Source: an uncultured archaeon
GTDB lineage: Archaea > Asgardarchaeota > Thorarchaeia > Thorarchaeales > Thorarchaeaceae
Direction of reading: 5' to 3'
Assembly (NCBI GenBank): GCA_964558645.1
Contig: CAZLEV010000001.1
Coordinates: 381,568-445,567 of the forward strand
Length of the DNA stretch: 64,000 nt
Both the position numbers and the translations under genes were made by a program. Below the pieces are notes generated by a model. The model did not search any database. It saw nothing but the letters and a program-made list of their open reading frames with translations, and had not been told where the DNA came from. Shown here piece after piece: positions 1-64,000 of this stretch. The number at the start of each line of letters is the position of its first letter. Within the stretch, counting starts at the first letter, position 1.

Positions 1-905
1 GGCGTTCGGATACCGGCAACCACATCCTCTCCTTGCGCGTTGAACAGGCACTCTCCGTAGTATATGTTCTCTCCCGTTGCCGGATTTCTTGTGAAGGCGA
101 CACCCGTTGCCGAGTTCTCTCCCATGTTACCGAATACCATTGTCTGGACCGTGCATCCAGTTCCCCACTCATCTGGGATGTTCTCTATGCGACGATAAGA
201 CACCGCACGCGCCCCGTTCCAGCTCTTGAAGACCGCAGTGATCGCACCCCAGAGTTGTTCATGAGGATCGTCAGGAAATTCCTTTCCAAGAACGTCTTTG
301 ACACGTTGCTTGAACTCCACGATTAGTTCCTTTAGCATGTCAGTGGTGAGCTCGGTATCTAGCGTGATTCCCGCCTCTTCCTTCTTCTTGTTCATGAGCC
401 ACTCGAGCTGGTTTCTAATGCCTTCTCCTTCCTCTGGACGTATTCCTTCCGCCTTTTCCATCACTACGTCTGCGTACATCATTATCAGGCGTCTGTATGT
501 ATCATAGGCAAACTTCTCATTGTTGGTTCGTTCTATCAGGCCTTTGATGGTTTCTGATGTGAGCCCAATATTCAGGACCGTGTCCATCATTCCTGGCATT
601 GATACTCTTGCACCTGACCGACAGGACACGAGCAGAGGGTTCTTGTCATCGCCGAATGTTTCCCCCATGATGCCTTCGACCCACTTGAGTGCGTCTTCTA
701 CCTGCTTCTGAACATTCTCGGGAATCTCGTCTGTCTTCATGTAGTCCACACAGACGTTAGTAGAAATCGTGAATCCCGGTGGCACTGGAAGGCCCAGAAG
801 CGTTGCACTGGCAAGGGACGCTCCTTTTCCTCCTAGTGTATTCTTCATGGTTCCATCGCCATCAGCGTGGCCATCGCCAAATCTGTAAACTTCTCTATCA
901 CTCAT
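1..905 (-). CDS. ppdK: Pyruvate, phosphate dikinase (5' part; runs off the left edge)
   Basis: Not in the ORF track (no stop in window). Reverse translation from ATG at 905 gives MSDREVYRFGDGHADGDGTMKNTLGGKGASLA...GLPVPPGFTIST and later LLVSCRSGARVSMPGMMDTVLNIG, both PPDK hallmark motifs. Confidence 0.96.
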   Translation of the reverse strand, partial: MSDREVYRFGDGHADGDGTMKNTLGGKGASLASATLLGLPVPPGFTISTNVCVDYMKTDEIPENVQKQVEDALKWVEGIMGETFGDDKNPLLVSCRSGARVSMPGMMDTVLNIGLTSETIKGLIERTNNEKFAYDTYRRLIMMYADVVMEKAEGIRPEEGEGIRNQLEWLMNKKKEEAGITLDTELTTDMLKELIVEFKQRVKDVLGKEFPDDPHEQLWGAITAVFKSWNGARAVSYRRIENIPDEWGTGCTVQTMVFGNMGENSATGVAFTRNPATGENIYYGECLFNAQGEDVVAGIRT

Positions 906-1048
906 CTAATCACAGCCTATTGCTAGCCAGATTCGATTCTCGTAGCGGGTGTCCGTACATTCGGAACTTACCTGCACGGCGAAACTGCATTGGGTGTGCC
1001 GTTGGAGTACTATCTCTCAACCTATTGTAGTCAATCTGGCCCGAGCAA

Positions 1049-1058
1049 TTTTATATAT
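1049..1058 (-). promoter_or_regulatory. Candidate archaeal TATA box for ppdK
   Basis: ATATATAAAA on the minus strand, about 145 nt upstream of the ppdK ATG. Confidence 0.4.
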
Positions 1059-1082
1059 CCAACTGAAGGGGAACTTCCTCTA

Positions 1083-1847
1083 TTAATATGCGGTCTTCAG
1101 GAATTTTGTGATGTGAGGAAGCACCAGTTCGCTACGGTATGCGGCATCCACATGATTGAGCTCTGGGATGGAAACAAAGGTAACGTTAGGCATTTCCTTA
1201 GCGCCTTTAAGTGCCCCGGGATAAGATGGGTCCTCCTCACCCACGAATATCATACATGGCATGGTTATAGTTGGAAGAACATCCTCAAAACCGATTCTCC
1301 AGTCCCTCGATGAAACCAAGGCAATCAAGGCCGCGAGGTCATTAGATCTGAACTGGGACTTTAATCCGGGTGTCATCCATTTCCCAAATATCTTGTCTGT
1401 CATAGCAAGTGTGGCTTCCATGCCCTTCTCGTAGACTTCACGAAAGAAGTTCGGCTTGTCTGGGTCACCTTCATGCGGATCCACTCCGCCAATAATGATG
1501 GAACTAAGGCGCTTAGGAGCGTGCTTAGCTATGCCAAATCCTATCCATCCCCCCATCGAATATCCTAGAAAATGGGCTTGTTGCATTTCAACGGCATCCA
1601 GAACAGCAACAACATCAGCGGATAATAGATCCAATGTATAGGATTCTGGACTATGAGGCTTGTCGCTGGCACCGTGCCCCCTGGCATCCACCAAAATGAG
1701 CTGGTGATTCCTTTTCAGTTCGACAACATAGCCAGCATCATGCCAAAACCGCAGGCTACCTCCCAAACCATGCAGAAGAATGAGTGGCGGGCCTTCGCCT
1801 TCGATTTCGTAATGAATACGAACTTCTTCATTATTTGCATAAGGCAT
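1083..1847 (-). CDS. Alpha/beta-fold hydrolase
   Basis: LLHG oxyanion motif, DARGHG, nucleophile elbow GYSMGG, GEED acid and C-terminal LNH catalytic His. Confidence 0.93.
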   Translation of the reverse strand: MPYANNEEVRIHYEIEGEGPPLILLHGLGGSLRFWHDAGYVVELKRNHQLILVDARGHGASDKPHSPESYTLDLLSADVVAVLDAVEMQQAHFLGYSMGGWIGFGIAKHAPKRLSSIIIGGVDPHEGDPDKPNFFREVYEKGMEATLAMTDKIFGKWMTPGLKSQFRSNDLAALIALVSSRDWRIGFEDVLPTITMPCMIFVGEEDPSYPGALKGAKEMPNVTFVSIPELNHVDAAYRSELVLPHITKFLKTAY

Positions 1848-2126
1848 GCTTCAGTTCACCGTTTAGATTGTTTTAGTTCGAAATCATTTGACTGAAATTT
1901 CAGAAGAGTTTTTCCTTTTCTATTTATGTAAGAGAGGAATGGATGCCGAAGATGCTATATTGAAAAACAAGATGCTACGCTAATATATGGAAGACCTATC
2001 GAGACTCTGCTTAGGACGGCTGTCCAGACATTGGTTCTGGTGTTCCGCCATCTATTCTCGAATCGAGCCATAATGGAATCCTTTTTCTTGCTGACCTTTA
2101 TGTCAGGACTATAAGTCCAGAGAGGA

Positions 2127-3599
2127 ATGACAATGATTGACCTTACAGTTCACCCTGAGCAGCTCGAGAGGACCATTGAGCGATGCCGAGAGCGGAGCAT
2201 CGTGGTCCCCACCTTCGAACAGATGAAACACCCGGAGAAGACTCCTGACCAGATCAAAGAGGAGCTCAAGGATATCGGTCTCTGGGACATCGTTCCCCAG
2301 AATCTGTTCCGCATCACCTGGAAGAACGAACCAGTAGAAGAAGGTGGTCTCTTCAGGGATGTCGCGAACTACATGGAGATCCCCTCCGAGCTTACGGGAG
2401 TGGATGCACGGATCATTGCCCTGGTTGGCAAATGGTTCCCCACAGGTGCTCACAAGGTGGGTGCCACTTTTGGTTGTCTAGTCCCTCCTCTTGTTACGGG
2501 GCAGTTCGACCCAACCAGGCACAAGGCGGTCTGGCCGTCAACCGGGAATTACTGTCGGGGTGGTGCCTATGACGCCACCCTGTTGGCCTGTGAGAGCATC
2601 GCCGTCCTCCCGGAGGAGATGTCGCAGGAGCGGTTTGACTGGCTCAAGAAGGTGGCTGGTGAGATCATTGCCACACCGGGTTCTGAGAGCAATGTTAAGG
2701 AGATCTATGACAAGGTGTGGGAGCTCCGTCGTACCCGAGAGGACATTTTTGTGTTCAACCAGTTCAGCGAGTTCGGCAATTATCTCTGGCACTATGATGT
2801 GACCGGCCACGCAATGGAGGAGGTGCTTGAGCGGGAGCTGGGTAACGATAGATACCACGGTCTCTGTCTGACCACGGGGTCTGCTGGAACGCTGGGCTGC
2901 GGCGACTACATGAAGCAGGCCTTTCCGACATCCAAGGTTGCGGCTGGTGAGGCACTGCAGTGTCCGACCCTGCTTCTCAACGGCTACGGTGCCCATCGCA
3001 TCGAGGGTATCGGGGACAAGCATGTGCCTTGGATCCACAACGTCCGGAACACAGACATGGTCATAGCCATCGATGATAATGACACGATGAGTCTCATCCG
3101 TCTGTTCAACGAGCCTGCCGGACGAGATTACTTGGTTGACGAGGTGGGTCTCAGTGAGGAGTTTGTGAATCAGCTGGACCTGCTGGGTATCTCAAGCGTT
3201 GCGAATCTGCTCATGTGCATCAAGTACGCCAAGTACTACGAGCTCACCGAGAACGATGTGATCCTCACGGTGTTCACTGATTCCATGGAGCTCTATCAGT
3301 CTCGGCTGAAACAGGCAAGAGAGCAATACGGCGAGTACATCCGTGACGATGCGGTTCGGGACTACCACCGACACCTTCAGGCCATGAAGACTGACGCGAT
3401 GCAAGAGCTCACGTTCTATGAGCGGAAGCGGATCCATCATCTGAAGTACTTCACGTGGATCGAGCAGCAGCAGTTCCCCTTGGAGGAGCTCAACCGTCAG
3501 TGGTACGAGTACGATGAGTACTGGTCAGATATCCAGAACTCGGTGCCGAAGATTGATGAAAAGATTGAGGAGTTCAATAAGAGTGTGGGATTGGTATGA
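2127..3599 (+). CDS. PLP-dependent fold-type II enzyme (cysteine synthase / TrpB-like beta family)
   Basis: PTGAHK Schiff-base Lys region, PSTGN, TGSAGT phosphate loop and HRIEGIG, as in cysteine synthases. Long N- and C-terminal extensions. Confidence 0.88.
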   Translation: MTMIDLTVHPEQLERTIERCRERSIVVPTFEQMKHPEKTPDQIKEELKDIGLWDIVPQNLFRITWKNEPVEEGGLFRDVANYMEIPSELTGVDARIIALVGKWFPTGAHKVGATFGCLVPPLVTGQFDPTRHKAVWPSTGNYCRGGAYDATLLACESIAVLPEEMSQERFDWLKKVAGEIIATPGSESNVKEIYDKVWELRRTREDIFVFNQFSEFGNYLWHYDVTGHAMEEVLERELGNDRYHGLCLTTGSAGTLGCGDYMKQAFPTSKVAAGEALQCPTLLLNGYGAHRIEGIGDKHVPWIHNVRNTDMVIAIDDNDTMSLIRLFNEPAGRDYLVDEVGLSEEFVNQLDLLGISSVANLLMCIKYAKYYELTENDVILTVFTDSMELYQSRLKQAREQYGEYIRDDAVRDYHRHLQAMKTDAMQELTFYERKRIHHLKYFTWIEQQQFPLEELNRQWYEYDEYWSDIQNSVPKIDEKIEEFNKSVGLV

Positions 3600-3711
3600 T
3601 GCCTGCCTGCGAGTGCTAGAACACCCTTATGGGAGAGGCTCTCAATGATGGTTTCCTCCTGATTGCAAGACGCGGCACTGCCGTCCAAAACACCTGCCGT
3701 TATCCTTGGGA

Positions 3712-5160
3712 TTAAGCTGACTTGGCTCCCGACCGTGCATCTCTTCTCTCGTAATAGTCCCAAGCTCGTGAGAGTGCATGTATGGCTTCTGCCATGCTCC
3801 GGAATACCGGAAGGTTGTGCTTGACGAAGATCTCCCAGGCATCGGCCCGGGACTCGTGGTATGCGAAATCCGGGATTGCGACTAGGACTGGTTTCTTCTG
3901 ATTCCTCATGACATCCGCCCCAGCCTCTGCCATGGCCTCCCAGAATCCATCAATCACGTCAAGAGCTCCCATGATTGTCGCGACTTGGTGGATATTATGC
4001 ACGTCCGCCTCTAGAATGAGGGAGTCAAACCGGGGATCGCTTCCTGCAACCCGCACGACTTCTGACATTGTCTGATCCTGATAGTAGTCTGCCGCCATAT
4101 CTATAGGATTAGTCAGTCCAGTCCCCACATCTTTGATTAATGGATCGAGCTTCTCTATCGTTTCCTTGGATGTGGGAGGCACCTTGAGACCCGCTTCTAT
4201 ACAGAGGTCCGTGTATACTACGCTGGTACCGCCACTTATGGCAACGAGCCCGATTCGTGGACTCTTCGGTATTGGACACTGTGCAAACACTGCCAATGTG
4301 GCTACCAAGTCTTCGATGGTTCCTACTGTGGCGATGTTTGCCTGTCTGAATGCTGCTGACCATATTTGGTTGCTGCCCGCGAGTGCTCCTGTGTGCGATG
4401 AGGCTGCCCGTGAACCCTCAGATGAACGACCTCCTTTCAACGCCACCACCGGTTTCGTGGAAGCCAGCTCGCGAAGGGAGAAGAGCAGGTCCCTTGCTTG
4501 TGGGGAGCCTTCTAGATACATACCAACAACGGAGGTTTCGTCGTCATCAATGAAGTAGTCCACAATCTCCTTTGGCTTTATATCCATCTGATTTCCGAAG
4601 CTGAAGAGCTTGCTGAATCCTATTCCTCCCTCCGCTCCGACGGTGTACGTTGCTATGGCAATGCCGCCCGATTGTGAGAGAAACCCTACATCACCAATCG
4701 AGCGCTTTACGGTGGGCATGAACGCAAATCCGAGCTTGGGGTAACAGAGACCCATACAGTTGGGTCCTAGGACTCTGATTGGTAACGAGTTGACCAGCTG
4801 TGAGAGTTCCTCTTCTCGCTGTCTTCCCTCTTCGGTTCCTAATTCTGAATACCCACTGGTGAACACAGTGAATCCCTTGGCCCCCTTCTCTGTACAGTCA
4901 CGTATTATTTCCGGAACGTAGGGGTAGGGAACGCGCACAATTGCGTAGTCAATTTTCTCAGGAATGTCGTGAACGGTCGGGTATATCGTGTGGCCCAACG
5001 CTTCTCCAGTCCTCTTGGAAACAAGCCAGACCCTCAAATCATGATCCCACTGGAGCATCGAGTGCGCCCAGTAGTAACCCATCTTCATAGAGGCCCCAAC
5101 AATGGCCACTGACTGAATATCAAGCATCTCTCGGATTGAGGGTTTCTTAACAGAACTCAA
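3712..5160 (-). CDS. Acyl-CoA synthetase (NDP-forming), alpha subunit
   Basis: CoA-binding VAIVGAS, GPNCMG, SQSGG, phospho-His motif AASSHTGALAG, NPID. No beta/ATP-grasp domain in this ORF. Confidence 0.9.
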   Translation of the reverse strand: MSSVKKPSIREMLDIQSVAIVGASMKMGYYWAHSMLQWDHDLRVWLVSKRTGEALGHTIYPTVHDIPEKIDYAIVRVPYPYVPEIIRDCTEKGAKGFTVFTSGYSELGTEEGRQREEELSQLVNSLPIRVLGPNCMGLCYPKLGFAFMPTVKRSIGDVGFLSQSGGIAIATYTVGAEGGIGFSKLFSFGNQMDIKPKEIVDYFIDDDETSVVGMYLEGSPQARDLLFSLRELASTKPVVALKGGRSSEGSRAASSHTGALAGSNQIWSAAFRQANIATVGTIEDLVATLAVFAQCPIPKSPRIGLVAISGGTSVVYTDLCIEAGLKVPPTSKETIEKLDPLIKDVGTGLTNPIDMAADYYQDQTMSEVVRVAGSDPRFDSLILEADVHNIHQVATIMGALDVIDGFWEAMAEAGADVMRNQKKPVLVAIPDFAYHESRADAWEIFVKHNLPVFRSMAEAIHALSRAWDYYERRDARSGAKSA

Positions 5161-5428
5161 CAGGTTGGCTCCTAGTATTGTGTGGAGGTTTTCTTGTGTG
5201 ATTTAAGCATAGCGACCTTAGGAGTGTGTATGGCTCTATGAGTCCTGAGTACCTCTTGACAGAACAAAGCAAATGATTGTTAGAACACAACCTTTAACCG
5301 AACAAGGATAGACGAAGCAGTAAGTGCTGAGACGGGCTATCGAAAGCGATTAATACAGCCCAGAATACGAAAGGCCAACTGAAGGGTCTGTCCCATCGAC
5401 TCGGCAAAGACGATAAATACGGAGTAAC

Positions 5429-7252
5429 ATGACAGTGCGAGTATATCTAGATGCAAATTTCTTCATATCAGGATTCAGCGAAAGACCAAAGGATGTCCAT
5501 TTGATTAAGCAGGCGGCTGATCAGCTGGACATGGAGCTGTGGATTAGCAGGCAGGTCTTTCATGAGCTGCGCTGGTATCTTAGGCGAGAGGTTGAAACCA
5601 TTATACAAATCGATGAGACGCTCATGAAAGATATCAAGCGTTTGATTGAGGACATCAAACGTCCCGAGAGCAGTCTCCCACAGCCGAATGATATGTCTCT
5701 CGTGCTCGCGGCCATGAGGGCCAAGAATGCGAAGATTGTGACATCTGATATGAAACTCCTCAACACAATCCAGGATTTGAAGATCGAAGTGGATGGGATT
5801 GTAGGTTCTGCTTTCGTGCTTGAACTCATAGAGTCCTTGGAAGATGACGATTTGAAGAAGAAGTTGGCTTCGATTCGTGAAAGGATCTACGCCGAGGAGG
5901 TCAGATACAGCATATCAAGGAGGGAGGCATATGACCCTGTTACGAGGATCAGAATCATTGAAGAACATGCGCTAAGAGTCATCAAGACAGTGAAGCGTCC
6001 AGTCCACGACTTGGACCGGAAGCTATCAAAGGGTCAACCCCTGTTCGTTCTGGACTTCTTGGAGGATATCAAGGCGGGCATCCCCGACATGTTTGATGAC
6101 TTCAAATTGGGTCGCTATGACACGCTAGCTGACGAGATAGAAGCAGTGCAGAATGAAATAGAGCGTCTGTTGATTGTATCAACTCTTACGCAAGACAGTG
6201 CGACCCATCAGGCACTTATAGAGCATGCCTCCAACCTCACGCTATTCCTCTACTATCTTCAGATGGTCTGTCAGCTGTACCGCGGAACTCGTGAAGGAAT
6301 CGACGAGGCCATTGTGGTCAGTGACGAGGCCTTTAGGTTGCTAATGTTTGCTGCCGTGACCAATGACGAACTCAAAGCACTGGTGTTCTTCGTGCGGATC
6401 ATACTTGGTCTGATTCGTGAAGACTACGAAGAGATAGACTACTACTATTCTCTCTACGACGGAATGCTAGATCGTGCCGGTCTGGATCAGATGAAAGAAA
6501 CATCTGAGGGTCTCTATGTGACCATGCAGATACTGCGCAAGTTCATGGGCGGTTTCTCTCTGAGAAAGACCAAGCTCGATTACCCAGAGGTGACCATTGC
6601 AATGCTGAATGATATTGCGAAATACTTCATCCAGTTCAACCAACACCAGAACGCCTGGCAGCTTTCTGCCAACGCGTACAAAATCGGTGTAGCCTACAAT
6701 ATCGAGGAGGGAGCCAGACAGTCCTTCTTGATGCTCTATAAGGTCTCGTCATCTGCAGACGACAAGTACAACAGCGGTCTTGAGAAGATAGCAGAGAACG
6801 CTCTGAAAATGTTCATCAAGAAACAGTGGAACACAAATCAGGTCACTCCGATTCTGAATCAAGTGCAAGGTAATCCAAATCCTGTTGGTGACATAGGCAC
6901 CGAAGGACCTGTCCCGCTTGAGGAGCTACCAGAGGAATTGCACGGATGGATGGACGTTCTCTCTGTTCAAGCTATTGAGGGACATGAGACCCTCGTGGTA
7001 TTCAATGAGAAGATGAAAGCACGTGTTGGCGTAGATGTTTCAATGCACCCTGAACTCAGGGGGTTGAAGACGGGACACAAGATTGCCCTTGCAAGCGGTG
7101 AGTTTGCTTTGTCGATCGCACCCGATTATGTGGTTTCTAATTACTCAGTAATGCTCCTGGTTACACCAAGTGAGGGTTCGGAGATATCATATGAGGGAGA
7201 ATACGGATTTCGGTATCTCGAGGTCGCAGAGCCAGAAGAGATTGAAAACTGA
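5429..7252 (+). CDS. PIN-domain protein with long helical (TPR-like) region and C-terminal beta-rich domain
   Basis: N-terminal VYLDANFFI...EL...PNDMSLVLAA...IVTSD is the PIN acidic pattern. 607 aa ORF. Confidence 0.75.
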   Translation: MTVRVYLDANFFISGFSERPKDVHLIKQAADQLDMELWISRQVFHELRWYLRREVETIIQIDETLMKDIKRLIEDIKRPESSLPQPNDMSLVLAAMRAKNAKIVTSDMKLLNTIQDLKIEVDGIVGSAFVLELIESLEDDDLKKKLASIRERIYAEEVRYSISRREAYDPVTRIRIIEEHALRVIKTVKRPVHDLDRKLSKGQPLFVLDFLEDIKAGIPDMFDDFKLGRYDTLADEIEAVQNEIERLLIVSTLTQDSATHQALIEHASNLTLFLYYLQMVCQLYRGTREGIDEAIVVSDEAFRLLMFAAVTNDELKALVFFVRIILGLIREDYEEIDYYYSLYDGMLDRAGLDQMKETSEGLYVTMQILRKFMGGFSLRKTKLDYPEVTIAMLNDIAKYFIQFNQHQNAWQLSANAYKIGVAYNIEEGARQSFLMLYKVSSSADDKYNSGLEKIAENALKMFIKKQWNTNQVTPILNQVQGNPNPVGDIGTEGPVPLEELPEELHGWMDVLSVQAIEGHETLVVFNEKMKARVGVDVSMHPELRGLKTGHKIALASGEFALSIAPDYVVSNYSVMLLVTPSEGSEISYEGEYGFRYLEVAEPEEIEN

Positions 7253-7276
7253 TGCTAAGAAGAGGGTGGATACTAG

Positions 7277-7726
7277 GTGGATGCTCTCACATTTGCTCTG
7301 GTCAGTCTTGGTGTAGCTGTTGCATCTCTGTTCAACTACTATCTCAATAGAGCGCACGGTTCGGACCCAGATGATTTCTCGATAGGCCCTCCACAATTGG
7401 GCATAAGATGTGATTGTATCTTCAATATTCTGATCTTGGGCGGAATCGTGGTTGTTGCCCTCGCTGTCTCTTCTTCCATTTTCTCAACACGATCAGAGCT
7501 TTATGTCGTTGGCATCTCTGCCTTTTGTGTGATTACTGCAGCTGGATACCTTGGACGGAGGCGACGATACCAAGAGTGGCAAGAAATGGCCAAAGTCTTC
7601 AAAAGAGCCCTGCCGGACTCGAGTTTCAGCTACTCTTCTGACAGGCAACAGGCAGGTCTCTCGTTCGACGATTATCCCTACGATGATGATGACGAAGACG
7701 AGTCTGACTATTGGTTTGAGGATTAG
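7277..7726 (+). CDS. Small membrane protein (3 TM) with acidic C-terminal tail
   Basis: Three hydrophobic segments, a basic RRRR stop-transfer signal and the tail DDYPYDDDDEDESDYWFED. Starts 25 nt after the PIN gene. Confidence 0.7.
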   Translation: MDALTFALVSLGVAVASLFNYYLNRAHGSDPDDFSIGPPQLGIRCDCIFNILILGGIVVVALAVSSSIFSTRSELYVVGISAFCVITAAGYLGRRRRYQEWQEMAKVFKRALPDSSFSYSSDRQQAGLSFDDYPYDDDDEDESDYWFED

Positions 7727-7731
7727 CTCGT

Positions 7732-8085
7732 TTAGCCCACTTTGTCATTCTTCAGGTTTGGTGTTTTTATGGCAATCACTCGGAGAGGAGTTTCGTCATC
7801 TGCTTGGAACCAGTGTGTTTCACCCCGTTCCACAACAACCACATCTCCTCCTTTGAGCGCGATCCTCTTGCCATCAATGCCTATGATTCCTTGGCCCAAC
7901 GGAATGAAGATCTCTTCAAGATGATTGTGCGCATGTGGTTTGGTCTGCTTACCAGCCTCAATGTCAACGAGTATCACTCCTGCACTTCCAACCGCCTTAC
8001 TGAACAGCAAGTCTGCGACATACGTTGCAGAATATCCCTCTTTCATCACTGGGTCAACATCGTCCGTTCTATAGATTCTCGCCAT
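7732..8085 (-). CDS. Cupin-domain protein
   Basis: PHAHNHLEEIF and GDVVVVERGETHW cupin motifs. Confidence 0.9.
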   Translation of the reverse strand: MARIYRTDDVDPVMKEGYSATYVADLLFSKAVGSAGVILVDIEAGKQTKPHAHNHLEEIFIPLGQGIIGIDGKRIALKGGDVVVVERGETHWFQADDETPLRVIAIKTPNLKNDKVG

Positions 8086-8166
8086 TCTACTATCCCCCAG
8101 AAACCTTCAACTGGGCTTGTGTTCTAGTTCGTTGGTCTTTCTGATTAGAGTCTGATGGTAGCAGTA

Positions 8167-8394
8167 TTATTCATGTTCATCTTCGTCTGTTTCCGGAATG
8201 ATATCCGGAAAGTCATCGTATTTGGTTTCTCTATCGTCTCTGCAACGGAACATGTGTTTGTTGAATCTGATTCTTGACAATGGCAAGTTTTCTCCTTTTG
8301 TGGTATATACAGTGCTCTGACGCAAGTCATAGCTTGGACATGCTATCCACACATGCTGCGTGAATATGCATCCCTTCCCGGTTGAGCCCTGCAC
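8167..8394 (-). CDS. Possible small hypothetical protein
   Basis: 75-aa GTG ORF with an acidic tail that fills the gap upstream of the cupin gene. No recognisable motif. Confidence 0.3.
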   Translation of the reverse strand: MQGSTGKGCIFTQHVWIACPSYDLRQSTVYTTKGENLPLSRIRFNKHMFRCRDDRETKYDDFPDIIPETDEDEHE

Positions 8395-8509
8395 GACCTT
8401 CTTCCCTTATAGTCGTTGTCACTACAAGGTATTTATCATCATTCGAAAAACATGAAGCAGCACCGGATTATGCGGTGAGTTGTCGGTTTTGACTTGGATG
8501 TGACTTGAA

Positions 8510-9013
8510 TTGAAACAAATGATTGCGGTAATCGGCGGGTCCTCGGCTGGAGACAAGGCACTCACATACGCTGAGCAACTTGGAAAGGAGATTGCATCAC
8601 GCGGGGCAGTCTTGGTTTGTGGTGGCCTCGGAGGTGTGATGGAAGCGGCTTGTAAGGGCGCGAAGAGCATGGGCGGCACCACGGTGGGGATTCTGCCCAC
8701 CGATGTACATAGCCATGCGAACCAGTTCGTTGATATTGCAATTCCCACGGGGCTGGGATACGCTCGCAATTTCCTTGTTGCCAAGAGCGGCCATGCAGTG
8801 ATAGCCATTGATGGATCGGCTGGAACCCTGAGTGAGATGGCGATTGCATGGTTCTCCGACCGTCCAGTCGTGGCGCTCGAACCATCAGGAGGATGGGCCG
8901 CTGAATTAGCCGGCAAGAAGATTGATAACCGACGGGATGACAGGGTATACGCGGCTACCACTCCCAAGGACGCAGTCGATTTTGCCTTGGAAGCATTGTC
9001 GCGAGACTCTTGA
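8510..9013 (+). CDS. LOG/SLOG-family protein (TIGR00725-like)
   Basis: IAVIGG, VCGGLGGVMEAACKGA, TVGILP, ARN, GSAGTLSE motifs. Confidence 0.9.
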   Translation: MKQMIAVIGGSSAGDKALTYAEQLGKEIASRGAVLVCGGLGGVMEAACKGAKSMGGTTVGILPTDVHSHANQFVDIAIPTGLGYARNFLVAKSGHAVIAIDGSAGTLSEMAIAWFSDRPVVALEPSGGWAAELAGKKIDNRRDDRVYAATTPKDAVDFALEALSRDS

Positions 9014-9071
9014 TTGGGAAGGAACCATAAGGAACAACGAATACTCACCTTGTGTGAGCGTGTAAGGCTTC

Positions 9072-9917
9072 ATGAAGATAGCACGTGATTTGTTAGAGAG
9101 AGGTATTGCGCCCGAAGGAGATGAGGTTCGACAGTTGATCAAACAGGTCTCAGACCAGCTGGTATCTGAACCTAACGTTGTGCGAATACCGAAAGGAAAT
9201 CTGGTCCTAATAGGTGACTTGCATGGCGAATACTCTTCTCTGGACGCAATAGTGGGAGAATACCTTCGAACTGATCGACATCTCGTCTTCTTGGGGGACT
9301 ACGCCGACAGAGGGCCGCAACAGGTTCGCACTATCAACACTGTGATTGCTCTCTCGTTGCTCTACCCTGACCGCGTGACGATAATAAGGGGCAATCATGA
9401 ATCGAGAGAGATTGCTCAGGTGTACGGATTCTATAATGCTGTCAATCGAGAGTATGGGCGAGACCTATTCAGAGAGTACTGCCGGTTTTTCGAGGTAATC
9501 CCTCTTGCTGCCTGCAGCACCTCCGGCATCTTTTGTTGTCATGGTGGTATTCCCGAGGAACTCGAATCTCTTGACCAACTCCAGTCGATTGACCGCTTTG
9601 ATGAGAATTTTAGGAATGATATCGTTTTTCAGATGGTCTGGAACGACCCGCAAGAGGGTGACTTCATGTTCCGACCCAACAGCAGGTCCGCTAGGGCACG
9701 GGTATACGGGAAAAAGGCCTTTGACAGATTCAGTGAGAATCTGGGCGTTTCTCTTATGTTTCGAGCCCACGAGGTCTTTGCCAATGGGTACCAGACGTTC
9801 TTCGACAATCGTCTCGTCAGTGTGTTCTCTGCCTCATACAGAGGCATGGCTGAACCAAAGGTTGTTCTGGCGAACACTGATGGCACTTTCCACCCCCGTA
9901 GCATTGATTTAGAGTGA
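9072..9917 (+). CDS. Ser/Thr protein phosphatase, PPP (PP1/PP2A-like) family
   Basis: GDLHG, GDYADRG, RGNHE, HGG, WNDP, RAHE and SVFSA motifs, all in order. Confidence 0.93.
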   Translation: MKIARDLLERGIAPEGDEVRQLIKQVSDQLVSEPNVVRIPKGNLVLIGDLHGEYSSLDAIVGEYLRTDRHLVFLGDYADRGPQQVRTINTVIALSLLYPDRVTIIRGNHESREIAQVYGFYNAVNREYGRDLFREYCRFFEVIPLAACSTSGIFCCHGGIPEELESLDQLQSIDRFDENFRNDIVFQMVWNDPQEGDFMFRPNSRSARARVYGKKAFDRFSENLGVSLMFRAHEVFANGYQTFFDNRLVSVFSASYRGMAEPKVVLANTDGTFHPRSIDLE

Positions 9918-10036
9918 TTCCAAACGTGACAGATCCCGAGTAGTGCAGCTGTACAATGCCTTACATTGAGGCAAATTATTAAGGCAAGTCGTTCGAACAG
10001 ACTCGTCATGCAAGACCCACCAGAGCAGCTTGAGAG

Positions 10037-11125
10037 ATGAATGCAATGCCCAAAGTCGCAGTGGTGAAGACCTCACCAAAGACAATCTTCGATGATATCG
10101 CCCGATTGATGGATCTGGCGGACTACGACCAGCATATGTCGAAGGATGTTATGACAACCATCAAGCTGAACCTCTCTTGGAGCAAGTTCTATCCTGCCTG
10201 TTCTACGAATCCATACATCCTGGATGGCGTGCTTCGAAAACTCATCTCTGATGGATTTGACAGCCGATCGATTCAGGCTGTTGAGAATGAGACTGTTGTC
10301 ACAAACATCTACGAGGGCGTCAAGAAGAACAACTGGTATCCTGTGATGCGCAAGCACAAGATCAGCTTTCTCCCGCTCATCAATGCCAACTATGTTGATG
10401 TCGAACTCCCACAAGAGACCCTTGTCCTTGAAGATATCTTTCGAGAAGTCATCGCTCCTGAGGAGATATTTGACACAAACATCATGCATCTTCCAACCAT
10501 AAAGACACATGGTCATACTCAGATGACCGGTGCGATGAAGGACTCATTTGGTCTATATCTCACGAAGAACCGCCATCTTGCTCATCTGAAGATACACGAA
10601 GTCCTTGTTGACCTCTTGCTTCTTCAGAAGACAATCTCACACTCCGAGTTCGTTGTGACCGATGGAACAGTGATGGGTGACGGCGCGGGACCAAGAACAA
10701 TGGAACCTAAGATCGGCAACATTCTCCTGGCTACACATGACATGGTTGCTGCGGACGCAGTTCAGACGAGGCTCATGGGTCTCGACCAAAGCCTGGTCAG
10801 AAAGCTTCAGATTGCGAAGGAACTAGGTCTGGGTGAGAATGATCCTGAAAGCATCGAGATCGTCGGAGATTTCGAGTCTTGGAAGGATCTGCCAAATTTC
10901 CATCTCAAGACCGGCAAGAGCCCAGTGATAACATGGAATCGAGGATTCTTACGTTTCCCCGGGATGGAAACATTTCTATTCCGGTCCCCTCTCATGTGGG
11001 TGCCTACTCAGCTATCGGGCCTCTATCATGATGGTATCTGGCTTCCTCTATTCGGAAAGAAATGGGTCAACTGGTTCCTTGAAGAAACTGAGTGGGGCGA
11101 GCTGTGGAAATCATACTCTCAGTAG
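10037..11125 (+). CDS. DUF362-family protein
   Basis: IKLNL, T(N)P, LPTIKTH..T.MTGAMK, DG..GDGAGP, DMVAADAV: typical DUF362 pattern. Confidence 0.82.
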   Translation: MNAMPKVAVVKTSPKTIFDDIARLMDLADYDQHMSKDVMTTIKLNLSWSKFYPACSTNPYILDGVLRKLISDGFDSRSIQAVENETVVTNIYEGVKKNNWYPVMRKHKISFLPLINANYVDVELPQETLVLEDIFREVIAPEEIFDTNIMHLPTIKTHGHTQMTGAMKDSFGLYLTKNRHLAHLKIHEVLVDLLLLQKTISHSEFVVTDGTVMGDGAGPRTMEPKIGNILLATHDMVAADAVQTRLMGLDQSLVRKLQIAKELGLGENDPESIEIVGDFESWKDLPNFHLKTGKSPVITWNRGFLRFPGMETFLFRSPLMWVPTQLSGLYHDGIWLPLFGKKWVNWFLEETEWGELWKSYSQ

Positions 11126-11128
11126 AAG

Positions 11129-12085
11129 GTGAAAAGCATGGTGTTCAGAGACTATCTTAAAATGATGCGGCCACATCAATGGTACAAGAATACTCTTGTC
11201 TTCCTAGCTATCATCTTTGGGAGGATTACGATAGATGACATTGAGTATCCCACTCTGTTTCTCCTCGACAAGTATTTTCCATTGTTTGTGGGCTTCGCAA
11301 TTCTATGCATGATTTCGAGTGCAGGCTATCTATTGAATGATATAGCGGATCTAGAAAAGGACGCTGCTCACCCCGAAAAGAAGGAACGACCTCTTCCATC
11401 GGGTTCTGCGTCCCCTCGGATTGCGACTGCCTTGGCGTCAGTTCTGATGGTCGGCGGCCTGATTCTTTCCACATTCAATACCATGTTCTTGCTGGTTGTC
11501 ATTCTCTACATCATCAACTCTCAAGCATACAATCACTTCCTGCGCAACTATGCTGTCGTTGATGTTTCTACAATAGCCATTGGTTTCATACTTCGAGCTG
11601 TTGCCGGAGCGTTCCTGATACGAGTTCCCTTCACCTCTTGGTTGGTTATTGGGGTCTACTTCGTTGCGCTTGTGCTCGGATTTGGAAAGCGAAAGAATGA
11701 GTTACAGCTCATGGGCGAAGATGCTGCTGAGCACAAACCCGTGTTTACGCAATACACCGAGCAGATGCTCGATCAAGGTGTTCAGATGTCTGCAACATGG
11801 GTGGTCCTCTTCTATGCGCTCTACTGCTATGAGAACTACCGTACAGTCATGCTAGAACAACCGGTCATGCTTACGATTCCGTTTGTTGCTGGATTGGTAT
11901 TGCGCTACCTGTATCTTCTCAACAATGGGAGCCCCGTTGGCCGGAAACCACATCTTGCAATCCGTGATAAGGGCATACTGGTGGGCGGCATCTTATTCGG
12001 ACTTGTGCTCTTCTGGACTCTCTTCTTCTGGGTTCCGGTTTTGGAATTCTTTCTGGAGCTGTTTCCACCGCTCTACTATTGGTGA
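11129..12085 (+). CDS. UbiA-family polyprenyl-phosphate phosphoribosyltransferase (DPPR synthase-like)
   Basis: RPHQWYKN, YLLNDIAD...D..HPEKKERPL.SG, GFILRA..G, FGKRKNEL, LRYL: signature of the Rv3806c-like subfamily. Confidence 0.88.
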   Translation: MKSMVFRDYLKMMRPHQWYKNTLVFLAIIFGRITIDDIEYPTLFLLDKYFPLFVGFAILCMISSAGYLLNDIADLEKDAAHPEKKERPLPSGSASPRIATALASVLMVGGLILSTFNTMFLLVVILYIINSQAYNHFLRNYAVVDVSTIAIGFILRAVAGAFLIRVPFTSWLVIGVYFVALVLGFGKRKNELQLMGEDAAEHKPVFTQYTEQMLDQGVQMSATWVVLFYALYCYENYRTVMLEQPVMLTIPFVAGLVLRYLYLLNNGSPVGRKPHLAIRDKGILVGGILFGLVLFWTLFFWVPVLEFFLELFPPLYYW

Positions 12086-12090
12086 GATCT

Positions 12091-12762
12091 ATGAGCGGAC
12101 GTATGTCAGCCTTTGATATGCATAGTCACAGTTTCCACTCAAAAGACGGGATGATTCACCTGAGCGACTTTTTCCCCTTGATGAAGAGGCGAGGTCTCAG
12201 GGGAATGGCACTCACAGAGCATGAGAAACCATCCATCCTGAAACCGATACAGCACGATGACTGTTTTCTGCTGAATGGTTGCGAGTTCAAGTCCACGGAT
12301 TATGGTGAACTCATCGGATTGTTCATCTCAGAACCTATCAAGAATCGATCCTTCAGTGAGATAGCCGAAGACATCCATGACCAGAATGGCCTCACCATCC
12401 TACCTCATCCATGCGACCCACTGCGGAAACATACAGCCCTGCGTAGAGGATTGCCGAAGGACTTGATTGTCAAACATGTTGATCTGATTGAGGGTATCAA
12501 CTCTAGGTGCATCATAGACCTATTCAACAAGAAAGCCCAGAAGCTTGCAAAGCAACTTGATAAGCCTATGACCGCGGGGAGTGATGGTCATAGCTTCCTT
12601 GAGGTAGGACATGCAAAGACTTGGCTACAAGATGTTGAAGATGTGGGAGATATCTATGAGGCGTTGAAAGCAGGGAGGACACAGATCTCTGGATATTGCT
12701 CACTTCCTTTATGGCACGTACCTACTGTTATCTGGCAACGGGTAAGGAAGCTGGGAAGATGA
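12091..12762 (+). CDS. PHP-domain metal-dependent phosphoesterase
   Basis: DMHSHS..S.DG, TEHE, GCE, PHP, GSDGH. Start set at ATG 12091 (track uses TTG 12079). Confidence 0.9.
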   Translation: MSGRMSAFDMHSHSFHSKDGMIHLSDFFPLMKRRGLRGMALTEHEKPSILKPIQHDDCFLLNGCEFKSTDYGELIGLFISEPIKNRSFSEIAEDIHDQNGLTILPHPCDPLRKHTALRRGLPKDLIVKHVDLIEGINSRCIIDLFNKKAQKLAKQLDKPMTAGSDGHSFLEVGHAKTWLQDVEDVGDIYEALKAGRTQISGYCSLPLWHVPTVIWQRVRKLGR

Positions 12763-13802
12763 CCGAAGAATCGGAACTTGACGAAGGGAACGGGAAACCT
12801 CTCATCAGCGTTCGCCACCTGATTCTGTTTGTGTTCATTGGAATGATCATTTACTTGGTCATCTTATTCTATGGGCGGATTGATGAAGTCCTATCTGCAA
12901 TAGGGGCTATTCCATGGTGGTGGGCTATCCCTGCAATGATGGGGTTGTCTCTCATCAATTATGGGATTCGTTATCTGAAATGGAACTACTATCTTAGACG
13001 CATCGACATCAATCTTTCACACGTAGACTCCTTCAGTATATTTTTAGCTGGGTTCACATTGACTGTATCACCTGGAAAGATGGGGGAGGCAATCAAAGGC
13101 TACTTCTGTAACGAGCTTGATGGAACACCCGTAGCTAAGACCGCTCCAGTGGTGATATCTGAGCGAGTGACCGACCTGTTGGCTATGGTCTTGCTTGCGG
13201 GGCTTGCTTTCATCATTGGATTCGGTGGAGAGAACCAACTTGTCCTCCTTGGTCTTGTTGGAGTTGTAGTGGTGGTTGGGGCCCTACTACTCGGTAATCG
13301 AACATTTTATGAGAGGATTTTGCAGAGGCTGACCTCAATTGGTCCATTGAAGCGATTTCAGGATAGCTGTGAACACATCGAAGAGACCATGACAAGCACC
13401 CTTTCACCGAAACCCCTTGTGGTGAGCACTCTGATCAGCATCCCTGGCTGGTTCATGGAGTGCCTTGAGCTCTGGCTTCTGCTTAGTCTTATCACAGGCG
13501 GAGGGCTACCGAGTCTGGCTCCTTCATCACTTGCACTGCTTGTTCAGGCGACATTTGTGCATGCCACCGCCTCTTCGGTAGGGGCAGTCCTGATCTTCCT
13601 ACCCGGTGGTCTTGGAGGTTACGAGGGCGTGGCTATATCCATAATGGAGATTCTTGTCGGCATTGCAAGGAATCTCGCTGTTGCTTCGACAATAATCATC
13701 CGTTTTGTGACTCTATGGTTCAGTGTGGCGGTTGGATTTGTCGGTCTTGGAATCGTTCAGCATAGGAAACGCTCTCGAGAAGCGGCCATGCACCAAGCTT
13801 AA
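12759..13802 (+). CDS. Lysylphosphatidylglycerol-synthase TM / UPF0104 flippase-like membrane protein
   Basis: RYLKW, SPGKMGEAIK, ERVTDL, PGGLGGYEG, RFVTLW. ATG 12759 overlaps the PHP stop (ATGA). Confidence 0.88.
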   Translation: MTEESELDEGNGKPLISVRHLILFVFIGMIIYLVILFYGRIDEVLSAIGAIPWWWAIPAMMGLSLINYGIRYLKWNYYLRRIDINLSHVDSFSIFLAGFTLTVSPGKMGEAIKGYFCNELDGTPVAKTAPVVISERVTDLLAMVLLAGLAFIIGFGGENQLVLLGLVGVVVVVGALLLGNRTFYERILQRLTSIGPLKRFQDSCEHIEETMTSTLSPKPLVVSTLISIPGWFMECLELWLLLSLITGGGLPSLAPSSLALLVQATFVHATASSVGAVLIFLPGGLGGYEGVAISIMEILVGIARNLAVASTIIIRFVTLWFSVAVGFVGLGIVQHRKRSREAAMHQA

Positions 13803-13838
13803 AACATCGTCAAGATTTCATTCGCAATTGTGAGGCAA

Positions 13839-14876
13839 ATGAAGGGAACTAAGGACTCTCTGAATCCATCATTCGAAATTGCGGTCAGGAATGCTGAAGA
13901 AGTCGTGACCGAGGAAGAAATTCGTACAATAGTCGAAGGCAAATCTGGATTCAACTTCTATTATGGCACTGCACCTACAGGCCCTTTTCATTTTGCATAT
14001 CTCATTCCACTCAACAAACTCGTCCAGTTGTCTGACATAGGCGGCCGAGGGACAATTCTGCTTGCTGACTATCACTCCCATCTGGACTCTCAGAAGACTT
14101 CCTTTGAGCTCATGGAGCTTCGATCCAAATACTATGAGGAATGCATCCGTGGAGTGCTAGGTAAGCATTCAGACAAAATGGATTTCCGTCTTGGTTCCAG
14201 CTATCAGCATAAGCGCGATTATGTCGAGGACCTATACCGCGTAGCGGCCAAGGTCACAACAACACGAGCAAAACGAGCTGCTAGTGAAGTCGTCAGGATG
14301 CGAGGAGAGGCAAAGGTTTCTGAGCTTCTGTACCCTCTTCTACAGATTCTTGATGTCAAGTACCTCCAGGCGGACATTACGGTTGGGGGCATCGATCAAC
14401 GGAACATCTACATGCTGGGTCGTGAAGTCCTCGAGGATGTGGGCTTCAAGAAGGGCAGCTACATCTTCATGCCTTTGCTTCCATCTCTTAGAGGTGGGGG
14501 AGCCAAGATGTCCGCCAGTGATCCGTTGTCCCATATCCGGGTGACGGATGAACCTGCTGCGATTCGTCGAACAATCAAGAAGGCATATTGTCCTGCAGGT
14601 GATCTAAAAGCAAACGCAATCACATCCACAGTCCGCTACATCGTCATGCCCCGCTTTGGGAAGCTTGAGATTGAGAGAAAGGAGAAGTTCGGCGGGGATG
14701 TAAGCTTCGATTCGATTGACGTGTTCGAAAAAGCATATGTCAACGAAGATATTCATCCCATGGACGTGAAGAAGGCTGTTTCCGAGGCACTTATTGACCT
14801 GCTCGAGCCTGCCCGTAAGTACTTCGAGAAGCATCAGGACTTGCTCGAAGAAGTAGAGAAGACATTTGAGACCTAG
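13839..14876 (+). CDS. tyrS: Tyrosyl-tRNA synthetase (archaeal type)
   Basis: YYGTAPTGPFHFAY (HIGH-like), LYPLLQILD, GGIDQR, KMSAS, IKKAYCP, HPMDVK. Confidence 0.95.
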   Translation: MKGTKDSLNPSFEIAVRNAEEVVTEEEIRTIVEGKSGFNFYYGTAPTGPFHFAYLIPLNKLVQLSDIGGRGTILLADYHSHLDSQKTSFELMELRSKYYEECIRGVLGKHSDKMDFRLGSSYQHKRDYVEDLYRVAAKVTTTRAKRAASEVVRMRGEAKVSELLYPLLQILDVKYLQADITVGGIDQRNIYMLGREVLEDVGFKKGSYIFMPLLPSLRGGGAKMSASDPLSHIRVTDEPAAIRRTIKKAYCPAGDLKANAITSTVRYIVMPRFGKLEIERKEKFGGDVSFDSIDVFEKAYVNEDIHPMDVKKAVSEALIDLLEPARKYFEKHQDLLEEVEKTFET

Positions 14877-14877
14877 A

Positions 14878-14895
14878 GGGAGTATCGGGACTCCC
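14878..14895. terminator. Short hairpin between convergent tyrS and giant protein gene
   Basis: GGGAGT (14878-83) / ACTCCC (14890-95) in a 28-nt convergent gap. Confidence 0.35.
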
Positions 14896-14904
14896 CCGTT
14901 GGTT

Positions 14905-17900
14905 CTAGTCTATGTCGATGCCAAGACTCTCCAGTAACGCCTTCAGATCAGCCTTTGAGAGGTTCTCGGCCTCTTCAAGTATCGTATCTATCTCATCCGA
15001 TGACATGCCCTTCTTTTCGAGTTTCATCTTCAGGTCCTGAAGTTCCTCCGGTAGGTCTCCGAGGGTCAGTTCTTCTTTGACCTCCAGCTCCTCTACGCCT
15101 GCGAGTTCGTCCGCTCGTCTTGCCTCCTCTTGGATAATGACCTCTTTGATGAATCCCGGTCTCTCACTCGGCTTCATCCTTGCGAGGTCAAGTCTGAAGG
15201 CCTCAATCTCTTCATCGCCTAGGCCAGTAATCTCAGCAAGCCTCTTGAGGAGTTCGTCCACCTCAGGCACAATCGCTCGGATGGTCTCACCTTCTACCTC
15301 CTCCAATGTCTTGGTTACGCCAGAAGGTCGTAGCTCCTCATTTGCAATCTGAAGAATCGTCTTCCTACGAGATGGAACGTCTGCAGGCTTCGGCACTCCT
15401 CCTCGAGCTAGTTTACGAATCATTGCGTTCATTACGCGTACTAGTTTGGGAACGCTCCAGATTCTCACATACAGGAAGAGAAGGGCGGCAAAAAGGATGA
15501 GCCCTATGCTTCCGTAGGTTGTTAGCGCCTGAGTCAGGACTTGTGCCGCAGATGGGTCTGAACGTATCTCGAATTGGATCGATTGAGTTTCATAGAGCTC
15601 CTTTGTGAAGGCGACGCTCATAATAAAGGTACCTGCCTCGTTCACTTGGAGTAGTAGAATGTATGTACCGTTACCTAGAGATTGAAGCCTGTCCGGATAG
15701 TATGTGAGACTGCCAGTCCCAAAGCTCACATCTGGAACTACGTTTTCTATTCCTACTCCGTGGTCTAAGTCCCAATAGGTGATGGTGACCTGGATTGCTG
15801 AGCCCGGTATCGTCTGGACAGTTGTGTTGGATACCATTAATGTGGTACGGATTCTTCGTACATCAAGGTCAATCGTGTGAACGGGGACAGAGTACATGGT
15901 GCCAGTGAAGCTTACTTCTATGGTGTAGAGACCTATGGGGAGGTCACTGGGAACGTTCAATACGAAGCTCCCGTTCCCGAGCTGTGTGAGTTCCGCTTGA
16001 CCAATACCCTCGAAGAAAGCCAGCCCATTCACGTCCGAAATCGTTACCTGTGTCAGGTCATTGACAACTGTCAGAACAGCGCTAGTTCCCTCACCAATGG
16101 GTATCGATAGGCTCTCTGTTCCTTCGACATGAGCAGGCGTTCTAGCCATGGCAAGAATTAGCCTGATCGATGCAGTGTCGTAGTTGTCCAGAGAACCCTG
16201 AATCTGGATTTCATAGTTGCGCGGAACTGTGACATTGATGAACACTGTGACCGTATAAGTTCCATTGGCATCATCAGTGACAAGTCCTGATCCGCCATCC
16301 CAGATAACCACCAGTTCAGCACCGACTACTGGTTGGTTGTTATAGGTGTCATTCAGATACAGTGAGTATGTGACATTGTAGCCATGGTATCCGGATTGAG
16401 TTGACGTGTCTGTTTCGAACTTCGTCGGCAACGGAACAATACTTGCGAGAGACCTCAACTGAGATGTTGAATAACCCTCTCTTGATGCGGTCAATCTCAG
16501 ATAGAGTGTTTGTGAGCCTATTGGAGTTGTGTTGATGTTTGCCCTGTAGCTCCCGTCAGGTTGCTCAATAAGCTCCCCTGACAGAGTACCTAGAGTATAC
16601 GTAAGATTCGCTCCAAGTATCTTCTGGTTGTTGTCTTCGTTCATGTAGTCTACAGATATGACTATTGAGCTACCGTAGTAGACAGTAAGGTGAGTGATGT
16701 CTTCATCTATCTGTAACCTCGTCGGAACTGGCACGATGTTGATATCGACAGAGGTTTCCAAGAATGCGAAGTTTGTTTCTATCGCCCGAACTATCAACTC
16801 GTATTCTCCCAATGGGAACCCTGACATATTTAGACTCACGATGTAGAAGCCTGGTGTTCCGTTATTGGGAACAAGGTAGTCCGTTCCGTTCCACTCGATT
16901 GATACTTCATCTGCAGTGACAGGCTCGTTTCGACCAGTATCATTGAGATAGACCCAGAAAACAAGGTTGGTGTCGGTGACCACATTAAGTATCGATTGTT
17001 CGAGTACTATCTGACCGGTTCCTCTCGATACTGACAGTGTGAATGTTCTCTGTCGTGTCTGATAAAACTCCCGTGATACTGTTATTTGGGGCTGGTAGGT
17101 ACCATAGTCGTTATCACGTGTGTTCAGATACAGCTCGTAGGTGCCGTCCTCGTTGTCCGAGAAGGTGTATTCTGTGTCGTTCCAGACGAGTACCGCATCC
17201 ATGCCTGGTACCAGCGTGCCGTGATAGGGTTCTTCCACTTCAATGATAATATGAACCATACTGCCCCAATCGGCATAATATGTCGTTCTGTCCATCACTA
17301 TCTCAACTGTGAGGGCACCCGGTTGGATGGTAACAGATGCAATACCAGTCGAATAGTTCTCAAGCTGAGCTTGGATCTCGAATGGGTATTTCTGCGCTAT
17401 CAGGCCAGTAGTATTGATTGCGATTTGATAGATGCCTGCAGCAGTTTCTGTTATGGTCACTTCAGTCGCATAGAGCGCTTCCCAGTTGGTCGTTACAAGT
17501 GCGTCACTCAGCACACCTCCATGGTCTGCATCAGTGAATGTTACATTGACTCGGTGAATGTCACCCAATGGTAGCGATCCGAGTGGAGGTGCTTCTGCAC
17601 TAAGCGCAGTCTGTATCAGCCTGATTGTTGCTGGAACATCGGTTGTGGTTCTATTCGAGTAGAATGGTATTCCGGTCTTGCCCATTGTTATGTTGAAGAA
17701 TATGACACCTGCACCTCCAAACTGGGAGGTGGGAATCAGAATCCTGTAGGTTCCTTCACCTATCTCTTCCAAGTAGTAAGTTGCAGAAGTCAGGTTTGTG
17801 AACGAGATTGTTGCAGAGGCATTCTCTATCCCAGCATCAGACAGATAGTCTACAAACTCGAATTCAACAGTGATATTGCTCAATAGAGGAGTTTCGTCAA

Positions 17901-20900
17901 CCAATGGGAACAGTATTTGTGTAGGCCTTTCGGTTGTCGTTGCTTGGGTCGTCTTTTCGCGACTAGCATAGTATGGCTCGACACCGGACTTGTTGACCAG
18001 AAGGCGAATCTCATGAGCAGTAACCAAGTTCTCCGAATCAAGAACCGTAGACTTGAGGCTTATGTGATATACATCTTCTGTCATATCTAGGCTGTATTCG
18101 GCTGAAGTGATTATCGTACTTGTCGGACCATGAAACAGAGTAATGTGTGTCTTATTGATACTAATGACTTGTCCTGTCAGGTAATCGGTGAAACGAAATG
18201 AGAATGTCACGTTTTCTTCGAACGGCGTTTCGCCGGGCGTCTGAGTGATCAATATCTGAGTTGGCCGCTCGACAACTCTTGCGTTTATGAACCTGCCAGA
18301 GGTCGCGTAGTATGGCTCTCCACTCCATGACAGAGTCACATTTAGTGAATAAGTCGCAAGCCCACCGAGAGCTTGAGTTTCAATGCGTATCAGGTAGTCG
18401 CCATTTCCGATATCAGTGAACCAGTAATTGACGCCTGGCTCCAGCGAATCCGTTGAATCATCACAAGAAACAAGCACCGCTGCCCCGCTGATCTGGGTTC
18501 CAGTAGTGTCATCAGAGTACGAGACTGTGAAGCTCACGTTAGTACCATAGGGTGCGGGGTCCGGGCTGTCATAGCCAAGTTGCGTGACTCTATCCAATAT
18601 TGAAAGACTGAGTATCTCTCCGGCATCAGCAGCGAAGTTAGTCCCGTTGTAGACTATGGTGGCGTTGATTATGAAGATGCCAGTTGTGGAGAAGGAGGTG
18701 TTGAGTTTCACCATATAGTGACCGTTTCCTAGTCCTGTAACCGTATACCATCCTTCTAGAGTGGTGTTTAGCATCAAGTTACCTGTCATGCCGGAGCTAC
18801 TGCCTGCAATCAGGTCTGTATAGACAAACTCGATTGATACGTCGTTCCCCCACTGTGGAGGAGTGAACGAGAGATGTGTCAGCTGGGTGCTGCGTAGGGT
18901 CACGGTGATGCCAAATGACTTGCTACTGATCGACGTGTAGTATGGCTCTCCTACCCATGATAGGTTCAGGTGGAGTGTAAAAGTACCCGTACCACCGAGT
19001 GTTGCTGTGTCTATCGCTATTGTGAATGTTCTTGTTCCGGAATCATAATTCAGTGAGTAAATGACGCCGCCTTCATTTAGAGATATGGAGAGAGAACTAG
19101 AATTCTCGATTCTCACACTCGTCAGAGAGTCTATGTAGCCAAACTGGAAGTATGCATCTTCTCCGTATGGCGTGATATCCGCAGATGAGTAATCAACATA
19201 AGTTGGTCTTTCAAGTATGATTAGACTCACTGTCAGAGTCTTGTTCTCATAGAGTGGACTCACGCCCTCGCTCCATTCGAAATCTATTTGGAACTTGAAA
19301 GTACCCACAAGCCCAAAGCGCGATGAATCGAGAGAGAACCTGTAGGTTCCGGGGTTGCCCACGAGCTCTGTTACTTCGAAATCATTTTGCGCCACAGAAT
19401 GTCCGGAGGTTATTGTTGTGATTCTGAGCCAGACGTCTCCTGTGGATGCATTTGAGATGCGAGTTCCATTCACAGCGTCATAGTAGACGACTGTAAACGT
19501 GAAGTTATTCAAGTAGTAGGTTGCTGTTGGCGCTTGTTCAAGATAGAGGTCGGTCGCCGTCCCAAGGACTCTGACTTCCGTCAATATGGTCTGATTGTAG
19601 TACTTCTCCACTGCTCCTATCCACTTTGCTTCTATGGTCAAATCTTTCCATCCGATGCTTCCCCATTGGTCGCTTGCGATCGTGATGTTATAGTGTCCCT
19701 CACCCAAGCTGGATTCAGAGACTGAATATAGGAGATCGAGTACTCCTGAGGAGCTGACCGATATCTGAACGTTTCCGGAGTTGTTGTTGATTCCCGTTCC
19801 CAGATCTGTGTCACGATACTCGACAAGTACGATTATGCTCTGCCCGTAGGGTGTCTGCTCCACAGGGCTATCAAGAACAAATAGCGTGTTATGACTTCGG
19901 ACCTGTACACCAATAGAGAAGGTGTGATTTTGATAATTCTGTCGTCTGACATTGAACTCGACGTTGTAGAACTCATCTGTCCCTGTTATTTCGTCGTCAT
20001 CCTCAGTGAAGATTGTTATCTCATATACTCCATCATCTATCTCGACTACAGTGTAGTTCTGTTCACCGCTCTCGTGGAACGGAGTCCAATTGCAGGTTAT
20101 GTAAGATGCGCCACCTGTTATCGGAACGTCGAGCTCGCTGTCAAACCATGTCAGTGTGAAGGAGTCCGATTCTCCTACAGGAATCGACAATCGGTTGGCG
20201 GAATACGAGACGCGATTGTAGATCTCACGTACCTCCACATATATGACCATTTCAGCAATCTCAACGAAAGGGGCATTTGCTTGAACTAGCACAGGATATT
20301 CATCCAGAGGCACTGTTGAGCTATCAAGGTCGATTCTATATACTCCCAATCCCTGTTCGGTCACAGTGTAAGACTGGCTCCAGTTAGACGTGACAAGTGC
20401 TCCCACTATCCCGGTTCCGTTCACGTTCTTGAAGGAAACGTTGAAGCTTTGGTCGCTCCCTATTGCTCCGGATATTCCCGGGTATTGTGGTGATTCAAGT
20501 GTTGAAGCATAATTCACATTGAGCGTGATGGTGGCCTGGGCAGCATCGTAACTACTCTTCGACCAAGTGAGATCCACATCATATTGTCCCTTTCCGGGAA
20601 GCATGGATGTGTCCAGTACTTTGGTGTACTCGCCGTTGCCGCTGTCATCAAATGAATCTGCACCGTCATACCATGAATACTGTAGATTGCCCCCAGGAAC
20701 TAAGATGTCACTATCGGTGTCATTGGCCTCTACGATAAGAAGAACAAGGTCTCCGAAGGTTACGTTGGTGGTCCATGTGCCCACTGCATCATCTGGGTAG
20801 CTGATTACTAGCTCAGAGGAGTGAGTCACTGTGAAGGGCCTTCTGAAGAATCCAGTGTTTTGCCATTCGCCGTTTGCGGCCAAGTCATTAGTAGATGCCT

Positions 20901-22644
20901 GAACCATCCAACTTCCTGCCGAAGAGTTGCTGCCTGCGAGGTTGAAGAAGGGCGTGGTTGCATAACCTGTTCCATCTGCAGTGGCATTGACAGAGTACAT
21001 CTTGACTCCAGCAGGGTCGTAGATTGTGATATTGACAATGGCGTCTTGGAATGTGCTCCCAACATAAGCACGGACACGGGTGCTATTTCCTGCCCTCAAG
21101 TCAGTCGTCCGTTTCCAAGAGGTATCATTGGGATCATATAACTCCAAATCTTGAATCATGTTGGGCGCTGACGAGCGAATTCTCCAGTAACCGTAGCGAC
21201 CTGCCTCTGTAGCTACATCATAAGCTGATACATTGAGATAGCCGTTTCCGGGCTGACCGCCATTCCATCCAGAAGTGAGGTTTGTCGACGGCGCTAGGGG
21301 TTTCGCTACGAAGAACACATCTCTATTCAGAGGAATCGTCTGATTGAAGTAGTATCTGTTGACGTAGCCCGTTGGAATTGCGGCATAGAAATAGGTCGTG
21401 TAGTTCACTTCAGTTGCATTCTGCACCACATATCTCTGCCCGTAAGAATTGGGACTTATCTCATATACCGTGGGTATATCAAGGCGTCTTGCAAACATGT
21501 TGCTCTCGACATCGAACTCAACGATTATCTTGCGATTCGGGTCTGGGTTGGTTGGTGTTGGACTCCATGTGAAGTTGAGCACCACAGGATCATCGGTCCA
21601 AGGTGAATCAGCCATCTCGGTTACATAACCGGAACCGTATCCCGGGGCAGAGCTGACACTGATACCGTTCATTGCAAGACTCACGTCAGAAGGTGCTGCT
21701 CTTGTCTTGACATAGAGTTCGAAGTTGTCAACTTTGGCTCTTGGTCCAATCTCGGGGTCATAACCCACAGATGCCTTACTCCAGAGTCCTATCTCGACGT
21801 TAACATCCTGGTCTGCAGGTAGACTGAATATGTCAGGGGAAACATCGGTGAGTCCCGAGTCATACCATGTTTCTTCAGCATCTATGTCGGTGAAGACCTT
21901 CTGCCAGACCTGTGAACCTTCAATGTTCAGATAGACGGCAAATGAGCCGGTCATTCCATAGTGGGTATCATCTTGGGTATCAGCCCAGTAGTCTGTTCTG
22001 AATGCGGCCCATACAACTTGCCCTCTAGGTATGGACATGGTCTGGGTCACATAGGCACGGTCGCCTTGATCATAGTAGAACGGTGCACTCGCTGAGTTGG
22101 AATCTATCTCGAAGTCGAAGGTACCATCTCCCGCCCCACGACCCGATGAGTTGTATGATGATATTGGTGTGCTGTATGAACCGACGTCCGTCAAGCCTGC
22201 CGTCCAGTCTGAGATGGTCGGTTCGCTGTTGAAATCCCAGTTCCTTACCCAAGACCTGTTCTCTGTCAACTGGGATATCTGTGCTTCAACACGGTATCCT
22301 TCCCACCCGCTTCCGGTAGGAACACTGACGTTTGTTCCTGTTGTAGTGTTCGATGCAAGATACGTCATCAGCTTGTTCCGGAAGTGGTCTGTTGCATTCC
22401 CGAACTCACTACTGATCAGCGGATCTGTAGTACCTACCCATTCCAGACTACCTTGTTCGCTAACGACGAATTTGTGAAGCAACTCCCCAGGCTCCACGTC
22501 AACAGTCTGTCCATTGCCAACATCCACAGGAATGCCCTTGGTGAGATCAGGTTCAATAGCTGATAGGCTATTCAGATTTGAGAGTATTGGGACAAGGAAC
22601 AGGAATACAACTGCGAATGTTGGGATTAGTCTGCGTCTATTCAT
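14905..22644 (-). CDS. Giant membrane-anchored cell-surface protein A (2579 aa; Ig-like repeat stalk, single TM, cytoplasmic tail)
   Basis: N-terminal signal peptide. Many ~100-120 aa beta-rich repeats (Y.D...G.I..A....W...G.G.Y.I..T), abundant N-x-S/T sequons, TM YGSIGLILFAALLFLY, then a ~190-aa charged helical tail. Confidence 0.9.
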   Translation of the reverse strand: MNRRRLIPTFAVVFLFLVPILSNLNSLSAIEPDLTKGIPVDVGNGQTVDVEPGELLHKFVVSEQGSLEWVGTTDPLISSEFGNATDHFRNKLMTYLASNTTTGTNVSVPTGSGWEGYRVEAQISQLTENRSWVRNWDFNSEPTISDWTAGLTDVGSYSTPISSYNSSGRGAGDGTFDFEIDSNSASAPFYYDQGDRAYVTQTMSIPRGQVVWAAFRTDYWADTQDDTHYGMTGSFAVYLNIEGSQVWQKVFTDIDAEETWYDSGLTDVSPDIFSLPADQDVNVEIGLWSKASVGYDPEIGPRAKVDNFELYVKTRAAPSDVSLAMNGISVSSAPGYGSGYVTEMADSPWTDDPVVLNFTWSPTPTNPDPNRKIIVEFDVESNMFARRLDIPTVYEISPNSYGQRYVVQNATEVNYTTYFYAAIPTGYVNRYYFNQTIPLNRDVFFVAKPLAPSTNLTSGWNGGQPGNGYLNVSAYDVATEAGRYGYWRIRSSAPNMIQDLELYDPNDTSWKRTTDLRAGNSTRVRAYVGSTFQDAIVNITIYDPAGVKMYSVNATADGTGYATTPFFNLAGSNSSAGSWMVQASTNDLAANGEWQNTGFFRRPFTVTHSSELVISYPDDAVGTWTTNVTFGDLVLLIVEANDTDSDILVPGGNLQYSWYDGADSFDDSGNGEYTKVLDTSMLPGKGQYDVDLTWSKSSYDAAQATITLNVNYASTLESPQYPGISGAIGSDQSFNVSFKNVNGTGIVGALVTSNWSQSYTVTEQGLGVYRIDLDSSTVPLDEYPVLVQANAPFVEIAEMVIYVEVREIYNRVSYSANRLSIPVGESDSFTLTWFDSELDVPITGGASYITCNWTPFHESGEQNYTVVEIDDGVYEITIFTEDDDEITGTDEFYNVEFNVRRQNYQNHTFSIGVQVRSHNTLFVLDSPVEQTPYGQSIIVLVEYRDTDLGTGINNNSGNVQISVSSSGVLDLLYSVSESSLGEGHYNITIASDQWGSIGWKDLTIEAKWIGAVEKYYNQTILTEVRVLGTATDLYLEQAPTATYYLNNFTFTVVYYDAVNGTRISNASTGDVWLRITTITSGHSVAQNDFEVTELVGNPGTYRFSLDSSRFGLVGTFKFQIDFEWSEGVSPLYENKTLTVSLIILERPTYVDYSSADITPYGEDAYFQFGYIDSLTSVRIENSSSLSISLNEGGVIYSLNYDSGTRTFTIAIDTATLGGTGTFTLHLNLSWVGEPYYTSISSKSFGITVTLRSTQLTHLSFTPPQWGNDVSIEFVYTDLIAGSSSGMTGNLMLNTTLEGWYTVTGLGNGHYMVKLNTSFSTTGIFIINATIVYNGTNFAADAGEILSLSILDRVTQLGYDSPDPAPYGTNVSFTVSYSDDTTGTQISGAAVLVSCDDSTDSLEPGVNYWFTDIGNGDYLIRIETQALGGLATYSLNVTLSWSGEPYYATSGRFINARVVERPTQILITQTPGETPFEENVTFSFRFTDYLTGQVISINKTHITLFHGPTSTIITSAEYSLDMTEDVYHISLKSTVLDSENLVTAHEIRLLVNKSGVEPYYASREKTTQATTTERPTQILFPLVDETPLLSNITVEFEFVDYLSDAGIENASATISFTNLTSATYYLEEIGEGTYRILIPTSQFGGAGVIFFNITMGKTGIPFYSNRTTTDVPATIRLIQTALSAEAPPLGSLPLGDIHRVNVTFTDADHGGVLSDALVTTNWEALYATEVTITETAAGIYQIAINTTGLIAQKYPFEIQAQLENYSTGIASVTIQPGALTVEIVMDRTTYYADWGSMVHIIIEVEEPYHGTLVPGMDAVLVWNDTEYTFSDNEDGTYELYLNTRDNDYGTYQPQITVSREFYQTRQRTFTLSVSRGTGQIVLEQSILNVVTDTNLVFWVYLNDTGRNEPVTADEVSIEWNGTDYLVPNNGTPGFYIVSLNMSGFPLGEYELIVRAIETNFAFLETSVDINIVPVPTRLQIDEDITHLTVYYGSSIVISVDYMNEDNNQKILGANLTYTLGTLSGELIEQPDGSYRANINTTPIGSQTLYLRLTASREGYSTSQLRSLASIVPLPTKFETDTSTQSGYHGYNVTYSLYLNDTYNNQPVVGAELVVIWDGGSGLVTDDANGTYTVTVFINVTVPRNYEIQIQGSLDNYDTASIRLILAMARTPAHVEGTESLSIPIGEGTSAVLTVVNDLTQVTISDVNGLAFFEGIGQAELTQLGNGSFVLNVPSDLPIGLYTIEVSFTGTMYSVPVHTIDLDVRRIRTTLMVSNTTVQTIPGSAIQVTITYWDLDHGVGIENVVPDVSFGTGSLTYYPDRLQSLGNGTYILLLQVNEAGTFIMSVAFTKELYETQSIQFEIRSDPSAAQVLTQALTTYGSIGLILFAALLFLYVRIWSVPKLVRVMNAMIRKLARGGVPKPADVPSRRKTILQIANEELRPSGVTKTLEEVEGETIRAIVPEVDELLKRLAEITGLGDEEIEAFRLDLARMKPSERPGFIKEVIIQEEARRADELAGVEELEVKEELTLGDLPEELQDLKMKLEKKGMSSDEIDTILEEAENLSKADLKALLESLGIDID

Positions 22645-25600
22645 TCTGCATCCCCTCCTAGTTGGTCAAGAAGAGCATCTATCTCCGCTTTGGAGAGGTT
22701 CCTAGCTTGTTCTATCATCAGTTCGGCTTCTGCTCCGTCAATGCCCATCTCAACGAGTCTCTCCCGTAGATGATCCAGTTCTTCCTCGGTGAGTTTCCTC
22801 TCTAGGTCTAGTGTTTCCTTCTCTGGTTCGGCAAGTTTCTCTGCCTCCACAATGTCCTTGGCACGTCGTGCACGTTCTTGTTTTAGGACTTCGCTGATGA
22901 AGCCTGCACGTTCACTGGGCCTCATCTTCTCAAGATCTCCTCTTAGCGTGTCTACATCTTCAGGTGCCAATCCGACAACAACAGCGAGCTCTTTCAAGAG
23001 TTCTTCAATATCAAGAATGGATATGTCAACGGTTGAGGGCGCAACATCGGCCGACCCTTTCACAACTCTCACCGGCCGCAAATCCTCGTTCATCATATCA
23101 ATGATCACCTGTTTTCTGTTACGGACAGGAGCTGGCTCAGGTATCTTCCCTCTAGATAGCTGTCGGACCATCGCTCTGATTCTCCTCAGCATCTTGGGAA
23201 CTGACCAAACCCGAATGTAGGCTGCTGCAAAGGCGACAAGGCCAAGAATGGCAAGCGCCAGATAGCCGAAGCTTGTATAGAGGGCCTGTTGCTCAGGACT
23301 GAGTGTGACGTATACGATACCAGAATACGTGCTGGACTCGTAGTTGGTCTTGTTCAGTTGAATCCTGTACTCGTAACCCTGCACGTTAGTTCCTACGAAA
23401 GCGAACACATACGTGCCATTCCCGAAGTCGATAGATGATTCTGGCAATACCTGAAGTGATGTTCCAGATGTTGAGTTGACAGCCATGGGAATCCCTGTTT
23501 CATGGTCGACATCCCAGTATGTTACTCTCACGAATACTGTCTGACCTGAGAATACTGTGCCCGGCGGAGGTGTGACTTGTAGTTCAGTCCTGATCTGTCT
23601 GATAGTCATCTCCACAATGATCTCTCCCCTACTGTAGTTCCCCCGAGTGAATGTAACTCGTATTATGTATGGATTCTCGCGAACGTCGAGTGACTGAATA
23701 CCTGACTCAACGGCCCCGAATCGGTATGACCCATTTCCTAGGTTTGTGAGTGGGTCGGCACCGAATTCCCAGATCGCAGTTGCCGTAGCATCTGTGACTA
23801 GAACGTGGTTCAAGGTATCATTGAATTGGAACAACTGTGTGTAGTCATCACTTACAGGGATGTCAACCTCTAGTGTTCCTATCACTTCTGTTGGAATGGG
23901 CAAGACTCGCAGTTTCACCGAGCTATAACCAAACTCATAGCGGGTCTTCTGGAATGAAACAGATATGTCGTATGGAATGATACCCGCTTGAACTAATGAG
24001 GTATCCAGGGTGAAGGAATAGGTGCCGTTTTCTCCCTCAAGAAGTATTCCGGTGTAGTCGCCAATGGTAAATGATGTTGTTGCATCTTCAACACTCATTG
24101 AATTTGTCTCATCCCAGAATGAAAACGAGAATGTCGCCAATTGTCCGTAGTAGACGTCTTGAGAAGCATCAGTGAGGATCTCAACTGTCGTCCGAATCCT
24201 TGTGACTGTTAGTGTGAATTGGAGTGACGCAGAAGCATACCCGTCTTTGGTGCTTGACACTCTCAAGATGTACTCTTGGATGGCTAATTCGGTCGTGTTC
24301 ACCAGAGCGTAATACCACCCATCCTCAATCTCGGAGAGATTACCGGAGATGCCTGATATGCTGTAGATCAGGTTGGCACCTGTTACCCCCGTGCCAAGAT
24401 CTGTATTGTTTAGGTGGACAGTGATATTCGCAAGAGCTCCTGCAACGGCGCTTAGCACTGTCCGTCCGTCAACGGGTGTGATTTCTGTATTTATCTCTCG
24501 AACCTCAATCGTAAGCTGGATGCTGATACTCTTGTAGTTTGTAGAGGTTGCTTGGACTTGAATCTGATAGTTGCGTATACTAACTCCTTCGATTGTGAAA
24601 TGGCCGACATATCTTGAGAGGGTGGAGTTCCAAATCAAGATGCCAGAGCCTCCCGTCCAAGCAAATGAAAGCGAGCCGTCTGGGATGACAGTGTCATTGG
24701 CTTGGATTAGGTATTGCGCTTCAATAGTGACATTCTGCCCATTCACGACCACCAATTTGTCGAGAGCCCCGGTAAGACGGGCGGGAACCTTGGATATTCG
24801 TACTTGGAATTCCCTCTGTCTAGATTCGTAATTGGCGAGAGCGAAGCTTATCGAGAGCGTGTATTCTCCTGCGTTATAGGCCAGCGTCGACAGATTCAGT
24901 GAGTAGGCACCGTTTTCGATCTCGATCATCGCAAACGTGTCTGACAGGACCGTTAGGTTGACGTTTCCGCCAACAACACCAGTGCCATTTCTTGCATTCG
25001 TGACGTTTACATTGATTGTGACAATTGTTCCCCATTCTGGACTCTCGGGATGAGCATCCAAATCGATGTCAACAGGAAGGGCTGCCAGAACTATGTCCGC
25101 CGTTATCGTCCTGTTGTAGTGGAGATATGATGAAGCATATACTTCGAAGGGGTACTCTCCAGCATCTAGAGGCCGTGTGTCAATGGTGAGGTAGTATACT
25201 CCACCGACGCCTTCTAGTATTGTGGCTGTAGAGCCGTAGAGTGACTGCCAGTTTGTCGTGACATTTGCTCCTTCGATACCAAGACCTGTGTTTATGCTTG
25301 TGAAAGTAACATTCGCCTCAAGGGTGTCGCCAAGATAGTATGTAACACCTGTTGGAACAACAAGAGCGAGCTCTGTTGACACGGGATTCAATGTGATACT
25401 GAATGACAGTTGGGTCTTATTCTGATAGAAGGGGGTTCCCAACCAGGTGAAGTTCGCAGAAAAGCGATACTTGCCGAGGGTTGGAAACTCGGTTGTGTTT
25501 ATCCTAACTTCATAGGATCCGTCAGCACCGACGAGAACCCAGTACTCGATTACTGACACATTCGAACAAGATACTGTGACTTCGGCTCCGGATATCCCGT

Positions 25601-28600
25601 TTCCTGTCAGATAGTCCGTGTATTTCAAAACGGCGGTTGCATTGTAGAATATGTCTGCAGGGGGAGTTGAGAGAACACTGGCTTGAGTGAGCCTCTGGGT
25701 GATAGTTGCTTCTGTGGAGGTACTAGAGTTGGCATAGAATGGTATTGAATCGCCCCAGAAGAACTTGACAGAGACTGGATGTTTGCTTACCAGTTCGGAT
25801 ACGAGCAACGTGGACTGGATCGAGATCGAGTATACCCCATTGGTGCCAGAGAGTGAGTACTGGCTGCTGGTGAGCGTTTCGCCTGCTCCATGGCCGAGAA
25901 GGAGTTCCAGTTTGCTCAGGGATATCCCCGAACCATCGAGATCATCTGTGACTGTTATTTCGAATGTGACGTTCGAAAGATATGGGGTGTTGAGTGGCGA
26001 TTTTGATATGGTAATCGTTGCGGGTCGGCGAGATACCTCTACTTCAGCTGTTCTGGTTCTATTCTGGTAGTACGGGCTCCCGGTATAGCTTGCTTCAATC
26101 GCTATAGAATAAGTGCCGAATCCGCCAAGTGCCTCAGTAGAGATTCTGACTCTGTACTGACCATCTCCAAGATAATCAACGAAGTAGTTCACACCCAGTT
26201 CTAGGGGTTCATAAGATGAACTGCATGATGCAAGGATGGTCGCATCTGGTATACCTTCGTCGGTGTTATCATCAGAGTACGTTACTGTGATGTTTGCCTG
26301 TGTGAGATAGGGTGCCAGATCTGGAAGGTCACTCGTTAGTTGTGCCCTTCTTCTTGTGACCGTGAGATAGAAGTAGTCGCCTGCGTCCTGACAGTATCTG
26401 CTTCCGCCGTAAATGATGGTCACATTTATTGTGAAAGTGCCCAATGTTTCCAATGCACTTGTGTTAAGGACGACTGTGTAGGTTCCGTCCAGATTGTCAT
26501 AAGATGTGTAATTTCCCTCGAGTGAGGCATCAAGCGTGAGAGTGCCTCCCTGCATGCCCGTACTGGTGAAGTCATCCAAGTCTGTGTAAGTGAATAACAG
26601 GGTAAGATTGTTTGCAAACTGTATCGGCCCATATGCTCCGTGAGTGAGCTCAGTGAATCTTTCTCTCACTGTGATAGGAATCTCTACAGATGTTCTGTTT
26701 TGGTAGAAAGGCTCGCCAGTCCATGTGAAATTCAAGTGGAATGAGTGACTTCCGGGTATCCAAGAAGAGGTATCAATCTCTATGAAGAATGTTCCAGTTC
26801 CATCTCCTTCGTAGTAAATGGTGTATCCTATTACCTCTTGAATCGAAAGGTAGAGGGTCGATGCATTTAGAATTGCCTCTCCTAATAGAACATCCCTGTA
26901 GACTACGGTCAGGTTCACGAGCTCATCATATGGCACTGTAGGAAGTGGTGTCCAGTCAACATTAGTCTGCCGCTGTGTCGTATAGACCGTGATTATGAGG
27001 GTCTGATTCTCGTACAGCGGGAGTTGACCTTTTGTCCAGTTGAACTGAATCCGCAAGTCGCAGGAAATGAGCCCACTGAGATAGGATGTGTCGAACTCGA
27101 TCTGGTACTCTCCTGGATTATTGACAGGATCGAGTTCCGTTATGACCATGAGGCCTTGAGATAGGGCCTGGCCAGCTGTCAACACATCGATGTATAGGTG
27201 AACATTGAATGGATATGAGCCAGTTGCGTTCACTATCCCCGTGTCATTTGCGACATCGTAATATATCACGCTGAATGTGAGATTCTCTCCGTATGGTGTC
27301 ATGACTGGATTTTGTCCAATGAAGATGTCAGTCGGGGTACTCGTGATTCTCACACTTGTTGTAACGGTCTCATTGGAGAACTTGACTGTAGGTCCAGTCC
27401 AGTTAGCGTAGATGATCAGGTCTTTTGTTCCAGTGGAACCCCACTGGCTTGCAGGTAGTGATATAATGTATTCTCCTGATTGGGTTCCATTCGCCACATC
27501 ATAGATGATTGATGGGAACCCTGGGCTCTCAACGTATATCAAGGCATTAGAGCCAACAATCCCGGTATCCGCATCTACGTCATAGTAGACAACAGATATG
27601 ACAACATCTGCTGTGTACGGTGTCGGGTCGATTGGGTTTGTAAGATAGAATGATGTGAGATGGGTTCTAAGCTGCACCTTCACATTGAACGTATGATTTT
27701 GGGCGCCGTATTTCTTAACATTGAACTCCACTGTGTACGTGTCAAGAATGTCATCATCCAGCGAGTACAGATCGACACGATAGACTCCGGGTGTGGCCGT
27801 TTCTGTGACATTGTAATCATCGAAGGTATAGCCATGGAGTGCTGACCAGTTGCAAGTTATGGCATCAGCTGAGTCCGTGATTGGCTGGTCATGATCCGTG
27901 TCAGTATAGGTTATGGTGAATGAGGTTGTGTATCCCACTGGAAGTGACAGCTGGCTTGTTGAGGGAATGGCCGATGTAAACAACTCGCGTACTTCTAGAG
28001 AGAGGACAATCGTGCGTGATTCGTAGTAGTCCTTTGCGGCAGTGATGGCAACATCATACTCGCCGATGCTGACTCCGTCAGTGCCCAGTGTCAGAGTGTA
28101 ATAGCCCGGATTTCCTGTCTGTGGTGCTACGGAGTAGCTGTCATGTGTCCAATCCGTAGTGATCTGTGCGTCAGTTATGGGGTCCCCTTTTTGGTCCTTG
28201 AACTGCACTGTCATCTCGGCGTCGTAACTCATGGGAACGTCTACTCCTGGAGCATCAGGAGAGAGAAGGTCCGTAGTGTAGATGGCGTTGATGATGAAGT
28301 TTCTCGACAATGGGTCATAGAAGTCCTTGTTCCACTCGAGAGAGACGTTGAACGCACCGTTTGATGCAAGCTCTCCCGTGTCCAGTGTTATGCTATACTC
28401 TCCCGTTCCCAGATCATTCATCGTTCCCGACCCGGCAGCCCAAGAGTAGGTCATAACACCCCCGGCAAGCAGATCTGTGTTATCAGCATCTTGGACTCTT
28501 AGCTGCAGAAGAATCAGGTCACCATGAGTCACATTTTTCGTCCACGTTGCTGCAGACCCAACTGGATACTTAACGCTCATGTCAGTGGAGTGTGTTACGC

Positions 28601-31319
28601 TGAACTTCCTTCTGAAGAAGCCGACATTATGGACTGCAGATCCTGAATTCTGATCTGTAACAAATGCTTGGACTTCCCAGTTTCCCACTGATGCGTTGTA
28701 AGGGTTAAGGTTAACGAACTCGGTGACTGCATATCCAGAGCTGTTCACGGTAGCCTGAAGGGATGTCCAGAGCGTGCCATTAGGCAGATATACCGAGAAA
28801 TAGACAATATCTGAGGCGTAGTCTGGCGCGAGAGATACCATGAACCGAGTATCATCATCTGCTCTGAAGTTATTTGTGATGAGCCAAGATGTCGTATATT
28901 CATCCCAAACCTTCAAGCTATCGATTATGTTGGGCGAAGATCCCTTTAGGTACCAGAAGCCGTTTTGGGCACTGGTCGTTATGTCATAGACTGAAACGTT
29001 TAGAGAACCGTCGCCTGGTTCTCCCAAACTCCAACCGGATGTGAGATTATCCAAGCGATAACTTGGCTCTCCCACATGATCTATATCTCGGTTTTCCGGT
29101 ATTGAAACATTGAAGAAGAAGCGATTCTCATAGCCGCCCGGGACAGCAGCGTAGTGGTTCGTGTCCCACCTTATGTCGGTACTATTTTGGGCGAGATAGT
29201 TATCACCATTTGTGAAGGTTTCCGTCTCAGATACAGTCTGTATATCGTATCTTCTTGCAAAGGCAGTCACGAGAACGTCGATCTCAACTGTTATCTCCTC
29301 ATCCGGGTCTGGAGGATTGGGAGTTGGGGTCCATGAGAAGTTGGCGTATACACTGCCCTCAGTCCATGGGGTTGACGGTCGATATGAAACAGTTCCAAGT
29401 CCCAGGATGGGAGTTGACCCCTCAAGTACATTTGAAACATCTTCCCCATTCATCTGTAAATTGATTGATTCAGGAGCCGCCTTGGCTTTTATATAGACGG
29501 CAATATTGTCAAAACGCCCCTCAGGCTTGATGTCGTCTGTTCGATACCATTCAGAATCAGTCACTCGCAGTCCAACCATAATCGAAACATTGGGGAGTGT
29601 GAAATAAGCGGGATCGGTCGGAATCAAACCGGTTGAGTACCAAGTGTTATCATCAGCAATCCCATCAAACGCCATATTCCAGAGATAGTCTCCTCCTTCG
29701 TCTGGGTCACCGACAGTCACGAACAGCTCAAAGAATCCTGTTGGATTGTAGTTCTCCCACCATCTCCCACGGATATCGGCATAGTAGTCAAGTGAAACTC
29801 CGGCCCAAGTGATTTCTCCTCGGTCTATCGTAATGTCTTGTTGGATAAACGCCTTGTCACCAGGATTATACCAGAAACCATAGAGTCCTCCCTCATTTCT
29901 GTGATAATATCCATCTATCATCGCTGTCGCAGCAGCGTCGCCGTCTCCTCCATTTGGCATCCGTCTTGCTATCTTGCGGGTGGTCCCGCTTCTCTCACTT
30001 GTGAATACATAATCAGATCCGTTAAGGGCTATCCCGTAGTTGAATCTGAATTGACCATTACCGCTTCCATCAGAACCCCACTGACCTAGATATGAACCCG
30101 TTGAGGAGAAGTACTGCACTCTGTCGTTCCCAACGTCTGCGACGTAGATGGTGCCGCCTGAGCTTACTGCGACCCCCACTGGAGTCCTGAAGTATCCATT
30201 TCCTCCACTACCATAAAACGAATTCTGGCTACCGACTAGACTCTGGTAGCTACCCGTTGAGCTGAACCTCTGTACTCTGCAGTTGCTAGTATCTGAAACA
30301 ATGATCTCGTCGTTGTTTTGGTTGATTGCGATGCCCGTTGGGCGACGGAGCTGCCCTGTACTTGTTCCGGTTCCTCCAAATTGCCCCTGATAGACCCCGT
30401 GCATATTGAAATACTGTACTCTATCATTGCCCATGTCGGCGACATAGACGTATCCGTTCGAGTTGCGGATTGCAACTCCCATCGGACCGTGGAATTCGGA
30501 TGCTACTTCCCCTGTGCTTCCCCACTGGCTGACGTATTGGCCTTGAGAATCAAAGAGTTGGATTCTGTCATTCCCAGAATCTGCAACATACACATGTCCG
30601 GTCGAGTTGATTGCGATGCCAGTCGGATAACTGAACTCACCATCCCCCGTGCCTGCACTTCCCCATTGAAACTGAAAGGTACCCGTGGCATCGAAGACCT
30701 GTATTCGATTATTGTAACTGTCAGCAACGTAGACATGACCAGAGCTGTTAATGGCAATCCCCCAGGGATCGGTGAAATTACCGCTTTCGCTGCCCCTTGC
30801 TCCCCACTGGCCCTGGTAACCGCCACCAGAAGTGAAGTATTGGACTCTGTTGTTTCCGTTGAAGGCCCCCTCGAGTTGGGAGCTTCCATACACCCAGGCG
30901 CCAGATTCCTCGAAGTCGTTGTTTACTAACCATGTGCGATTCTCAGTGATGCTTGTCAAATTCCCGAAGACCTCATAGCCCTCCCAGTTGTCGCCTAGTG
31001 GAACCGACAGGTTTGCAGTTGTGGTAGTTCCTGAGGGATGATAGACCATCTGTTCACTTGAGAACGAATCGGTGCGTTTACCATATTCTGATGCGATGAG
31101 TGGATCTCCAATACCTGTTACTTGATCTGGAGCAGAAGCTATTTCATACTTCATGAGTACTTCGTCTGGGCCCACGTGTATTTGGGTTCCATCATCAAGC
31201 GTTACCGTTTCACCTTCAGCCTGGTTCCATCCAAGTCCCAAGTCGGGGAACAGACTAGTGGAACTAAACAACAGGGAAACAATAGCCACGAATACTAGTA
31301 TTGTCTTTCGCTTCTGCAT
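22641..31319 (-). CDS. Giant membrane-anchored cell-surface protein B (2892 aa) with NHL beta-propeller; paralog of protein A
   Basis: Same architecture as A, plus about six NHL repeats (GxGxGxF..P.GIA......VYVAD.GNDRVQ.F). Its stop overlaps the start of A by 4 nt. Confidence 0.92.
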   Translation of the reverse strand: MQKRKTILVFVAIVSLLFSSTSLFPDLGLGWNQAEGETVTLDDGTQIHVGPDEVLMKYEIASAPDQVTGIGDPLIASEYGKRTDSFSSEQMVYHPSGTTTTANLSVPLGDNWEGYEVFGNLTSITENRTWLVNNDFEESGAWVYGSSQLEGAFNGNNRVQYFTSGGGYQGQWGARGSESGNFTDPWGIAINSSGHVYVADSYNNRIQVFDATGTFQFQWGSAGTGDGEFSYPTGIAINSTGHVYVADSGNDRIQLFDSQGQYVSQWGSTGEVASEFHGPMGVAIRNSNGYVYVADMGNDRVQYFNMHGVYQGQFGGTGTSTGQLRRPTGIAINQNNDEIIVSDTSNCRVQRFSSTGSYQSLVGSQNSFYGSGGNGYFRTPVGVAVSSGGTIYVADVGNDRVQYFSSTGSYLGQWGSDGSGNGQFRFNYGIALNGSDYVFTSERSGTTRKIARRMPNGGDGDAAATAMIDGYYHRNEGGLYGFWYNPGDKAFIQQDITIDRGEITWAGVSLDYYADIRGRWWENYNPTGFFELFVTVGDPDEGGDYLWNMAFDGIADDNTWYSTGLIPTDPAYFTLPNVSIMVGLRVTDSEWYRTDDIKPEGRFDNIAVYIKAKAAPESINLQMNGEDVSNVLEGSTPILGLGTVSYRPSTPWTEGSVYANFSWTPTPNPPDPDEEITVEIDVLVTAFARRYDIQTVSETETFTNGDNYLAQNSTDIRWDTNHYAAVPGGYENRFFFNVSIPENRDIDHVGEPSYRLDNLTSGWSLGEPGDGSLNVSVYDITTSAQNGFWYLKGSSPNIIDSLKVWDEYTTSWLITNNFRADDDTRFMVSLAPDYASDIVYFSVYLPNGTLWTSLQATVNSSGYAVTEFVNLNPYNASVGNWEVQAFVTDQNSGSAVHNVGFFRRKFSVTHSTDMSVKYPVGSAATWTKNVTHGDLILLQLRVQDADNTDLLAGGVMTYSWAAGSGTMNDLGTGEYSITLDTGELASNGAFNVSLEWNKDFYDPLSRNFIINAIYTTDLLSPDAPGVDVPMSYDAEMTVQFKDQKGDPITDAQITTDWTHDSYSVAPQTGNPGYYTLTLGTDGVSIGEYDVAITAAKDYYESRTIVLSLEVRELFTSAIPSTSQLSLPVGYTTSFTITYTDTDHDQPITDSADAITCNWSALHGYTFDDYNVTETATPGVYRVDLYSLDDDILDTYTVEFNVKKYGAQNHTFNVKVQLRTHLTSFYLTNPIDPTPYTADVVISVVYYDVDADTGIVGSNALIYVESPGFPSIIYDVANGTQSGEYIISLPASQWGSTGTKDLIIYANWTGPTVKFSNETVTTSVRITSTPTDIFIGQNPVMTPYGENLTFSVIYYDVANDTGIVNATGSYPFNVHLYIDVLTAGQALSQGLMVITELDPVNNPGEYQIEFDTSYLSGLISCDLRIQFNWTKGQLPLYENQTLIITVYTTQRQTNVDWTPLPTVPYDELVNLTVVYRDVLLGEAILNASTLYLSIQEVIGYTIYYEGDGTGTFFIEIDTSSWIPGSHSFHLNFTWTGEPFYQNRTSVEIPITVRERFTELTHGAYGPIQFANNLTLLFTYTDLDDFTSTGMQGGTLTLDASLEGNYTSYDNLDGTYTVVLNTSALETLGTFTINVTIIYGGSRYCQDAGDYFYLTVTRRRAQLTSDLPDLAPYLTQANITVTYSDDNTDEGIPDATILASCSSSYEPLELGVNYFVDYLGDGQYRVRISTEALGGFGTYSIAIEASYTGSPYYQNRTRTAEVEVSRRPATITISKSPLNTPYLSNVTFEITVTDDLDGSGISLSKLELLLGHGAGETLTSSQYSLSGTNGVYSISIQSTLLVSELVSKHPVSVKFFWGDSIPFYANSSTSTEATITQRLTQASVLSTPPADIFYNATAVLKYTDYLTGNGISGAEVTVSCSNVSVIEYWVLVGADGSYEVRINTTEFPTLGKYRFSANFTWLGTPFYQNKTQLSFSITLNPVSTELALVVPTGVTYYLGDTLEANVTFTSINTGLGIEGANVTTNWQSLYGSTATILEGVGGVYYLTIDTRPLDAGEYPFEVYASSYLHYNRTITADIVLAALPVDIDLDAHPESPEWGTIVTINVNVTNARNGTGVVGGNVNLTVLSDTFAMIEIENGAYSLNLSTLAYNAGEYTLSISFALANYESRQREFQVRISKVPARLTGALDKLVVVNGQNVTIEAQYLIQANDTVIPDGSLSFAWTGGSGILIWNSTLSRYVGHFTIEGVSIRNYQIQVQATSTNYKSISIQLTIEVREINTEITPVDGRTVLSAVAGALANITVHLNNTDLGTGVTGANLIYSISGISGNLSEIEDGWYYALVNTTELAIQEYILRVSSTKDGYASASLQFTLTVTRIRTTVEILTDASQDVYYGQLATFSFSFWDETNSMSVEDATTSFTIGDYTGILLEGENGTYSFTLDTSLVQAGIIPYDISVSFQKTRYEFGYSSVKLRVLPIPTEVIGTLEVDIPVSDDYTQLFQFNDTLNHVLVTDATATAIWEFGADPLTNLGNGSYRFGAVESGIQSLDVRENPYIIRVTFTRGNYSRGEIIVEMTIRQIRTELQVTPPPGTVFSGQTVFVRVTYWDVDHETGIPMAVNSTSGTSLQVLPESSIDFGNGTYVFAFVGTNVQGYEYRIQLNKTNYESSTYSGIVYVTLSPEQQALYTSFGYLALAILGLVAFAAAYIRVWSVPKMLRRIRAMVRQLSRGKIPEPAPVRNRKQVIIDMMNEDLRPVRVVKGSADVAPSTVDISILDIEELLKELAVVVGLAPEDVDTLRGDLEKMRPSERAGFISEVLKQERARRAKDIVEAEKLAEPEKETLDLERKLTEEELDHLRERLVEMGIDGAEAELMIEQARNLSKAEIDALLDQLGGDAE
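29993..30860 (-). repeat. NHL repeats (about 6 blades) within protein B
   Basis: ~47-aa periodic units such as PWGIAINSSGHVYVADSYNNRIQVF, PTGIAINSTGHVYVADSGNDRIQLF and PVGVAVSSGGTIYVADVGNDRVQYF. Confidence 0.9.
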
Positions 31320-31491
31320 AGCATTTTCACCGGCAAGTTTCGCTTGACGAAGCTCGGATAACCACTGGATAGCTGGGTTTGTCCTCTCTTCTCAATGATG
31401 CAGTGTAATCCGTACAGTCTTTTTAATAATGTCATCATCTTGTCGTTCCCTAAAAAGAACGTTCTGTCATTTTTTCGAAACGTGATACAGT

Positions 31492-33669
31492 CTATGTTCT
31501 TGCCTCACGCCTCTTGAACCAGACCAGTATGAGAACCACCAACACGAAGGTGTACGGAACGATGAACATCATACTGTAGAGAGCATGTGCTCCATTCGAG
31601 GTGCCAGATGTGGGTTCGACAAGTGTCACCCATTCAGTCGTCGCAGAGTTGAGTCCTCTATCATAGGCCTGTACCATAAGAAGGACTCCATGTTCTGGCT
31701 CGAACGCACGGATGCTGAACTGGGTCGTCCACAGACTTCCGTTGTAGGTGCAGAGGAACTCGAGGGTTGTTTCATTAAGACTCACCACGGCCGTGACATT
31801 CTTCACCCCCGCAATGTCGTCCGATACTTCTGCCCACACGGAGAGGTTTCCACCGGCGAAGTCGTGAGGCTCATATCCCCAGTTCCATATTGTCGGCGGA
31901 AGGGTATCTGCTACCGAGAAAACCATGTCATGCTTTCTCTGCTTAGCCTGTTGAAGCGCATCGTAGCAGCCATGCCAGTCCATGGATTCGTATCTCTCAC
32001 GCGCCAGATCATAGTAGTCCATTACGTTGTTCATGATTTGGATGGTCTCGGGCTCTGCCCGGTTACTAATGGTGTCCCACGCGTCCAGGAAGTCCTGATA
32101 GTAATCATACTCCATCTGATCAAGATATGTTCCCTGCACCCAGTTCTGATCAAAACTAGACGTTCCATTGTGCATTCCAAAGTATCCCATGGGAGAGGAT
32201 GAGAAGTCCCCGACATAATGTCGATAGACCCACGTATGCCCCATTCCGATTGCATGCATGGTCTCGTGCATCTGTACGCCAGATACCCCCTCTCTCTTAG
32301 TTGTTCCATCATCACGGTAGTATCGCTCCCAAGACTTCCAGACACAAGTCTGTCCTCCGCCACCTAGCCCGGTGAATGATCCAGTGGGAGTGTACATGGT
32401 CATATTCTGTTTGATGAAGACAACTCCGAAGACGTTGATGTTCTCATCGAAGACATCTACATAGCGCCATCTCACATTTTGATAGATGTCTTCGAACAAA
32501 GCATACCCATCGACCCATGTGTGCCCGTTCTCAACATGGGAGTGCTCATCGAACAGACCCATTATGTAGGGAAGATGGATGTGATCTCTGAATTGCACAG
32601 TCGCAGTCCATGGTATGAACGGTAGGAGATCTGAAAGGAAATCTTCTAGCAGCTCTTCACTTGTGACCCATGTGAGGCTGTCTAGCGGGATTCCCTCCCT
32701 CGTGTCCATTGCTATCACAAGCGTGGTTAGACTGCCACTGTCAACAAATGCAGTGGGCTGGTGTTGGGATGGGAAGAAGACATACCTGACGATGTCACTC
32801 AGATAGTTCGCTAGATACGCGCTCAACTCCAATTGCCCTTCAGATGTTGAAAGGTCCAGTCCAGCCACAACATCCTCTAGGTCTTCGGTGCAGTGCCTTG
32901 GATGTTGATCATAGGGTGCTGTTCCCCACCAGATTCGGGCCCACCTCAGATACCACTGGTCAGCAGAGGGGTCGAGGACGAACACATTGCCCTTTCCACC
33001 GAAACCTGCGTACTGCAGTTTCACATCACGATTCAGCTCGTTGTCCCACTCGAGCCGCCACCAGTCAATCTCTTCACCACTGTCAGGATCCACAGGGTTG
33101 TAGTCGTACCAATGTTCAAGCTTGTGGTCTGGTGAATCGAACTCGGAGAAGTTGAACAGATAGAGATTGTAATGCAAACCACTCGAAACTACCAGCGGGT
33201 TTTCTATGAGCCATTCCTCTATCGGGTCTGCGTCTATGGACATTCCTGCGCGGGGGTAGAAGACTCTCTGAGGTACTTCTGGATTGGCCTTCTGATACTC
33301 CAAAGCCTCCTCATCCAGACTGGTTCCTGTGGTGCTACCATTGATGTGGTTCTCGAGCATGAGGTTTCTGATTGAATCAGTGTAGTCCGAGTTGGCGTAG
33401 AAGACCTCGTATTGTATGCTGTAGATTATATCACAAATCTCCGCGACATGCTCTCTCTGTGTCGGTAACCATTCGTAGAGAGCAGTGTCGTCAATGACGT
33501 CAGAATCGTAATTCACAAGGATGATATTTACAGTCCAGTCACGCTCTATCTCTTGCATGGGTACCGGGTCTTCCGAATGGGTCGAAGACGCCGGTGCCAC
33601 AAATAACCCACCTGCTACAGCAGATGCAAGGAGAACGGCTAGTACTACCGACGCGACGACGGACCGCAT
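31492..33669 (-). CDS. Secreted, membrane-anchored zinc metalloprotease (metzincin-like)
   Basis: Signal peptide, HETMHAIGMGH (HExxHxxGxxH), downstream SPMGY Met-turn, Ig-like module, C-terminal TM with KRR tail. Confidence 0.85.
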   Translation of the reverse strand: MRSVVASVVLAVLLASAVAGGLFVAPASSTHSEDPVPMQEIERDWTVNIILVNYDSDVIDDTALYEWLPTQREHVAEICDIIYSIQYEVFYANSDYTDSIRNLMLENHINGSTTGTSLDEEALEYQKANPEVPQRVFYPRAGMSIDADPIEEWLIENPLVVSSGLHYNLYLFNFSEFDSPDHKLEHWYDYNPVDPDSGEEIDWWRLEWDNELNRDVKLQYAGFGGKGNVFVLDPSADQWYLRWARIWWGTAPYDQHPRHCTEDLEDVVAGLDLSTSEGQLELSAYLANYLSDIVRYVFFPSQHQPTAFVDSGSLTTLVIAMDTREGIPLDSLTWVTSEELLEDFLSDLLPFIPWTATVQFRDHIHLPYIMGLFDEHSHVENGHTWVDGYALFEDIYQNVRWRYVDVFDENINVFGVVFIKQNMTMYTPTGSFTGLGGGGQTCVWKSWERYYRDDGTTKREGVSGVQMHETMHAIGMGHTWVYRHYVGDFSSSPMGYFGMHNGTSSFDQNWVQGTYLDQMEYDYYQDFLDAWDTISNRAEPETIQIMNNVMDYYDLARERYESMDWHGCYDALQQAKQRKHDMVFSVADTLPPTIWNWGYEPHDFAGGNLSVWAEVSDDIAGVKNVTAVVSLNETTLEFLCTYNGSLWTTQFSIRAFEPEHGVLLMVQAYDRGLNSATTEWVTLVEPTSGTSNGAHALYSMMFIVPYTFVLVVLILVWFKRREART

Positions 33670-33925
33670 GTATCACTTATCTCGTTGACGAATATTAACG
33701 AAGCGGTACGGTTTTGTTAGAAGATATATGTTTCAAACCACATGCATAACTATATTAGGATATATGAATAACGCATAGTAAGCGTCGGCATTCGATCAGC
33801 GATTGACATGGACCAGTGAACACCTCTACGGCAATTCGATTTCACATCAACACCACCGAAAGCATTGACCTCGCTGACGCATCTCATCTTTTCATACCTT
33901 AACTCATTAGACAGAGAGGTTCGTT

Positions 33926-35953
33926 TCACGTGGGCTCTACCTGCTTGGGATGAGTAGAGCTGGTGCTCATAGGCAGCTCAATCACGAATCTCGTCCCCTT
34001 TGTATGGTTTCCTTTCACCCTGTCTTCAATCCAGATGCGACCTGAATACCTGTCAATGATTCGTTTGACAAGTGTAAGGCCTATCCCGTGACGCGCTCCT
34101 TTCCTGTCACCAATAGAGACCAAGATATCTTCCTTCTCCTTATCGGGTATTCCCTGCCCGGAGTCTTCCATGGCGATGCTCAGAGTTTCCGCTCCTATCG
34201 CCTTTGCTCTTACCTCTATTCTCACAGTTGCTTCAGGGTCGAAACGGATGGCATTGTGAAGCAGATTATAGAACACATCCTCGAGAAATCTGTCTGCCGT
34301 AACGATATACTCTCCCGGTCCAAAGTCGATGGCAACCTCAAGCTGTTTATTGGGGAAAGACTCGCTAGCGGTTTCGGCGGCTCTTGTGAGCATCTTATGC
34401 GGGCAAACCGGGTGAAGAGTGACCATGCCGCCCCTGAGCTGGGCCAGTCTCTTCACATTTGTGGTCAACAGGATTCCTCTCCTTGTCAGCAGGAATGCTG
34501 TGTCTACCAACTGTCTAACATCATCAGAAACGTTTCGTAGCTTCATGAGATCAAGGCTTGCTATGATGCCTTGTTGTATGTTTGCTAGATCATGCGCCAA
34601 GATATCATTGTAGAATTCAGCGGTCCTCTTGGCCATCTCGAGCTCACCCTCCGTGTTCTTTCTCCTGGTTATGTCTCTGGCAACACCTACCACTGCTGTA
34701 GGTCTCTCTTTGTCATCACGAATGAAGGTTCGGGTGACTTCTATCCATATCAGTGAACCATCATAGCGTTTTGCCTCAAGTTCCAGTGTGGGCGTTTCAT
34801 AACCATTCCGTCCAATCTCTTTATTGAGGGCCAGCATCTTTCGTATTTCTTTGGCAATGATGTCTGTTGATTCTGGTGTCATGAACGTAGATATTGGGCT
34901 ATTCAGTACCTCTTCTGGTCTGTAGCCGAATACCTCTTGGACGGACGGACTGACATATTCGAGCTTCATGTCAAGACTGATAACCCATATCACATCCTTG
35001 ATGTTGTCTGCAAGTAGCCTGTATCGTTTCTCGCTCTCCTGAAGCGCATGTAGGTTTCGTCTGTGCTCGGTAGTATCAATGAACGTTCCGAGCACTGCAG
35101 GGCCTCCTTCATAATGAATTCGTGTCGCAGCTAATTCCCACCACCGGATTTCTCCGCTTCTTGTTATGACTCTCACAGCTGATCTACTTGGGCCGATTTC
35201 TCCTCTAAGGTGCTGCTCGAATCGTGAGAAATACCATTCTCTGTCATCAGGATGAACGGTATCTTCAATGCCTTCACCCCTCAGTGACAATAACTCATCT
35301 CTCGAGTAACCAATCATGGAGCAGAGCGCCGAGTTGGCATAGACGAACCTCAGAGGGTTTCCCTTTGCAATGGCAATCCCTTGAATAGAGTTCTCGACTA
35401 GCATTCGGAATTTCTCTTCGCTCTTCGTTAATGCTTCGAGATTCTGTTGATGCTCAATGAGAGCTCCGAACGCTTGCGCTATGGACTCGAATAGCCTCTT
35501 ACCTTCTGTTGCTAGCGGTTTCTTGCTATGGCTAGCAAGATTAACAACGCCCATAAGTTTGCCATTCCCCCCTTTGATGGGCCAGAAGACTAGCGTTCTT
35601 ATCTTGAGTGCTCGAATGATCTCAAGACGTGACTCAGGCAGGTCTTCTGTTGGCGCATCAAGCATGAAGACAGGTTCACCGCTACGCGCGACAGAGGCTG
35701 CAAGATTTTCTGGATCACCAAGCGGCAGTTCGGGTATGAGTCTGTCTTCCGGCACACCTCTGGCGGCAACTAGTCTGAGTACGTTGTTCTCATGGTCTAT
35801 CATTTGCAGGGTTCCGATATCCAGGTCCAAGGTGTTCAGAAGCTCTGCAAGCATTCTTGAGTAGACATCTGGAGTTAACTCATTCTGAAGTACGAATTCT
35901 GTGATGAGTTTGAGTGCGTCTACTTCCTGCTGCAATTTGGTTTCTTCTTCCAC
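33926..35953 (-). CDS. Cytoplasmic GAF-PAS-PAS sensor histidine kinase
   Basis: GAF domain, two PAS/PAC domains, H-box HDLAN, N-box NLLHNA, DSGQGI and GIGL boxes. Confidence 0.92.
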   Translation of the reverse strand: MEEETKLQQEVDALKLITEFVLQNELTPDVYSRMLAELLNTLDLDIGTLQMIDHENNVLRLVAARGVPEDRLIPELPLGDPENLAASVARSGEPVFMLDAPTEDLPESRLEIIRALKIRTLVFWPIKGGNGKLMGVVNLASHSKKPLATEGKRLFESIAQAFGALIEHQQNLEALTKSEEKFRMLVENSIQGIAIAKGNPLRFVYANSALCSMIGYSRDELLSLRGEGIEDTVHPDDREWYFSRFEQHLRGEIGPSRSAVRVITRSGEIRWWELAATRIHYEGGPAVLGTFIDTTEHRRNLHALQESEKRYRLLADNIKDVIWVISLDMKLEYVSPSVQEVFGYRPEEVLNSPISTFMTPESTDIIAKEIRKMLALNKEIGRNGYETPTLELEAKRYDGSLIWIEVTRTFIRDDKERPTAVVGVARDITRRKNTEGELEMAKRTAEFYNDILAHDLANIQQGIIASLDLMKLRNVSDDVRQLVDTAFLLTRRGILLTTNVKRLAQLRGGMVTLHPVCPHKMLTRAAETASESFPNKQLEVAIDFGPGEYIVTADRFLEDVFYNLLHNAIRFDPEATVRIEVRAKAIGAETLSIAMEDSGQGIPDKEKEDILVSIGDRKGARHGIGLTLVKRIIDRYSGRIWIEDRVKGNHTKGTRFVIELPMSTSSTHPKQVEPT

Positions 35954-36155
35954 GTCTGGATGCCGCTCCCTCTTGTTTTGGTATCTCTGAGTCTATTTAG
36001 CACCTTTCTTGTTATTGTCGTAATTATGTCTATGGTTTTCTAACCAGGAATGCTGGGCGAACAACTGACGAGTCAAACATCGCTCGCTGAACAAGCAGCA
36101 GACACACCTAAACGTTCAATGTCTTCTTCCATGCAGGTCATTTGTTGATTAAAAT

Positions 36156-36551
36156 CTAAACGCGCCGTTTCACGGTGGGCATAGTGGCGCCACAATAGGG
36201 GCATTTGACTGTCAACGGCCCGACCCACTCTACATTCTCGAGACTGATACTTGCACCACAGCTCCTGCAGAAGCTCGGTGGTTCATGAATGTACGATGAG
36301 GCATCGGGTCCATTCTGCCCACGTAATGAGCCAAGGAATCCAGTGTGGCCACCATCCATTGATTTGACGATGAGCGGAACTCCTATGATTATCCCAATAA
36401 TGGGCACAAAGAATATCCAGAAGAGAATCGTACCAATTCCTGTATTCCCCGCTTGGAGTCCTATAATCATCATGATGAAGCCGCCTACGAAAAATATCAT
36501 GATAATTCCGATACCGGCCCAGAGTTTAGTAATGTCCGCCATCTCTCTCAA
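36156..36551 (-). CDS. 2-TM membrane protein with C-terminal zinc ribbon
   Basis: Two hydrophobic helices followed by CRSCG...CPYCG. Confidence 0.8.
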   Translation of the reverse strand: MREMADITKLWAGIGIIMIFFVGGFIMMIIGLQAGNTGIGTILFWIFFVPIIGIIIGVPLIVKSMDGGHTGFLGSLRGQNGPDASSYIHEPPSFCRSCGASISLENVEWVGPLTVKCPYCGATMPTVKRRV

Positions 36552-36841
36552 CTCTTGTGAGCCAACTAGGGCAAAAAACCCTTGCTCTCATAGACTCTTT
36601 CATGTTCTTCTGGAAGCGAGATGTGATGGTCTTGACATCTCTGGGTGTTTGTGTCTTCAGGCTCACAAGTGTCTTTATAGCCTCCGTAGTTGCACTAGTT
36701 GTGGGTTGAGGTCGTGGACTAGAAGGTACAGCAATAGCGCATTATGGTGCTGCTCACGCCTGCGGTAATAATGTCTTATTGTGGGCCTTACATCCTAAGG
36801 ACAGGAGAGAACGAACTGGACGAAACGAAGGGACGAATCTG

Positions 36842-39037
36842 ATGAACAACTCAGAAAGACGATTCAGTGGTTTTTCAATAAGGTTATTCCAGGTCCTCAT
36901 TCCTGTCATTGTGCTAAACGGGTCGTTGAGTGCCTTGGGGACAGGGTATGCCGTGACCCAAGGAGACAGCGCTGCATTCGAAGGCCCCTTTACAGATGAG
37001 CTGATTTTCAATGTTATCGAGCAGTTCGAAGACGAAGCCCTTGCCCTGCAGAATGGTGATATCGATCTCATTGGTGGCGACATCGATTTGGCCTTTGTAG
37101 CGACTCTTGATGCGGCTGAGGGCATCAATGTCACCAGCAGACTGAGAAACGGATACGGATACCTAACCATCAATACTGCGAAGTATCCATTCAATATCAC
37201 TGCCTTCAGACGGGCTGCGGCATTTGCCTTGGACAAAGAAGCAATATCTAACGAGATCTGGAACGGACAAGCTGTGCCCCTCGACTCCTGCATTCCGGAG
37301 GTGAACCCCTTCTCGATAGAGGGCCAACTGCCGTATTCGTACTACGAGAACGATAGTGCCTACGGCAACTACCTATTGGATTCGGCCGGCTTCTACGATG
37401 TAGATGACGATGGATTTCGCGAGGCCCCTGATGGCTCTGACTTTCACGTTCTCATCCAGTGTGCGGCCTCAAGTCTCATTGGACAACAGATATGCAACGA
37501 GTGCGTTGACGCTCTCAAATCTCTCAAGACAAACGCTACCGCGTCATTTTCTGGATATGATTTAGGGGCCATACTCTACTTCCACGGGGACTACGATATG
37601 ATCTTCCTGGGATCCTCCTTTAGGAACTTCGATGTAGACTGGCTTGCCTACGAGTTCTGGTCTGAATACCGATATGAATCCTACTGGAACTTCGCCAACT
37701 TTGCCAATGAGAGTTTCGATGCTCTGCGCAATCAACTGCTATACTCAACTGACCACCAGGAGGTATATGAGGCAGCCATAGAGATGCAGGAAATACTCGT
37801 CTATGAGTCACCTCTTCTGATTTGCTATCAGAATCAGATGTATTCCGCCTATCGGACAGACAGGTACGAGGGTCATGTCACAGCAGTCCAGTCTGGTGCT
37901 GCATGCTGGTGGACGAAGTATCAGGTCCGGTTGAAAGAATCGCAGGGCGGACCTGTAGGCGGGACGTTCAGGGTCAGCAATAGACTTGACATTGACACCT
38001 TCAACTTCATGGTCACATCGTCTAGGTGCACTTGGAACGTTCTTGAGATGGTCTACGACTCTCTCTTTCGTCAACGACCTGACGGTTCTCTCATGCCTTG
38101 GATGGTGAACGACTACTCGATTGACAGTGTTCAGCCCAATATGACGCGAATAGTAATCGACCTTCATGAAGACCTGCGCTGGAGCGACGGGAGTCCTCTT
38201 ACTGCTGAGGATGCTGCGAGGACGTTCCAGTTCTACCGTGATGCTCCCTCTCATCCTTACGGCAGCGGATTGAGAAATCTAAGTCGAGTCATGTATAGTG
38301 ACAGCCATCGTTTCACTCTCGAATTCAACTCGAGCTCTTACTGGCATTTCACGAAAATTGCGGAGATGCCACTGCTCCCAAAGAGAGTCCTAGACGCTCT
38401 TGGCGAGAAGAACTGGAGCACCTGGAACCCAATGCCTGAAGATGGTATGCTCACATCGGGCCCTTTCGTCGTTTATGAGTACGTTGTCGGCGAATCCGTT
38501 CGTTTGGTGCCCAATCCTCACTACTTCAGAGCACCCCTAACACAGAGAGAAATCCCCGTTTCTAGTTCGTCCTCAACGATTGAGATTGAGCATGGGATGC
38601 TTGGTGGTAGGATTCAGTGGAATATCAACAGAGCTGGAACCTACACATACTGGATATACCATAATGGATCGATGGTGGACGAGGGGTCAACATCTATGGA
38701 TCATATTCGGACGAGCCTTGACGGGCTCGAGCCAGGTCAGCATAACTTCACTCTTCGGTTGATGGACGAGAGGTTGGGCATCATGGCTATAGATACGGTC
38801 TGGGTGCAGGTCCATTCGGCGGCCCCAGGGCAATACCCCATGGTTTGGCCACTCCACCCGCTCAGCATGATCATCACCATTCTTGCTGTTTCTGTGATAG
38901 TCTACTTCACACCTCGGCTTTTTACAGAGCGGACGACATCGAGAATGACGCCTCCGCTGTGGTACAAGCTTACCTTCCACACCGCGGGTGTGAGATTCAC
39001 TATAACTACTCTCCGACGGCCTAATGACACCTGCTGA
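36842..39037 (+). CDS. ABC transporter family-5 (peptide/nickel-type) solute-binding protein with C-terminal Ig-like domain and TM anchor
   Basis: ALQNGDIDL, FRRAAAFALDK, DVDDDGFRE.PDG, YDSL, WSDGSPLTAED, TSGPF, NPHYF. Start set at ATG 36842. Confidence 0.88.
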   Translation: MNNSERRFSGFSIRLFQVLIPVIVLNGSLSALGTGYAVTQGDSAAFEGPFTDELIFNVIEQFEDEALALQNGDIDLIGGDIDLAFVATLDAAEGINVTSRLRNGYGYLTINTAKYPFNITAFRRAAAFALDKEAISNEIWNGQAVPLDSCIPEVNPFSIEGQLPYSYYENDSAYGNYLLDSAGFYDVDDDGFREAPDGSDFHVLIQCAASSLIGQQICNECVDALKSLKTNATASFSGYDLGAILYFHGDYDMIFLGSSFRNFDVDWLAYEFWSEYRYESYWNFANFANESFDALRNQLLYSTDHQEVYEAAIEMQEILVYESPLLICYQNQMYSAYRTDRYEGHVTAVQSGAACWWTKYQVRLKESQGGPVGGTFRVSNRLDIDTFNFMVTSSRCTWNVLEMVYDSLFRQRPDGSLMPWMVNDYSIDSVQPNMTRIVIDLHEDLRWSDGSPLTAEDAARTFQFYRDAPSHPYGSGLRNLSRVMYSDSHRFTLEFNSSSYWHFTKIAEMPLLPKRVLDALGEKNWSTWNPMPEDGMLTSGPFVVYEYVVGESVRLVPNPHYFRAPLTQREIPVSSSSSTIEIEHGMLGGRIQWNINRAGTYTYWIYHNGSMVDEGSTSMDHIRTSLDGLEPGQHNFTLRLMDERLGIMAIDTVWVQVHSAAPGQYPMVWPLHPLSMIITILAVSVIVYFTPRLFTERTTSRMTPPLWYKLTFHTAGVRFTITTLRRPNDTC

Positions 39038-39171
39038 GCTATGAAGGTTTCAAGCCTAGGGACTGATGCGTTGCAATTCGTGCTGACTTACCATGAAGGC
39101 TGTTAGGTTCTTCCCAATATGGCTGCAGAAAAAGCTTCAGAAAGAAGGCATATAAATCAAAAAGGAATCTC

Positions 39172-39423
39172 ATGCTCTTGGTGAGTTTAGTGACCGATGA
39201 GGGTTCTTCCACTCTCGATGAGACTGCTGTTAGACAAATCGTGGATAGGGCTCTCGCAAAGCGTGCCAAGGAATGTAGTTGCTGTGGGCTCTATTTTCTC
39301 TTCGTGTATCATCTGACCATATTTGCATTCTGGCGCTTCTTTAGCAGCAACTTGGGACTCCTGATCGGATTCCAAATCCTCATCGGAGCACTTGCTGTGA
39401 TAAGTATCTGGAAGCTCAGTTAG
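39172..39423 (+). CDS. Small 2-TM hypothetical protein
   Basis: 83 aa with a Cys cluster (CSCC) before two hydrophobic helices. TATAAA at ~39151 just upstream. Confidence 0.55.
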   Translation: MLLVSLVTDEGSSTLDETAVRQIVDRALAKRAKECSCCGLYFLFVYHLTIFAFWRFFSSNLGLLIGFQILIGALAVISIWKLS

Positions 39424-39555
39424 CCAGAGAAGATGCGCCAGTCGTGGTTTAGTGCGATTCACAGAAGTCATGTATCGTCTTCTAGTGGCACGTTGCCCAA
39501 GGAATCTCCACGTGTAGCATCATATCGAAACACCTCCTGTGTCTACACAACCTGC

Positions 39556-40332
39556 CTACCTCAGGATGAGCCGCAGCGGATCGACTCTCTCTCGTAGCGT
39601 CTTCAACTCCTCTTTTGTTGGTGGAGGCTCCACCTGAGACTTAGAGGTGTCAAGTTCAAAACCTGTGCAAGCCTGTATTTCGTTCGGATTGGTGTAATCG
39701 AAATGGTTTTGCACATACATTCTCTTCGTGGTGCTCTCAAATGCCATAACTCCCAGGGTTGTGATCACGGCCTCGGGACCCCCTTGAGAAAGGCCCGCAA
39801 GTCTTCTGGAGTCATATCCATCAAGCCAGCCAGGGCTTGTCAGATAGTCGAGCTCTTCCACAAATCGCCTTGGCTCGTGTTTCATGAAGATCATTGTTCT
39901 ACCCACAAAACATGCCACATCGCATGCGCCACCGCTGCCGGGCAGACGGACTGTGGGCTTCTTGTAGTCGCCTATGACCGTGCTGTTCAGATTCCCATAG
40001 GGGTCTATCTGAGCTCCTGACAGAACGCCCAGAACGGTTGGACCGCTGAACCGATTCTGCATATATGCAAAGGCGTCCGCGAGACCTCCATGATGCGAGG
40101 CGTTGTGCATCACTCTTGAGTCCGCTACCGTCAATGGAATCTCAACTAGTTCTGGGTCAATGGAGCCTGTCTCGAAGAAGACGGTGCAGTTCGGGGCATG
40201 CGTACACTTCGCAGTCATCACGGCAAGCATTGGCAGTCCAGTGCCGCAGAAGACCACATCACTGTCCTGAATCCTTCTTGAACATGCAATAGCCATCATC
40301 TCGAGATGGTTGTACTTCATCTTCTCTGACAC
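39556..40332 (-). CDS. gctB: Family I CoA-transferase, beta subunit (glutaconate CoA-transferase B-like)
   Basis: GTGLP, FETG (catalytic Glu), GAQIDPYGNLN, RLPGSGGACD, TSPG. Confidence 0.88.
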   Translation of the reverse strand: MSEKMKYNHLEMMAIACSRRIQDSDVVFCGTGLPMLAVMTAKCTHAPNCTVFFETGSIDPELVEIPLTVADSRVMHNASHHGGLADAFAYMQNRFSGPTVLGVLSGAQIDPYGNLNSTVIGDYKKPTVRLPGSGGACDVACFVGRTMIFMKHEPRRFVEELDYLTSPGWLDGYDSRRLAGLSQGGPEAVITTLGVMAFESTTKRMYVQNHFDYTNPNEIQACTGFELDTSKSQVEPPPTKEELKTLRERVDPLRLILR

Positions 40333-41285
40333 CTCCTTGCGTATCCCAAGGTGTGGTCGGCCTCGAGACTTCTCAGTCGTTCTCTCCCTATTACATCGAG
40401 ATACTCATCAAACGACTGAAGCTCGAAGACATGCTTCGCCAGATACTCTCCATATAGACTGTCATCCTCCGCGAGTTTCCTGTATTCCAGTAGATGCTCT
40501 GCGTCGTAATCGTAGCAACCGAAGCATGCAGTAGGATGTGCACCAAATGGCTGGTGCACCACTGCATCAATCAGCGTATGAGGCAGGCTGTTCGTCCAAG
40601 GTTTCTCTCTCATCTTATCTGATGGATGAAGCTCTTCGGTTGAAACGACAACATGCTTTGACGCACGTGCCTGTTCAATGTCTGCAAATGTCAGTCCTTC
40701 AATGCTCACTGTTCCGTCTTCAGCGGCTTTCTGTACATGAAGGAGTGTCACATCGGGATTGACGGCCGGGACCAATACCAAAGGCTTCTGTTCACCGCTG
40801 AAAGGGTCCTGGTATTCAATGAGCTTCCTCTGAGGTAGGCTTTCGCGAACTGCTCTTAGCTCAGGATCAAGACCCCATTTCCTCAAGATGTCTGAACCAA
40901 GTGCTGAGGATGTTGGCAGGAATGGAACTCCCATTGCGCCGGCCATGAATCTCAGAGTCATGTGGTAGTTGGTGTAGTCCTCGACCAAGATGGACGAACG
41001 TTCCACTGCTCTTCTGAAGCGAACGCACGTGGACGCGAATCTACCATTCGCTCCATAAGCTAACTCAACAATTCCAGCAAGTCCAGCTCCTATGAGTAGA
41101 TCGAGTGCTTGTCCACCTGAGTGCATGACAATGTGCATATCAGACAAGCCCTGTCTAATCACTTCATGCACCAAGCTCATTGGGTTTCGACTGACTGTAA
41201 AGCCTCCCAGAGATATGCAGTTGCCGCGATGGACATAACGGCGTATGGCTTCTTCAGCACTCATCAATTTGCTAGACGAGTTCAT
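40317..41285 (-). CDS. gctA: Family I CoA-transferase, alpha subunit (glutaconate CoA-transferase A-like)
   Basis: GGF...RNP, DLLIGAG, AGAMGVPFLP, GSD, PDV..LH, PFGAHPT. Start trimmed to ATG 41285 (or 41300) to avoid overlap with the divergent gene. Confidence 0.88.
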   Translation of the reverse strand: MNSSSKLMSAEEAIRRYVHRGNCISLGGFTVSRNPMSLVHEVIRQGLSDMHIVMHSGGQALDLLIGAGLAGIVELAYGANGRFASTCVRFRRAVERSSILVEDYTNYHMTLRFMAGAMGVPFLPTSSALGSDILRKWGLDPELRAVRESLPQRKLIEYQDPFSGEQKPLVLVPAVNPDVTLLHVQKAAEDGTVSIEGLTFADIEQARASKHVVVSTEELHPSDKMREKPWTNSLPHTLIDAVVHQPFGAHPTACFGCYDYDAEHLLEYRKLAEDDSLYGEYLAKHVFELQSFDEYLDVIGRERLRSLEADHTLGYARRCQRR

Positions 41286-41382
41286 TTTCATCCCTTTCAT
41301 GATAGCAGCATCCACGCTACTCGCTACGATATACGACTCTTTTTTAGATACTGATTCAAAGGTGGTTTCACCGGTGCATGAG

Positions 41383-42714
41383 ATGGTTCGAAACGATTTA
41401 CCTAACATGAAGACAGGAGTTCCTGGAGAGCAATCTTCTGAGCTGATGAAGACAGCAGAGAAATACATCCCTAAGGCAGTCTATACAGTGACTCCCCTGT
41501 TTGTTTCCAAGGCAGAGGGAAGTGTCATTGAGGATGTCGACGGTAACCGATTCATAGATTTCGCGACAGGAATAGCATCTGTGAATATGGGGCATAGACA
41601 CCCCAAGGTAATGGAGGCAGTCTCTCATCAACTGGAGGAGTATCTTCATGTGTGCTACCATGTGACTCCGTATGAACCCTACGTTCGTCTGGCGGAGAAG
41701 GTGGCAAACTTGGCTCCCGGTGAGTTCGACAAGAAGGTCGTACTGCTAAACAGCGGTGCCGAGGCAGTAGAGAATGCTATCAAGATTGCCATGAAGCACA
41801 CGGGTAGGCCGAAAGTCATTGCTTTTGAGAATGCCTTCCATGGACGCACCCGAGCTGCACTGGGACTCACAGGAAATGTCAACCCGTATAAGCACGGCTT
41901 CTTCCCACTTGAGACCGGAGTACATCGGGTTCCCTACGCATACTGTTATCGGTGTGCCTTTGGACAGATCTATCCCGATTGCGGTATGAGATGTTTACAG
42001 TACCTTCGAGAAAGGTTAGAAGTGAGCATCGCGCCGGACTCCGTGGCTGCAATTATTGTAGAACCTGTCATCGGTGAGGGTGGATTCATTGTTCCGCCCA
42101 AGGAGTTCTTGACGGGTCTTAGAGAGATATGCGATCAGCATGGGATTCTGTTTGTTGCCGATGAGATTCAGAGCGGCATGGGAAGGACGGGGCGGTTCTT
42201 CGCAGTCGAGCATTATGATGTGGTTCCAGACCTCATTACCATGGCAAAGTCTCTTGGAGGTGGACTGCCCATCTCTGCTGTTGTCGGTCGAAGCGAGATT
42301 CTCGATTCAGTTCATATCGGCGGACTGGGGGGGACATTCATCGGTAACCCTTTGAGTTGTGCTGCTGGGCTTGCTGCGGTAGATGTGATAGGGGATTGCA
42401 TGGATCACGGTAAGAAGCTCGCAGAGATCTTTGCGGCTAGAATGGATGAGTGGTATGAGCAGTATGAGATAGTGGGAGATGTACGAGGATTGGGACTCAT
42501 GCGAGCCATTGAACTGGTGAAGGACCGGGGCACAAAGGAACCTGCAAAGAATGAAACAGCTGAGATCCTGAAGAGGTGTCGGGAGGCCGGACTGATTCTA
42601 CTGAGTGCCGGACCCTACAAGAATGTCATCAGATTTCTCCCTGCCATGAATATGGAAGAGGAGCTCTTTGAGAAGGCCCTTCAGATATTTGAATCATGCA
42701 TTGGAGTGGTATAG
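41383..42714 (+). CDS. gabT: Class III aminotransferase (4-aminobutyrate / 5-aminovalerate transaminase-like)
   Basis: DVDGNRFIDF, NSGAEAVENAIK, FHGRT, EPVIGEGGF, DEIQSGMGRTG, MAKSLGGG. Start trimmed to ATG 41383. Confidence 0.88.
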   Translation: MVRNDLPNMKTGVPGEQSSELMKTAEKYIPKAVYTVTPLFVSKAEGSVIEDVDGNRFIDFATGIASVNMGHRHPKVMEAVSHQLEEYLHVCYHVTPYEPYVRLAEKVANLAPGEFDKKVVLLNSGAEAVENAIKIAMKHTGRPKVIAFENAFHGRTRAALGLTGNVNPYKHGFFPLETGVHRVPYAYCYRCAFGQIYPDCGMRCLQYLRERLEVSIAPDSVAAIIVEPVIGEGGFIVPPKEFLTGLREICDQHGILFVADEIQSGMGRTGRFFAVEHYDVVPDLITMAKSLGGGLPISAVVGRSEILDSVHIGGLGGTFIGNPLSCAAGLAAVDVIGDCMDHGKKLAEIFAARMDEWYEQYEIVGDVRGLGLMRAIELVKDRGTKEPAKNETAEILKRCREAGLILLSAGPYKNVIRFLPAMNMEEELFEKALQIFESCIGVV

Positions 42715-42744
42715 TCTGCCGATTCACCACAGCGTTTCACCTAC

Positions 42745-42867
42745 GGATGGAGATCATCATTCCCGCTCCGTTGTGTGTTGAGTGAGTACGGTGATCTGTA
42801 CTCACTCTGGTGGTCTGAAACACACGCAAGGAATGCAACGACTTGGAACGGAGTTTCATGTCCATCC
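42745..42867. other. Nested inverted repeats (long hairpin) between convergent gabT and VWA genes
   Basis: GAGTGAGTAC (42780-89) / GTACTCACTC (42798-807) nested in GTGTGTT/AACACAC, CTCCGTT/AACGGAG and GGATGGA/TCCATCC. Confidence 0.6.
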
Positions 42868-42960
42868 TGGGAAAGGACACACATTGGCCTAGTCCCTGAT
42901 TGTACTAGTGAGTCTTTGGGCGCTTTCCTAGCCTAATTCCTCTGACTGTAATGCAGCTCC

Positions 42961-44880
42961 TCACCGACTCCTCTTCAGGGCAACAAGTACTACAACAGAA
43001 AACGCCCCAATGATAATCCATACCATACCTATGGGTGGACTGAAGAGCCCCGGGGCCGCTACAAAGACTCCTGTTGTCTGAGCTGTAGTTGTGGCAGTTG
43101 CTGTAATGCTCCAGGTAGCGGCGCGATCATACTCCCCTCCCTCTGTTACCTCGTAAGCTGTTAGAATGAGGGCAGTGTACCCTGCAACAACCAGTCCGTA
43201 TCTCATAGCCAGTCCTATGATTTCATTCTCAAGTTCTTCGGTGGAACCTTCAAGGCTTGTCTGTCTGAGAAGGCAGGATATCCTCTGTTGAGCCCATAAC
43301 CTCTCAATGTGCGGCTTGTCGGTATCGCCAACTCCTTGGGTGTTGGTGTATTGTTCAGGTCCTATCGAATAGTTGATTGACGTGCTTATACTGATCGACT
43401 CTTCGTATCGACCCGTTACCACAACTTCTGTCCCATTGAAGAATGGGCTGTCTGCGAGTGGTTGAAGAGAATTCACCTCTGAGGCACCAGTGAAATGGAT
43501 ATCATAGGAGTCAGCAATCGGGGTTGCGAAGAGCCTGTAGAAGTCCATGAGTCTTGTCGCCGCATCGTCAAAGGGCTCGATGAATGTGAAAAAGCCTTCA
43601 TTCTGGGCGGCAAGGTTAGCCATCAGCCCCTCATCCGCGCCTGCACCAAACGCCACAGTGGAAATAGAAACGCCAAGATCGTTAGCCTCTGCAGCTGCAC
43701 TGAGAATCACTGACGGTTGTATGCTAACCCCAGACGTCGGCTGTCCATCGGACAGAACCAACATGACCTTCGTGGTGTCGTCAGCGGTGAACATGTTCAG
43801 CCCATCAACAACGGCCCCATGGAAGTTGGTAGAGCCGCCTGCGGCGAGGCCGTTTATCCATGACTTGGCTTCGGACTTCGACGAATCACCTGCCTGATGC
43901 GGCTCGACCCAGAGAGATCGTACCTCACTATTGAACTCGATGACATTGAACAGGTCGTTTTGTTTCATGTCATCGACCATGGCACTGAACGCAATCTTTG
44001 CCTGCTCAATCGGAGTACCAGTCATCGAGCCAGAAGTATCGACCACAAACACGAATTGTCTGCGTGTGATGTCCTCCACTTCTGTGATCGTTGGGGCAAG
44101 AAGGTATACGAAGAAGTTCTCTGTGCCGTTGTTGTAGGTGAGCAGCTGGCTGCCCCCTGTCTGGCGTTCCGTAGCGTATTGGACGCCAAGCCCGCCAGGG
44201 ATTACCATATTGGCATCATCATATTCGACTCTGAGACCATCTGCAATCGGTGTGGCTAGAAAACCTGATATTCCCTTTACGGAGTAGCCGATGATTTCTC
44301 CATAATGTGAAACAATCGACATGTTAAGGTTGAATGCTGATTCGATGGGCGCATCTTTAGATATTGGCAGCTCCAAGAGATAACGACCTGAGCTGCGTGT
44401 GAGAAGCCCCTCGAGGAAAACCGTGAGAATTGCCTCAGTGTTGTTCTCTACATTGAGACTCACTTCGTAACCATCCCAATGCCGCGTAACCAGTACTGCG
44501 GTCTTGTTCAATGTCACGCTCTCGTTATAGGTTTCAATTGCCTGTTGTTCTATTTCGACTTTACCCCAGTAGATGAGGTCTTTGAGGGCGACACACATAT
44601 TGCTGAGTCGCAGTCCGGGCTGTAATCCGAACAGCCAAGAGACCTCTCGATCATCGTCGCTCAAAGTATTGTTATACACCATCGTATAGCTGAAGTTGGC
44701 ATAGTTGTCGACGATAGTTCCTTCAACCGATACGCTGCTTGGTCCCAAGGTATCTTGGGATATCAGCCTGGTGTTTTTTTGTGTTTCACCTACTCTCAGA
44801 CTTACCGCTGTGGTGGCAGTTGTGCCGAGCAACAACAAGATCACCATCCACAGTAGTCCTACTAGTTTCCTCCTTTGCAT
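42961..44880 (-). CDS. Secreted, membrane-anchored VIT-vWA protein (inter-alpha-trypsin-inhibitor-like)
   Basis: Signal peptide, VIT-like N-terminus, MIDAS FVVDTSGSM, GGSTN, LSDG, ERLWA, Thr-rich linker, C-terminal TM with KRSR. Confidence 0.9.
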   Translation of the reverse strand: MQRRKLVGLLWMVILLLLGTTATTAVSLRVGETQKNTRLISQDTLGPSSVSVEGTIVDNYANFSYTMVYNNTLSDDDREVSWLFGLQPGLRLSNMCVALKDLIYWGKVEIEQQAIETYNESVTLNKTAVLVTRHWDGYEVSLNVENNTEAILTVFLEGLLTRSSGRYLLELPISKDAPIESAFNLNMSIVSHYGEIIGYSVKGISGFLATPIADGLRVEYDDANMVIPGGLGVQYATERQTGGSQLLTYNNGTENFFVYLLAPTITEVEDITRRQFVFVVDTSGSMTGTPIEQAKIAFSAMVDDMKQNDLFNVIEFNSEVRSLWVEPHQAGDSSKSEAKSWINGLAAGGSTNFHGAVVDGLNMFTADDTTKVMLVLSDGQPTSGVSIQPSVILSAAAEANDLGVSISTVAFGAGADEGLMANLAAQNEGFFTFIEPFDDAATRLMDFYRLFATPIADSYDIHFTGASEVNSLQPLADSPFFNGTEVVVTGRYEESISISTSINYSIGPEQYTNTQGVGDTDKPHIERLWAQQRISCLLRQTSLEGSTEELENEIIGLAMRYGLVVAGYTALILTAYEVTEGGEYDRAATWSITATATTTAQTTGVFVAAPGLFSPPIGMVWIIIGAFSVVVLVALKRSR

Positions 44881-45099
44881 GATTGCTGACCTCTCACTGT
44901 CATTACATCAGGTCCTGCTTATCCCCTCTGGTGCCCATAGGCACACATTGGACGACAAAACCCCCAAGATAGACCTCGCAATAAACTAGGCCTAGCCTAG
45001 ATATTGCTCTAATTGTTGAACAATCTGTTCAGGATTTAGAACCGTTACTTCTGGCAGAATGAGTTTGAATTGGATGATTGTTTGCAGTTCTGACGGCAG

Positions 45100-45137
45100 A
45101 TGAACAAGAGCGGGAGGCTGATTCCTCCCTTGTTCAT
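45100..45137 (-). terminator. Hairpin downstream of the LURP-one-like gene
   Basis: ATGAACAA (45100-07) / TTGTTCAT (45130-37) enclosing GGGAGG / CCTCCC, 30 nt past the stop. Confidence 0.45.
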
Positions 45138-45166
45138 GACCACGTTGACCTGACCTATCCTCGATG

Positions 45167-45763
45167 CTACGGCCCACCTAGCATACTGGCAATGGTGAGT
45201 ACGACGAATAATCCAAGGAATGCTAGGCAGCACAACAATCGACAGCCACAACCTTTGCCCCTAAAGAATATCCTGTCAACCACTATGGCTGAGGCCACGG
45301 CGTGCTTCCAGTCCATGTAGTCTCCTACCTCGACGCGGAATTGGTCGCGGACTGCGATTATCTTCTTGTCAAGTTTGAAGGCAAAGTGCCCTGATCGACT
45401 CACAGCCTCGAAACCCCAGGCCATGATACCCCCTTGCGCATGAATCTCATCATCGCGATAATGCATTGTGAATCTTTTCCTGAACATGATCCAGGGGCGG
45501 GTAATCTTCGCAATCTTGTTGCCAGATGGGTCTAGAAGATGGAATGTCTTGTCGAAGAATCCACCTTTGGCGGTTAGAATCTTGTTCCCTGCTGGGTCTT
45601 CGAAGTGGACCGTCGAGCGTAGGAAGCTAAGCCATGTTTGTCGGGCAACGCCGACCTTCTCTCCGGTCTCTTCGTCGTAGATCTCGTAGACTGGTCTTGC
45701 TGCGACCAGCTTCTGTTGTACTTTGTAGAAATGACGTCCTTCTTTCTTAGGTTCGACTTCCAA
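45167..45763 (-). CDS. LURP-one-related / scramblase (Tubby C-like) protein with Cys-rich C-terminal TM
   Basis: KVQQKL...YEIYDE..G..VG, repeated D..GNKI beta-hairpins, KKIIAVRDQFRVEV, central helix AVASAIVVD, tail GCGCRLLCC plus TM. Confidence 0.8.
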   Translation of the reverse strand: MEVEPKKEGRHFYKVQQKLVAARPVYEIYDEETGEKVGVARQTWLSFLRSTVHFEDPAGNKILTAKGGFFDKTFHLLDPSGNKIAKITRPWIMFRKRFTMHYRDDEIHAQGGIMAWGFEAVSRSGHFAFKLDKKIIAVRDQFRVEVGDYMDWKHAVASAIVVDRIFFRGKGCGCRLLCCLAFLGLFVVLTIASMLGGP

Positions 45764-45827
45764 ATCAATCTCCCTTGCAATCCGTAACCTCTATTCCTTT
45801 TAAGAGCTTCTTAGATACGCTGCTATC

Positions 45828-46478
45828 CTACTTGATCGATGGTCCTGTGTCAGCGACCTGAAACCACTGGCCGCATTGTGGACAGTTGATGCCGCCTGAG
45901 GTGTCGAGTCGTGAAGGCCCAACCACGGACTGAGCTCCGCAATGCGGACACGTCGCATGCCTGTCATGGATTGATGCTAGTTCTTCCGACTCACCAGGCT
46001 CATCAGCAAATTCGACTGCGACGTTTCGTCCGATATAACCCCCGGCAAGTGCTAGGATGAAGAATGCCACGACAAATGAGCCTATGCCAAAAAGCATTGT
46101 AGATGCAAAGGCAATGACGACTAGATCGAGAACGGGGATTATCAGGAATTGCATGAATGTGAAGAGAACGCCCTGTCCAAGGAGGCTAGTGATGCTCTTC
46201 CTCACTCTTGTTTTCCAGACGAGCTCCGTTACGAAGGTGTTCAATCCACCGATTGTGATCAGATACCCGATGGTCATGACGAGCAACAGAATGAGCATCT
46301 CTGTCAAGGTACTCGTTATCATCATCATCAGGACGAAGTCCAATAGGTACACAAAAAGAAGCGATTGAATCGCAAATGGAATTCCGTGAATGAAGTACCT
46401 GGTCAGGTTGTCCCCACTTCGTTTCTCGTGAAGACTGGTCTGTTCAATTCCCCACCGTTCGTTCATGGTAGACATCAT
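45828..46478 (-). CDS. 4-TM membrane protein with C-terminal zinc ribbon
   Basis: Four hydrophobic helices followed by CPHCG...CPQCG. Start trimmed to ATG 46478. Confidence 0.8.
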   Translation of the reverse strand: MMSTMNERWGIEQTSLHEKRSGDNLTRYFIHGIPFAIQSLLFVYLLDFVLMMMITSTLTEMLILLLVMTIGYLITIGGLNTFVTELVWKTRVRKSITSLLGQGVLFTFMQFLIIPVLDLVVIAFASTMLFGIGSFVVAFFILALAGGYIGRNVAVEFADEPGESEELASIHDRHATCPHCGAQSVVGPSRLDTSGGINCPQCGQWFQVADTGPSIK

Positions 46479-46614
46479 TGAAACCTTAACATAAAAGAAT
46501 GAGCTCTTCTTGTCGCTCAACCAAAGAATTGGCCTCATCCCCCCCACTGGACACACATACGTTCGTTCCACCTCCTTGGTCGATAGCCCCGAAACAGACA
46601 CGAATGTTTTAAAT

Positions 46615-46630
46615 ACAAAGTGTTATAAAA
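46615..46630 (+). promoter_or_regulatory. Archaeal BRE/TATA promoter candidate
   Basis: ACAAAGTG followed by TTATAAAA (46623-30) in an AT-rich island. Predicted TSS ~46646-46655. Confidence 0.6.
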
Positions 46631-46645
46631 TAATAGTAACTCATA

Positions 46646-47004
46646 GCACGCTCAATGACTGGAGAAACGCGCCGGTGGCGAACCAGTAGCTTTAACTACA
46701 CGCGAGTCCCCGGTTATTTCCGGGCACACGAGGACGATGGGTCGACTGTGTACTTTGGCGTGCGGTGCCAGTCTTGCATAGGTTCTCAAAATAGGCCTGT
46801 GGAGTGCAACGTGCAATTACTATTAGGTGGTGGCGCGGCAAGCGTTGCATTGCCCGGACTTGTGTGCCCACCTCATTCTTCTGATAGCCTACTATTAACA
46901 CGTTGATAGAGCATGACTATAGGGTTCACTGGTGCGTGTGGATGCTCACGGTTTAGACGGGCCACGTCTAATACTCGAGCTGCTTTCTGCGTCAATGGCA
47001 GAGA
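46646..47004 (+). ncRNA. Candidate large structured non-coding RNA of unknown family
   Basis: Many helices with plus-strand G-U pairs: 46722-32/46859-69, 46804-12/46842-50, 46777-83/46795-801, 46953-59/46965-71, 46984-90/46998-47004, 46646-51/46934-39. No convincing protein. Confidence 0.45.
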
Positions 47005-47040
47005 TAAATAGGATTGGGGCACAATTTCCAGCTGAACAAC

Positions 47041-47607
47041 ATGAAGGGCAAGAAATCGTTTCACACTGGGATACCATTCCTGATGATGACACTTCTCATA
47101 GTTGTCGGTTTATTGCCTTTCACAACAGGAAAGCCTCTGGGTATCGACGCTGCCCACTCACCGAACAGACTATCGCAAGATACAATCCGTCCTGAGATCA
47201 GCAGTTGGGGGATTGAAGGGAGAGCATCTGCGGGAGAGAGTTTCGTGGCATGGGCCAATGTGACCGACTATCAATCAGCTGTCAGGAATGTGTCCTTGAT
47301 TCTGAACTCGGATAACGGAACTGTGAGAACCGTGGAGATCTATCCCCTGTTCGACAACGGCACTCTATACGTGAGGCAGATTCCCGGTCTCCCTGCAAAC
47401 CGAACATACCTGCTTCGTGTGCTTGCGTTTGATCTGGCCAACAACTCCGCCATAAGCTACTCGAGGACTATCAACAGGTATCCAAGTCCTGATCCCCCGA
47501 TAGACCCCAATGTCACCATGCCGGTTGTTGTGACCAGCAGTCTCGTCTTATTTGCGATCGTATCGCTGCTTGCTTATGTGTACGACAGGCGGCAACACAA
47601 TAGTTAG
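47041..47607 (+). CDS. Secreted, membrane-anchored protein with one Ig/FN3-like domain
   Basis: Signal peptide from ATG 47041, DTIRPEISSWG...WANVTD..SAVRNVS...AFDLANN, C-terminal TM with RR. Confidence 0.82.
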   Translation: MKGKKSFHTGIPFLMMTLLIVVGLLPFTTGKPLGIDAAHSPNRLSQDTIRPEISSWGIEGRASAGESFVAWANVTDYQSAVRNVSLILNSDNGTVRTVEIYPLFDNGTLYVRQIPGLPANRTYLLRVLAFDLANNSAISYSRTINRYPSPDPPIDPNVTMPVVVTSSLVLFAIVSLLAYVYDRRQHNS

Positions 47608-47700
47608 AGCATTGCCCCACCTCGTGAACTCTGGCTGTATGTATCATACATTCTCCTTATAATCGAAGACACAGGGTCTTGCTACAGGCTGTGGACGAAG

Positions 47701-50469
47701 ATGCTGAGATATGCCTTCAAGCGGGTGATCCGTGGGTACCGACTGTTTGCCGCACTGACTGTAGGTGTACTCATCGCGACTACATTCTTCGCCAGTATGA
47801 TTATTTCAGCAGACGTTCTATCACGGGAGGCTCTTACTAGCGCCCTGGCTGAAATAGACTATGATGTACGTATCAATGCCAACAACATGACTTGGACTAA
47901 CACTCAGACCCAAGAACTGAATGAACTGCTTGAGGGCCTTCCCGAGGTATCAACTGCACACCGCTATGGTCGCCTGCCATTCACATTCAATGAGACCTTA
48001 GGGCAGTCATTCAATCTGATAGGACTCGAAAGCGACTCTACGGTGTGGAATACGTTAGAGCATGTGAATGGTAGCATTGGGCTTGGAGTGAACGAGACTT
48101 GGGTAGTTGCCAGTTCTGTGAATGCCTCGGTCTTTGATATTGGCGATATAGTGGAGGTCCCGATTAGATATAGGATCACCGAATTCCCGTTCATTGAAAC
48201 AGTTGCACTGAATCTCACAGTAGCAGGGTTTGTCGATATTCCTGAGCGGACTGCTCGGCTCTTGAACCCACCGAGAGCCATTGACCTAGGGTTTTTCTCA
48301 ATTGAGATTGGCAACTGGCGTGATTACAGCCTGCTTGTGGCCGACTGGACACTGACCTTTGAACCCATAGTCGACTGGTTTGGAGCACAAGAGAATGCAA
48401 CACAACTCGGCCTTACTCAGGGTTTCATGTGTCAATTGAACCGAGAGTTGGTCATCAATCCCTATGACTTGTCAGCCTCTTCAGCAAATGTGGGAAATGC
48501 CATTGCCAAGATCGAAGACCGGACTGTCGCCTACAACACACAGGTAACGAACCTTGTGGGGAGAACTCTTTCTCTATTGTCTTTGACATCAGGACTCCTT
48601 GTTCTTGCCTTTGTAAGCTTGGCTGCACCTGTGATATTCATGAGCTGGTACTCTTCAACGATGCTGAGTGATGTCAGCTACAATCTCAGACGACGTGAGT
48701 TTGGCCTCCTTCAGACCAAGGGCTTTCAGTCGAAGGTCATCAAACGGATGCTCGTTTTTGAGGGCCTGATAATCGGACTCATCGGAGGTATAGCAGGCCT
48801 CTCACTGGGGACCATCCTTGCACATGTGATTGTGGATGTGGCGCTGGACAATTTCCTTCTCGCCATGACAGGTAACTGGGTAAATGTCTTTGCTGTCATA
48901 GGTTTCGGACTATTCATCGCCTACTGGTCCGTACGCGGTCCGGCTGACAGAGCCTCGAAGCTCGAGCCTCTGGACACTCTCAAGCAGTATGTCTATGTTG
49001 AGGAGCAAAGGGAATACAAGCGACTATTGCCCACAATTGCACTGGTACTCGGTACATACAAGATTGTTGCATGGCTTCTGGGAATCAATATGCAGACTCT
49101 CCTTGGAGCCGCTGCTGGCTCTGGTCTAATTCTGATAATCGCCATAGCACTCTGGACTCCGGTGGATGCCTTTCTGAATTTCGCAGGTCCAATCATGTTT
49201 CTCTACGGTGTAACAAAGATTCTTCTGAGAGGGTCCCAGAAGTTCCAGCAGTACGTTGTAGAGGCAGGTAGAAGATTCTTCGGAGCCTTTGGAAACTTGG
49301 CCACGAGAAATGTCAAACGCAATCCAGTGAGAAATGCGGCACTTGTGTTTGTGGTTTCCCTGATCGTGTCTTATGGCCTATTCAGTGTAGGGAGCCTGTT
49401 CTCCGAGCAGGACCGACTCAATCGGACGAATCTCTATGAGGTTGGCTCAGATGTTGCCGCCGTATTCAGCGCAGGAACAGATCTCTCTGAGATCATCGAC
49501 GATATCAATGCGATTGATGGTGTTCACGCAACTACTGTCGAGTATCATGTGTCCATGAGTTCGACCCGTGGAACAGTAATGACGCGGGGGATATCGCCAG
49601 ACAACTGGACAGACGCTGCATTCTATGAAGAGAACTGGTTTTCAGGGGACACTGTGGAAGGCATGCTACAAGAATTCGCGGGGGCGAAGATCATCCTATC
49701 TGTTGCGGTTGCAAGGCAGCTTGAACTCCGAATCGGTAATCAGATCGCGCTACGTGCTCCAGACACTGGGACCTACCATCAGATGGAGATAGTCGGACTC
49801 ATCGGTTATGTTAGTCCCATTGAAGACGTTCTGGGACAATTTGCGTTCAGTGGCTCCTATCCTTCATACGTACCCGCAGGATTCCTCAAAGATATTGGCT
49901 TGTTGCAGTATGCAGAGAGTCACGTTCTTCTGAAGACGCAAGCGAGCGTGGACGGAACATATATCGAACAGCAGATTCGTGAGATTGCTCCGGCTGTTGC
50001 TTCAACTGATTCCATGACCTCGCGGACCACTGACGCCTCGGAGAATCTTTTTCAGCTTGGCGGCACCCGGGCACGATGGGTCGGCGTGGCATTTGGCGCA
50101 GTACTAGCCATACTAGGGACGGGACTTGTCGTGGGACTGACCTTGAAGGAGAAAGAATACGAGATCACTCTCCTCGCGGTCCGCGGCTTCACAAAACGAC
50201 AGGTGCTCAAGGTCTTGACTGCTGAGGTCATGGTGATGGTGCTCTTCTCCCTGATCTTAGGGATAGGTACTGGGTTTGTTCAGCTCTTTGGGGACATCGC
50301 GAATACTACTCAGAACGCACAGACGCTTGTCGTACCTCGAGTAGTTCTGAGTCCTGTATCAGTACTGAGTATGCTCGCCATAGGACTGGCAGTTGTGGTC
50401 TCGGCCCTTGTTCCGGTGGTCTGGGCAGCACGATTCAATGAACAAAAGGTGGACGTTCTAAGAGAGTAG
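47701..50469 (+). CDS. ABC transporter permease, MacB/FtsX (type VII) family, duplicated
   Basis: Two FtsX-like halves (RRREFGLLQTKG; KEYEITLLAVRG), each with a large extracytoplasmic loop. Confidence 0.9.
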   Translation: MLRYAFKRVIRGYRLFAALTVGVLIATTFFASMIISADVLSREALTSALAEIDYDVRINANNMTWTNTQTQELNELLEGLPEVSTAHRYGRLPFTFNETLGQSFNLIGLESDSTVWNTLEHVNGSIGLGVNETWVVASSVNASVFDIGDIVEVPIRYRITEFPFIETVALNLTVAGFVDIPERTARLLNPPRAIDLGFFSIEIGNWRDYSLLVADWTLTFEPIVDWFGAQENATQLGLTQGFMCQLNRELVINPYDLSASSANVGNAIAKIEDRTVAYNTQVTNLVGRTLSLLSLTSGLLVLAFVSLAAPVIFMSWYSSTMLSDVSYNLRRREFGLLQTKGFQSKVIKRMLVFEGLIIGLIGGIAGLSLGTILAHVIVDVALDNFLLAMTGNWVNVFAVIGFGLFIAYWSVRGPADRASKLEPLDTLKQYVYVEEQREYKRLLPTIALVLGTYKIVAWLLGINMQTLLGAAAGSGLILIIAIALWTPVDAFLNFAGPIMFLYGVTKILLRGSQKFQQYVVEAGRRFFGAFGNLATRNVKRNPVRNAALVFVVSLIVSYGLFSVGSLFSEQDRLNRTNLYEVGSDVAAVFSAGTDLSEIIDDINAIDGVHATTVEYHVSMSSTRGTVMTRGISPDNWTDAAFYEENWFSGDTVEGMLQEFAGAKIILSVAVARQLELRIGNQIALRAPDTGTYHQMEIVGLIGYVSPIEDVLGQFAFSGSYPSYVPAGFLKDIGLLQYAESHVLLKTQASVDGTYIEQQIREIAPAVASTDSMTSRTTDASENLFQLGGTRARWVGVAFGAVLAILGTGLVVGLTLKEKEYEITLLAVRGFTKRQVLKVLTAEVMVMVLFSLILGIGTGFVQLFGDIANTTQNAQTLVVPRVVLSPVSVLSMLAIGLAVVVSALVPVVWAARFNEQKVDVLRE

Positions 50470-51360
50470 ATGAATATGGTATCTTACATAGAAACGAAGG
50501 ACTTGGTTAAGGTCTATCGGCTTGGTGAAGTGGAAGTACAGGCCTTACGAGGGCTGTCCATGAAGATTGAGCAGGGCGAGATGGTTTCGATTGTCGGACC
50601 TAGTGGTTCAGGGAAGACTACGCTTCTCAACATCATAGGCGGGTTGACAGGTGCCACGGCAGGACAGAGTTGGGTTGCGGGTCGAGAAATCACGAATGCC
50701 AGTCCTGCCCAGCTTGGAATCATGCGCCAGAAGGTGGTCGGTCACATATTCCAGACGCTCAACCTCATCCCGACCCTTACCGCATATGAGAACGTGGAAC
50801 TTCCTATGCTTGCAGTCAAGACCCCTACCGGTGAACGAAAGATACGAGTGAAGGAGCTTCTTGAGACCGTGGGTCTAGGTCTGCGGATGAACCACAAACC
50901 GGACGAGCTCAGCGGTGGCGAGAAACAACGGGTGGCAATTGCTGCAGCTCTGGCCAACGACCCGCCAATCCTCATCTGTGACGAGCCTACTGGAGACCTC
51001 GACACGGATACTGGTGCCATGATAATCGAGTTTCTGCATAGAGTGAACAAGGAGATGGGTAAGACAATCATAATCGTGACCCACGACCCGGCTCAGGCCA
51101 GACAGACTGACAGAATCTACAGAATCATGGATGGCCGTATCATTTCGGTCCAGAAACCGAGCGAATCAGAAGAGGCAAATGCTGCGATGAGGGCGCAGAT
51201 GTACAAGGACAGACTGGCTGAAACCAAGGCAGAACTCACAGACCTCAACCTGATGTTTCGTGAACAGAAGATATCTCCTGAGAATTTCGCGGAGCGATAC
51301 CAGAATCTTACTCAGACGAGGCAATTCTTGGAGCAAGAGCTCCACAGAATGGGTTTCTAG
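50470..51360 (+). CDS. ABC transporter ATP-binding protein (LolD/MacB-like) with C-terminal helical extension
   Basis: GPSGSGKT, LSGGEKQR, ICDEPTGDLD, VTHD, plus ~65 extra C-terminal residues. Confidence 0.95.
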   Translation: MNMVSYIETKDLVKVYRLGEVEVQALRGLSMKIEQGEMVSIVGPSGSGKTTLLNIIGGLTGATAGQSWVAGREITNASPAQLGIMRQKVVGHIFQTLNLIPTLTAYENVELPMLAVKTPTGERKIRVKELLETVGLGLRMNHKPDELSGGEKQRVAIAAALANDPPILICDEPTGDLDTDTGAMIIEFLHRVNKEMGKTIIIVTHDPAQARQTDRIYRIMDGRIISVQKPSESEEANAAMRAQMYKDRLAETKAELTDLNLMFREQKISPENFAERYQNLTQTRQFLEQELHRMGF

Positions 51361-51499
51361 TGAGGCTGAAGTCGCACCATGCGAAACCGTGTCGATTTGG
51401 GTCAACGTCCAACAAAGATATCATCCGCAGATAACGCGAAGTTGATCTGATTGAACGGCAGTCTTCTTCAGATACGAAGAGGTGGCCCTGAGTTCTTTT

Positions 51500-51564
51500 T
51501 GTCTGACAGCGGGACTCTTCTTACGAACATGGCGCCGGCTGAGTGTTCGGTAAGAATACAGACG
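51500..51564. terminator. Long hairpin between convergent ABC ATPase and DsrE genes
   Basis: TTCTTAC-GAACAT (51518-30) / GTGTTC-G-GTAAGAA (51543-56), closed by GTCTG / CAGAC. Confidence 0.45.
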
Positions 51565-51578
51565 CATCTCTTAAGCGA

Positions 51579-51914
51579 TTACCAGACCATCGGCGTATAG
51601 CCCTTCTTGATTAGGCCTGCAATCTGAGCACCTACATAGTCAACTTCGATTCCCATGCTCTCGATCGACTCCGTTAAGTTGTCTCTGTCTGCCAGGAACT
51701 TGCAGGCAAGTGGCTCCATCTCATCAGCAAGACTCGCAGACTCTGCGGCGACTTCCGAATCTTCCACAAGGAGTCTTTCTGCGGGCCCAAAGAATATCAC
51801 TTTGACATCATCCAGCCACTCATACTTCTTGGTGTTCCTCGCATACATTAGAGCAGTAAGGACCTTGTCTCGCTCAGCTGATGCTATGATGACAAGAATC
51901 TTGTTGTTCGACAT
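51579..51914 (-). CDS. DsrE/DsrF-like protein
   Basis: KILVII, VKVIFFGP, LACK (conserved Cys), GYTPMVW. Start trimmed to ATG 51914. Confidence 0.85.
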   Translation of the reverse strand: MSNNKILVIIASAERDKVLTALMYARNTKKYEWLDDVKVIFFGPAERLLVEDSEVAAESASLADEMEPLACKFLADRDNLTESIESMGIEVDYVGAQIAGLIKKGYTPMVW

Positions 51915-52103
51915 GTTAATCACTAGAGACCCCATTCAGACACAGATAAACGTCGTCATGGGGGTGTTCTATAGAAGCAAGAGAAAGCTGATGGCATGCG
52001 TATTCTGACGCGTATAACGGATTCCTTGACTCAATTTCCACATTTGCTGAATACTCGATACCCTTTTCTTGAAGCCAGTACCACGAGGTCTGAGTGGTCA
52101 AGA

Positions 52104-52973
52104 ATGCGAACTCCTATCGTTGTTGTCCATGGCGGAGCAACTGAGTTTGAAGAAGAAAGCCATGAGGCAATCATTGCAGCAGTCGAGAAGGCTGCTCGGA
52201 TCGGATACTGCACCATGGGAAACGGGGGTTCAGCGCTGGACGCTGTTGAGGCCGCAATCTGGCAGCTGGAAGAAACCACATTGTTTACCGCGGGTCGGGG
52301 TGCCAAACCCAACGCTGATGGCGAGATTGAGCTTGATGCAATGATAATGGATGGTAACCGTCTGCAGAGTGGAGCCGTGATGGCAATCAAGGGTATCGTT
52401 CACCCCATCTCTCTTGCTCGGTACATCTTGGAACGCACGAACAACTCTCAATTCGCATCGGGAGGTGCCAAGCGTATCTATGACAAGATGGTTCACGAAG
52501 GATATAGGCAACGGAGTGATGTTGATTCTACTCTTCCCCCGCTGGTTTCTCAGGGTTGTGATACGGTCGGTGCAGTAGCCGTAGACCTGTCAGGCCGGAT
52601 TGTGGGAGGTTCATCCACTAGCGGCTGGACAGGGAAGCTTCCTGGACGGATAGGCGATTCGCCCATAATTGGAGCGGGTGTGTACGCCAACGATGTTGCT
52701 GCGGCCAGTTGCACAGGTAGAGGAGAACAGATACTTCGTATAGTGATGGCTCGCATGGCTGTGTACCATGTCGAATCGGGGAAGGACGTCCAACAGGCAG
52801 TTGACACAGTCATGAGGGAACTCAGGGAGAAGACTAGTGGCGAGGCCGGTCTGATTATGGTTGACCGGAACGGAGAAGTAGGTCTTGGATTCGATACCAA
52901 GCACATGCCCGTGGCAATCAACGGCGGGGATAGGCTTCGAGCATACTCGTCTATGCAGCCCGAACGGCCATAA
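52104..52973 (+). CDS. Isoaspartyl peptidase / L-asparaginase (Ntn hydrolase)
   Basis: VVHGGA, ELDAMIMDG, autoproteolysis site D|TVGAVA, STSG, GRIGDSP..GAG.YA, TGRGE. Start trimmed to ATG 52104. Confidence 0.93.
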   Translation: MRTPIVVVHGGATEFEEESHEAIIAAVEKAARIGYCTMGNGGSALDAVEAAIWQLEETTLFTAGRGAKPNADGEIELDAMIMDGNRLQSGAVMAIKGIVHPISLARYILERTNNSQFASGGAKRIYDKMVHEGYRQRSDVDSTLPPLVSQGCDTVGAVAVDLSGRIVGGSSTSGWTGKLPGRIGDSPIIGAGVYANDVAAASCTGRGEQILRIVMARMAVYHVESGKDVQQAVDTVMRELREKTSGEAGLIMVDRNGEVGLGFDTKHMPVAINGGDRLRAYSSMQPERP

Positions 52974-53048
52974 CAGTGACTCGCGGCTGTTGACTCTTGC
53001 ACCAGAGAACTTTTGAGGGCAACTTCAACTATGATAGTAGTTTCAGAA

Positions 53049-53471
53049 ATGGAAGTGACACTAGTGAGTCCAAGAGATCGTGAAGCAGTTGAAGCCTGTC
53101 CTGTATTCGAGACCTCTCAGATCCTCGGCAAGAAATGGGCAATACTTGTTCTCCAGACGCTGATGACGCCCGAGGCTGATGATGGTTTGAGATTTAACGA
53201 GATACAGAAGGAGCTGAGCTGGGTGAGTCCGAAGGTCTTAACACAGCGGCTCCGGGAGTTTGAAGACGAAGCGATTCTATTGAGAGATGTAGACGCCTCA
53301 GAGGTTCCCGTCAAAGTATCGTACTCACTTACTGCAAAGGGGCGGGATCTTCTTCCAGTTGTTGAGGCAATGCAGAAATGGGGAATGAAGCACGGCAAGA
53401 CGGAGACTTCCCAATGTCTCGGGAATGGACTAAGAAGCTGTTATGGTTGCCATGCAACAGCTGAAAAATAG
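53049..53471 (+). CDS. HxlR-family winged-helix transcriptional regulator
   Basis: CPV...ILGKKW...RFNEI..SPKVLTQRLRE...V.YSLT.KG. Cys-rich C-terminus. Exact start uncertain. Confidence 0.9.
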   Translation: MEVTLVSPRDREAVEACPVFETSQILGKKWAILVLQTLMTPEADDGLRFNEIQKELSWVSPKVLTQRLREFEDEAILLRDVDASEVPVKVSYSLTAKGRDLLPVVEAMQKWGMKHGKTETSQCLGNGLRSCYGCHATAEK

Positions 53472-53475
53472 GGCC

Positions 53476-53961
53476 CTAGTTCTCGCTGTCCTTGATAATC
53501 TTCAGGATCTCTTCTTCGACTGTAGGGGTCATTTTGGGTCTAGTCTTGATCCTTCCCACTTCTTCTCCTGACTTCTTGAATACGATTATCGTCGGGCTGC
53601 TGGTGATCTCGAATATATCCACTTCCCTAGGACTCGGCGGGACTGCCCAGTACTTGTCTGAACCGGGCGGAGGCTTCTGCATGCCTCCGAGTGCTCGAAC
53701 TTCTATATCGATTTCTTTTTCCAGGAGAGACAGCACAGGAACAGCTCGTCGTGCATCTCCACACCAATCTGCAAACACAGCTACGATGACATAGTCATCA
53801 GCATACTTCCTCAGTTCTTCAACGACGTCGTCCTTCAACTCGTAGCTCTGGGCAAAACGAACAAAACCTCCCCTATACACTGGGGTCATCTCTTCTATGT
53901 ACTGCTCACATCTAGGGCAGTCGTCTGTAACTTCGTTTAGTGTCGGCATCTTACTCACCAT
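53476..53961 (-). CDS. Thioredoxin-fold protein (monothiol WCGDA)
   Basis: FADWCGDA...VP, cis-Pro SPT, GEEVGRI. Extra N-terminal CPRC. Confidence 0.85.
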   Translation of the reverse strand: MVSKMPTLNEVTDDCPRCEQYIEEMTPVYRGGFVRFAQSYELKDDVVEELRKYADDYVIVAVFADWCGDARRAVPVLSLLEKEIDIEVRALGGMQKPPPGSDKYWAVPPSPREVDIFEITSSPTIIVFKKSGEEVGRIKTRPKMTPTVEEEILKIIKDSEN

Positions 53962-54033
53962 CGCATGCTCTGTTCAGTTTCATGGTCAATATCCATAAGG
54001 TGTTTGCGCAAGAGGTATTCTGGTTTCGTTACC

Positions 54034-54516
54034 TTAGTCTGGAGGGCACACGATATCAGTTCCCTTCTCGCCTTTCCTTGATTGAAGAGGGAGCTGTTTC
54101 ACCATTGTGATCACACTCTCCAGATTTCTCTCATGTTTCTTTTCGTCTTCTGCGAGGTGTTCCAGGAGGAACTTGCCTATCGGGTCATCCATTTGTTTGG
54201 CGGCCTCAGCAGAAAGCTTTGCCATGGCAGTTTCTTTGCTCATCAGCGAACGCATCTTCCTTTCCATCTTCACACGGTCAACGTATCGCTGGACCTTGGC
54301 ACTCCATTCGTCACACGGAGTAGTTGTTAGAGTTTCGATTACCCCCTCAAGAAACTTGACATGCTTCCACGTGTCTAGCCTGAGATCTAGATAGACTAGT
54401 CTTACTGCGGTTTCTCCTGCTTGGTTCTCGAGCTCCGCAAGCTCCTCTAATGCCTTGTTCTCTATGTCTATCTGATCCCTTAGTGTATTGATGAGCATAG
54501 TAGTATCACTTACCAT
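54034..54516 (-). CDS. Ferritin-like four-helix-bundle protein
   Basis: Duplicated helix pairs with IE...DTWKH and KE...DEKKHE di-metal-type motifs. Confidence 0.75.
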   Translation of the reverse strand: MVSDTTMLINTLRDQIDIENKALEELAELENQAGETAVRLVYLDLRLDTWKHVKFLEGVIETLTTTPCDEWSAKVQRYVDRVKMERKMRSLMSKETAMAKLSAEAAKQMDDPIGKFLLEHLAEDEKKHERNLESVITMVKQLPLQSRKGEKGTDIVCPPD

Positions 54517-54633
54517 TCTGCTAAACTCCTAATCATAAGTCTTGTTCTCTATTGTTAAGTAACTATATTTAAGTCTATCGTAGACCCGAGGCTGTACATG
54601 GTGTGTACATCATGAAACCATGGATCGAAGCAT

Positions 54634-55641
54634 CTAGTCGAGATGAAGAGGCGACCTGCACTCTGGATGATCGAAAATCTTCTCGCTTTCATATTTGTTG
54701 CCGAGGAACTGATTAATCATGAGTGCTGCGTAGTTGCCAGTACCTGTTGCCATCGACACTTGCTGGGTGATTGGCCTGCAATCTCCTGCGGCCCAAACTC
54801 CCTCTACGTTTGTCTTTCCTCTGTGGTCTGTGACGATATTGCCTCTCTGGTCAACCTCAACGCCAATCTGTTGTGCCACTTCTGACCGTGGTTCGGCAAC
54901 AAAACCAACGAAGAAAACGTTACATCGAATCCTCTCTCCTGATTCCAGTGTGAGACTCTGAACCTTGCCAGGCCTTGGGAAAGATATCTCCTTGATCTTC
55001 CCTCTGAGCCACTCGTACGGCGAGTCGTCCAGCCGGGATAGGTCTTGCTGGTCGATCGGCATGTATGCATCTTCAGTCATCAAGATTCGAACATCCTTTG
55101 TGAATCGACTGAGTGAGTGGGCTACATGAAGTGCACTACCAACAGTTCCGGCGTTGACCACTAGTACATCCTTTCCCTTGCAGAGAGGCGCCTCGCAATC
55201 CGGACAGTAGTAGGCCGCATTGCCCACATTGGCAACCGGCAACCATTTCCTCCACATTCCATCCACCCTGGGATGTTTCCGAGCCGTGCCTGTTGCAAAG
55301 ATGAGCGTTTTGGCCTTGTACTCTGACTGATCAGAAGTCCTATAGCTTCTATCTGTCTGCACAACGAATTCGGGATACTTGCCCTTGACTTCAGCGACAT
55401 TGCCCTCTTTGAACTCTGCCCCAGATGACTTGGCCACTCCCTGCAATTGCCGGAGGAGAGTCCTTCCCTCATAGTATGTCGGGCCAGCGGGGAAGTTCAT
55501 GATTGTATTAGTGTGATAATGCATCGGGCTTGTTCCACGGTCCAAGACCAAGACAGAACGATGATGATAGGCCAGATGAAGTGCGCCAGCAGCTCCTGCT
55601 GGTCCTCCGCCAACGATGATGGTGTCGTAGAAATCAGTCAT
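54634..55641 (-). CDS. Thioredoxin-reductase-like FAD disulfide oxidoreductase
   Basis: GGGPAG FAD motif, ATG motif, redox CPDC, TNVEGVWAAGD. Confidence 0.88.
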   Translation of the reverse strand: MTDFYDTIIVGGGPAGAAGALHLAYHHRSVLVLDRGTSPMHYHTNTIMNFPAGPTYYEGRTLLRQLQGVAKSSGAEFKEGNVAEVKGKYPEFVVQTDRSYRTSDQSEYKAKTLIFATGTARKHPRVDGMWRKWLPVANVGNAAYYCPDCEAPLCKGKDVLVVNAGTVGSALHVAHSLSRFTKDVRILMTEDAYMPIDQQDLSRLDDSPYEWLRGKIKEISFPRPGKVQSLTLESGERIRCNVFFVGFVAEPRSEVAQQIGVEVDQRGNIVTDHRGKTNVEGVWAAGDCRPITQQVSMATGTGNYAALMINQFLGNKYESEKIFDHPECRSPLHLD

Positions 55642-55728
55642 GAGCTAATACCCGTTATAGGTGTCACTGCCTCCGTCTTAAAACTCTATGCGAGCTTCAA
55701 AAAGAGAACGAAGGTTGTGATTGCAGCT

Positions 55729-56361
55729 CTAGCCCAAACATTCTCCTCCAGCATCTCGGCCAAGGTCAAATGCTTTGGAATTGGCATGGCGGGTCTTGGG
55801 AGGGACGAGGTCAAGTACTGCCTTCCTTACGCTCTCGGTATCAATCGGGAAATCCCTGCAGCTGCAGACCGCCCCAATCAAGACTGAATTCTCCGTCCTC
55901 GGATTGCCCGCCTCTTCTGCGAGGGCGAGCGAGTCCAGCATCACAATGCTCTGGGTCACCTTACGGAGTTTCTCTTCTATGTTTTCAACGGTAAGATACT
56001 TCGTGCTCCTTTCTTTGTCGAGTGCCACCATTTCGGTCTCACCGGGTGGGGGCATGATGCGATTGCTCATGATGATGACCCCGTCGTCCTTCAAATACTC
56101 TATGTAGCGGAGCGCCTCTGTGGCTTCCATGGCTATCATCATATCAGCAGTGCCGTAAGGGATGAGGGGAGATATCGGCTTGCCCATTCTGAAATGGACG
56201 TAGATTGAACCTTGCCTCTGTGACAGGCCATGCTGTTCTCCTGTGACCACTCCTATGCCGGCATCTACTGCAGCCTTACCCAGGATGGATGACAAAAGCA
56301 TCAGGCCTTGTCCACCAACTCCAGCAAAGATGATGTCAAAGCCATCTTTGATTTTGCTCAC
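55729..56361 (-). CDS. iorB: Indolepyruvate:ferredoxin oxidoreductase beta subunit
   Basis: GVGGQG, EQHGLSQRQGS, N..AF..G. GTG 56361 overlaps the iorA stop (GTGA). Confidence 0.92.
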   Translation of the reverse strand: MSKIKDGFDIIFAGVGGQGLMLLSSILGKAAVDAGIGVVTGEQHGLSQRQGSIYVHFRMGKPISPLIPYGTADMMIAMEATEALRYIEYLKDDGVIIMSNRIMPPPGETEMVALDKERSTKYLTVENIEEKLRKVTQSIVMLDSLALAEEAGNPRTENSVLIGAVCSCRDFPIDTESVRKAVLDLVPPKTRHANSKAFDLGRDAGGECLG

Positions 56362-58259
56362 CTCTTCACCTCCATCTGATGCGGTGCATCTACGGGACAC
56401 ACCTGTCTACATTCAAGGCAGCCGTCACACAGGTCTTGTTGTATTATCATCTTCCCGTCTGACTCGTCAACAAGAATTGCTGGACAGTAAAACTCCTTGA
56501 CGCAGGCGTAGATTCCTCGACAGGTTTCTTTATCGTTCTCGCTAGGAATGATGCTCTGTCCCTGCTGTTTCTTGAGCCGATCTCCGTAGAGCGCACAGGC
56601 TCGCCTTGAGATTATCACGTTGAACCCATCTGCTTCTATCGCATCCTTGATTGGGTTGATGCAGTCACGGGTTTCATAGGGATCAATCACGGTGACGGAA
56701 TCTGCACCCATGGCCTCGAGCATCTTCTCCATGTCAATCTTCCTGGCAGGATGTCCTCCTGCGTCTTTCGGACTGTTTGGGTTGAACTGCTGCCCCGTCA
56801 TGGCCGTCACTGCATTGTCGAGCACAAACAGTGTGACATTTGCATTGTGATGGATGAGGTTGATGATGCCTGGGAGCGCAGCGTGATAGAGCGTGCTGTC
56901 TCCAACCATAGCGATAATATGGTCCTCCAGTGTCATCTCCATCCCCGCAGATATGCCAACAGAGGCACCCATCGCAAGCATCGAGTCGCTGAACCTATTG
57001 GGTGCCAGGAATGCCATGCTGTAACAGCCTATGTCATTGTTGAAGACAATCCTGTTTCGTATCTTCAATCGGTCGAGGGCCTGTCGAAATGCCCATAGCG
57101 TCCCGCGGTGAGGGCACCCCGGACAGAAGATGGGGTGTCGTTCAGGTAGGATCTCTTTCAGTCCATTGGCCCGTTTCAGGACAGAATCGTAGTCAAGGCT
57201 CAGGTCTTTTCCTGTGACTTCGGCAAGAACCTTCTCAACGATGGGAACGTTATACTCCAGCATTTCACTGAAGTGGCCGCTTCGTTTTCCGATGATCCTG
57301 AGAGAAGGATTTACGTCTTTAGTAATTGCTGCAATGCGCCTCTCAAGATAGGGTGTCAGTTCTTCGACTACAATGAGAACCTTGAGTGTCTTCAGATACT
57401 TTGCAATCCTACTCTCTGGGAGGGGGAACAGCGTGCCGATCTTCATCACAGGAAGATGCAGACCGAGGTTGCGGAGCGCTTCCTTGGTGTGGAGATATGA
57501 AACACCTGCGGTGAGTATTCCTATGTTGCCTTCACCTGGGTCAATGTGGTTGTGAATACTGCCCTCGAACTCCTCTCTCAGAGATTCGCGCTTCTCAAGT
57601 AGTTTTCTCTTCAAAGCACGAGCCACAGCACCAACAGTGAAATACTGGTCCTCTACGTCCGTCCATTGCCTTTTCTTGAACTCGGTTCTATTGAGCTCAC
57701 CCAGCTGTACCATACCTCGTTGGTGATTCACACGAGTAGTTGTACGGATAATGACCAGGGTCTTGTGACGTTCCGATATGTCAAAGGCCCATTTTACCAT
57801 TTCCAGAGATTCCTGAGGTGTGGCTGGCTCGAGCATCGGGACATAAGCCGCCTCACCGAAGTACCGCCCATCTTGTTCTGACTGAGAGGAGTGGGCATGG
57901 GGGTCATCGGCCATGACTGCAACACACCCTCCATTCAACCCGGTATACGCCGTTGAGAACATTGAGTCACTTGCGACGTTCATTCCCACGCTCTTCATGG
58001 AAGTAAATGAACGGAAGCCGGCCATCGAGGCGCCGGCTACTGTTTCAAGAGCTACTTTCTCGTTGACAGCAATCTGCATCCGATAGTCGCCAAAATGATC
58101 CAGCAGCTCGCTGAATGTGTCCAAGATTTCTGATGTTGGACTGCCCGGGTAAGCCGCAACCACTTTCACATCTGATTCAAGTGCGCCTCTGACTATGGCC
58201 TCATTTGTGAGCATCAGTGCTCTGCCATGATCTGTCCGCTTCACATCTTCTATGGTCAA
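56358..58259 (-). CDS. iorA: Indolepyruvate:ferredoxin oxidoreductase alpha subunit
   Basis: YPGSPTSEI, NEKVALE, MKSVGMNVA, SSQSEQD, FCPGCPH, DIGCY, GDST, LDN..TAMTG, C-terminal ferredoxin cysteines. Likely start TTG 58259. Confidence 0.93.
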   Translation of the reverse strand: MTIEDVKRTDHGRALMLTNEAIVRGALESDVKVVAAYPGSPTSEILDTFSELLDHFGDYRMQIAVNEKVALETVAGASMAGFRSFTSMKSVGMNVASDSMFSTAYTGLNGGCVAVMADDPHAHSSQSEQDGRYFGEAAYVPMLEPATPQESLEMVKWAFDISERHKTLVIIRTTTRVNHQRGMVQLGELNRTEFKKRQWTDVEDQYFTVGAVARALKRKLLEKRESLREEFEGSIHNHIDPGEGNIGILTAGVSYLHTKEALRNLGLHLPVMKIGTLFPLPESRIAKYLKTLKVLIVVEELTPYLERRIAAITKDVNPSLRIIGKRSGHFSEMLEYNVPIVEKVLAEVTGKDLSLDYDSVLKRANGLKEILPERHPIFCPGCPHRGTLWAFRQALDRLKIRNRIVFNNDIGCYSMAFLAPNRFSDSMLAMGASVGISAGMEMTLEDHIIAMVGDSTLYHAALPGIINLIHHNANVTLFVLDNAVTAMTGQQFNPNSPKDAGGHPARKIDMEKMLEAMGADSVTVIDPYETRDCINPIKDAIEADGFNVIISRRACALYGDRLKKQQGQSIIPSENDKETCRGIYACVKEFYCPAILVDESDGKMIIQQDLCDGCLECRQVCPVDAPHQMEVKR

Positions 58260-58489
58260 TCTATATTCCCTCAGCAACGGCAGTTTCGATATTTCACTCG
58301 GCCTTCTGTCCCTGTTCAGATAAGCATTCGCTTGACCCACAGATGTCCACCGGTAGTACACAGGAACTATTCTTTTAAGAACTGAGAAAATGTCTGCTGA
58401 TACACGCTATCAGTAAGGCCAACAGTGGGGCATCCTAGTAGGCCATGTCCTGCAATAGCGTGCTTGAACCATCGGAAGTGACCAGAGTG

Positions 58490-58774
58490 ATGCTTGTATT
58501 CTCATGTCCGGAGTGTAAAGGGAAGGCCTCGATGGATATTACTGAAGAAGAGGTTGCAGATGTGAAAGCCCGGATAGCCCAGGATGGTCGATCTCCCACA
58601 GTGATTGTCAAGTGTGAGAACGGGCACGATTTGTTGGTGACACTCTATAATATGGGGGATGGACTTGGGGTTCGTGACGTAGTTGTGGCCATGACGAAGG
58701 CCGAGGTTTCAGGCAACAAGACAGAGGTTTCAGAGATTGACTGGTTGAAGAGGGCCTTCGGGGGTGAGCGATGA
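58490..58774 (+). CDS. Small Zn-binding protein (CxxC...CxxxH)
   Basis: CPEC...CENGH...GVRD. First gene of a coupled operon. Start at ATG 58490 or 58445. Confidence 0.72.
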   Translation: MLVFSCPECKGKASMDITEEEVADVKARIAQDGRSPTVIVKCENGHDLLVTLYNMGDGLGVRDVVVAMTKAEVSGNKTEVSEIDWLKRAFGGER

Positions 58775-59148
58775 TGGTCATTCATCTTGTTGCTCGTGTC
58801 AATCTAGAGAACCTTGACACTCAAGTTATCTATCCGCGAGATCAAAAGGAAGAAGAGCGGATTGCACTTCTGACTGGAATCGTCCAGCTTGTTTCAACTG
58901 CTCTTGAACGGTCGGGTACCCCATCCGCCAAGGGACAACCCATGTTCATGAAATCCGAGAAGGGAGTTATAGGTTACTGCGTTGTGAAAGAGGATCTATT
59001 CATCTGTCAGGGTGATGCTGAACGGGAAACGGGTGACGCACTCAAGATGCTGGCGAACACGCCAAAGGCATCTGACGAGGAATTGTCCGGTAGTATCGCT
59101 GACCTGGTGTCTAAGCGCGGAAAGGAAATCGGAGATCTTTGGAGGTAG
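58771..59148 (+). CDS. Longin/roadblock-like small protein
   Basis: 125 aa with a beta-beta-alpha(ALLTGIVQLVSTAL)-beta-beta-beta-alpha-alpha pattern. ATGA overlap with the upstream gene. Fold is inferred. Confidence 0.6.
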   Translation: MMVIHLVARVNLENLDTQVIYPRDQKEEERIALLTGIVQLVSTALERSGTPSAKGQPMFMKSEKGVIGYCVVKEDLFICQGDAERETGDALKMLANTPKASDEELSGSIADLVSKRGKEIGDLWR

Positions 59149-59153
59149 AAAGA

Positions 59154-60563
59154 ATGGATTTCAGGCTAGCTTTTATTGTTGGCGGCGCTATTGCAACATT
59201 CATTCTAATCATCTCTCTGATACTATTTGCCCGGGCATACATGCGACTCAGGGACCGTCTGTCCTCTCCAGTGAAAAGATCGCTTCTTCTCATGGGTGCG
59301 GCAGGTTCTATGATCGTCTTGGTGGGGTTCACTGCAGCGATAGCAGTCATCCTGATCGATATCTGGCTTGTTATCTTCGCCTCTCTTATAATCAACTCAG
59401 AGGTTAGCCTGCTGAGTGATGATGCCGACACTCGTTTCATTGGAACGGTTTCGTCTGTAGTTGTCATGTTTCTTGTTGTGTTGTTGAAATTCGCAGTACC
59501 CGAAGTGGGAGCCTTACTGGCTGGTCCGCTATTGGTGGGAATGTTTGGTGTAGCTTTTCTGCTTGGCGTTAAGCTGATTCTCACCTCTCCGTCACCGTTC
59601 AGTATTTCGCTGATTGTTCTCTTACTCGCAACAATCTCGACCTATGTATTGGCATCAACAGGTATTCTCGGAATTGCTCCTGAATACTTTATTATAATCA
59701 TAATCCCCGTCGTTGTTCCAGCTGCCATTTTTGCTGGGATGTCCCGCCCATGGCGTTACATGGTTGTATTATCAATAGTGTTTCTGGCCCTATCCGTAGG
59801 CATGTCATTGACTATTGTTTCATATCTCTCAAATGAACCCCAGATATATGGATATGTTCTTGCAGCTGCTGCAGCAGCGCTTGCAGCGCTATACCCTCTG
59901 AATTACTTCTTGGAACAAGCTTCTATCACCGGTGCAAGAACGCCGGCATTCATTGCTGCTACCCAAGTGGCAATATGCCTCCTAGTTATCACTCACAGCA
60001 ATGCGTGGGCCATAGCTTGGAACCACGCCGTAGCTCAGGGGCTGACAATTGCAGACAATGTCTGGGATGTGCATTTCCTGTTTGTTGACTGGGTTCTTGG
60101 AGTTGCAGGCGTTTCGTGTCTCCTGCTCGCTGCGATTTCGACGAGTGCCAGCGAGAAGGCCATTTCTACGACCATAGATTCTCTGACATTCATCGGCTTT
60201 GTCTTGATTGTTCTCGGTCATCCGTTTGTACGGGGAGACAAGTACGAGCTCGCCCTTCTCTATATGCCTTTGGCCGTATTGATTGTGATTGCCACTGGAG
60301 CATTCGTAAGAGTGGCGGCCCGGATGAAGAAGACAGGATCCACTTCAGCAGCAGCTCGCTTTATCATGTTTATCTTCGCTTCTCTGGGTGCTGGGTTGGC
60401 TGCGATGTTTTCAGACATGATGTGGATGATGTGGCCACCTCTGGTCCTGTCCATCATGGTTGCAGTAGCATTAATGCTGCTAGCAAGCAGCCCGAGCGGT
60501 TTCAGGACTCTGACTCGACTCAAGAGTCCGACCATTCCGTTAGCAGGAGAGGATAACGCATAA
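59154..60563 (+). CDS. Polytopic membrane protein 1 (~15 TM)
   Basis: Almost entirely hydrophobic. GGAGGT SD before ATG 59154. Paralog of the next gene. Confidence 0.85.
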   Translation: MDFRLAFIVGGAIATFILIISLILFARAYMRLRDRLSSPVKRSLLLMGAAGSMIVLVGFTAAIAVILIDIWLVIFASLIINSEVSLLSDDADTRFIGTVSSVVVMFLVVLLKFAVPEVGALLAGPLLVGMFGVAFLLGVKLILTSPSPFSISLIVLLLATISTYVLASTGILGIAPEYFIIIIIPVVVPAAIFAGMSRPWRYMVVLSIVFLALSVGMSLTIVSYLSNEPQIYGYVLAAAAAALAALYPLNYFLEQASITGARTPAFIAATQVAICLLVITHSNAWAIAWNHAVAQGLTIADNVWDVHFLFVDWVLGVAGVSCLLLAAISTSASEKAISTTIDSLTFIGFVLIVLGHPFVRGDKYELALLYMPLAVLIVIATGAFVRVAARMKKTGSTSAAARFIMFIFASLGAGLAAMFSDMMWMMWPPLVLSIMVAVALMLLASSPSGFRTLTRLKSPTIPLAGEDNA

Positions 60564-61945
60564 TGGATTTCACCTTGGCAGTGCAAATTGGATCCGTAGT
60601 CACAGCCGGCATTCTTGTTTTCTCAGCTGCTGAGTTCGGAAGATCAATCTACCGTATTCGTGGTGATGTGGCCTCCTCAACCTTCAGGGCACTTGTCTTC
60701 TTCGGAGCCGCTTCGCTTACACTTGGCCTAATAGTGATCAATACGACCTTCGTGGCCGGTACCATTGGACAACGAACGTGGATTGCATTGTTCTTGGTAT
60801 TCATCATAGTGTCAGAGGTGCACGTTGCCACCGATAGTAAAAGGGCACATCGGGGCATCTATCTAGTTGCCGTATTCGCACTTGTTGCAGCGGCATTGGT
60901 CGCCATGCAGAGTCCAACTGAAGTTTCGCCAGTTCTGGCCACCGCTCTGACCATCGCGGTTACAACTGCAGTCTTGCTTGGCGCATGGTTGACGTATGAT
61001 TCTCCTTCGCCTTTCACCGTGGGTCTGCTTCTCCTTCTCGGTGCTTTTCTTGCGTCTTGGTCGATAATTACGCAGGGGGTCTTTGCCCAAGAGATTGACT
61101 TGAGTTCTTTCAATCTCTTTCTGATTCTGTTCCTGCCTGGGATGGTGGCCTCGTCCATCATGATCTCGATGCTGAAGCCCTGGCGACGAATCCTCACCTA
61201 CTTCATAATCTTCACTTCGGTCATGACAGCTGCTTCAATCGGACTTGCTGCACTTCTCACTCATTCGGCGGCGGTCGACCTTCAGATTGCAATCTTTGTA
61301 TTCGCAACGTGCATAATAGTGGCAGCTTCGACTGGTTCAGTCGACTTCTTCCTCGAGCAATCTGCTGAAACCAAAGCACGCATCCCCCTTTACATGGCGC
61401 TTACGCTTGTTTCAATTGCTGGGTTGCTCATATTGCATATGTTGTTCTATCCGATGTTCCTGCTGACAGGTATCAGCGAGGATCCTTTGCTCTCGTATAC
61501 TCAATGGATTCTCGGCATGACTGGGACTGCAGCCTTTGTTATCGGAGGATTCTACTCTGTTATCAGCAAGAGGGCTGTTAACTACTTGCGGCGAGGGCTG
61601 CTGGTATTCGTCGCCGTGATGGTGGTTCTAGCCAATCCTGTAATTCGCTTGGATTCTCTTGGACTCGCATATCGATGGGTGTACAATGACCTCTTCCCAT
61701 ACCTCATCGGCGTAATCTTAGTGGGTGTGGTCGGTTACATGCTAGTAGTCAGGCGGTTGCGTCGAGTGGGCTCTCAACGGGCAGCACGAAACTTCATGTC
61801 CTTTGCATTCTCTGCGTTGGCCACTGCGGCTGCCGTATTCTTCTCTGACGACCTTCCGTACCTCGTTGTTCTAGCTCTGATTGTTATACTTGGCAGCCTG
61901 ATGTTGTCAAGCAGTCCGAGAAGAGTCGTTGGAGATACAAGGTAA
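60563..61945 (+). CDS. Polytopic membrane protein 2 (~15 TM), paralog of protein 1
   Basis: Shared motifs MDF.LA, SEV, SPSPF, (R/K)PWR, FLEQ...T.AR.P, AA..F..F, SSP. TAATG coupling. Confidence 0.85.
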   Translation: MDFTLAVQIGSVVTAGILVFSAAEFGRSIYRIRGDVASSTFRALVFFGAASLTLGLIVINTTFVAGTIGQRTWIALFLVFIIVSEVHVATDSKRAHRGIYLVAVFALVAAALVAMQSPTEVSPVLATALTIAVTTAVLLGAWLTYDSPSPFTVGLLLLLGAFLASWSIITQGVFAQEIDLSSFNLFLILFLPGMVASSIMISMLKPWRRILTYFIIFTSVMTAASIGLAALLTHSAAVDLQIAIFVFATCIIVAASTGSVDFFLEQSAETKARIPLYMALTLVSIAGLLILHMLFYPMFLLTGISEDPLLSYTQWILGMTGTAAFVIGGFYSVISKRAVNYLRRGLLVFVAVMVVLANPVIRLDSLGLAYRWVYNDLFPYLIGVILVGVVGYMLVVRRLRRVGSQRAARNFMSFAFSALATAAAVFFSDDLPYLVVLALIVILGSLMLSSSPRRVVGDTR

Positions 61946-62001
61946 GATTTAATGATACTACTGGGTAGGCAAGGTGCGGACAGAAGTACCGAGGTGCACA
62001 G

Positions 62002-62544
62002 ATGGCCATAATAAAAGCAGTAGTACTAGGGGAGACCGAAGTCGGGAAGACTTCGTTCACTGCCCGCTGGACAACTGGCAGTTTTCCGGACCCAAGCTCG
62101 CTGAAGACCACTGTTGGTGCAAGCTTCGACACGAAGCGTGTGGATCTACCCAGTGGCATGACAGTGACCCTGAGCCTTTGGGACTTCGGGGGACAATTGC
62201 GCTTCATTGAAGCACTGAAAGGGATGATTCGTGGAACTAAGATAGGCGCCTTCTTCTTTGACGTCTCCAAGATGGCCACTCTGGATGCAATCTTCGGCTA
62301 TTGGATTCCGACAGTAGAGCAGAATAGCACGCTCAGCTTCTCAGACGGTGCGGGTGAACGCTTCGTTCTCGTGGGAAACAAGATTGACCTTCTGGATGCT
62401 CCATTTAATCAAGTCCAAGATGAGATGGATCGCCTTGCGGAGCCATACGGGATGAAAACCCAGCTTATATCCGCGAAGACTGGAATCGGCATCGAGAGTC
62501 TTGATTACAAGTTCCTTGAGATCATAAGCAGGTTTGCCGAGTGA
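62002..62544 (+). CDS. Small Ras-superfamily (Rab/Roc-like) GTPase
   Basis: G1 GETEVGKT, G2 TVG, G3 WDFGGQ, G4 NKID, G5 SAK. No C-terminal Cys prenylation motif. Confidence 0.93.
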   Translation: MAIIKAVVLGETEVGKTSFTARWTTGSFPDPSSLKTTVGASFDTKRVDLPSGMTVTLSLWDFGGQLRFIEALKGMIRGTKIGAFFFDVSKMATLDAIFGYWIPTVEQNSTLSFSDGAGERFVLVGNKIDLLDAPFNQVQDEMDRLAEPYGMKTQLISAKTGIGIESLDYKFLEIISRFAE

Positions 62545-62608
62545 ATGGGTTACCTCACTGTTTTGGGTGTGGCACGAATGCTTTGAGGGCTTGAACCATC
62601 GGGCAGAT

Positions 62609-64000
62609 TCACTTCGCAGTACGCAAGAAGACGCTAACACTGAGACCTTTCTCTTGATGCCCATCAATGCGGTCCTCCAGCTCAATACGGCCGCCATATT
62701 TCCGGACAATCCGTCGAACGAGGTGCAGACCAACACCAGCTGAGCGTCTCGAGAGCCTGAAGAGGTGCTGTTTCTCTTTGTCACTCATGCCTGGTCCATT
62801 GTCACTGAATCTGAGCTCGAAGAAATCACCGTGGTCTTCTCCATATATCCAGACTTTCTTGTCATCACCAGGATTATGTTTGATGCTGTTCTCCATTAGA
62901 TTCCAGAAGAGATGCCCAAGAGCACTATCAGCCATCACCCTCACGTTGTCTGGAAGACCCGAGATCTCTGGTGTTACGTTGTACTGGCTTGCGAACAGAC
63001 GTGCTTGGGAAAGCAGCAGGCTTGCTACATCTGTTGGATGCAACGGTTCGCTCTTGAACCTCTCTGCCCGTCTGATATTGTCAATGAGTTCAAGGCACCT
63101 ACTGGCTCCGTCCAAAACATACTGCCGCGCATTCTTAATCTGATTACTTCTGGAGTCATCGTCAAGCAGGTCAGCGCCCGCCACAATCAGCTGCAGCTGG
63201 TTCCCTATATCATGGAGCAAGAGATCTAGCAGGAACTTCACCTCAGCCTCGGCATTCTTGAGTTCAGATACATCTGTAAAGACTGCAAAATTGCCCTGAT
63301 ACTCTCCGTCCGGTCCGAACACAGGTGACGCATGAACAATTGCCGGGATTATGTGCCCATCTTGGTGCAGCAGTTCGATTTCGTAATGATCCGCCTCTCC
63401 CTTCCTGCGTTCCCGGATCTTTTCTTCGACTTCTTTATCTGTCCATCCATAGGTCCACTTGGTTATGGATTTACCGATCAGGTCTTCTGGCGAGCTGTAG
63501 CCCAGCATTTCGCATAGCGCGTCATTGACGAGGAGCGTCTTCCCCCTATCATCATCAATACAGAAGCCGGAGTCCATGGTTTCAAGGAGCCTGCGGTATC
63601 TCTGTTCGCTCTCTTGCAATGCCCTGTGTGCTTCTTTCTGTTCGGTAATGTCTTGAATCTGTGCGACGGTCTTCACAGAGTCTTCTCCTGTCACCATGAC
63701 AGCACTGCTGATAACTACATCTCGGGGCGTTCCGTCACTTCTAAGAATCTTGAACTCGTATACGCGAGGTACTTCTTCTCCCCTTTGCCGTTTCACGTAT
63801 CTCTCCGCTACCAAATCAATGCTATCCGGATGAAGGAACTCTCGAAAGTCGTGCCCGAGGACTTCGCTACGAGTGAGTCCCAGCATATCAAGTAGTTTGT
63901 CGTTAACATACTCGAACTGATAGTTGTCGTTGACCACGAAGATACCAGCAAAGCTTGAGTATTCTATGATGAACTGGAAGATACCCTCCCTCTCTTGGAA
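62609..64000 (-). CDS. PAS-PAS sensor histidine kinase (5' end beyond window)
   Basis: Frame stays open to 64000 (FQEREGIFQFIIEYSSFAGIFVVND...). Two PAS domains, H-box HDIGN, NLMENS, DNGPG, GVGL. Confidence 0.9.
   Translation of the reverse strand, partial: FQEREGIFQFIIEYSSFAGIFVVNDNYQFEYVNDKLLDMLGLTRSEVLGHDFREFLHPDSIDLVAERYVKRQRGEEVPRVYEFKILRSDGTPRDVVISSAVMVTGEDSVKTVAQIQDITEQKEAHRALQESEQRYRRLLETMDSGFCIDDDRGKTLLVNDALCEMLGYSSPEDLIGKSITKWTYGWTDKEVEEKIRERRKGEADHYEIELLHQDGHIIPAIVHASPVFGPDGEYQGNFAVFTDVSELKNAEAEVKFLLDLLLHDIGNQLQLIVAGADLLDDDSRSNQIKNARQYVLDGASRCLELIDNIRRAERFKSEPLHPTDVASLLLSQARLFASQYNVTPEISGLPDNVRVMADSALGHLFWNLMENSIKHNPGDDKKVWIYGEDHGDFFELRFSDNGPGMSDKEKQHLFRLSRRSAGVGLHLVRRIVRKYGGRIELEDRIDGHQEKGLSVSVFLRTAK

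Follow-up and report, generated by a model that had tools for sequence, protein, structure and literature searches.

A conserved pair of overlapping genes for giant paralogous membrane glycoproteins in Thorarchaeia

Two giant genes lie in tandem on the minus strand of the 64-kb stretch of DNA analyzed here (the window), which comes from an uncultured Asgard archaeon of the Thorarchaeota, the upstream one designated gene B (P0001) and the downstream one gene A (P0002). As stated in the first-pass annotation, the open reading frames encode 2892 aa and 2579 aa, respectively, and overlap by 4 nt, the ATGA at 22641-22644. The predicted masses of the products are approximately 280 to 310 kDa. A and B were recovered by BLASTP in a single alignment, in which 875 of 2441 columns were identical (36%) and gaps made up 3%, confirming that they are colinear paralogs. 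Each carries a hydrophobic segment at the N terminus and, toward the C terminus, a single transmembrane (TM)-like segment that precedes 184 to 191 residues, in agreement with the earlier assignment of a signal peptide, a single TM helix and a cytoplasmic tail. Domain order was the same in both: a signal-peptide-like N terminus, a jelly-roll head, an MG2-like domain, 17 Ig-like modules, the TM helix and the tail. The two proteins contain 65 to 68 N-x-S/T sequons each, which is 2.3 to 2.5 times the number expected, with all but one located before the TM helix, and only 2 and 6 Cys residues. A and B are Sec-type, heavily sequon-rich type I membrane proteins, combining the secretion, sequon-rich ectodomain and membrane anchor by which S-layer glycoproteins are recognized. 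The features of the locus are as follows.

31492-33669, minus strand: P0003, 725 aa, with a signal-peptide-like N terminus, an HExxHxxGxxH zincin-type motif and a C-terminal TM segment
22641-31319, minus strand: gene B (P0001), 2892 aa, giant type I membrane glycoprotein, upstream member of the pair
29925-30824, minus strand: NHL beta-propeller insert in the B head, approximately aa 166-465 (Pfam NHL, PF01436)
23316-28550, minus strand: B stalk, 17 Ig-like modules, aa 924-2668 (custom HMM)
22644-23285, minus strand: B TM helix (approximately aa 2679-2703) and cytoplasmic tail (aa 2704-2892)
22641-22658, minus strand: coupling junction, with GGAGG at 22654-22658, the A start codon ATG at 22642-22644 and the B stop codon TGA at 22641-22643
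14905-22644, minus strand: gene A (P0002), 2579 aa, giant type I membrane glycoprotein, downstream member of the pair
21700-22263, minus strand: A head, CBM/MAM-like beta-jelly-roll, aa 128-315 (AlphaFold2 pLDDT of 86.7)
20824-21165, minus strand: A MG2-like beta-sandwich, aa 494-607 (VIA and a weak Pfam MG2 match)
15565-20784, minus strand: A stalk, 17 Ig-like modules, aa 621-2360 (custom HMM)
14908-15528, minus strand: A TM helix (approximately aa 2373-2399) and helical cytoplasmic tail (aa 2400-2579)

The arrangement of the two genes was compared across Thorarchaeia, with obligate pairing set beforehand as the test. In all 35 genomes that had both heads on one contig, the two genes were direct neighbors on a common strand, B preceding A, with the heads 7.1 to 7.85 kb apart. 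No intact unlinked copy of A or B was seen, and no complete contig carried a single intact member. The 4-nt overlap observed in the window was also present at 11 of 13 intact junctions from other genomes, the exceptions being G020 (1 nt) and G016 (a 4-nt gap). The GGAGG of the junction is encoded by Gly-Gly codons at the C terminus of B, and this box or a similar purine-rich one was located 8 to 9 nt ahead of the A start at 13/15 junctions from 11 genera. Gene order, overlap and Shine-Dalgarno (SD) box were kept across the 11 genera and a second family. Given the obligate pairing, the conservation of overlap and GGAGG and the lack of intact unlinked copies, co-production and joint function of A and B are well supported.

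The head was detected in 55/81 genomes, including 21/24 of high quality. The pair was also found to be duplicated and lost as a unit. It was duplicated in tandem as B-A-B-A in one genome (G022), and it was missing as a whole from another (G005, 96% complete), in which the TyrRS gene and P0003 adjoin with only a relic of approximately 220 nt of the 5' end of the head between them. The head has clearly been deleted there, indicating that at least one lineage can do without the pair. A third genome, G029, exhibited three frameshifts in B beside an intact A, a pattern statistically indistinguishable from random assembly error; an intact A beside a frameshifted B fits A working alone and counts against co-assembly.

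The first-pass annotation had described a shared head of approximately 600 aa. The four sequence motifs quoted for it were all present in both translations; the head is not a simple common one, since the jelly roll of B is interrupted by an NHL propeller of approximately 300 aa. The NHL match in B was strong (PF01436, E value of 9.9e-39, 129.9 bits against a cutoff of 20, in four stretches) and A had no NHL match; an NCBIfam match of B to ScyF NHL fell under the family cutoff. The presence of the insert in B only accounts for the difference in length between A and B. Its distribution was patchy, B orthologs of several genera being without it, and the lengths of the upstream open reading frame were split by lineage into approximately 2880 to 2916 aa and 2568 to 2650 aa. 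The modeled A head matched the carbohydrate-binding modules 4d0q, 8zqf and 2zew (VIA Z of 11 to 12.6, rmsd of approximately 3 Å over 130 to 170 residues) and the MAM domain 2c9a (VIA Z of 10.6). By its modeled fold the head is CBM/MAM-like, i.e., lectin-like, and sugar binding is putative. The domain that follows in A resembled MG2 of alpha2-macroglobulin (2p9r; VIA Z of 10.3, rmsd of 2.2 Å over 93 residues), with a Pfam MG2 match of 24 bits, under the 32.8-bit cutoff. The Pfam search of A and B gave no TED, A2M or thioester match, and membership in the alpha2-macroglobulin/complement family was rejected on the basis of a single MG2-like fold, the sub-cutoff MG2 score and the missing thioester domain. 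When the heads were modeled together as a complex (A 28-335 with B 30-625, each with its own alignment), the score was 0.00 against a mark of 0.32; it was counted neither for nor against contact between them.

The long run of Ig-like repeats was recovered by a custom HMM as 17 modules of approximately 100 aa in A and likewise in B. The HMM had no matching Pfam family, the stalk sequence gave no matches against the PDB, and a Pfam search of A and B gave no cadherin family at an E value of 0.1 or below. Module i of A paired best with module i of B in 14/17 cases, the modules being individually diverged. In 12 genomes, that of the window included, 22 of the 24 A and B sequences had 17 modules and the other two had 16 detected over the same span; among the B sequences the figure was 11/12, the remaining one having 16 over an equal span. 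The lengths of A-type orthologs were confined to 2552 to 2600 aa at 40 to 60% identity. Conservation of the ectodomain was approximately 0.5 to 0.6 identity to the reference throughout, with peaks at modules R4 to R9 and the tail and a minimum at R11 to R17. That the number of modules has been frozen at 17 in both paralogs over long evolution suggests a precise geometric constraint.

The cytoplasmic tails of A and B, each of approximately 185 aa, are net acidic (41 to 42 D+E versus 28 to 32 K+R), and that of A was modeled as ten helices with a pLDDT of 86.9. A profile search of 1.84 billion proteins with the tail returned only 162 representatives, with the tail C-terminal in every case; A and B matched this profile with E values of approximately 1e-64 to 1e-67. 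Giant proteins that share this tail make up a family restricted to Asgard archaea. Each Thorarchaeia genome carries 3 to 15 copies of such giants, including several tandem pairs, and in some paralogs the tail module is amplified up to 4-fold. Other tail-bearing giants could stand in for A and B where the pair is absent. A tree of the tails indicated that A/B and two further giant pairs (p1 and p2) each arose from a separate tandem duplication; ancient alpha and beta tail classes with one of each per pair were therefore rejected. Searches of Pfam (E value of 5 or below), PDB sequences, the PDB by Foldseek, ESM-atlas structures and atlas features gave nothing convincing for the identity of the tail, and the best VIA matches (Z of 7.4) were generic three-helix bundles. 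Sub-threshold matches to the small three-helix families RuvA_C, SAP, RecX_HTH1 and Pex14_N were weak and serve as leads only. A folded cytoplasmic tail is unusual among archaeal surface proteins and offers a handle for examining whether surface and interior are coupled in Asgard archaea.

An ortholog of P0003 was found directly upstream of B in 29 genomes, making it the first gene of a conserved three-gene module. The zincin motif was present in 14/14 of the P0003 orthologs fetched, and it is from this motif only that P0003 may be read as a protease; Pfam, NCBIfam, PDB sequence and atlas searches gave no assignment. The other neighbors scanned were TyrRS, a lipid/glycan operon and a histidine kinase; the neighboring open reading frames scanned are housekeeping or metabolic genes.

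From these data we propose, with about even confidence for and against, that the two structural components of a surface module conserved in Thorarchaeia are encoded by B and A, and that these proteins co-assemble into one tall hetero-oligomeric structure; together, A and B probably build a tall cell-surface coat or fiber. Ribosomes ending B would re-initiate on A, and because of this re-initiation the two proteins would be made in near-equal amounts and would then co-assemble extracellularly into a single tall hetero-oligomer. The less conserved, membrane-proximal modules R11 to R17 would form a pillar, the better conserved distal half (the head and R1 to R10) would make lateral or ligand contacts, and the shared tail would dock a cytoplasmic partner. 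Such an assembly could take the form of an S-layer-like canopy or of separate fibers holding glycan-binding heads tens of nanometers off the membrane, and a colossal canopy, comparable to that of the Pyrobaculum S-layer protein PySLP, appears as plausible as an integrin-like fiber. Counting against the proposal are the loss of the pair from G005, the folded tail of 185 aa, which is atypical of S-layer anchors, and the envelope of "Ca. Lokiarchaeum ossiferum," in which a highly ordered S-layer is missing. Since A/B, p1 and p2 arose by separate tandem duplications, the adjacency of A and B may in part be a legacy of duplication. Because the giant module is so widely kept among high-quality genomes, we regard the pair as a leading candidate for contact fibers or for the principal coat of the Thorarchaeia cell surface; literature searches found no cell-envelope structure for this class.

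The data were also weighed against a discrete integrin-like 1:1 heterodimer, the kind of complex inferred in the first-pass annotation, here taken to have its stalks side by side in register as one long receptor or adhesin fiber, making contact with partner cells and signaling via the tails. The equal and invariant module numbers with their module-by-module correspondence, the conserved translational coupling, the conserved folded tails and the lectin-like heads are all consistent with such a complex. So is the envelope of "Ca. Lokiarchaeum ossiferum," the one species to which the Asgard envelope comparison in the literature extends, which has no highly ordered S-layer and instead bears complex protruding surface proteins (PMC9834061). 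However, no interface was identified, and integrin or cadherin domains were not found. Other tail-bearing pairs are unequal in length (approximately 4100 and 3180 aa, or 5200 to 6200 and 4000 aa), indicating that in-register pairing is not a general rule of the family. We consider this complex possible but unlikely, and a physical 1:1 heterodimer is something that we only infer from the coupling. Its fullest form, an obligate heterodimeric TM fiber tens of nanometers long with lectin-like tips on partner-cell glycans and tails docking a cytoskeletal or membrane-remodeling scaffold, appears improbable. If real, such a fiber would represent an outside-in connection of the integrin kind with a separate evolutionary origin in the archaea most closely related to eukaryotes, and contact of Asgard archaea with syntrophic partners is central to models of eukaryote origin.

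A and B might alternatively be two independent adhesins or lectin receptors with different ligands, co-transcribed only through tandem duplication and making no contact with each other. Tandem pairs have originated repeatedly in the tail family, the heads differ by the patchily distributed NHL insert, and B is possibly broken beside an intact A in G029. Against this stand the conservation of order, overlap and SD box over 11 genera and a second family, the duplication and loss of the pair as a unit in G022 and G005, the lack of any genome with a single intact member on a complete contig, and a repeat number frozen in both proteins, unlike that of typical adhesins; we judge independence to be unlikely. 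It is far less credible that the pair is cargo of an aloposon-type mobile element. Wu et al. (2022; PMC8813620), who tabulate giant proteins of >3000 aa and mention adjacent giant paralogous genes in Thorarchaeota MAGs in passing, tie the tandem giant genes of Heimdallarchaeum to such elements, whose hallmarks are insertion at a tRNA located on the downstream side of the giants and four upstream genes, including one for a MinD/ParA ATPase. However, the 64-kb window contains no tRNA, no MinD/ParA-type gene was present among the neighboring open reading frames scanned, the GC content is uniform (0.47 to 0.50), and the site between TyrRS and P0003 is identical in three genera. On the missing tRNA and the conserved synteny the aloposon reading was rejected, A and B (2579 and 2892 aa) differing from the Heimdallarchaeum giants in their stable chromosomal locus and lack of tRNA or ParA features. 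Literature searches found no published description of the A/B pair or of the tail family.

Returning to co-assembly into one tall surface structure, several known systems invite comparison. Integrins, Eph and RPTPmu share with A and B a type I topology in which a single TM helix joins a large ectodomain to a cytoplasmic tail, and the ectodomains of Eph and RPTPmu (jelly-roll/MAM plus Ig/FN3) were among the top Foldseek architecture matches. Like integrins, the pair includes a beta-propeller (NHL) in the B head; its subunits are paralogs. The Pfam search of A and B found no FG-GAP, VWA/betaI, cadherin, kinase or phosphatase domains, and an integrin alpha/beta identity by domains was rejected, NHL in B and a weak MG2 match in A being all that this search returned. 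The resemblance is organizational only.

Bacterial fibrillar giant adhesins (e.g., the large adhesion protein extender 6XI3) follow a similar logic of head, stalk and anchor, a long stalk of Ig-like domains carrying a CBM-like module at its distal end. Such adhesins usually contain repeats that barely differ from one another and vary in number, and type I secretion exports many of these proteins. In contrast, the modules of A and B are individually diverged and fixed at 17, and they lead into a TM helix and a cytoplasmic domain; assignment to the bacterial repeat-adhesin class (Bap/RTX/Big type) was rejected on module divergence and fixed count.

Among S-layers, SlaA/SlaB of Sulfolobales (8QOX) are likewise two co-encoded proteins, which build one envelope layer, and 8QOX gave a weak structural match to the MG2/Ig region (Z of 11.1 but an rmsd of 21 Å). 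SlaA and SlaB are, however, mutually unrelated and only SlaB is membrane anchored, whereas A and B are paralogs that are both anchored. NmSLP of Nitrosopumilus maritimus (8C8L) and csg of Haloferax volcanii (7PTP), glycosylated arrays of beta-sandwiches, ranked near the top when the head model was searched with Foldseek, but with TM-scores of just 0.13 to 0.14 the match reflects generic multi-Ig architecture. They are much shorter than A and B and lack both the cytoplasmic domain and the lectin-like jelly-roll head. PySLP of Pyrobaculum arsenaticum has 2667 aa, 19 Ig-like domains and a C-terminal TM segment and forms an S-layer of 37 nm, in which the lattice region is distal and canonical Ig domains make up a pillar next to the membrane (bioRxiv 10.64898/2026.08.21.746120); it is on account of this size and domain count that the S-layer alternative gained weight. 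PySLP is a single homo-hexameric, lattice-forming protein with only a short basic tail and, at 14 residues, a high Cys content, whereas A and B are coupled paralogs with a folded tail and are known here from sequence and models. In near-equal size, signal peptide, non-canonical N-terminal domains, Ig-like domains, sequons and C-terminal TM segment PySLP is like A and B, and its contact-making distal region and membrane-proximal pillar correspond to the conservation gradient along their stalks.

Two giant paralogous surface proteins, B and A, are encoded downstream of the P0003 ORF, as follows:

31492-33669, minus strand: P0003, 725 aa, directly upstream of B, with a signal-like N terminus and a C-terminal TM helix
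22641-31319, minus strand: B (P0001), the upstream giant gene, an ORF of 2892 aa
14905-22644, minus strand: A (P0002), the downstream giant gene, an ORF of 2579 aa

The ATGA at 22641-22644 is common to the TGA of B and the ATG of A, and the two products were colinear by BLASTP with 36% identity (875/2441) and 3% gaps, in line with the first-pass annotation of two colinear giant paralogs overlapping by 4 nt. The head motifs listed there were all found in the translations of both A and B. Its assignment of a signal peptide, one TM helix and a cytoplasmic tail to each protein agrees with the hydropathy profiles, in which A and B each exhibited one signal-like segment at the N terminus and one TM-like segment toward the C terminus, followed by 184 to 191 net acidic residues. 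B and A contain 68 and 65 N-x-S/T sequons, respectively (2.3 to 2.5 times the composition-based expectation), and only one in each protein lies past the TM segment, a placement consistent with N-glycosylation of the ectodomain and a tail on the cytoplasmic side.

Obligate pairing was tested by searching 81 Thorarchaeia genomes with residues 190 to 720 of the A head. Matches were found in 55 genomes (21/24 of those of high quality), and 35 carried two matches on one contig, in every case on the same strand, 7.1 to 7.85 kb apart and with the weaker, B-type match upstream. Apparent splits over two contigs proved to be ORFs truncated at contig ends, and in G001, G007 and G040 a B-type tail was observed directly upstream of A on the same contig. 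The homologs are thus paired and linked, and the main refuting condition set in the first pass, mostly single or unlinked copies, was not borne out. Thirteen intact junctions were fetched from other genomes, covering 11 genera and a second family; 11 had the 4-nt overlap seen in the window, one had a 1-nt overlap, and one had a 4-nt gap. GGAGG or a similar purine-rich box was present 8 to 9 nt before the start of A in 13 of 15 junctions, the window's included. The Gly-Gly codons within the conserved ...GGxxE at the C terminus of B supply this SD box; the motif is absent from the C terminus of A (...SLGIDLD).

The whole pair is duplicated in tandem as B-A-B-A in G022 (L023/L024, G022:C22:1-31500). 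In G005 (genus g5, 96% complete), TyrRS and P0003 adjoin and the pair is deleted between them (L025, G005:C51:109700-129699), leaving a relic of ~220 nt (G005:C51:127140-127361) which matches positions 1 to 80 of the head profile and contains an internal TAG stop. These two cases indicate that the pair duplicates and disappears as a unit. In G029 (L026, G029:C3:352000-371999), A is intact and B has three frameshifts, a number of events not significantly different from random assembly error; this B could be either a real pseudogene or an assembly error. A P-type cation ATPase gene lies between P0003 and B in the same genome.

P0003 matched no database family. It carries an HExxHxxGxxH motif, kept in all 14 orthologues fetched, and the orthologue immediately preceded B in 29 genomes and was located elsewhere in 7. 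By motif and linkage, P0003 is a putative membrane-anchored zincin belonging to the module. P0003 and B are separated by 172 nt (31320-31491, minus strand), within which an A/T-rich box, TTATTAAAAA, ~120 nt before the ATG of B, is possibly a separate promoter. Upstream of P0003 and in the same orientation is a GAF-PAS-PAS histidine kinase gene (33926-35953, minus strand), and a VIT-VWA domain protein of 639 aa is encoded at 42961-44880 (minus strand).

Tandem giant genes are also carried by aloposons, the mobile elements described in Heimdallarchaeum (Wu et al. 2022, PMC8813620), and the A/B pair was considered as such an element. This reading was not supported: tRNA genes were absent from the whole window, the neighbors scanned had housekeeping or metabolic functions and included no ParA/MinD gene, the GC content was even, and the A/B locus was syntenic in three genera.

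Pfam recognized only an NHL propeller of ~300 aa in B (E value of 9.9e-39) and, in A, only an MG2 domain scoring below threshold. Residues 28 to 715 of A, modeled in AlphaFold2 with 27 homologues, were all-beta with a mean pLDDT of 86.7. By exhaustive structural alignment, model residues 101 to 288 form a CBM/MAM-type jelly roll, similar to hyaluronan-, alginate- and xylan-binding modules (Z of 11 to 12.6, rmsd of ~3 A) and to the MAM domain of RPTPmu (Z of 10.6); model residues 467 to 580 form an MG2-like sandwich (human alpha2-macroglobulin MG2, Z of 10.3, rmsd of 2.2 A), and model residues 582 to 686 an Ig/FN3-like module. Foldseek with the whole model returned generic multi-sandwich ectodomains at low TM-scores, including Eph, RPTPmu and the S-layer proteins of Nitrosopumilus and Haloferax. 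The NHL propeller interrupts the jelly roll of B and is therefore regarded as an insertion. Judged by upstream ORF lengths, the insert was present in g1, g6, g8, g10, g11 and some g9 genomes and missing from other g9 genomes, g4, g12, g13, g14, g15 and f2, implying repeated gain, loss or exchange. A distantly related head was observed on shorter proteins of ~1190 to 1755 aa (G015:C195:2759-8222, also G039:C89, G010:C59 and G044:C312), two of which adjoin in G015.

The long run of Ig-like repeats noted in the first pass was resolved, with an HMM iterated from one module, into exactly 17 modules of 92 to 122 aa (R1 to R17) in A and likewise in B. Since 14 of the 17 A modules were closest to the same-numbered B module, the array is older than the A/B duplication, with no turnover since. 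Across 12 genomes including the window's own, 22 of 24 A and B sequences had 17 detectable modules, and the other two had 16 across the same span. Identity along the ectodomain was ~0.5 to 0.6, with its peak at R4-R9 and its minimum at R11-R17, the modules nearest the membrane, a profile which argues that the stalk is more than a plain spacer.

The ~185-aa tail is among the best-conserved parts of the protein. Its model comprised ten helices in small bundles (pLDDT of 86.9, pTM of 0.44), and no convincing relative was found in Pfam or the PDB by sequence, with Foldseek or in the ESM atlas; the best Z in exhaustive structural alignment was 7.4, in the range expected of any small helical bundle. 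Searching with the TM helix and tail as one profile gave only 162 matches among 1.84 billion representative proteins, all C-terminal, on proteins of up to ~5500 aa. Members carried the source names Thorarchaeota, Hermodarchaeia and generic "Promethearchaeota." When a tail profile (A3) was run over 201 genomes of the phylum, the tail was present in the window's genome and, beyond it, in 42 of 43 genomes of that family, in the single genome of the sister family and in 19/19 genomes of one further family (E value of ~1e-50), with only weak matches elsewhere. Thorarchaeia genomes encode 3 to 15 tail-bearing ORFs of 2000 to 6200 aa, among them a third giant in the window's genome, ~370 kb from the pair:

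L010 3877-18779 (G000:C1 ~22.9-37.8 kb), plus strand: third tail-bearing giant, ~5000 aa, interrupted by an assembly N-gap whose edges carry a duplicated repeat

The head of this protein has DUF2341 and two Laminin_G_3 domains, its stalk is built from modules of the same type, and its tail is a longer form; the combination of a lectin-type head, an Ig-like stalk and this tail thus appears to recur as a design within the family. In P0169, P0170, P0173, P0106, P0130, P0136 and P0150 amplification of the final ~50-aa helical unit has given the tail about four copies of it in tandem, which suggests a modular docking unit. In P0175 (341 aa), which has no obvious TM helix, the central tail module follows an unrelated domain at the N terminus.

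In a tree of 61 tails, A and B formed sister clades, and the members of two other conserved pairs of tail-bearing Thorarchaeia giants formed separate sister groups:

p1: ~4100 aa, then 3180 aa
p2: ~5200-6200 aa, then 4000 aa

As each pair type forms its own sister group, the pairs arose by repeated tandem duplication, and an ancient alpha/beta split of the tails was rejected. Such duplication is compatible with heteromers having evolved repeatedly from homomers or with a plain legacy of duplication. Example loci of further giant pairs are G014:C1:423428-433852, G024:C6:35584-47726 and G012:C13:30159-42247.

Giant Ig-repeat surface proteins are of an already known kind. As far as our literature searches reach, there is no description of a class-wide, translationally coupled paralogous pair, of 17-module stalks frozen in number, or of an orphan cytoplasmic tail family limited to a few Asgard lineages.

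We propose that B and A would be cotranslated in near-equal amounts and would coassemble as one tall surface structure, with the lectin-like heads at its distal end and the tails docking some partner inside the cell. The "colossal" S-layer protein of Pyrobaculum arsenaticum, PySLP, has 2667 aa, 19 Ig-like domains and a C-terminal TM helix, reaches 37 nm from the membrane, and consists of a lattice-forming distal region and a proximal pillar (bioRxiv 10.64898/2026.08.21.746120). The A/B conservation profile, high in R4-R9 and low in R11-R17, resembles this layout, and by this analogy an S-layer-like canopy of A and B would be no less plausible than discrete integrin-like fibers. Three points argue against a canonical S-layer, however: the tail of A and B is large and folded, whereas that of PySLP is short and basic; G005 has lost the pair; and "Ca. 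Lokiarchaeum ossiferum" has complex protruding surface proteins in place of an ordered S-layer (PMC9834061).

Follow-up and report, generated by a model that had tools for sequence, protein, structure and literature searches.

Positions 46722-46872 on the plus strand of the window (the whole analysed stretch of 64,000 nucleotides from an uncultured archaeon of the Thorarchaeaceae) encode a structured RNA. Its core is 151 nt long in the source genome and scores 138.8 bits (E-value 3.6e-34) with the covariance model described below. By sequence and structure it is a new RNA family. We assign a probability of about 0.6 to the reading that this locus codes for a stable small RNA that stands alone, measures about 150-165 nt, is specific to Thorarchaeota, acts in trans and has an end similar to the tRNA acceptor end.

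The fold shown by covariation consists of stem P1, a variable internal loop, stem P2 and a four-way junction with hairpins P3, P4 and P5, all on the plus strand. The 5' strand of P1, GGGCACACGAG (46722-46732), is paired with CTTGTGTGCCC (46859-46869); this stem has 11 base pairs here and 9-11 across copies. There is little or no variation in the first four pairs (GGGC/GCCC), and the remainder covaries; in pairs 5-8 the covarying combinations are GC (41) and AU (21), and CG (48) and UA (11). The internal loop between P1 and P2 is asymmetric and variable in sequence. P2 is formed by UGGGU (46738-46742) and GCCCG (46852-46856). It closes the four-way junction, is paired in 96.7% of cases and has double changes in four of its five pairs. 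The helix list of the first-pass annotation of this DNA does not include P2.

Hairpin P3 (46744-46773) has a nearly invariant loop CUUUGGCGUGCGG (46753-46765); its pairs are among those with the highest mutual information, and eight of ten show double changes. P4 (46777-46802) has a conserved A-rich loop CUCAAAAUAGG (46785-46795) and double changes in eight of nine pairs. The long hairpin P5 (46803-46851) has double changes in nine of ten pairs and a loop of about 30 nt ending in the invariant UAGGUGGUGGCGCGGCAAGCG (46824-46844). In three genomes this loop contains extra hairpins between UAGG and UGGCGCGGC. The three loops measure 13 nt, 6-8 nt and about 30 nt, and the linkers of the four-way junction are 1, 3, 1 and 0 nt, P5 adjoining P2 without any linker. 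Directly 3' of P1 is a single-stranded trinucleotide ACC (46870-46872), which is invariant in all full-length copies. The copy in genome G097 has no 3' half, the loss lying between two TCATTA repeats. Two candidate pseudoknot pairings, CUUGC/GCAAG and GGUGG/CCACC, fall on invariant bases, where covariation is uninformative. Mutual information over the unpaired columns yielded, as far as pseudoknots are concerned, only phylogeny-like signals with a low share of Watson-Crick pairs.

The covariance model, R1, was derived from an alignment of 20 copies (A2), and 67 copies were then aligned to it (A3). RNAalifold applied to the 20 copies predicts 45 pairs, 30 of which have compensatory changes. In the alignment of 67 copies, 94.6% of pair cells hold standard pairs, as against 31-45% when the 3' partners are slid by 1-3 columns, and the covariation score is 0.555, as against 0.06-0.10. 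Double (compensatory) changes occur in 33 of 44 pairs of the same alignment, and none of 500 shuffles attains the observed values. The column pairs with the highest mutual information are exactly the helices of the model. Many pairs of the alignment are U-G or G-U, several of them in most copies. This fixes the plus strand, as the first-pass annotation had argued from the G-U pairs of the single sequence. The folding energy of the core agrees: z = -2.90 on the plus strand, where one of 200 shuffles folds equally well, and z = +1.35 on the minus strand. The minimum-energy fold of 46722-46872 also recovers all the central helices proposed initially (46722-32/46859-69, 46744-73, 46777-801 and 46804-50), each of which is present in the sequence. 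Thus the core is a real structured RNA.

The flanks are a different matter. The first-pass annotation had described a densely structured element of about 360 nt, running from about 46650, behind a TATA box at 46623, to about 47004. Taken as a whole, this stretch (46645-47010, 366 nt) has z = -1.85 on the plus strand and -0.12 on the minus strand, and several genera have a counterpart of the TATA-like box at 46623-36, about 95 nt ahead of the core; both facts are in favour of a longer RNA. However, the 5' flank (46645-46721, z = -1.25) and the 3' flank (46873-47040, z = -0.94) on the plus strand fold no better than shuffles, so the folding signal resides in the core. RNAalifold predicts no pair in the 80 nt upstream of the core in an alignment of 54 genomes. 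A hairpin around the promoter box, suggested by stems in genus g6, was rejected, being 53% paired family-wide against 35-45% in slid alignments. The three 3' hairpins of the longer element are broken in a sister species that is 89% identical (G001), and the last of them overlaps a conserved promoter-like DNA box of the next gene (46988-47012). Moreover, a metatranscriptome contig, described below, begins at about 46727. Since the flanks contain no conserved structure, the real element is about 150 nt and not about 360 nt long; the longer reading is largely refuted and, in our estimate, very unlikely. The proposed switch, in which CCAGT would choose between two partners, is not supported either: the motif lies in the promoter-like box CCAGTAGCTTTAAC (46683-46696), and other genomes have CCGAA or CCACA in its place.

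An open reading frame encoding 83 amino acids (46655-46906) covers much of the same region and has its ATG (46655) about 25 nt downstream of the TATA box at 46623, as might be expected of a leaderless small protein whose conservation would account for the signal. This candidate is refuted, since G001 has TAA at codon 4 and the indels among copies are not multiples of three. In addition, the substitutions in helices are compensatory and have no codon periodicity, and Pfam gives no match; the chance that a protein explains the conservation is, in our view, negligible. What stands of the original proposal of a novel stand-alone RNA is therefore its core, by virtue of the covariation, the lack of an Rfam match and the refuted frame; its length and ends had to be revised.

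The RNA gene is single-copy in the source genome and is vertically inherited. A BLASTN search with 46600-47020 matched 30 of 36 genomes of the same family, once each, and none of 24 genomes of other families; beyond the genus, the alignable part shrinks to about 46738-46885. With the covariance model, one full-length copy was found in 68 of 86 genomes of the family, covering all 16 genera and 21 of the 23 high-quality genomes. The model finds no copy in the only genome of the sister family, nor, with filters off, upstream of its two FtsX homologues, and none was found at E<=1 in 113 genomes from 22 other families of the phylum. Among the matches listed by an exact-pattern scan of all GTDB genomes, most are chance matches in high-GC bacteria, and only contigs labelled Thorarchaeota or Promethearchaeota fit the model. 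Thus, among the genomes searched, the RNA is confined to Thorarchaeota. A viral origin was also considered: two exact 19-mer matches on viral contigs lie inside coding regions, score 13-17 bits and are due to chance, and the 3'-end pattern has no match on viral contigs.

Some absences within the family are assembly breaks, as the contigs of G067 and G076 end about 100 nt upstream of F1, the gene that follows the RNA in the source genome. Other absences are losses. In G026, assembled as a single contig, the RNA and the 5' part of F1 were deleted in one event and the permease gene further downstream was kept. Neither the RNA nor F1 nor the permease was found in two good genomes, G010 and G011. 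These losses mean that the RNA is dispensable. The fact that they are joint hints at a functional tie with the operon downstream.

This operon consists, on the plus strand, of F1 (47041-47607), encoding a protein of 188 amino acids with a signal-peptide-like start and no Pfam family, an FtsX-type (MacB-type) permease of 922 amino acids (47701-50469) and an ABC ATPase (50470-51360). The RNA is upstream of the operon and co-oriented with it in nearly all genomes where both are on one contig. It precedes F1 on the same strand in about 46 genomes and is directly adjacent in about 26; in about 20, F1 lies 0.5-7.3 kb further down the same strand, and a single genome has it on the other strand, at a distance of 13 kb. 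In genus g3 the next gene after the RNA is either the FtsX permease itself or one for an Fe-S protein, with FtsX coming after it. A conserved TATA-type box of 26 nt, reading TGCGTSAATGRSNGAGMTAAWTARGG (46988-47012 in the source genome), lies 25-35 nt ahead of the F1 ATG; this putative promoter of F1 is kept with or without the adjacent RNA.

In genus g6, functionally unrelated genes have been inserted after the intact RNA. They encode peptidase M3, alone or together with an MFS transporter; LRR proteins; a NosD-like beta-helix protein; and a Ras-like GTPase. None of the inserted genes codes for an integrase, and the first of them has a TATA-like box to itself in at least two g6 genomes. Seven g6 loci were examined, and in five the inserts are followed by a copy of 25-49 nt of the RNA 3' end and then by F1. 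Such insertions with partial duplicates of the 3' end resemble, by analogy, those at tRNA genes. Where separated from F1, the RNA scores 124-135 bits and thus was kept intact after losing contact with this gene. Overall, the genes immediately downstream are diverse (F1, Fe-S, TPR, Zn-ribbon, MFS, peptidase M3, LRR, NosD-like and Ras-like GTPase).

The RNA is preceded by a candidate promoter. The only conserved upstream block is GACC-R-N-AAG-S-K-W-T-W-A-M-C, represented in the source genome by the BRE/TATA-like box CCAGTAGCTTTAAC (46683-46696, plus strand), with the centre of the TATA part about 29 nt before the first G of the RNA. A box with at most four mismatches from CCGAAAGCTATAAC is found upstream of 44 of 66 copies and in 5% of shuffled upstream regions. 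Most genera have its centre at -26 to -44; in genus g3 it is at -76. A box of the same kind (CGAAA, 2-3 nt, TTWAWA) is found at -29 to -37 of many tRNA genes and of the RNase P RNA gene of the source genome. Therefore the conserved block is likely to be a BRE/TATA promoter. The TATA box on which the initial proposal relied, TTATAAAA (46623-46630), is indeed present, some 95 nt before the 5' end of the conserved core. However, as the promoter of the RNA the box at 46683-96 fits better. A second A/T box is at 46607-46617; in several genera both have counterparts, at about -95 and -125 relative to the core. More likely, the 46623 box is one of these paired A/T boxes in a divergent intergenic region. 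These boxes may belong to the divergent gene upstream or mark a distal start; since they are conserved across genera, a longer precursor of the RNA is possible.

At the other end, the ACC is followed by a T/pyrimidine-rich tract, TCATTCTTCT (46873-46882, plus strand), which is weak in the source genome. In 65 copies, T makes up 59%, and pyrimidines together 83%, of the 12 nt that come next, and 31 of these copies have a run of at least four T after ACC. The base following ACC is T or C in all 65 and never A. This tract is likely the archaeal signal of transcription termination. From the signals at both ends we infer an independent transcription unit with its own putative promoter and terminator. 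A contig of 185 nt from a salt-lake metatranscriptome, with low depth and four differences, covers only 46730-46911 and extends 39 nt beyond the ACC. It fits a 5' end near 46722, being weak evidence that is blind to the strand and the true ends. The parts that this contig leaves uncovered are no sign of silence. DNA sequencing runs for the most part contained small shares of the stretch.

None of the known RNA classes examined accounts for these data. None of the 4227 families of Rfam 15 matches the window at the gathering score, and in 46400-47250 there is no match on either strand even at E<=10. The first-pass annotation had noted the absence of signatures of the RNase P and SRP RNAs, and the genome has both genes elsewhere: RNase P RNA (RF00373, 153.9 bits) at C4:209083-209421 and a full-length SRP RNA gene (RF01857, 102.5 bits) at C6:184495-184807, the window, on C1, matching neither. 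ARAGORN detects neither tRNA nor tmRNA in the window; the core has no T-loop sequence, and its loop sizes, given above, do not correspond to tRNA. Archaeal H/ACA sRNA is not supported, as the trinucleotide ACC is invariant, the internal loops are variable and there is no conserved GA/AG signature of a K-turn. A Y RNA of a Ro RNP is not supported, given the lack of TROVE proteins (PF05731) in the source genome, which is 93% complete, control genomes having matches. A T-box leader has neither an Rfam T-box match nor aminoacyl-tRNA synthetase or amino-acid genes downstream. The complements GCCGCGCCACCA and CCGCACGCCA of the two invariant UGG-N-GC-rich loops occur nowhere in the genome outside the RNA gene, and the extended complements of the two UGGN loops match no tRNA end in the genome. 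Literature searched in full text contained no description of such an RNA.

The main rival to a trans-acting RNA is a leader acting in cis. A riboswitch-like aptamer could sense a ligand and govern read-through, ancestrally into the F1-FtsX-ABC operon; a very long leader of a surface protein and MacB-type operon had been the alternative initially suggested. The strong co-orientation with F1, the immediate contact with FtsX or with the Fe-S protein and FtsX in genus g3, and the loss of the RNA together with F1 in G026, G010 and G011 all point in this direction. The architecture would also suit an aptamer, being a multi-helix junction whose unpaired bases do not vary and whose closing helix, P1, runs straight into a U-rich tract. 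On the other hand, a leader is expected to precede related genes with no promoter in between, whereas F1 has its own box regardless of the RNA and the genes downstream differ. In particular, unrelated genes separate the intact RNA from F1 in genus g6, and F1 is distant in about 20 genomes, which weakens the suggestion of a long leader. The putative promoter of the RNA is of the stable-RNA type, no conserved alternative pairing that could serve as an expression platform is seen in the flanks, and G026 retains the permease without the RNA. We consider regulation in cis rather unlikely. Less probable still is that the RNA is primarily a mimic of the tRNA end, whose P1-ACC terminus would be matured by RNase P, 3' trimming and the CCA-adding enzyme, the product being a substrate, a decoy or a guide. 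Such a role would explain why GGGC/GCCC-A-CC is invariant or nearly so while the rest of P1 covaries, and the same end is found in tRNA-Val, tRNA-Met and tRNA-Pro of the source genome. The topology of the junction, with its short linkers, is tRNA-like; the variable distance to the box (including -76 in g3) would fit removal of a variable 5' leader; and the 3' end of the gene is a hot spot of insertions, as in tRNA genes. However, ARAGORN does not recognise a tRNA here, T-loop and D-loop sequences and a 7-nt anticodon loop are missing, and A never follows ACC in the 65 copies although 20 of the 21 tRNA genes found in the source genome encode CCA. Nor do the UGGN loop motifs have an extended complement at any tRNA 3' end of the genome.

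Under the preferred reading, that of a stand-alone RNA, transcription would start from the BRE/TATA box at 46683-96, which matches the promoters of tRNA genes in the source genome in type and spacing, and the transcript would end in the T-rich tract after the invariant ACC. The product would adopt a compact fold acting in trans, where the nearly invariant loops CUUUGGCGUGCGG, CAAAAU and UAGGUGGUGGCGCGGCAAG, together with the junction bases, may form a tertiary core and a surface for binding a protein or a ligand. The P1-ACC end may be handled by the enzymes of tRNA ends or recognised in a similar way. This handling seems likely, since GGGC.../...GCCC-A-CC copies the acceptor end of tRNA without the final A: in the source genome the genes of tRNA-Val, tRNA-Met and tRNA-Pro begin with GGGCC or GGGTC and end with GGCCCACCA. 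The apparent likeness is limited to four base pairs and the ACC, and the final A of CCA is never encoded. More tentatively, the RNA could represent a new class of one Asgard lineage, namely the RNA subunit of an RNP, a ribozyme or a ligand sensor acting in trans, with tRNA-like maturation.

Asgard archaea are the closest prokaryotic relatives of eukaryotes, and to our knowledge almost nothing is known about their lineage-specific non-coding RNAs. The covariation support for this RNA is on a par with that of accepted RNA families, and its junction and loops are unusually well conserved; alignment A3 and model R1 are a basis for a new Rfam family. Its newness concerns sequence and structure, not function. 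If it is truly a part of an RNP, or a catalytic or sensing RNA, the short list of complex RNAs in prokaryotes would grow by one class. If it merely regulates the ABC operon, it is still among the very few riboswitch-like RNAs of archaea.

Several known systems have similar features. Like archaeal H/ACA sRNAs, the RNA has a lower stem of about 9-11 base pairs, directly followed by a trinucleotide with A in first place, and above this stem an internal loop and an upper stem. However, this trinucleotide is ACC and not ACA, the internal loop, which would be the guide pocket, is the least conserved part, there is no K-turn, and the upper part is a four-way junction. The junction riboswitches (Mn2+ yybP-ykoY, NiCo and cobalamin) share with it a junction closed by P1, invariant unpaired nucleotides and a U-rich tract afterwards, and the RNA often precedes a transporter operon. 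It differs from them in that the downstream genes are incoherent, some having promoter-like boxes of their own, and in that it has neither a conserved expression platform nor an Rfam match. The likeness to tRNA includes the terminal GGGC/GCCC helix followed by unpaired A and CC, and the four-way junction with short linkers, where P5 abuts P2 as the T arm abuts the acceptor stem. It extends to the genes: the first base comes about 30 nt after a BRE/TATA box, a T-rich tract follows the last one, and the 3' end is duplicated at insertions. Unlike tRNA, the RNA is twice as long, its junction is mounted on an additional stalk of 9-11 base pairs with an internal loop, the D-loop and T-loop sequences and the 7-nt anticodon loop are absent, and the final A of CCA is not encoded in any copy. 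Finally, the raiA motif RNA and the archaeal sRNAs of the HgcC type are orphan stand-alone structured RNAs of prokaryotes. Unlike these, the RNA described here has no Rfam 15 match at E<=10 and is restricted to one class of Asgard archaea; like them, it is a single conserved intergenic RNA with its own candidate promoter and terminator signals and with invariant loops and junctions.

The gene F1, which encodes a 188-aa protein downstream of the structured RNA (window 47041-47607, plus strand), is preceded by a 26-nt conserved box (46988-47012). It reads TGCGTCAATGGCAGAGATAAATAGG in the window and TGCGTGAATGAGCGAGCTAATTAAGG in other genera, and its position 25-35 nt upstream of the F1 start codon is conserved. 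The box is retained at F1 even where F1 sits kilobases from the RNA. It resembles a TATA box with an upstream regulator site, which would serve a leaderless F1 mRNA. Two further A/T-rich boxes, GTTTTAAATAC and TTATAAAATAATAG, lie at 46607-46636, the latter being the TATA box of the first-pass annotation. In several genera, boxes corresponding to them lie approximately 125 and 95 nt 5' of the RNA, and the two may form a divergent promoter pair or mark a distal start for a longer precursor.

A domain related to F1 was found at 31621-31911 on the minus strand (G000:C1:413188-413478 in the source genome; E = 1.3e-6), within an open frame of 726 aa. Similar paralogues of 720-770 aa are present in most relatives. 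F1 may thus be a stand-alone version of a domain that belongs to larger proteins.

In one genome, the RNA copy at L202 (G097:C268:1310-2253) has its 3' half deleted between two TCATTA repeats, which reflects either gene decay or an artefact of assembly. The single-contig relative G026 lacks both the RNA and the 5' part of F1 (L228, G026:C1:94500-98400), but its FtsX permease is intact (64% identity). Thus the RNA is dispensable for that genome.

ARAGORN detected 21 tRNA genes in the source genome (e.g. C4:168976-169066), tRNA-Sec among them, and the 3' CCA is encoded in all but one (20/21). Since only 21 were detected, many further tRNA genes probably carry introns and are missed by this program.

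Directly 3' of the RNA gene, one genus carries unrelated genes as insertions (loci L220, G090:C67:1200-4400, and L222, L223, L224, L225). They include peptidase M3, an MFS transporter, LRR proteins, a NosD-like protein and a Ras-like GTPase. After them come a 25-49-nt duplicate of the RNA 3' end and, next, F1. Although these loci contain no integrase, the arrangement is similar to insertion at tRNA genes.
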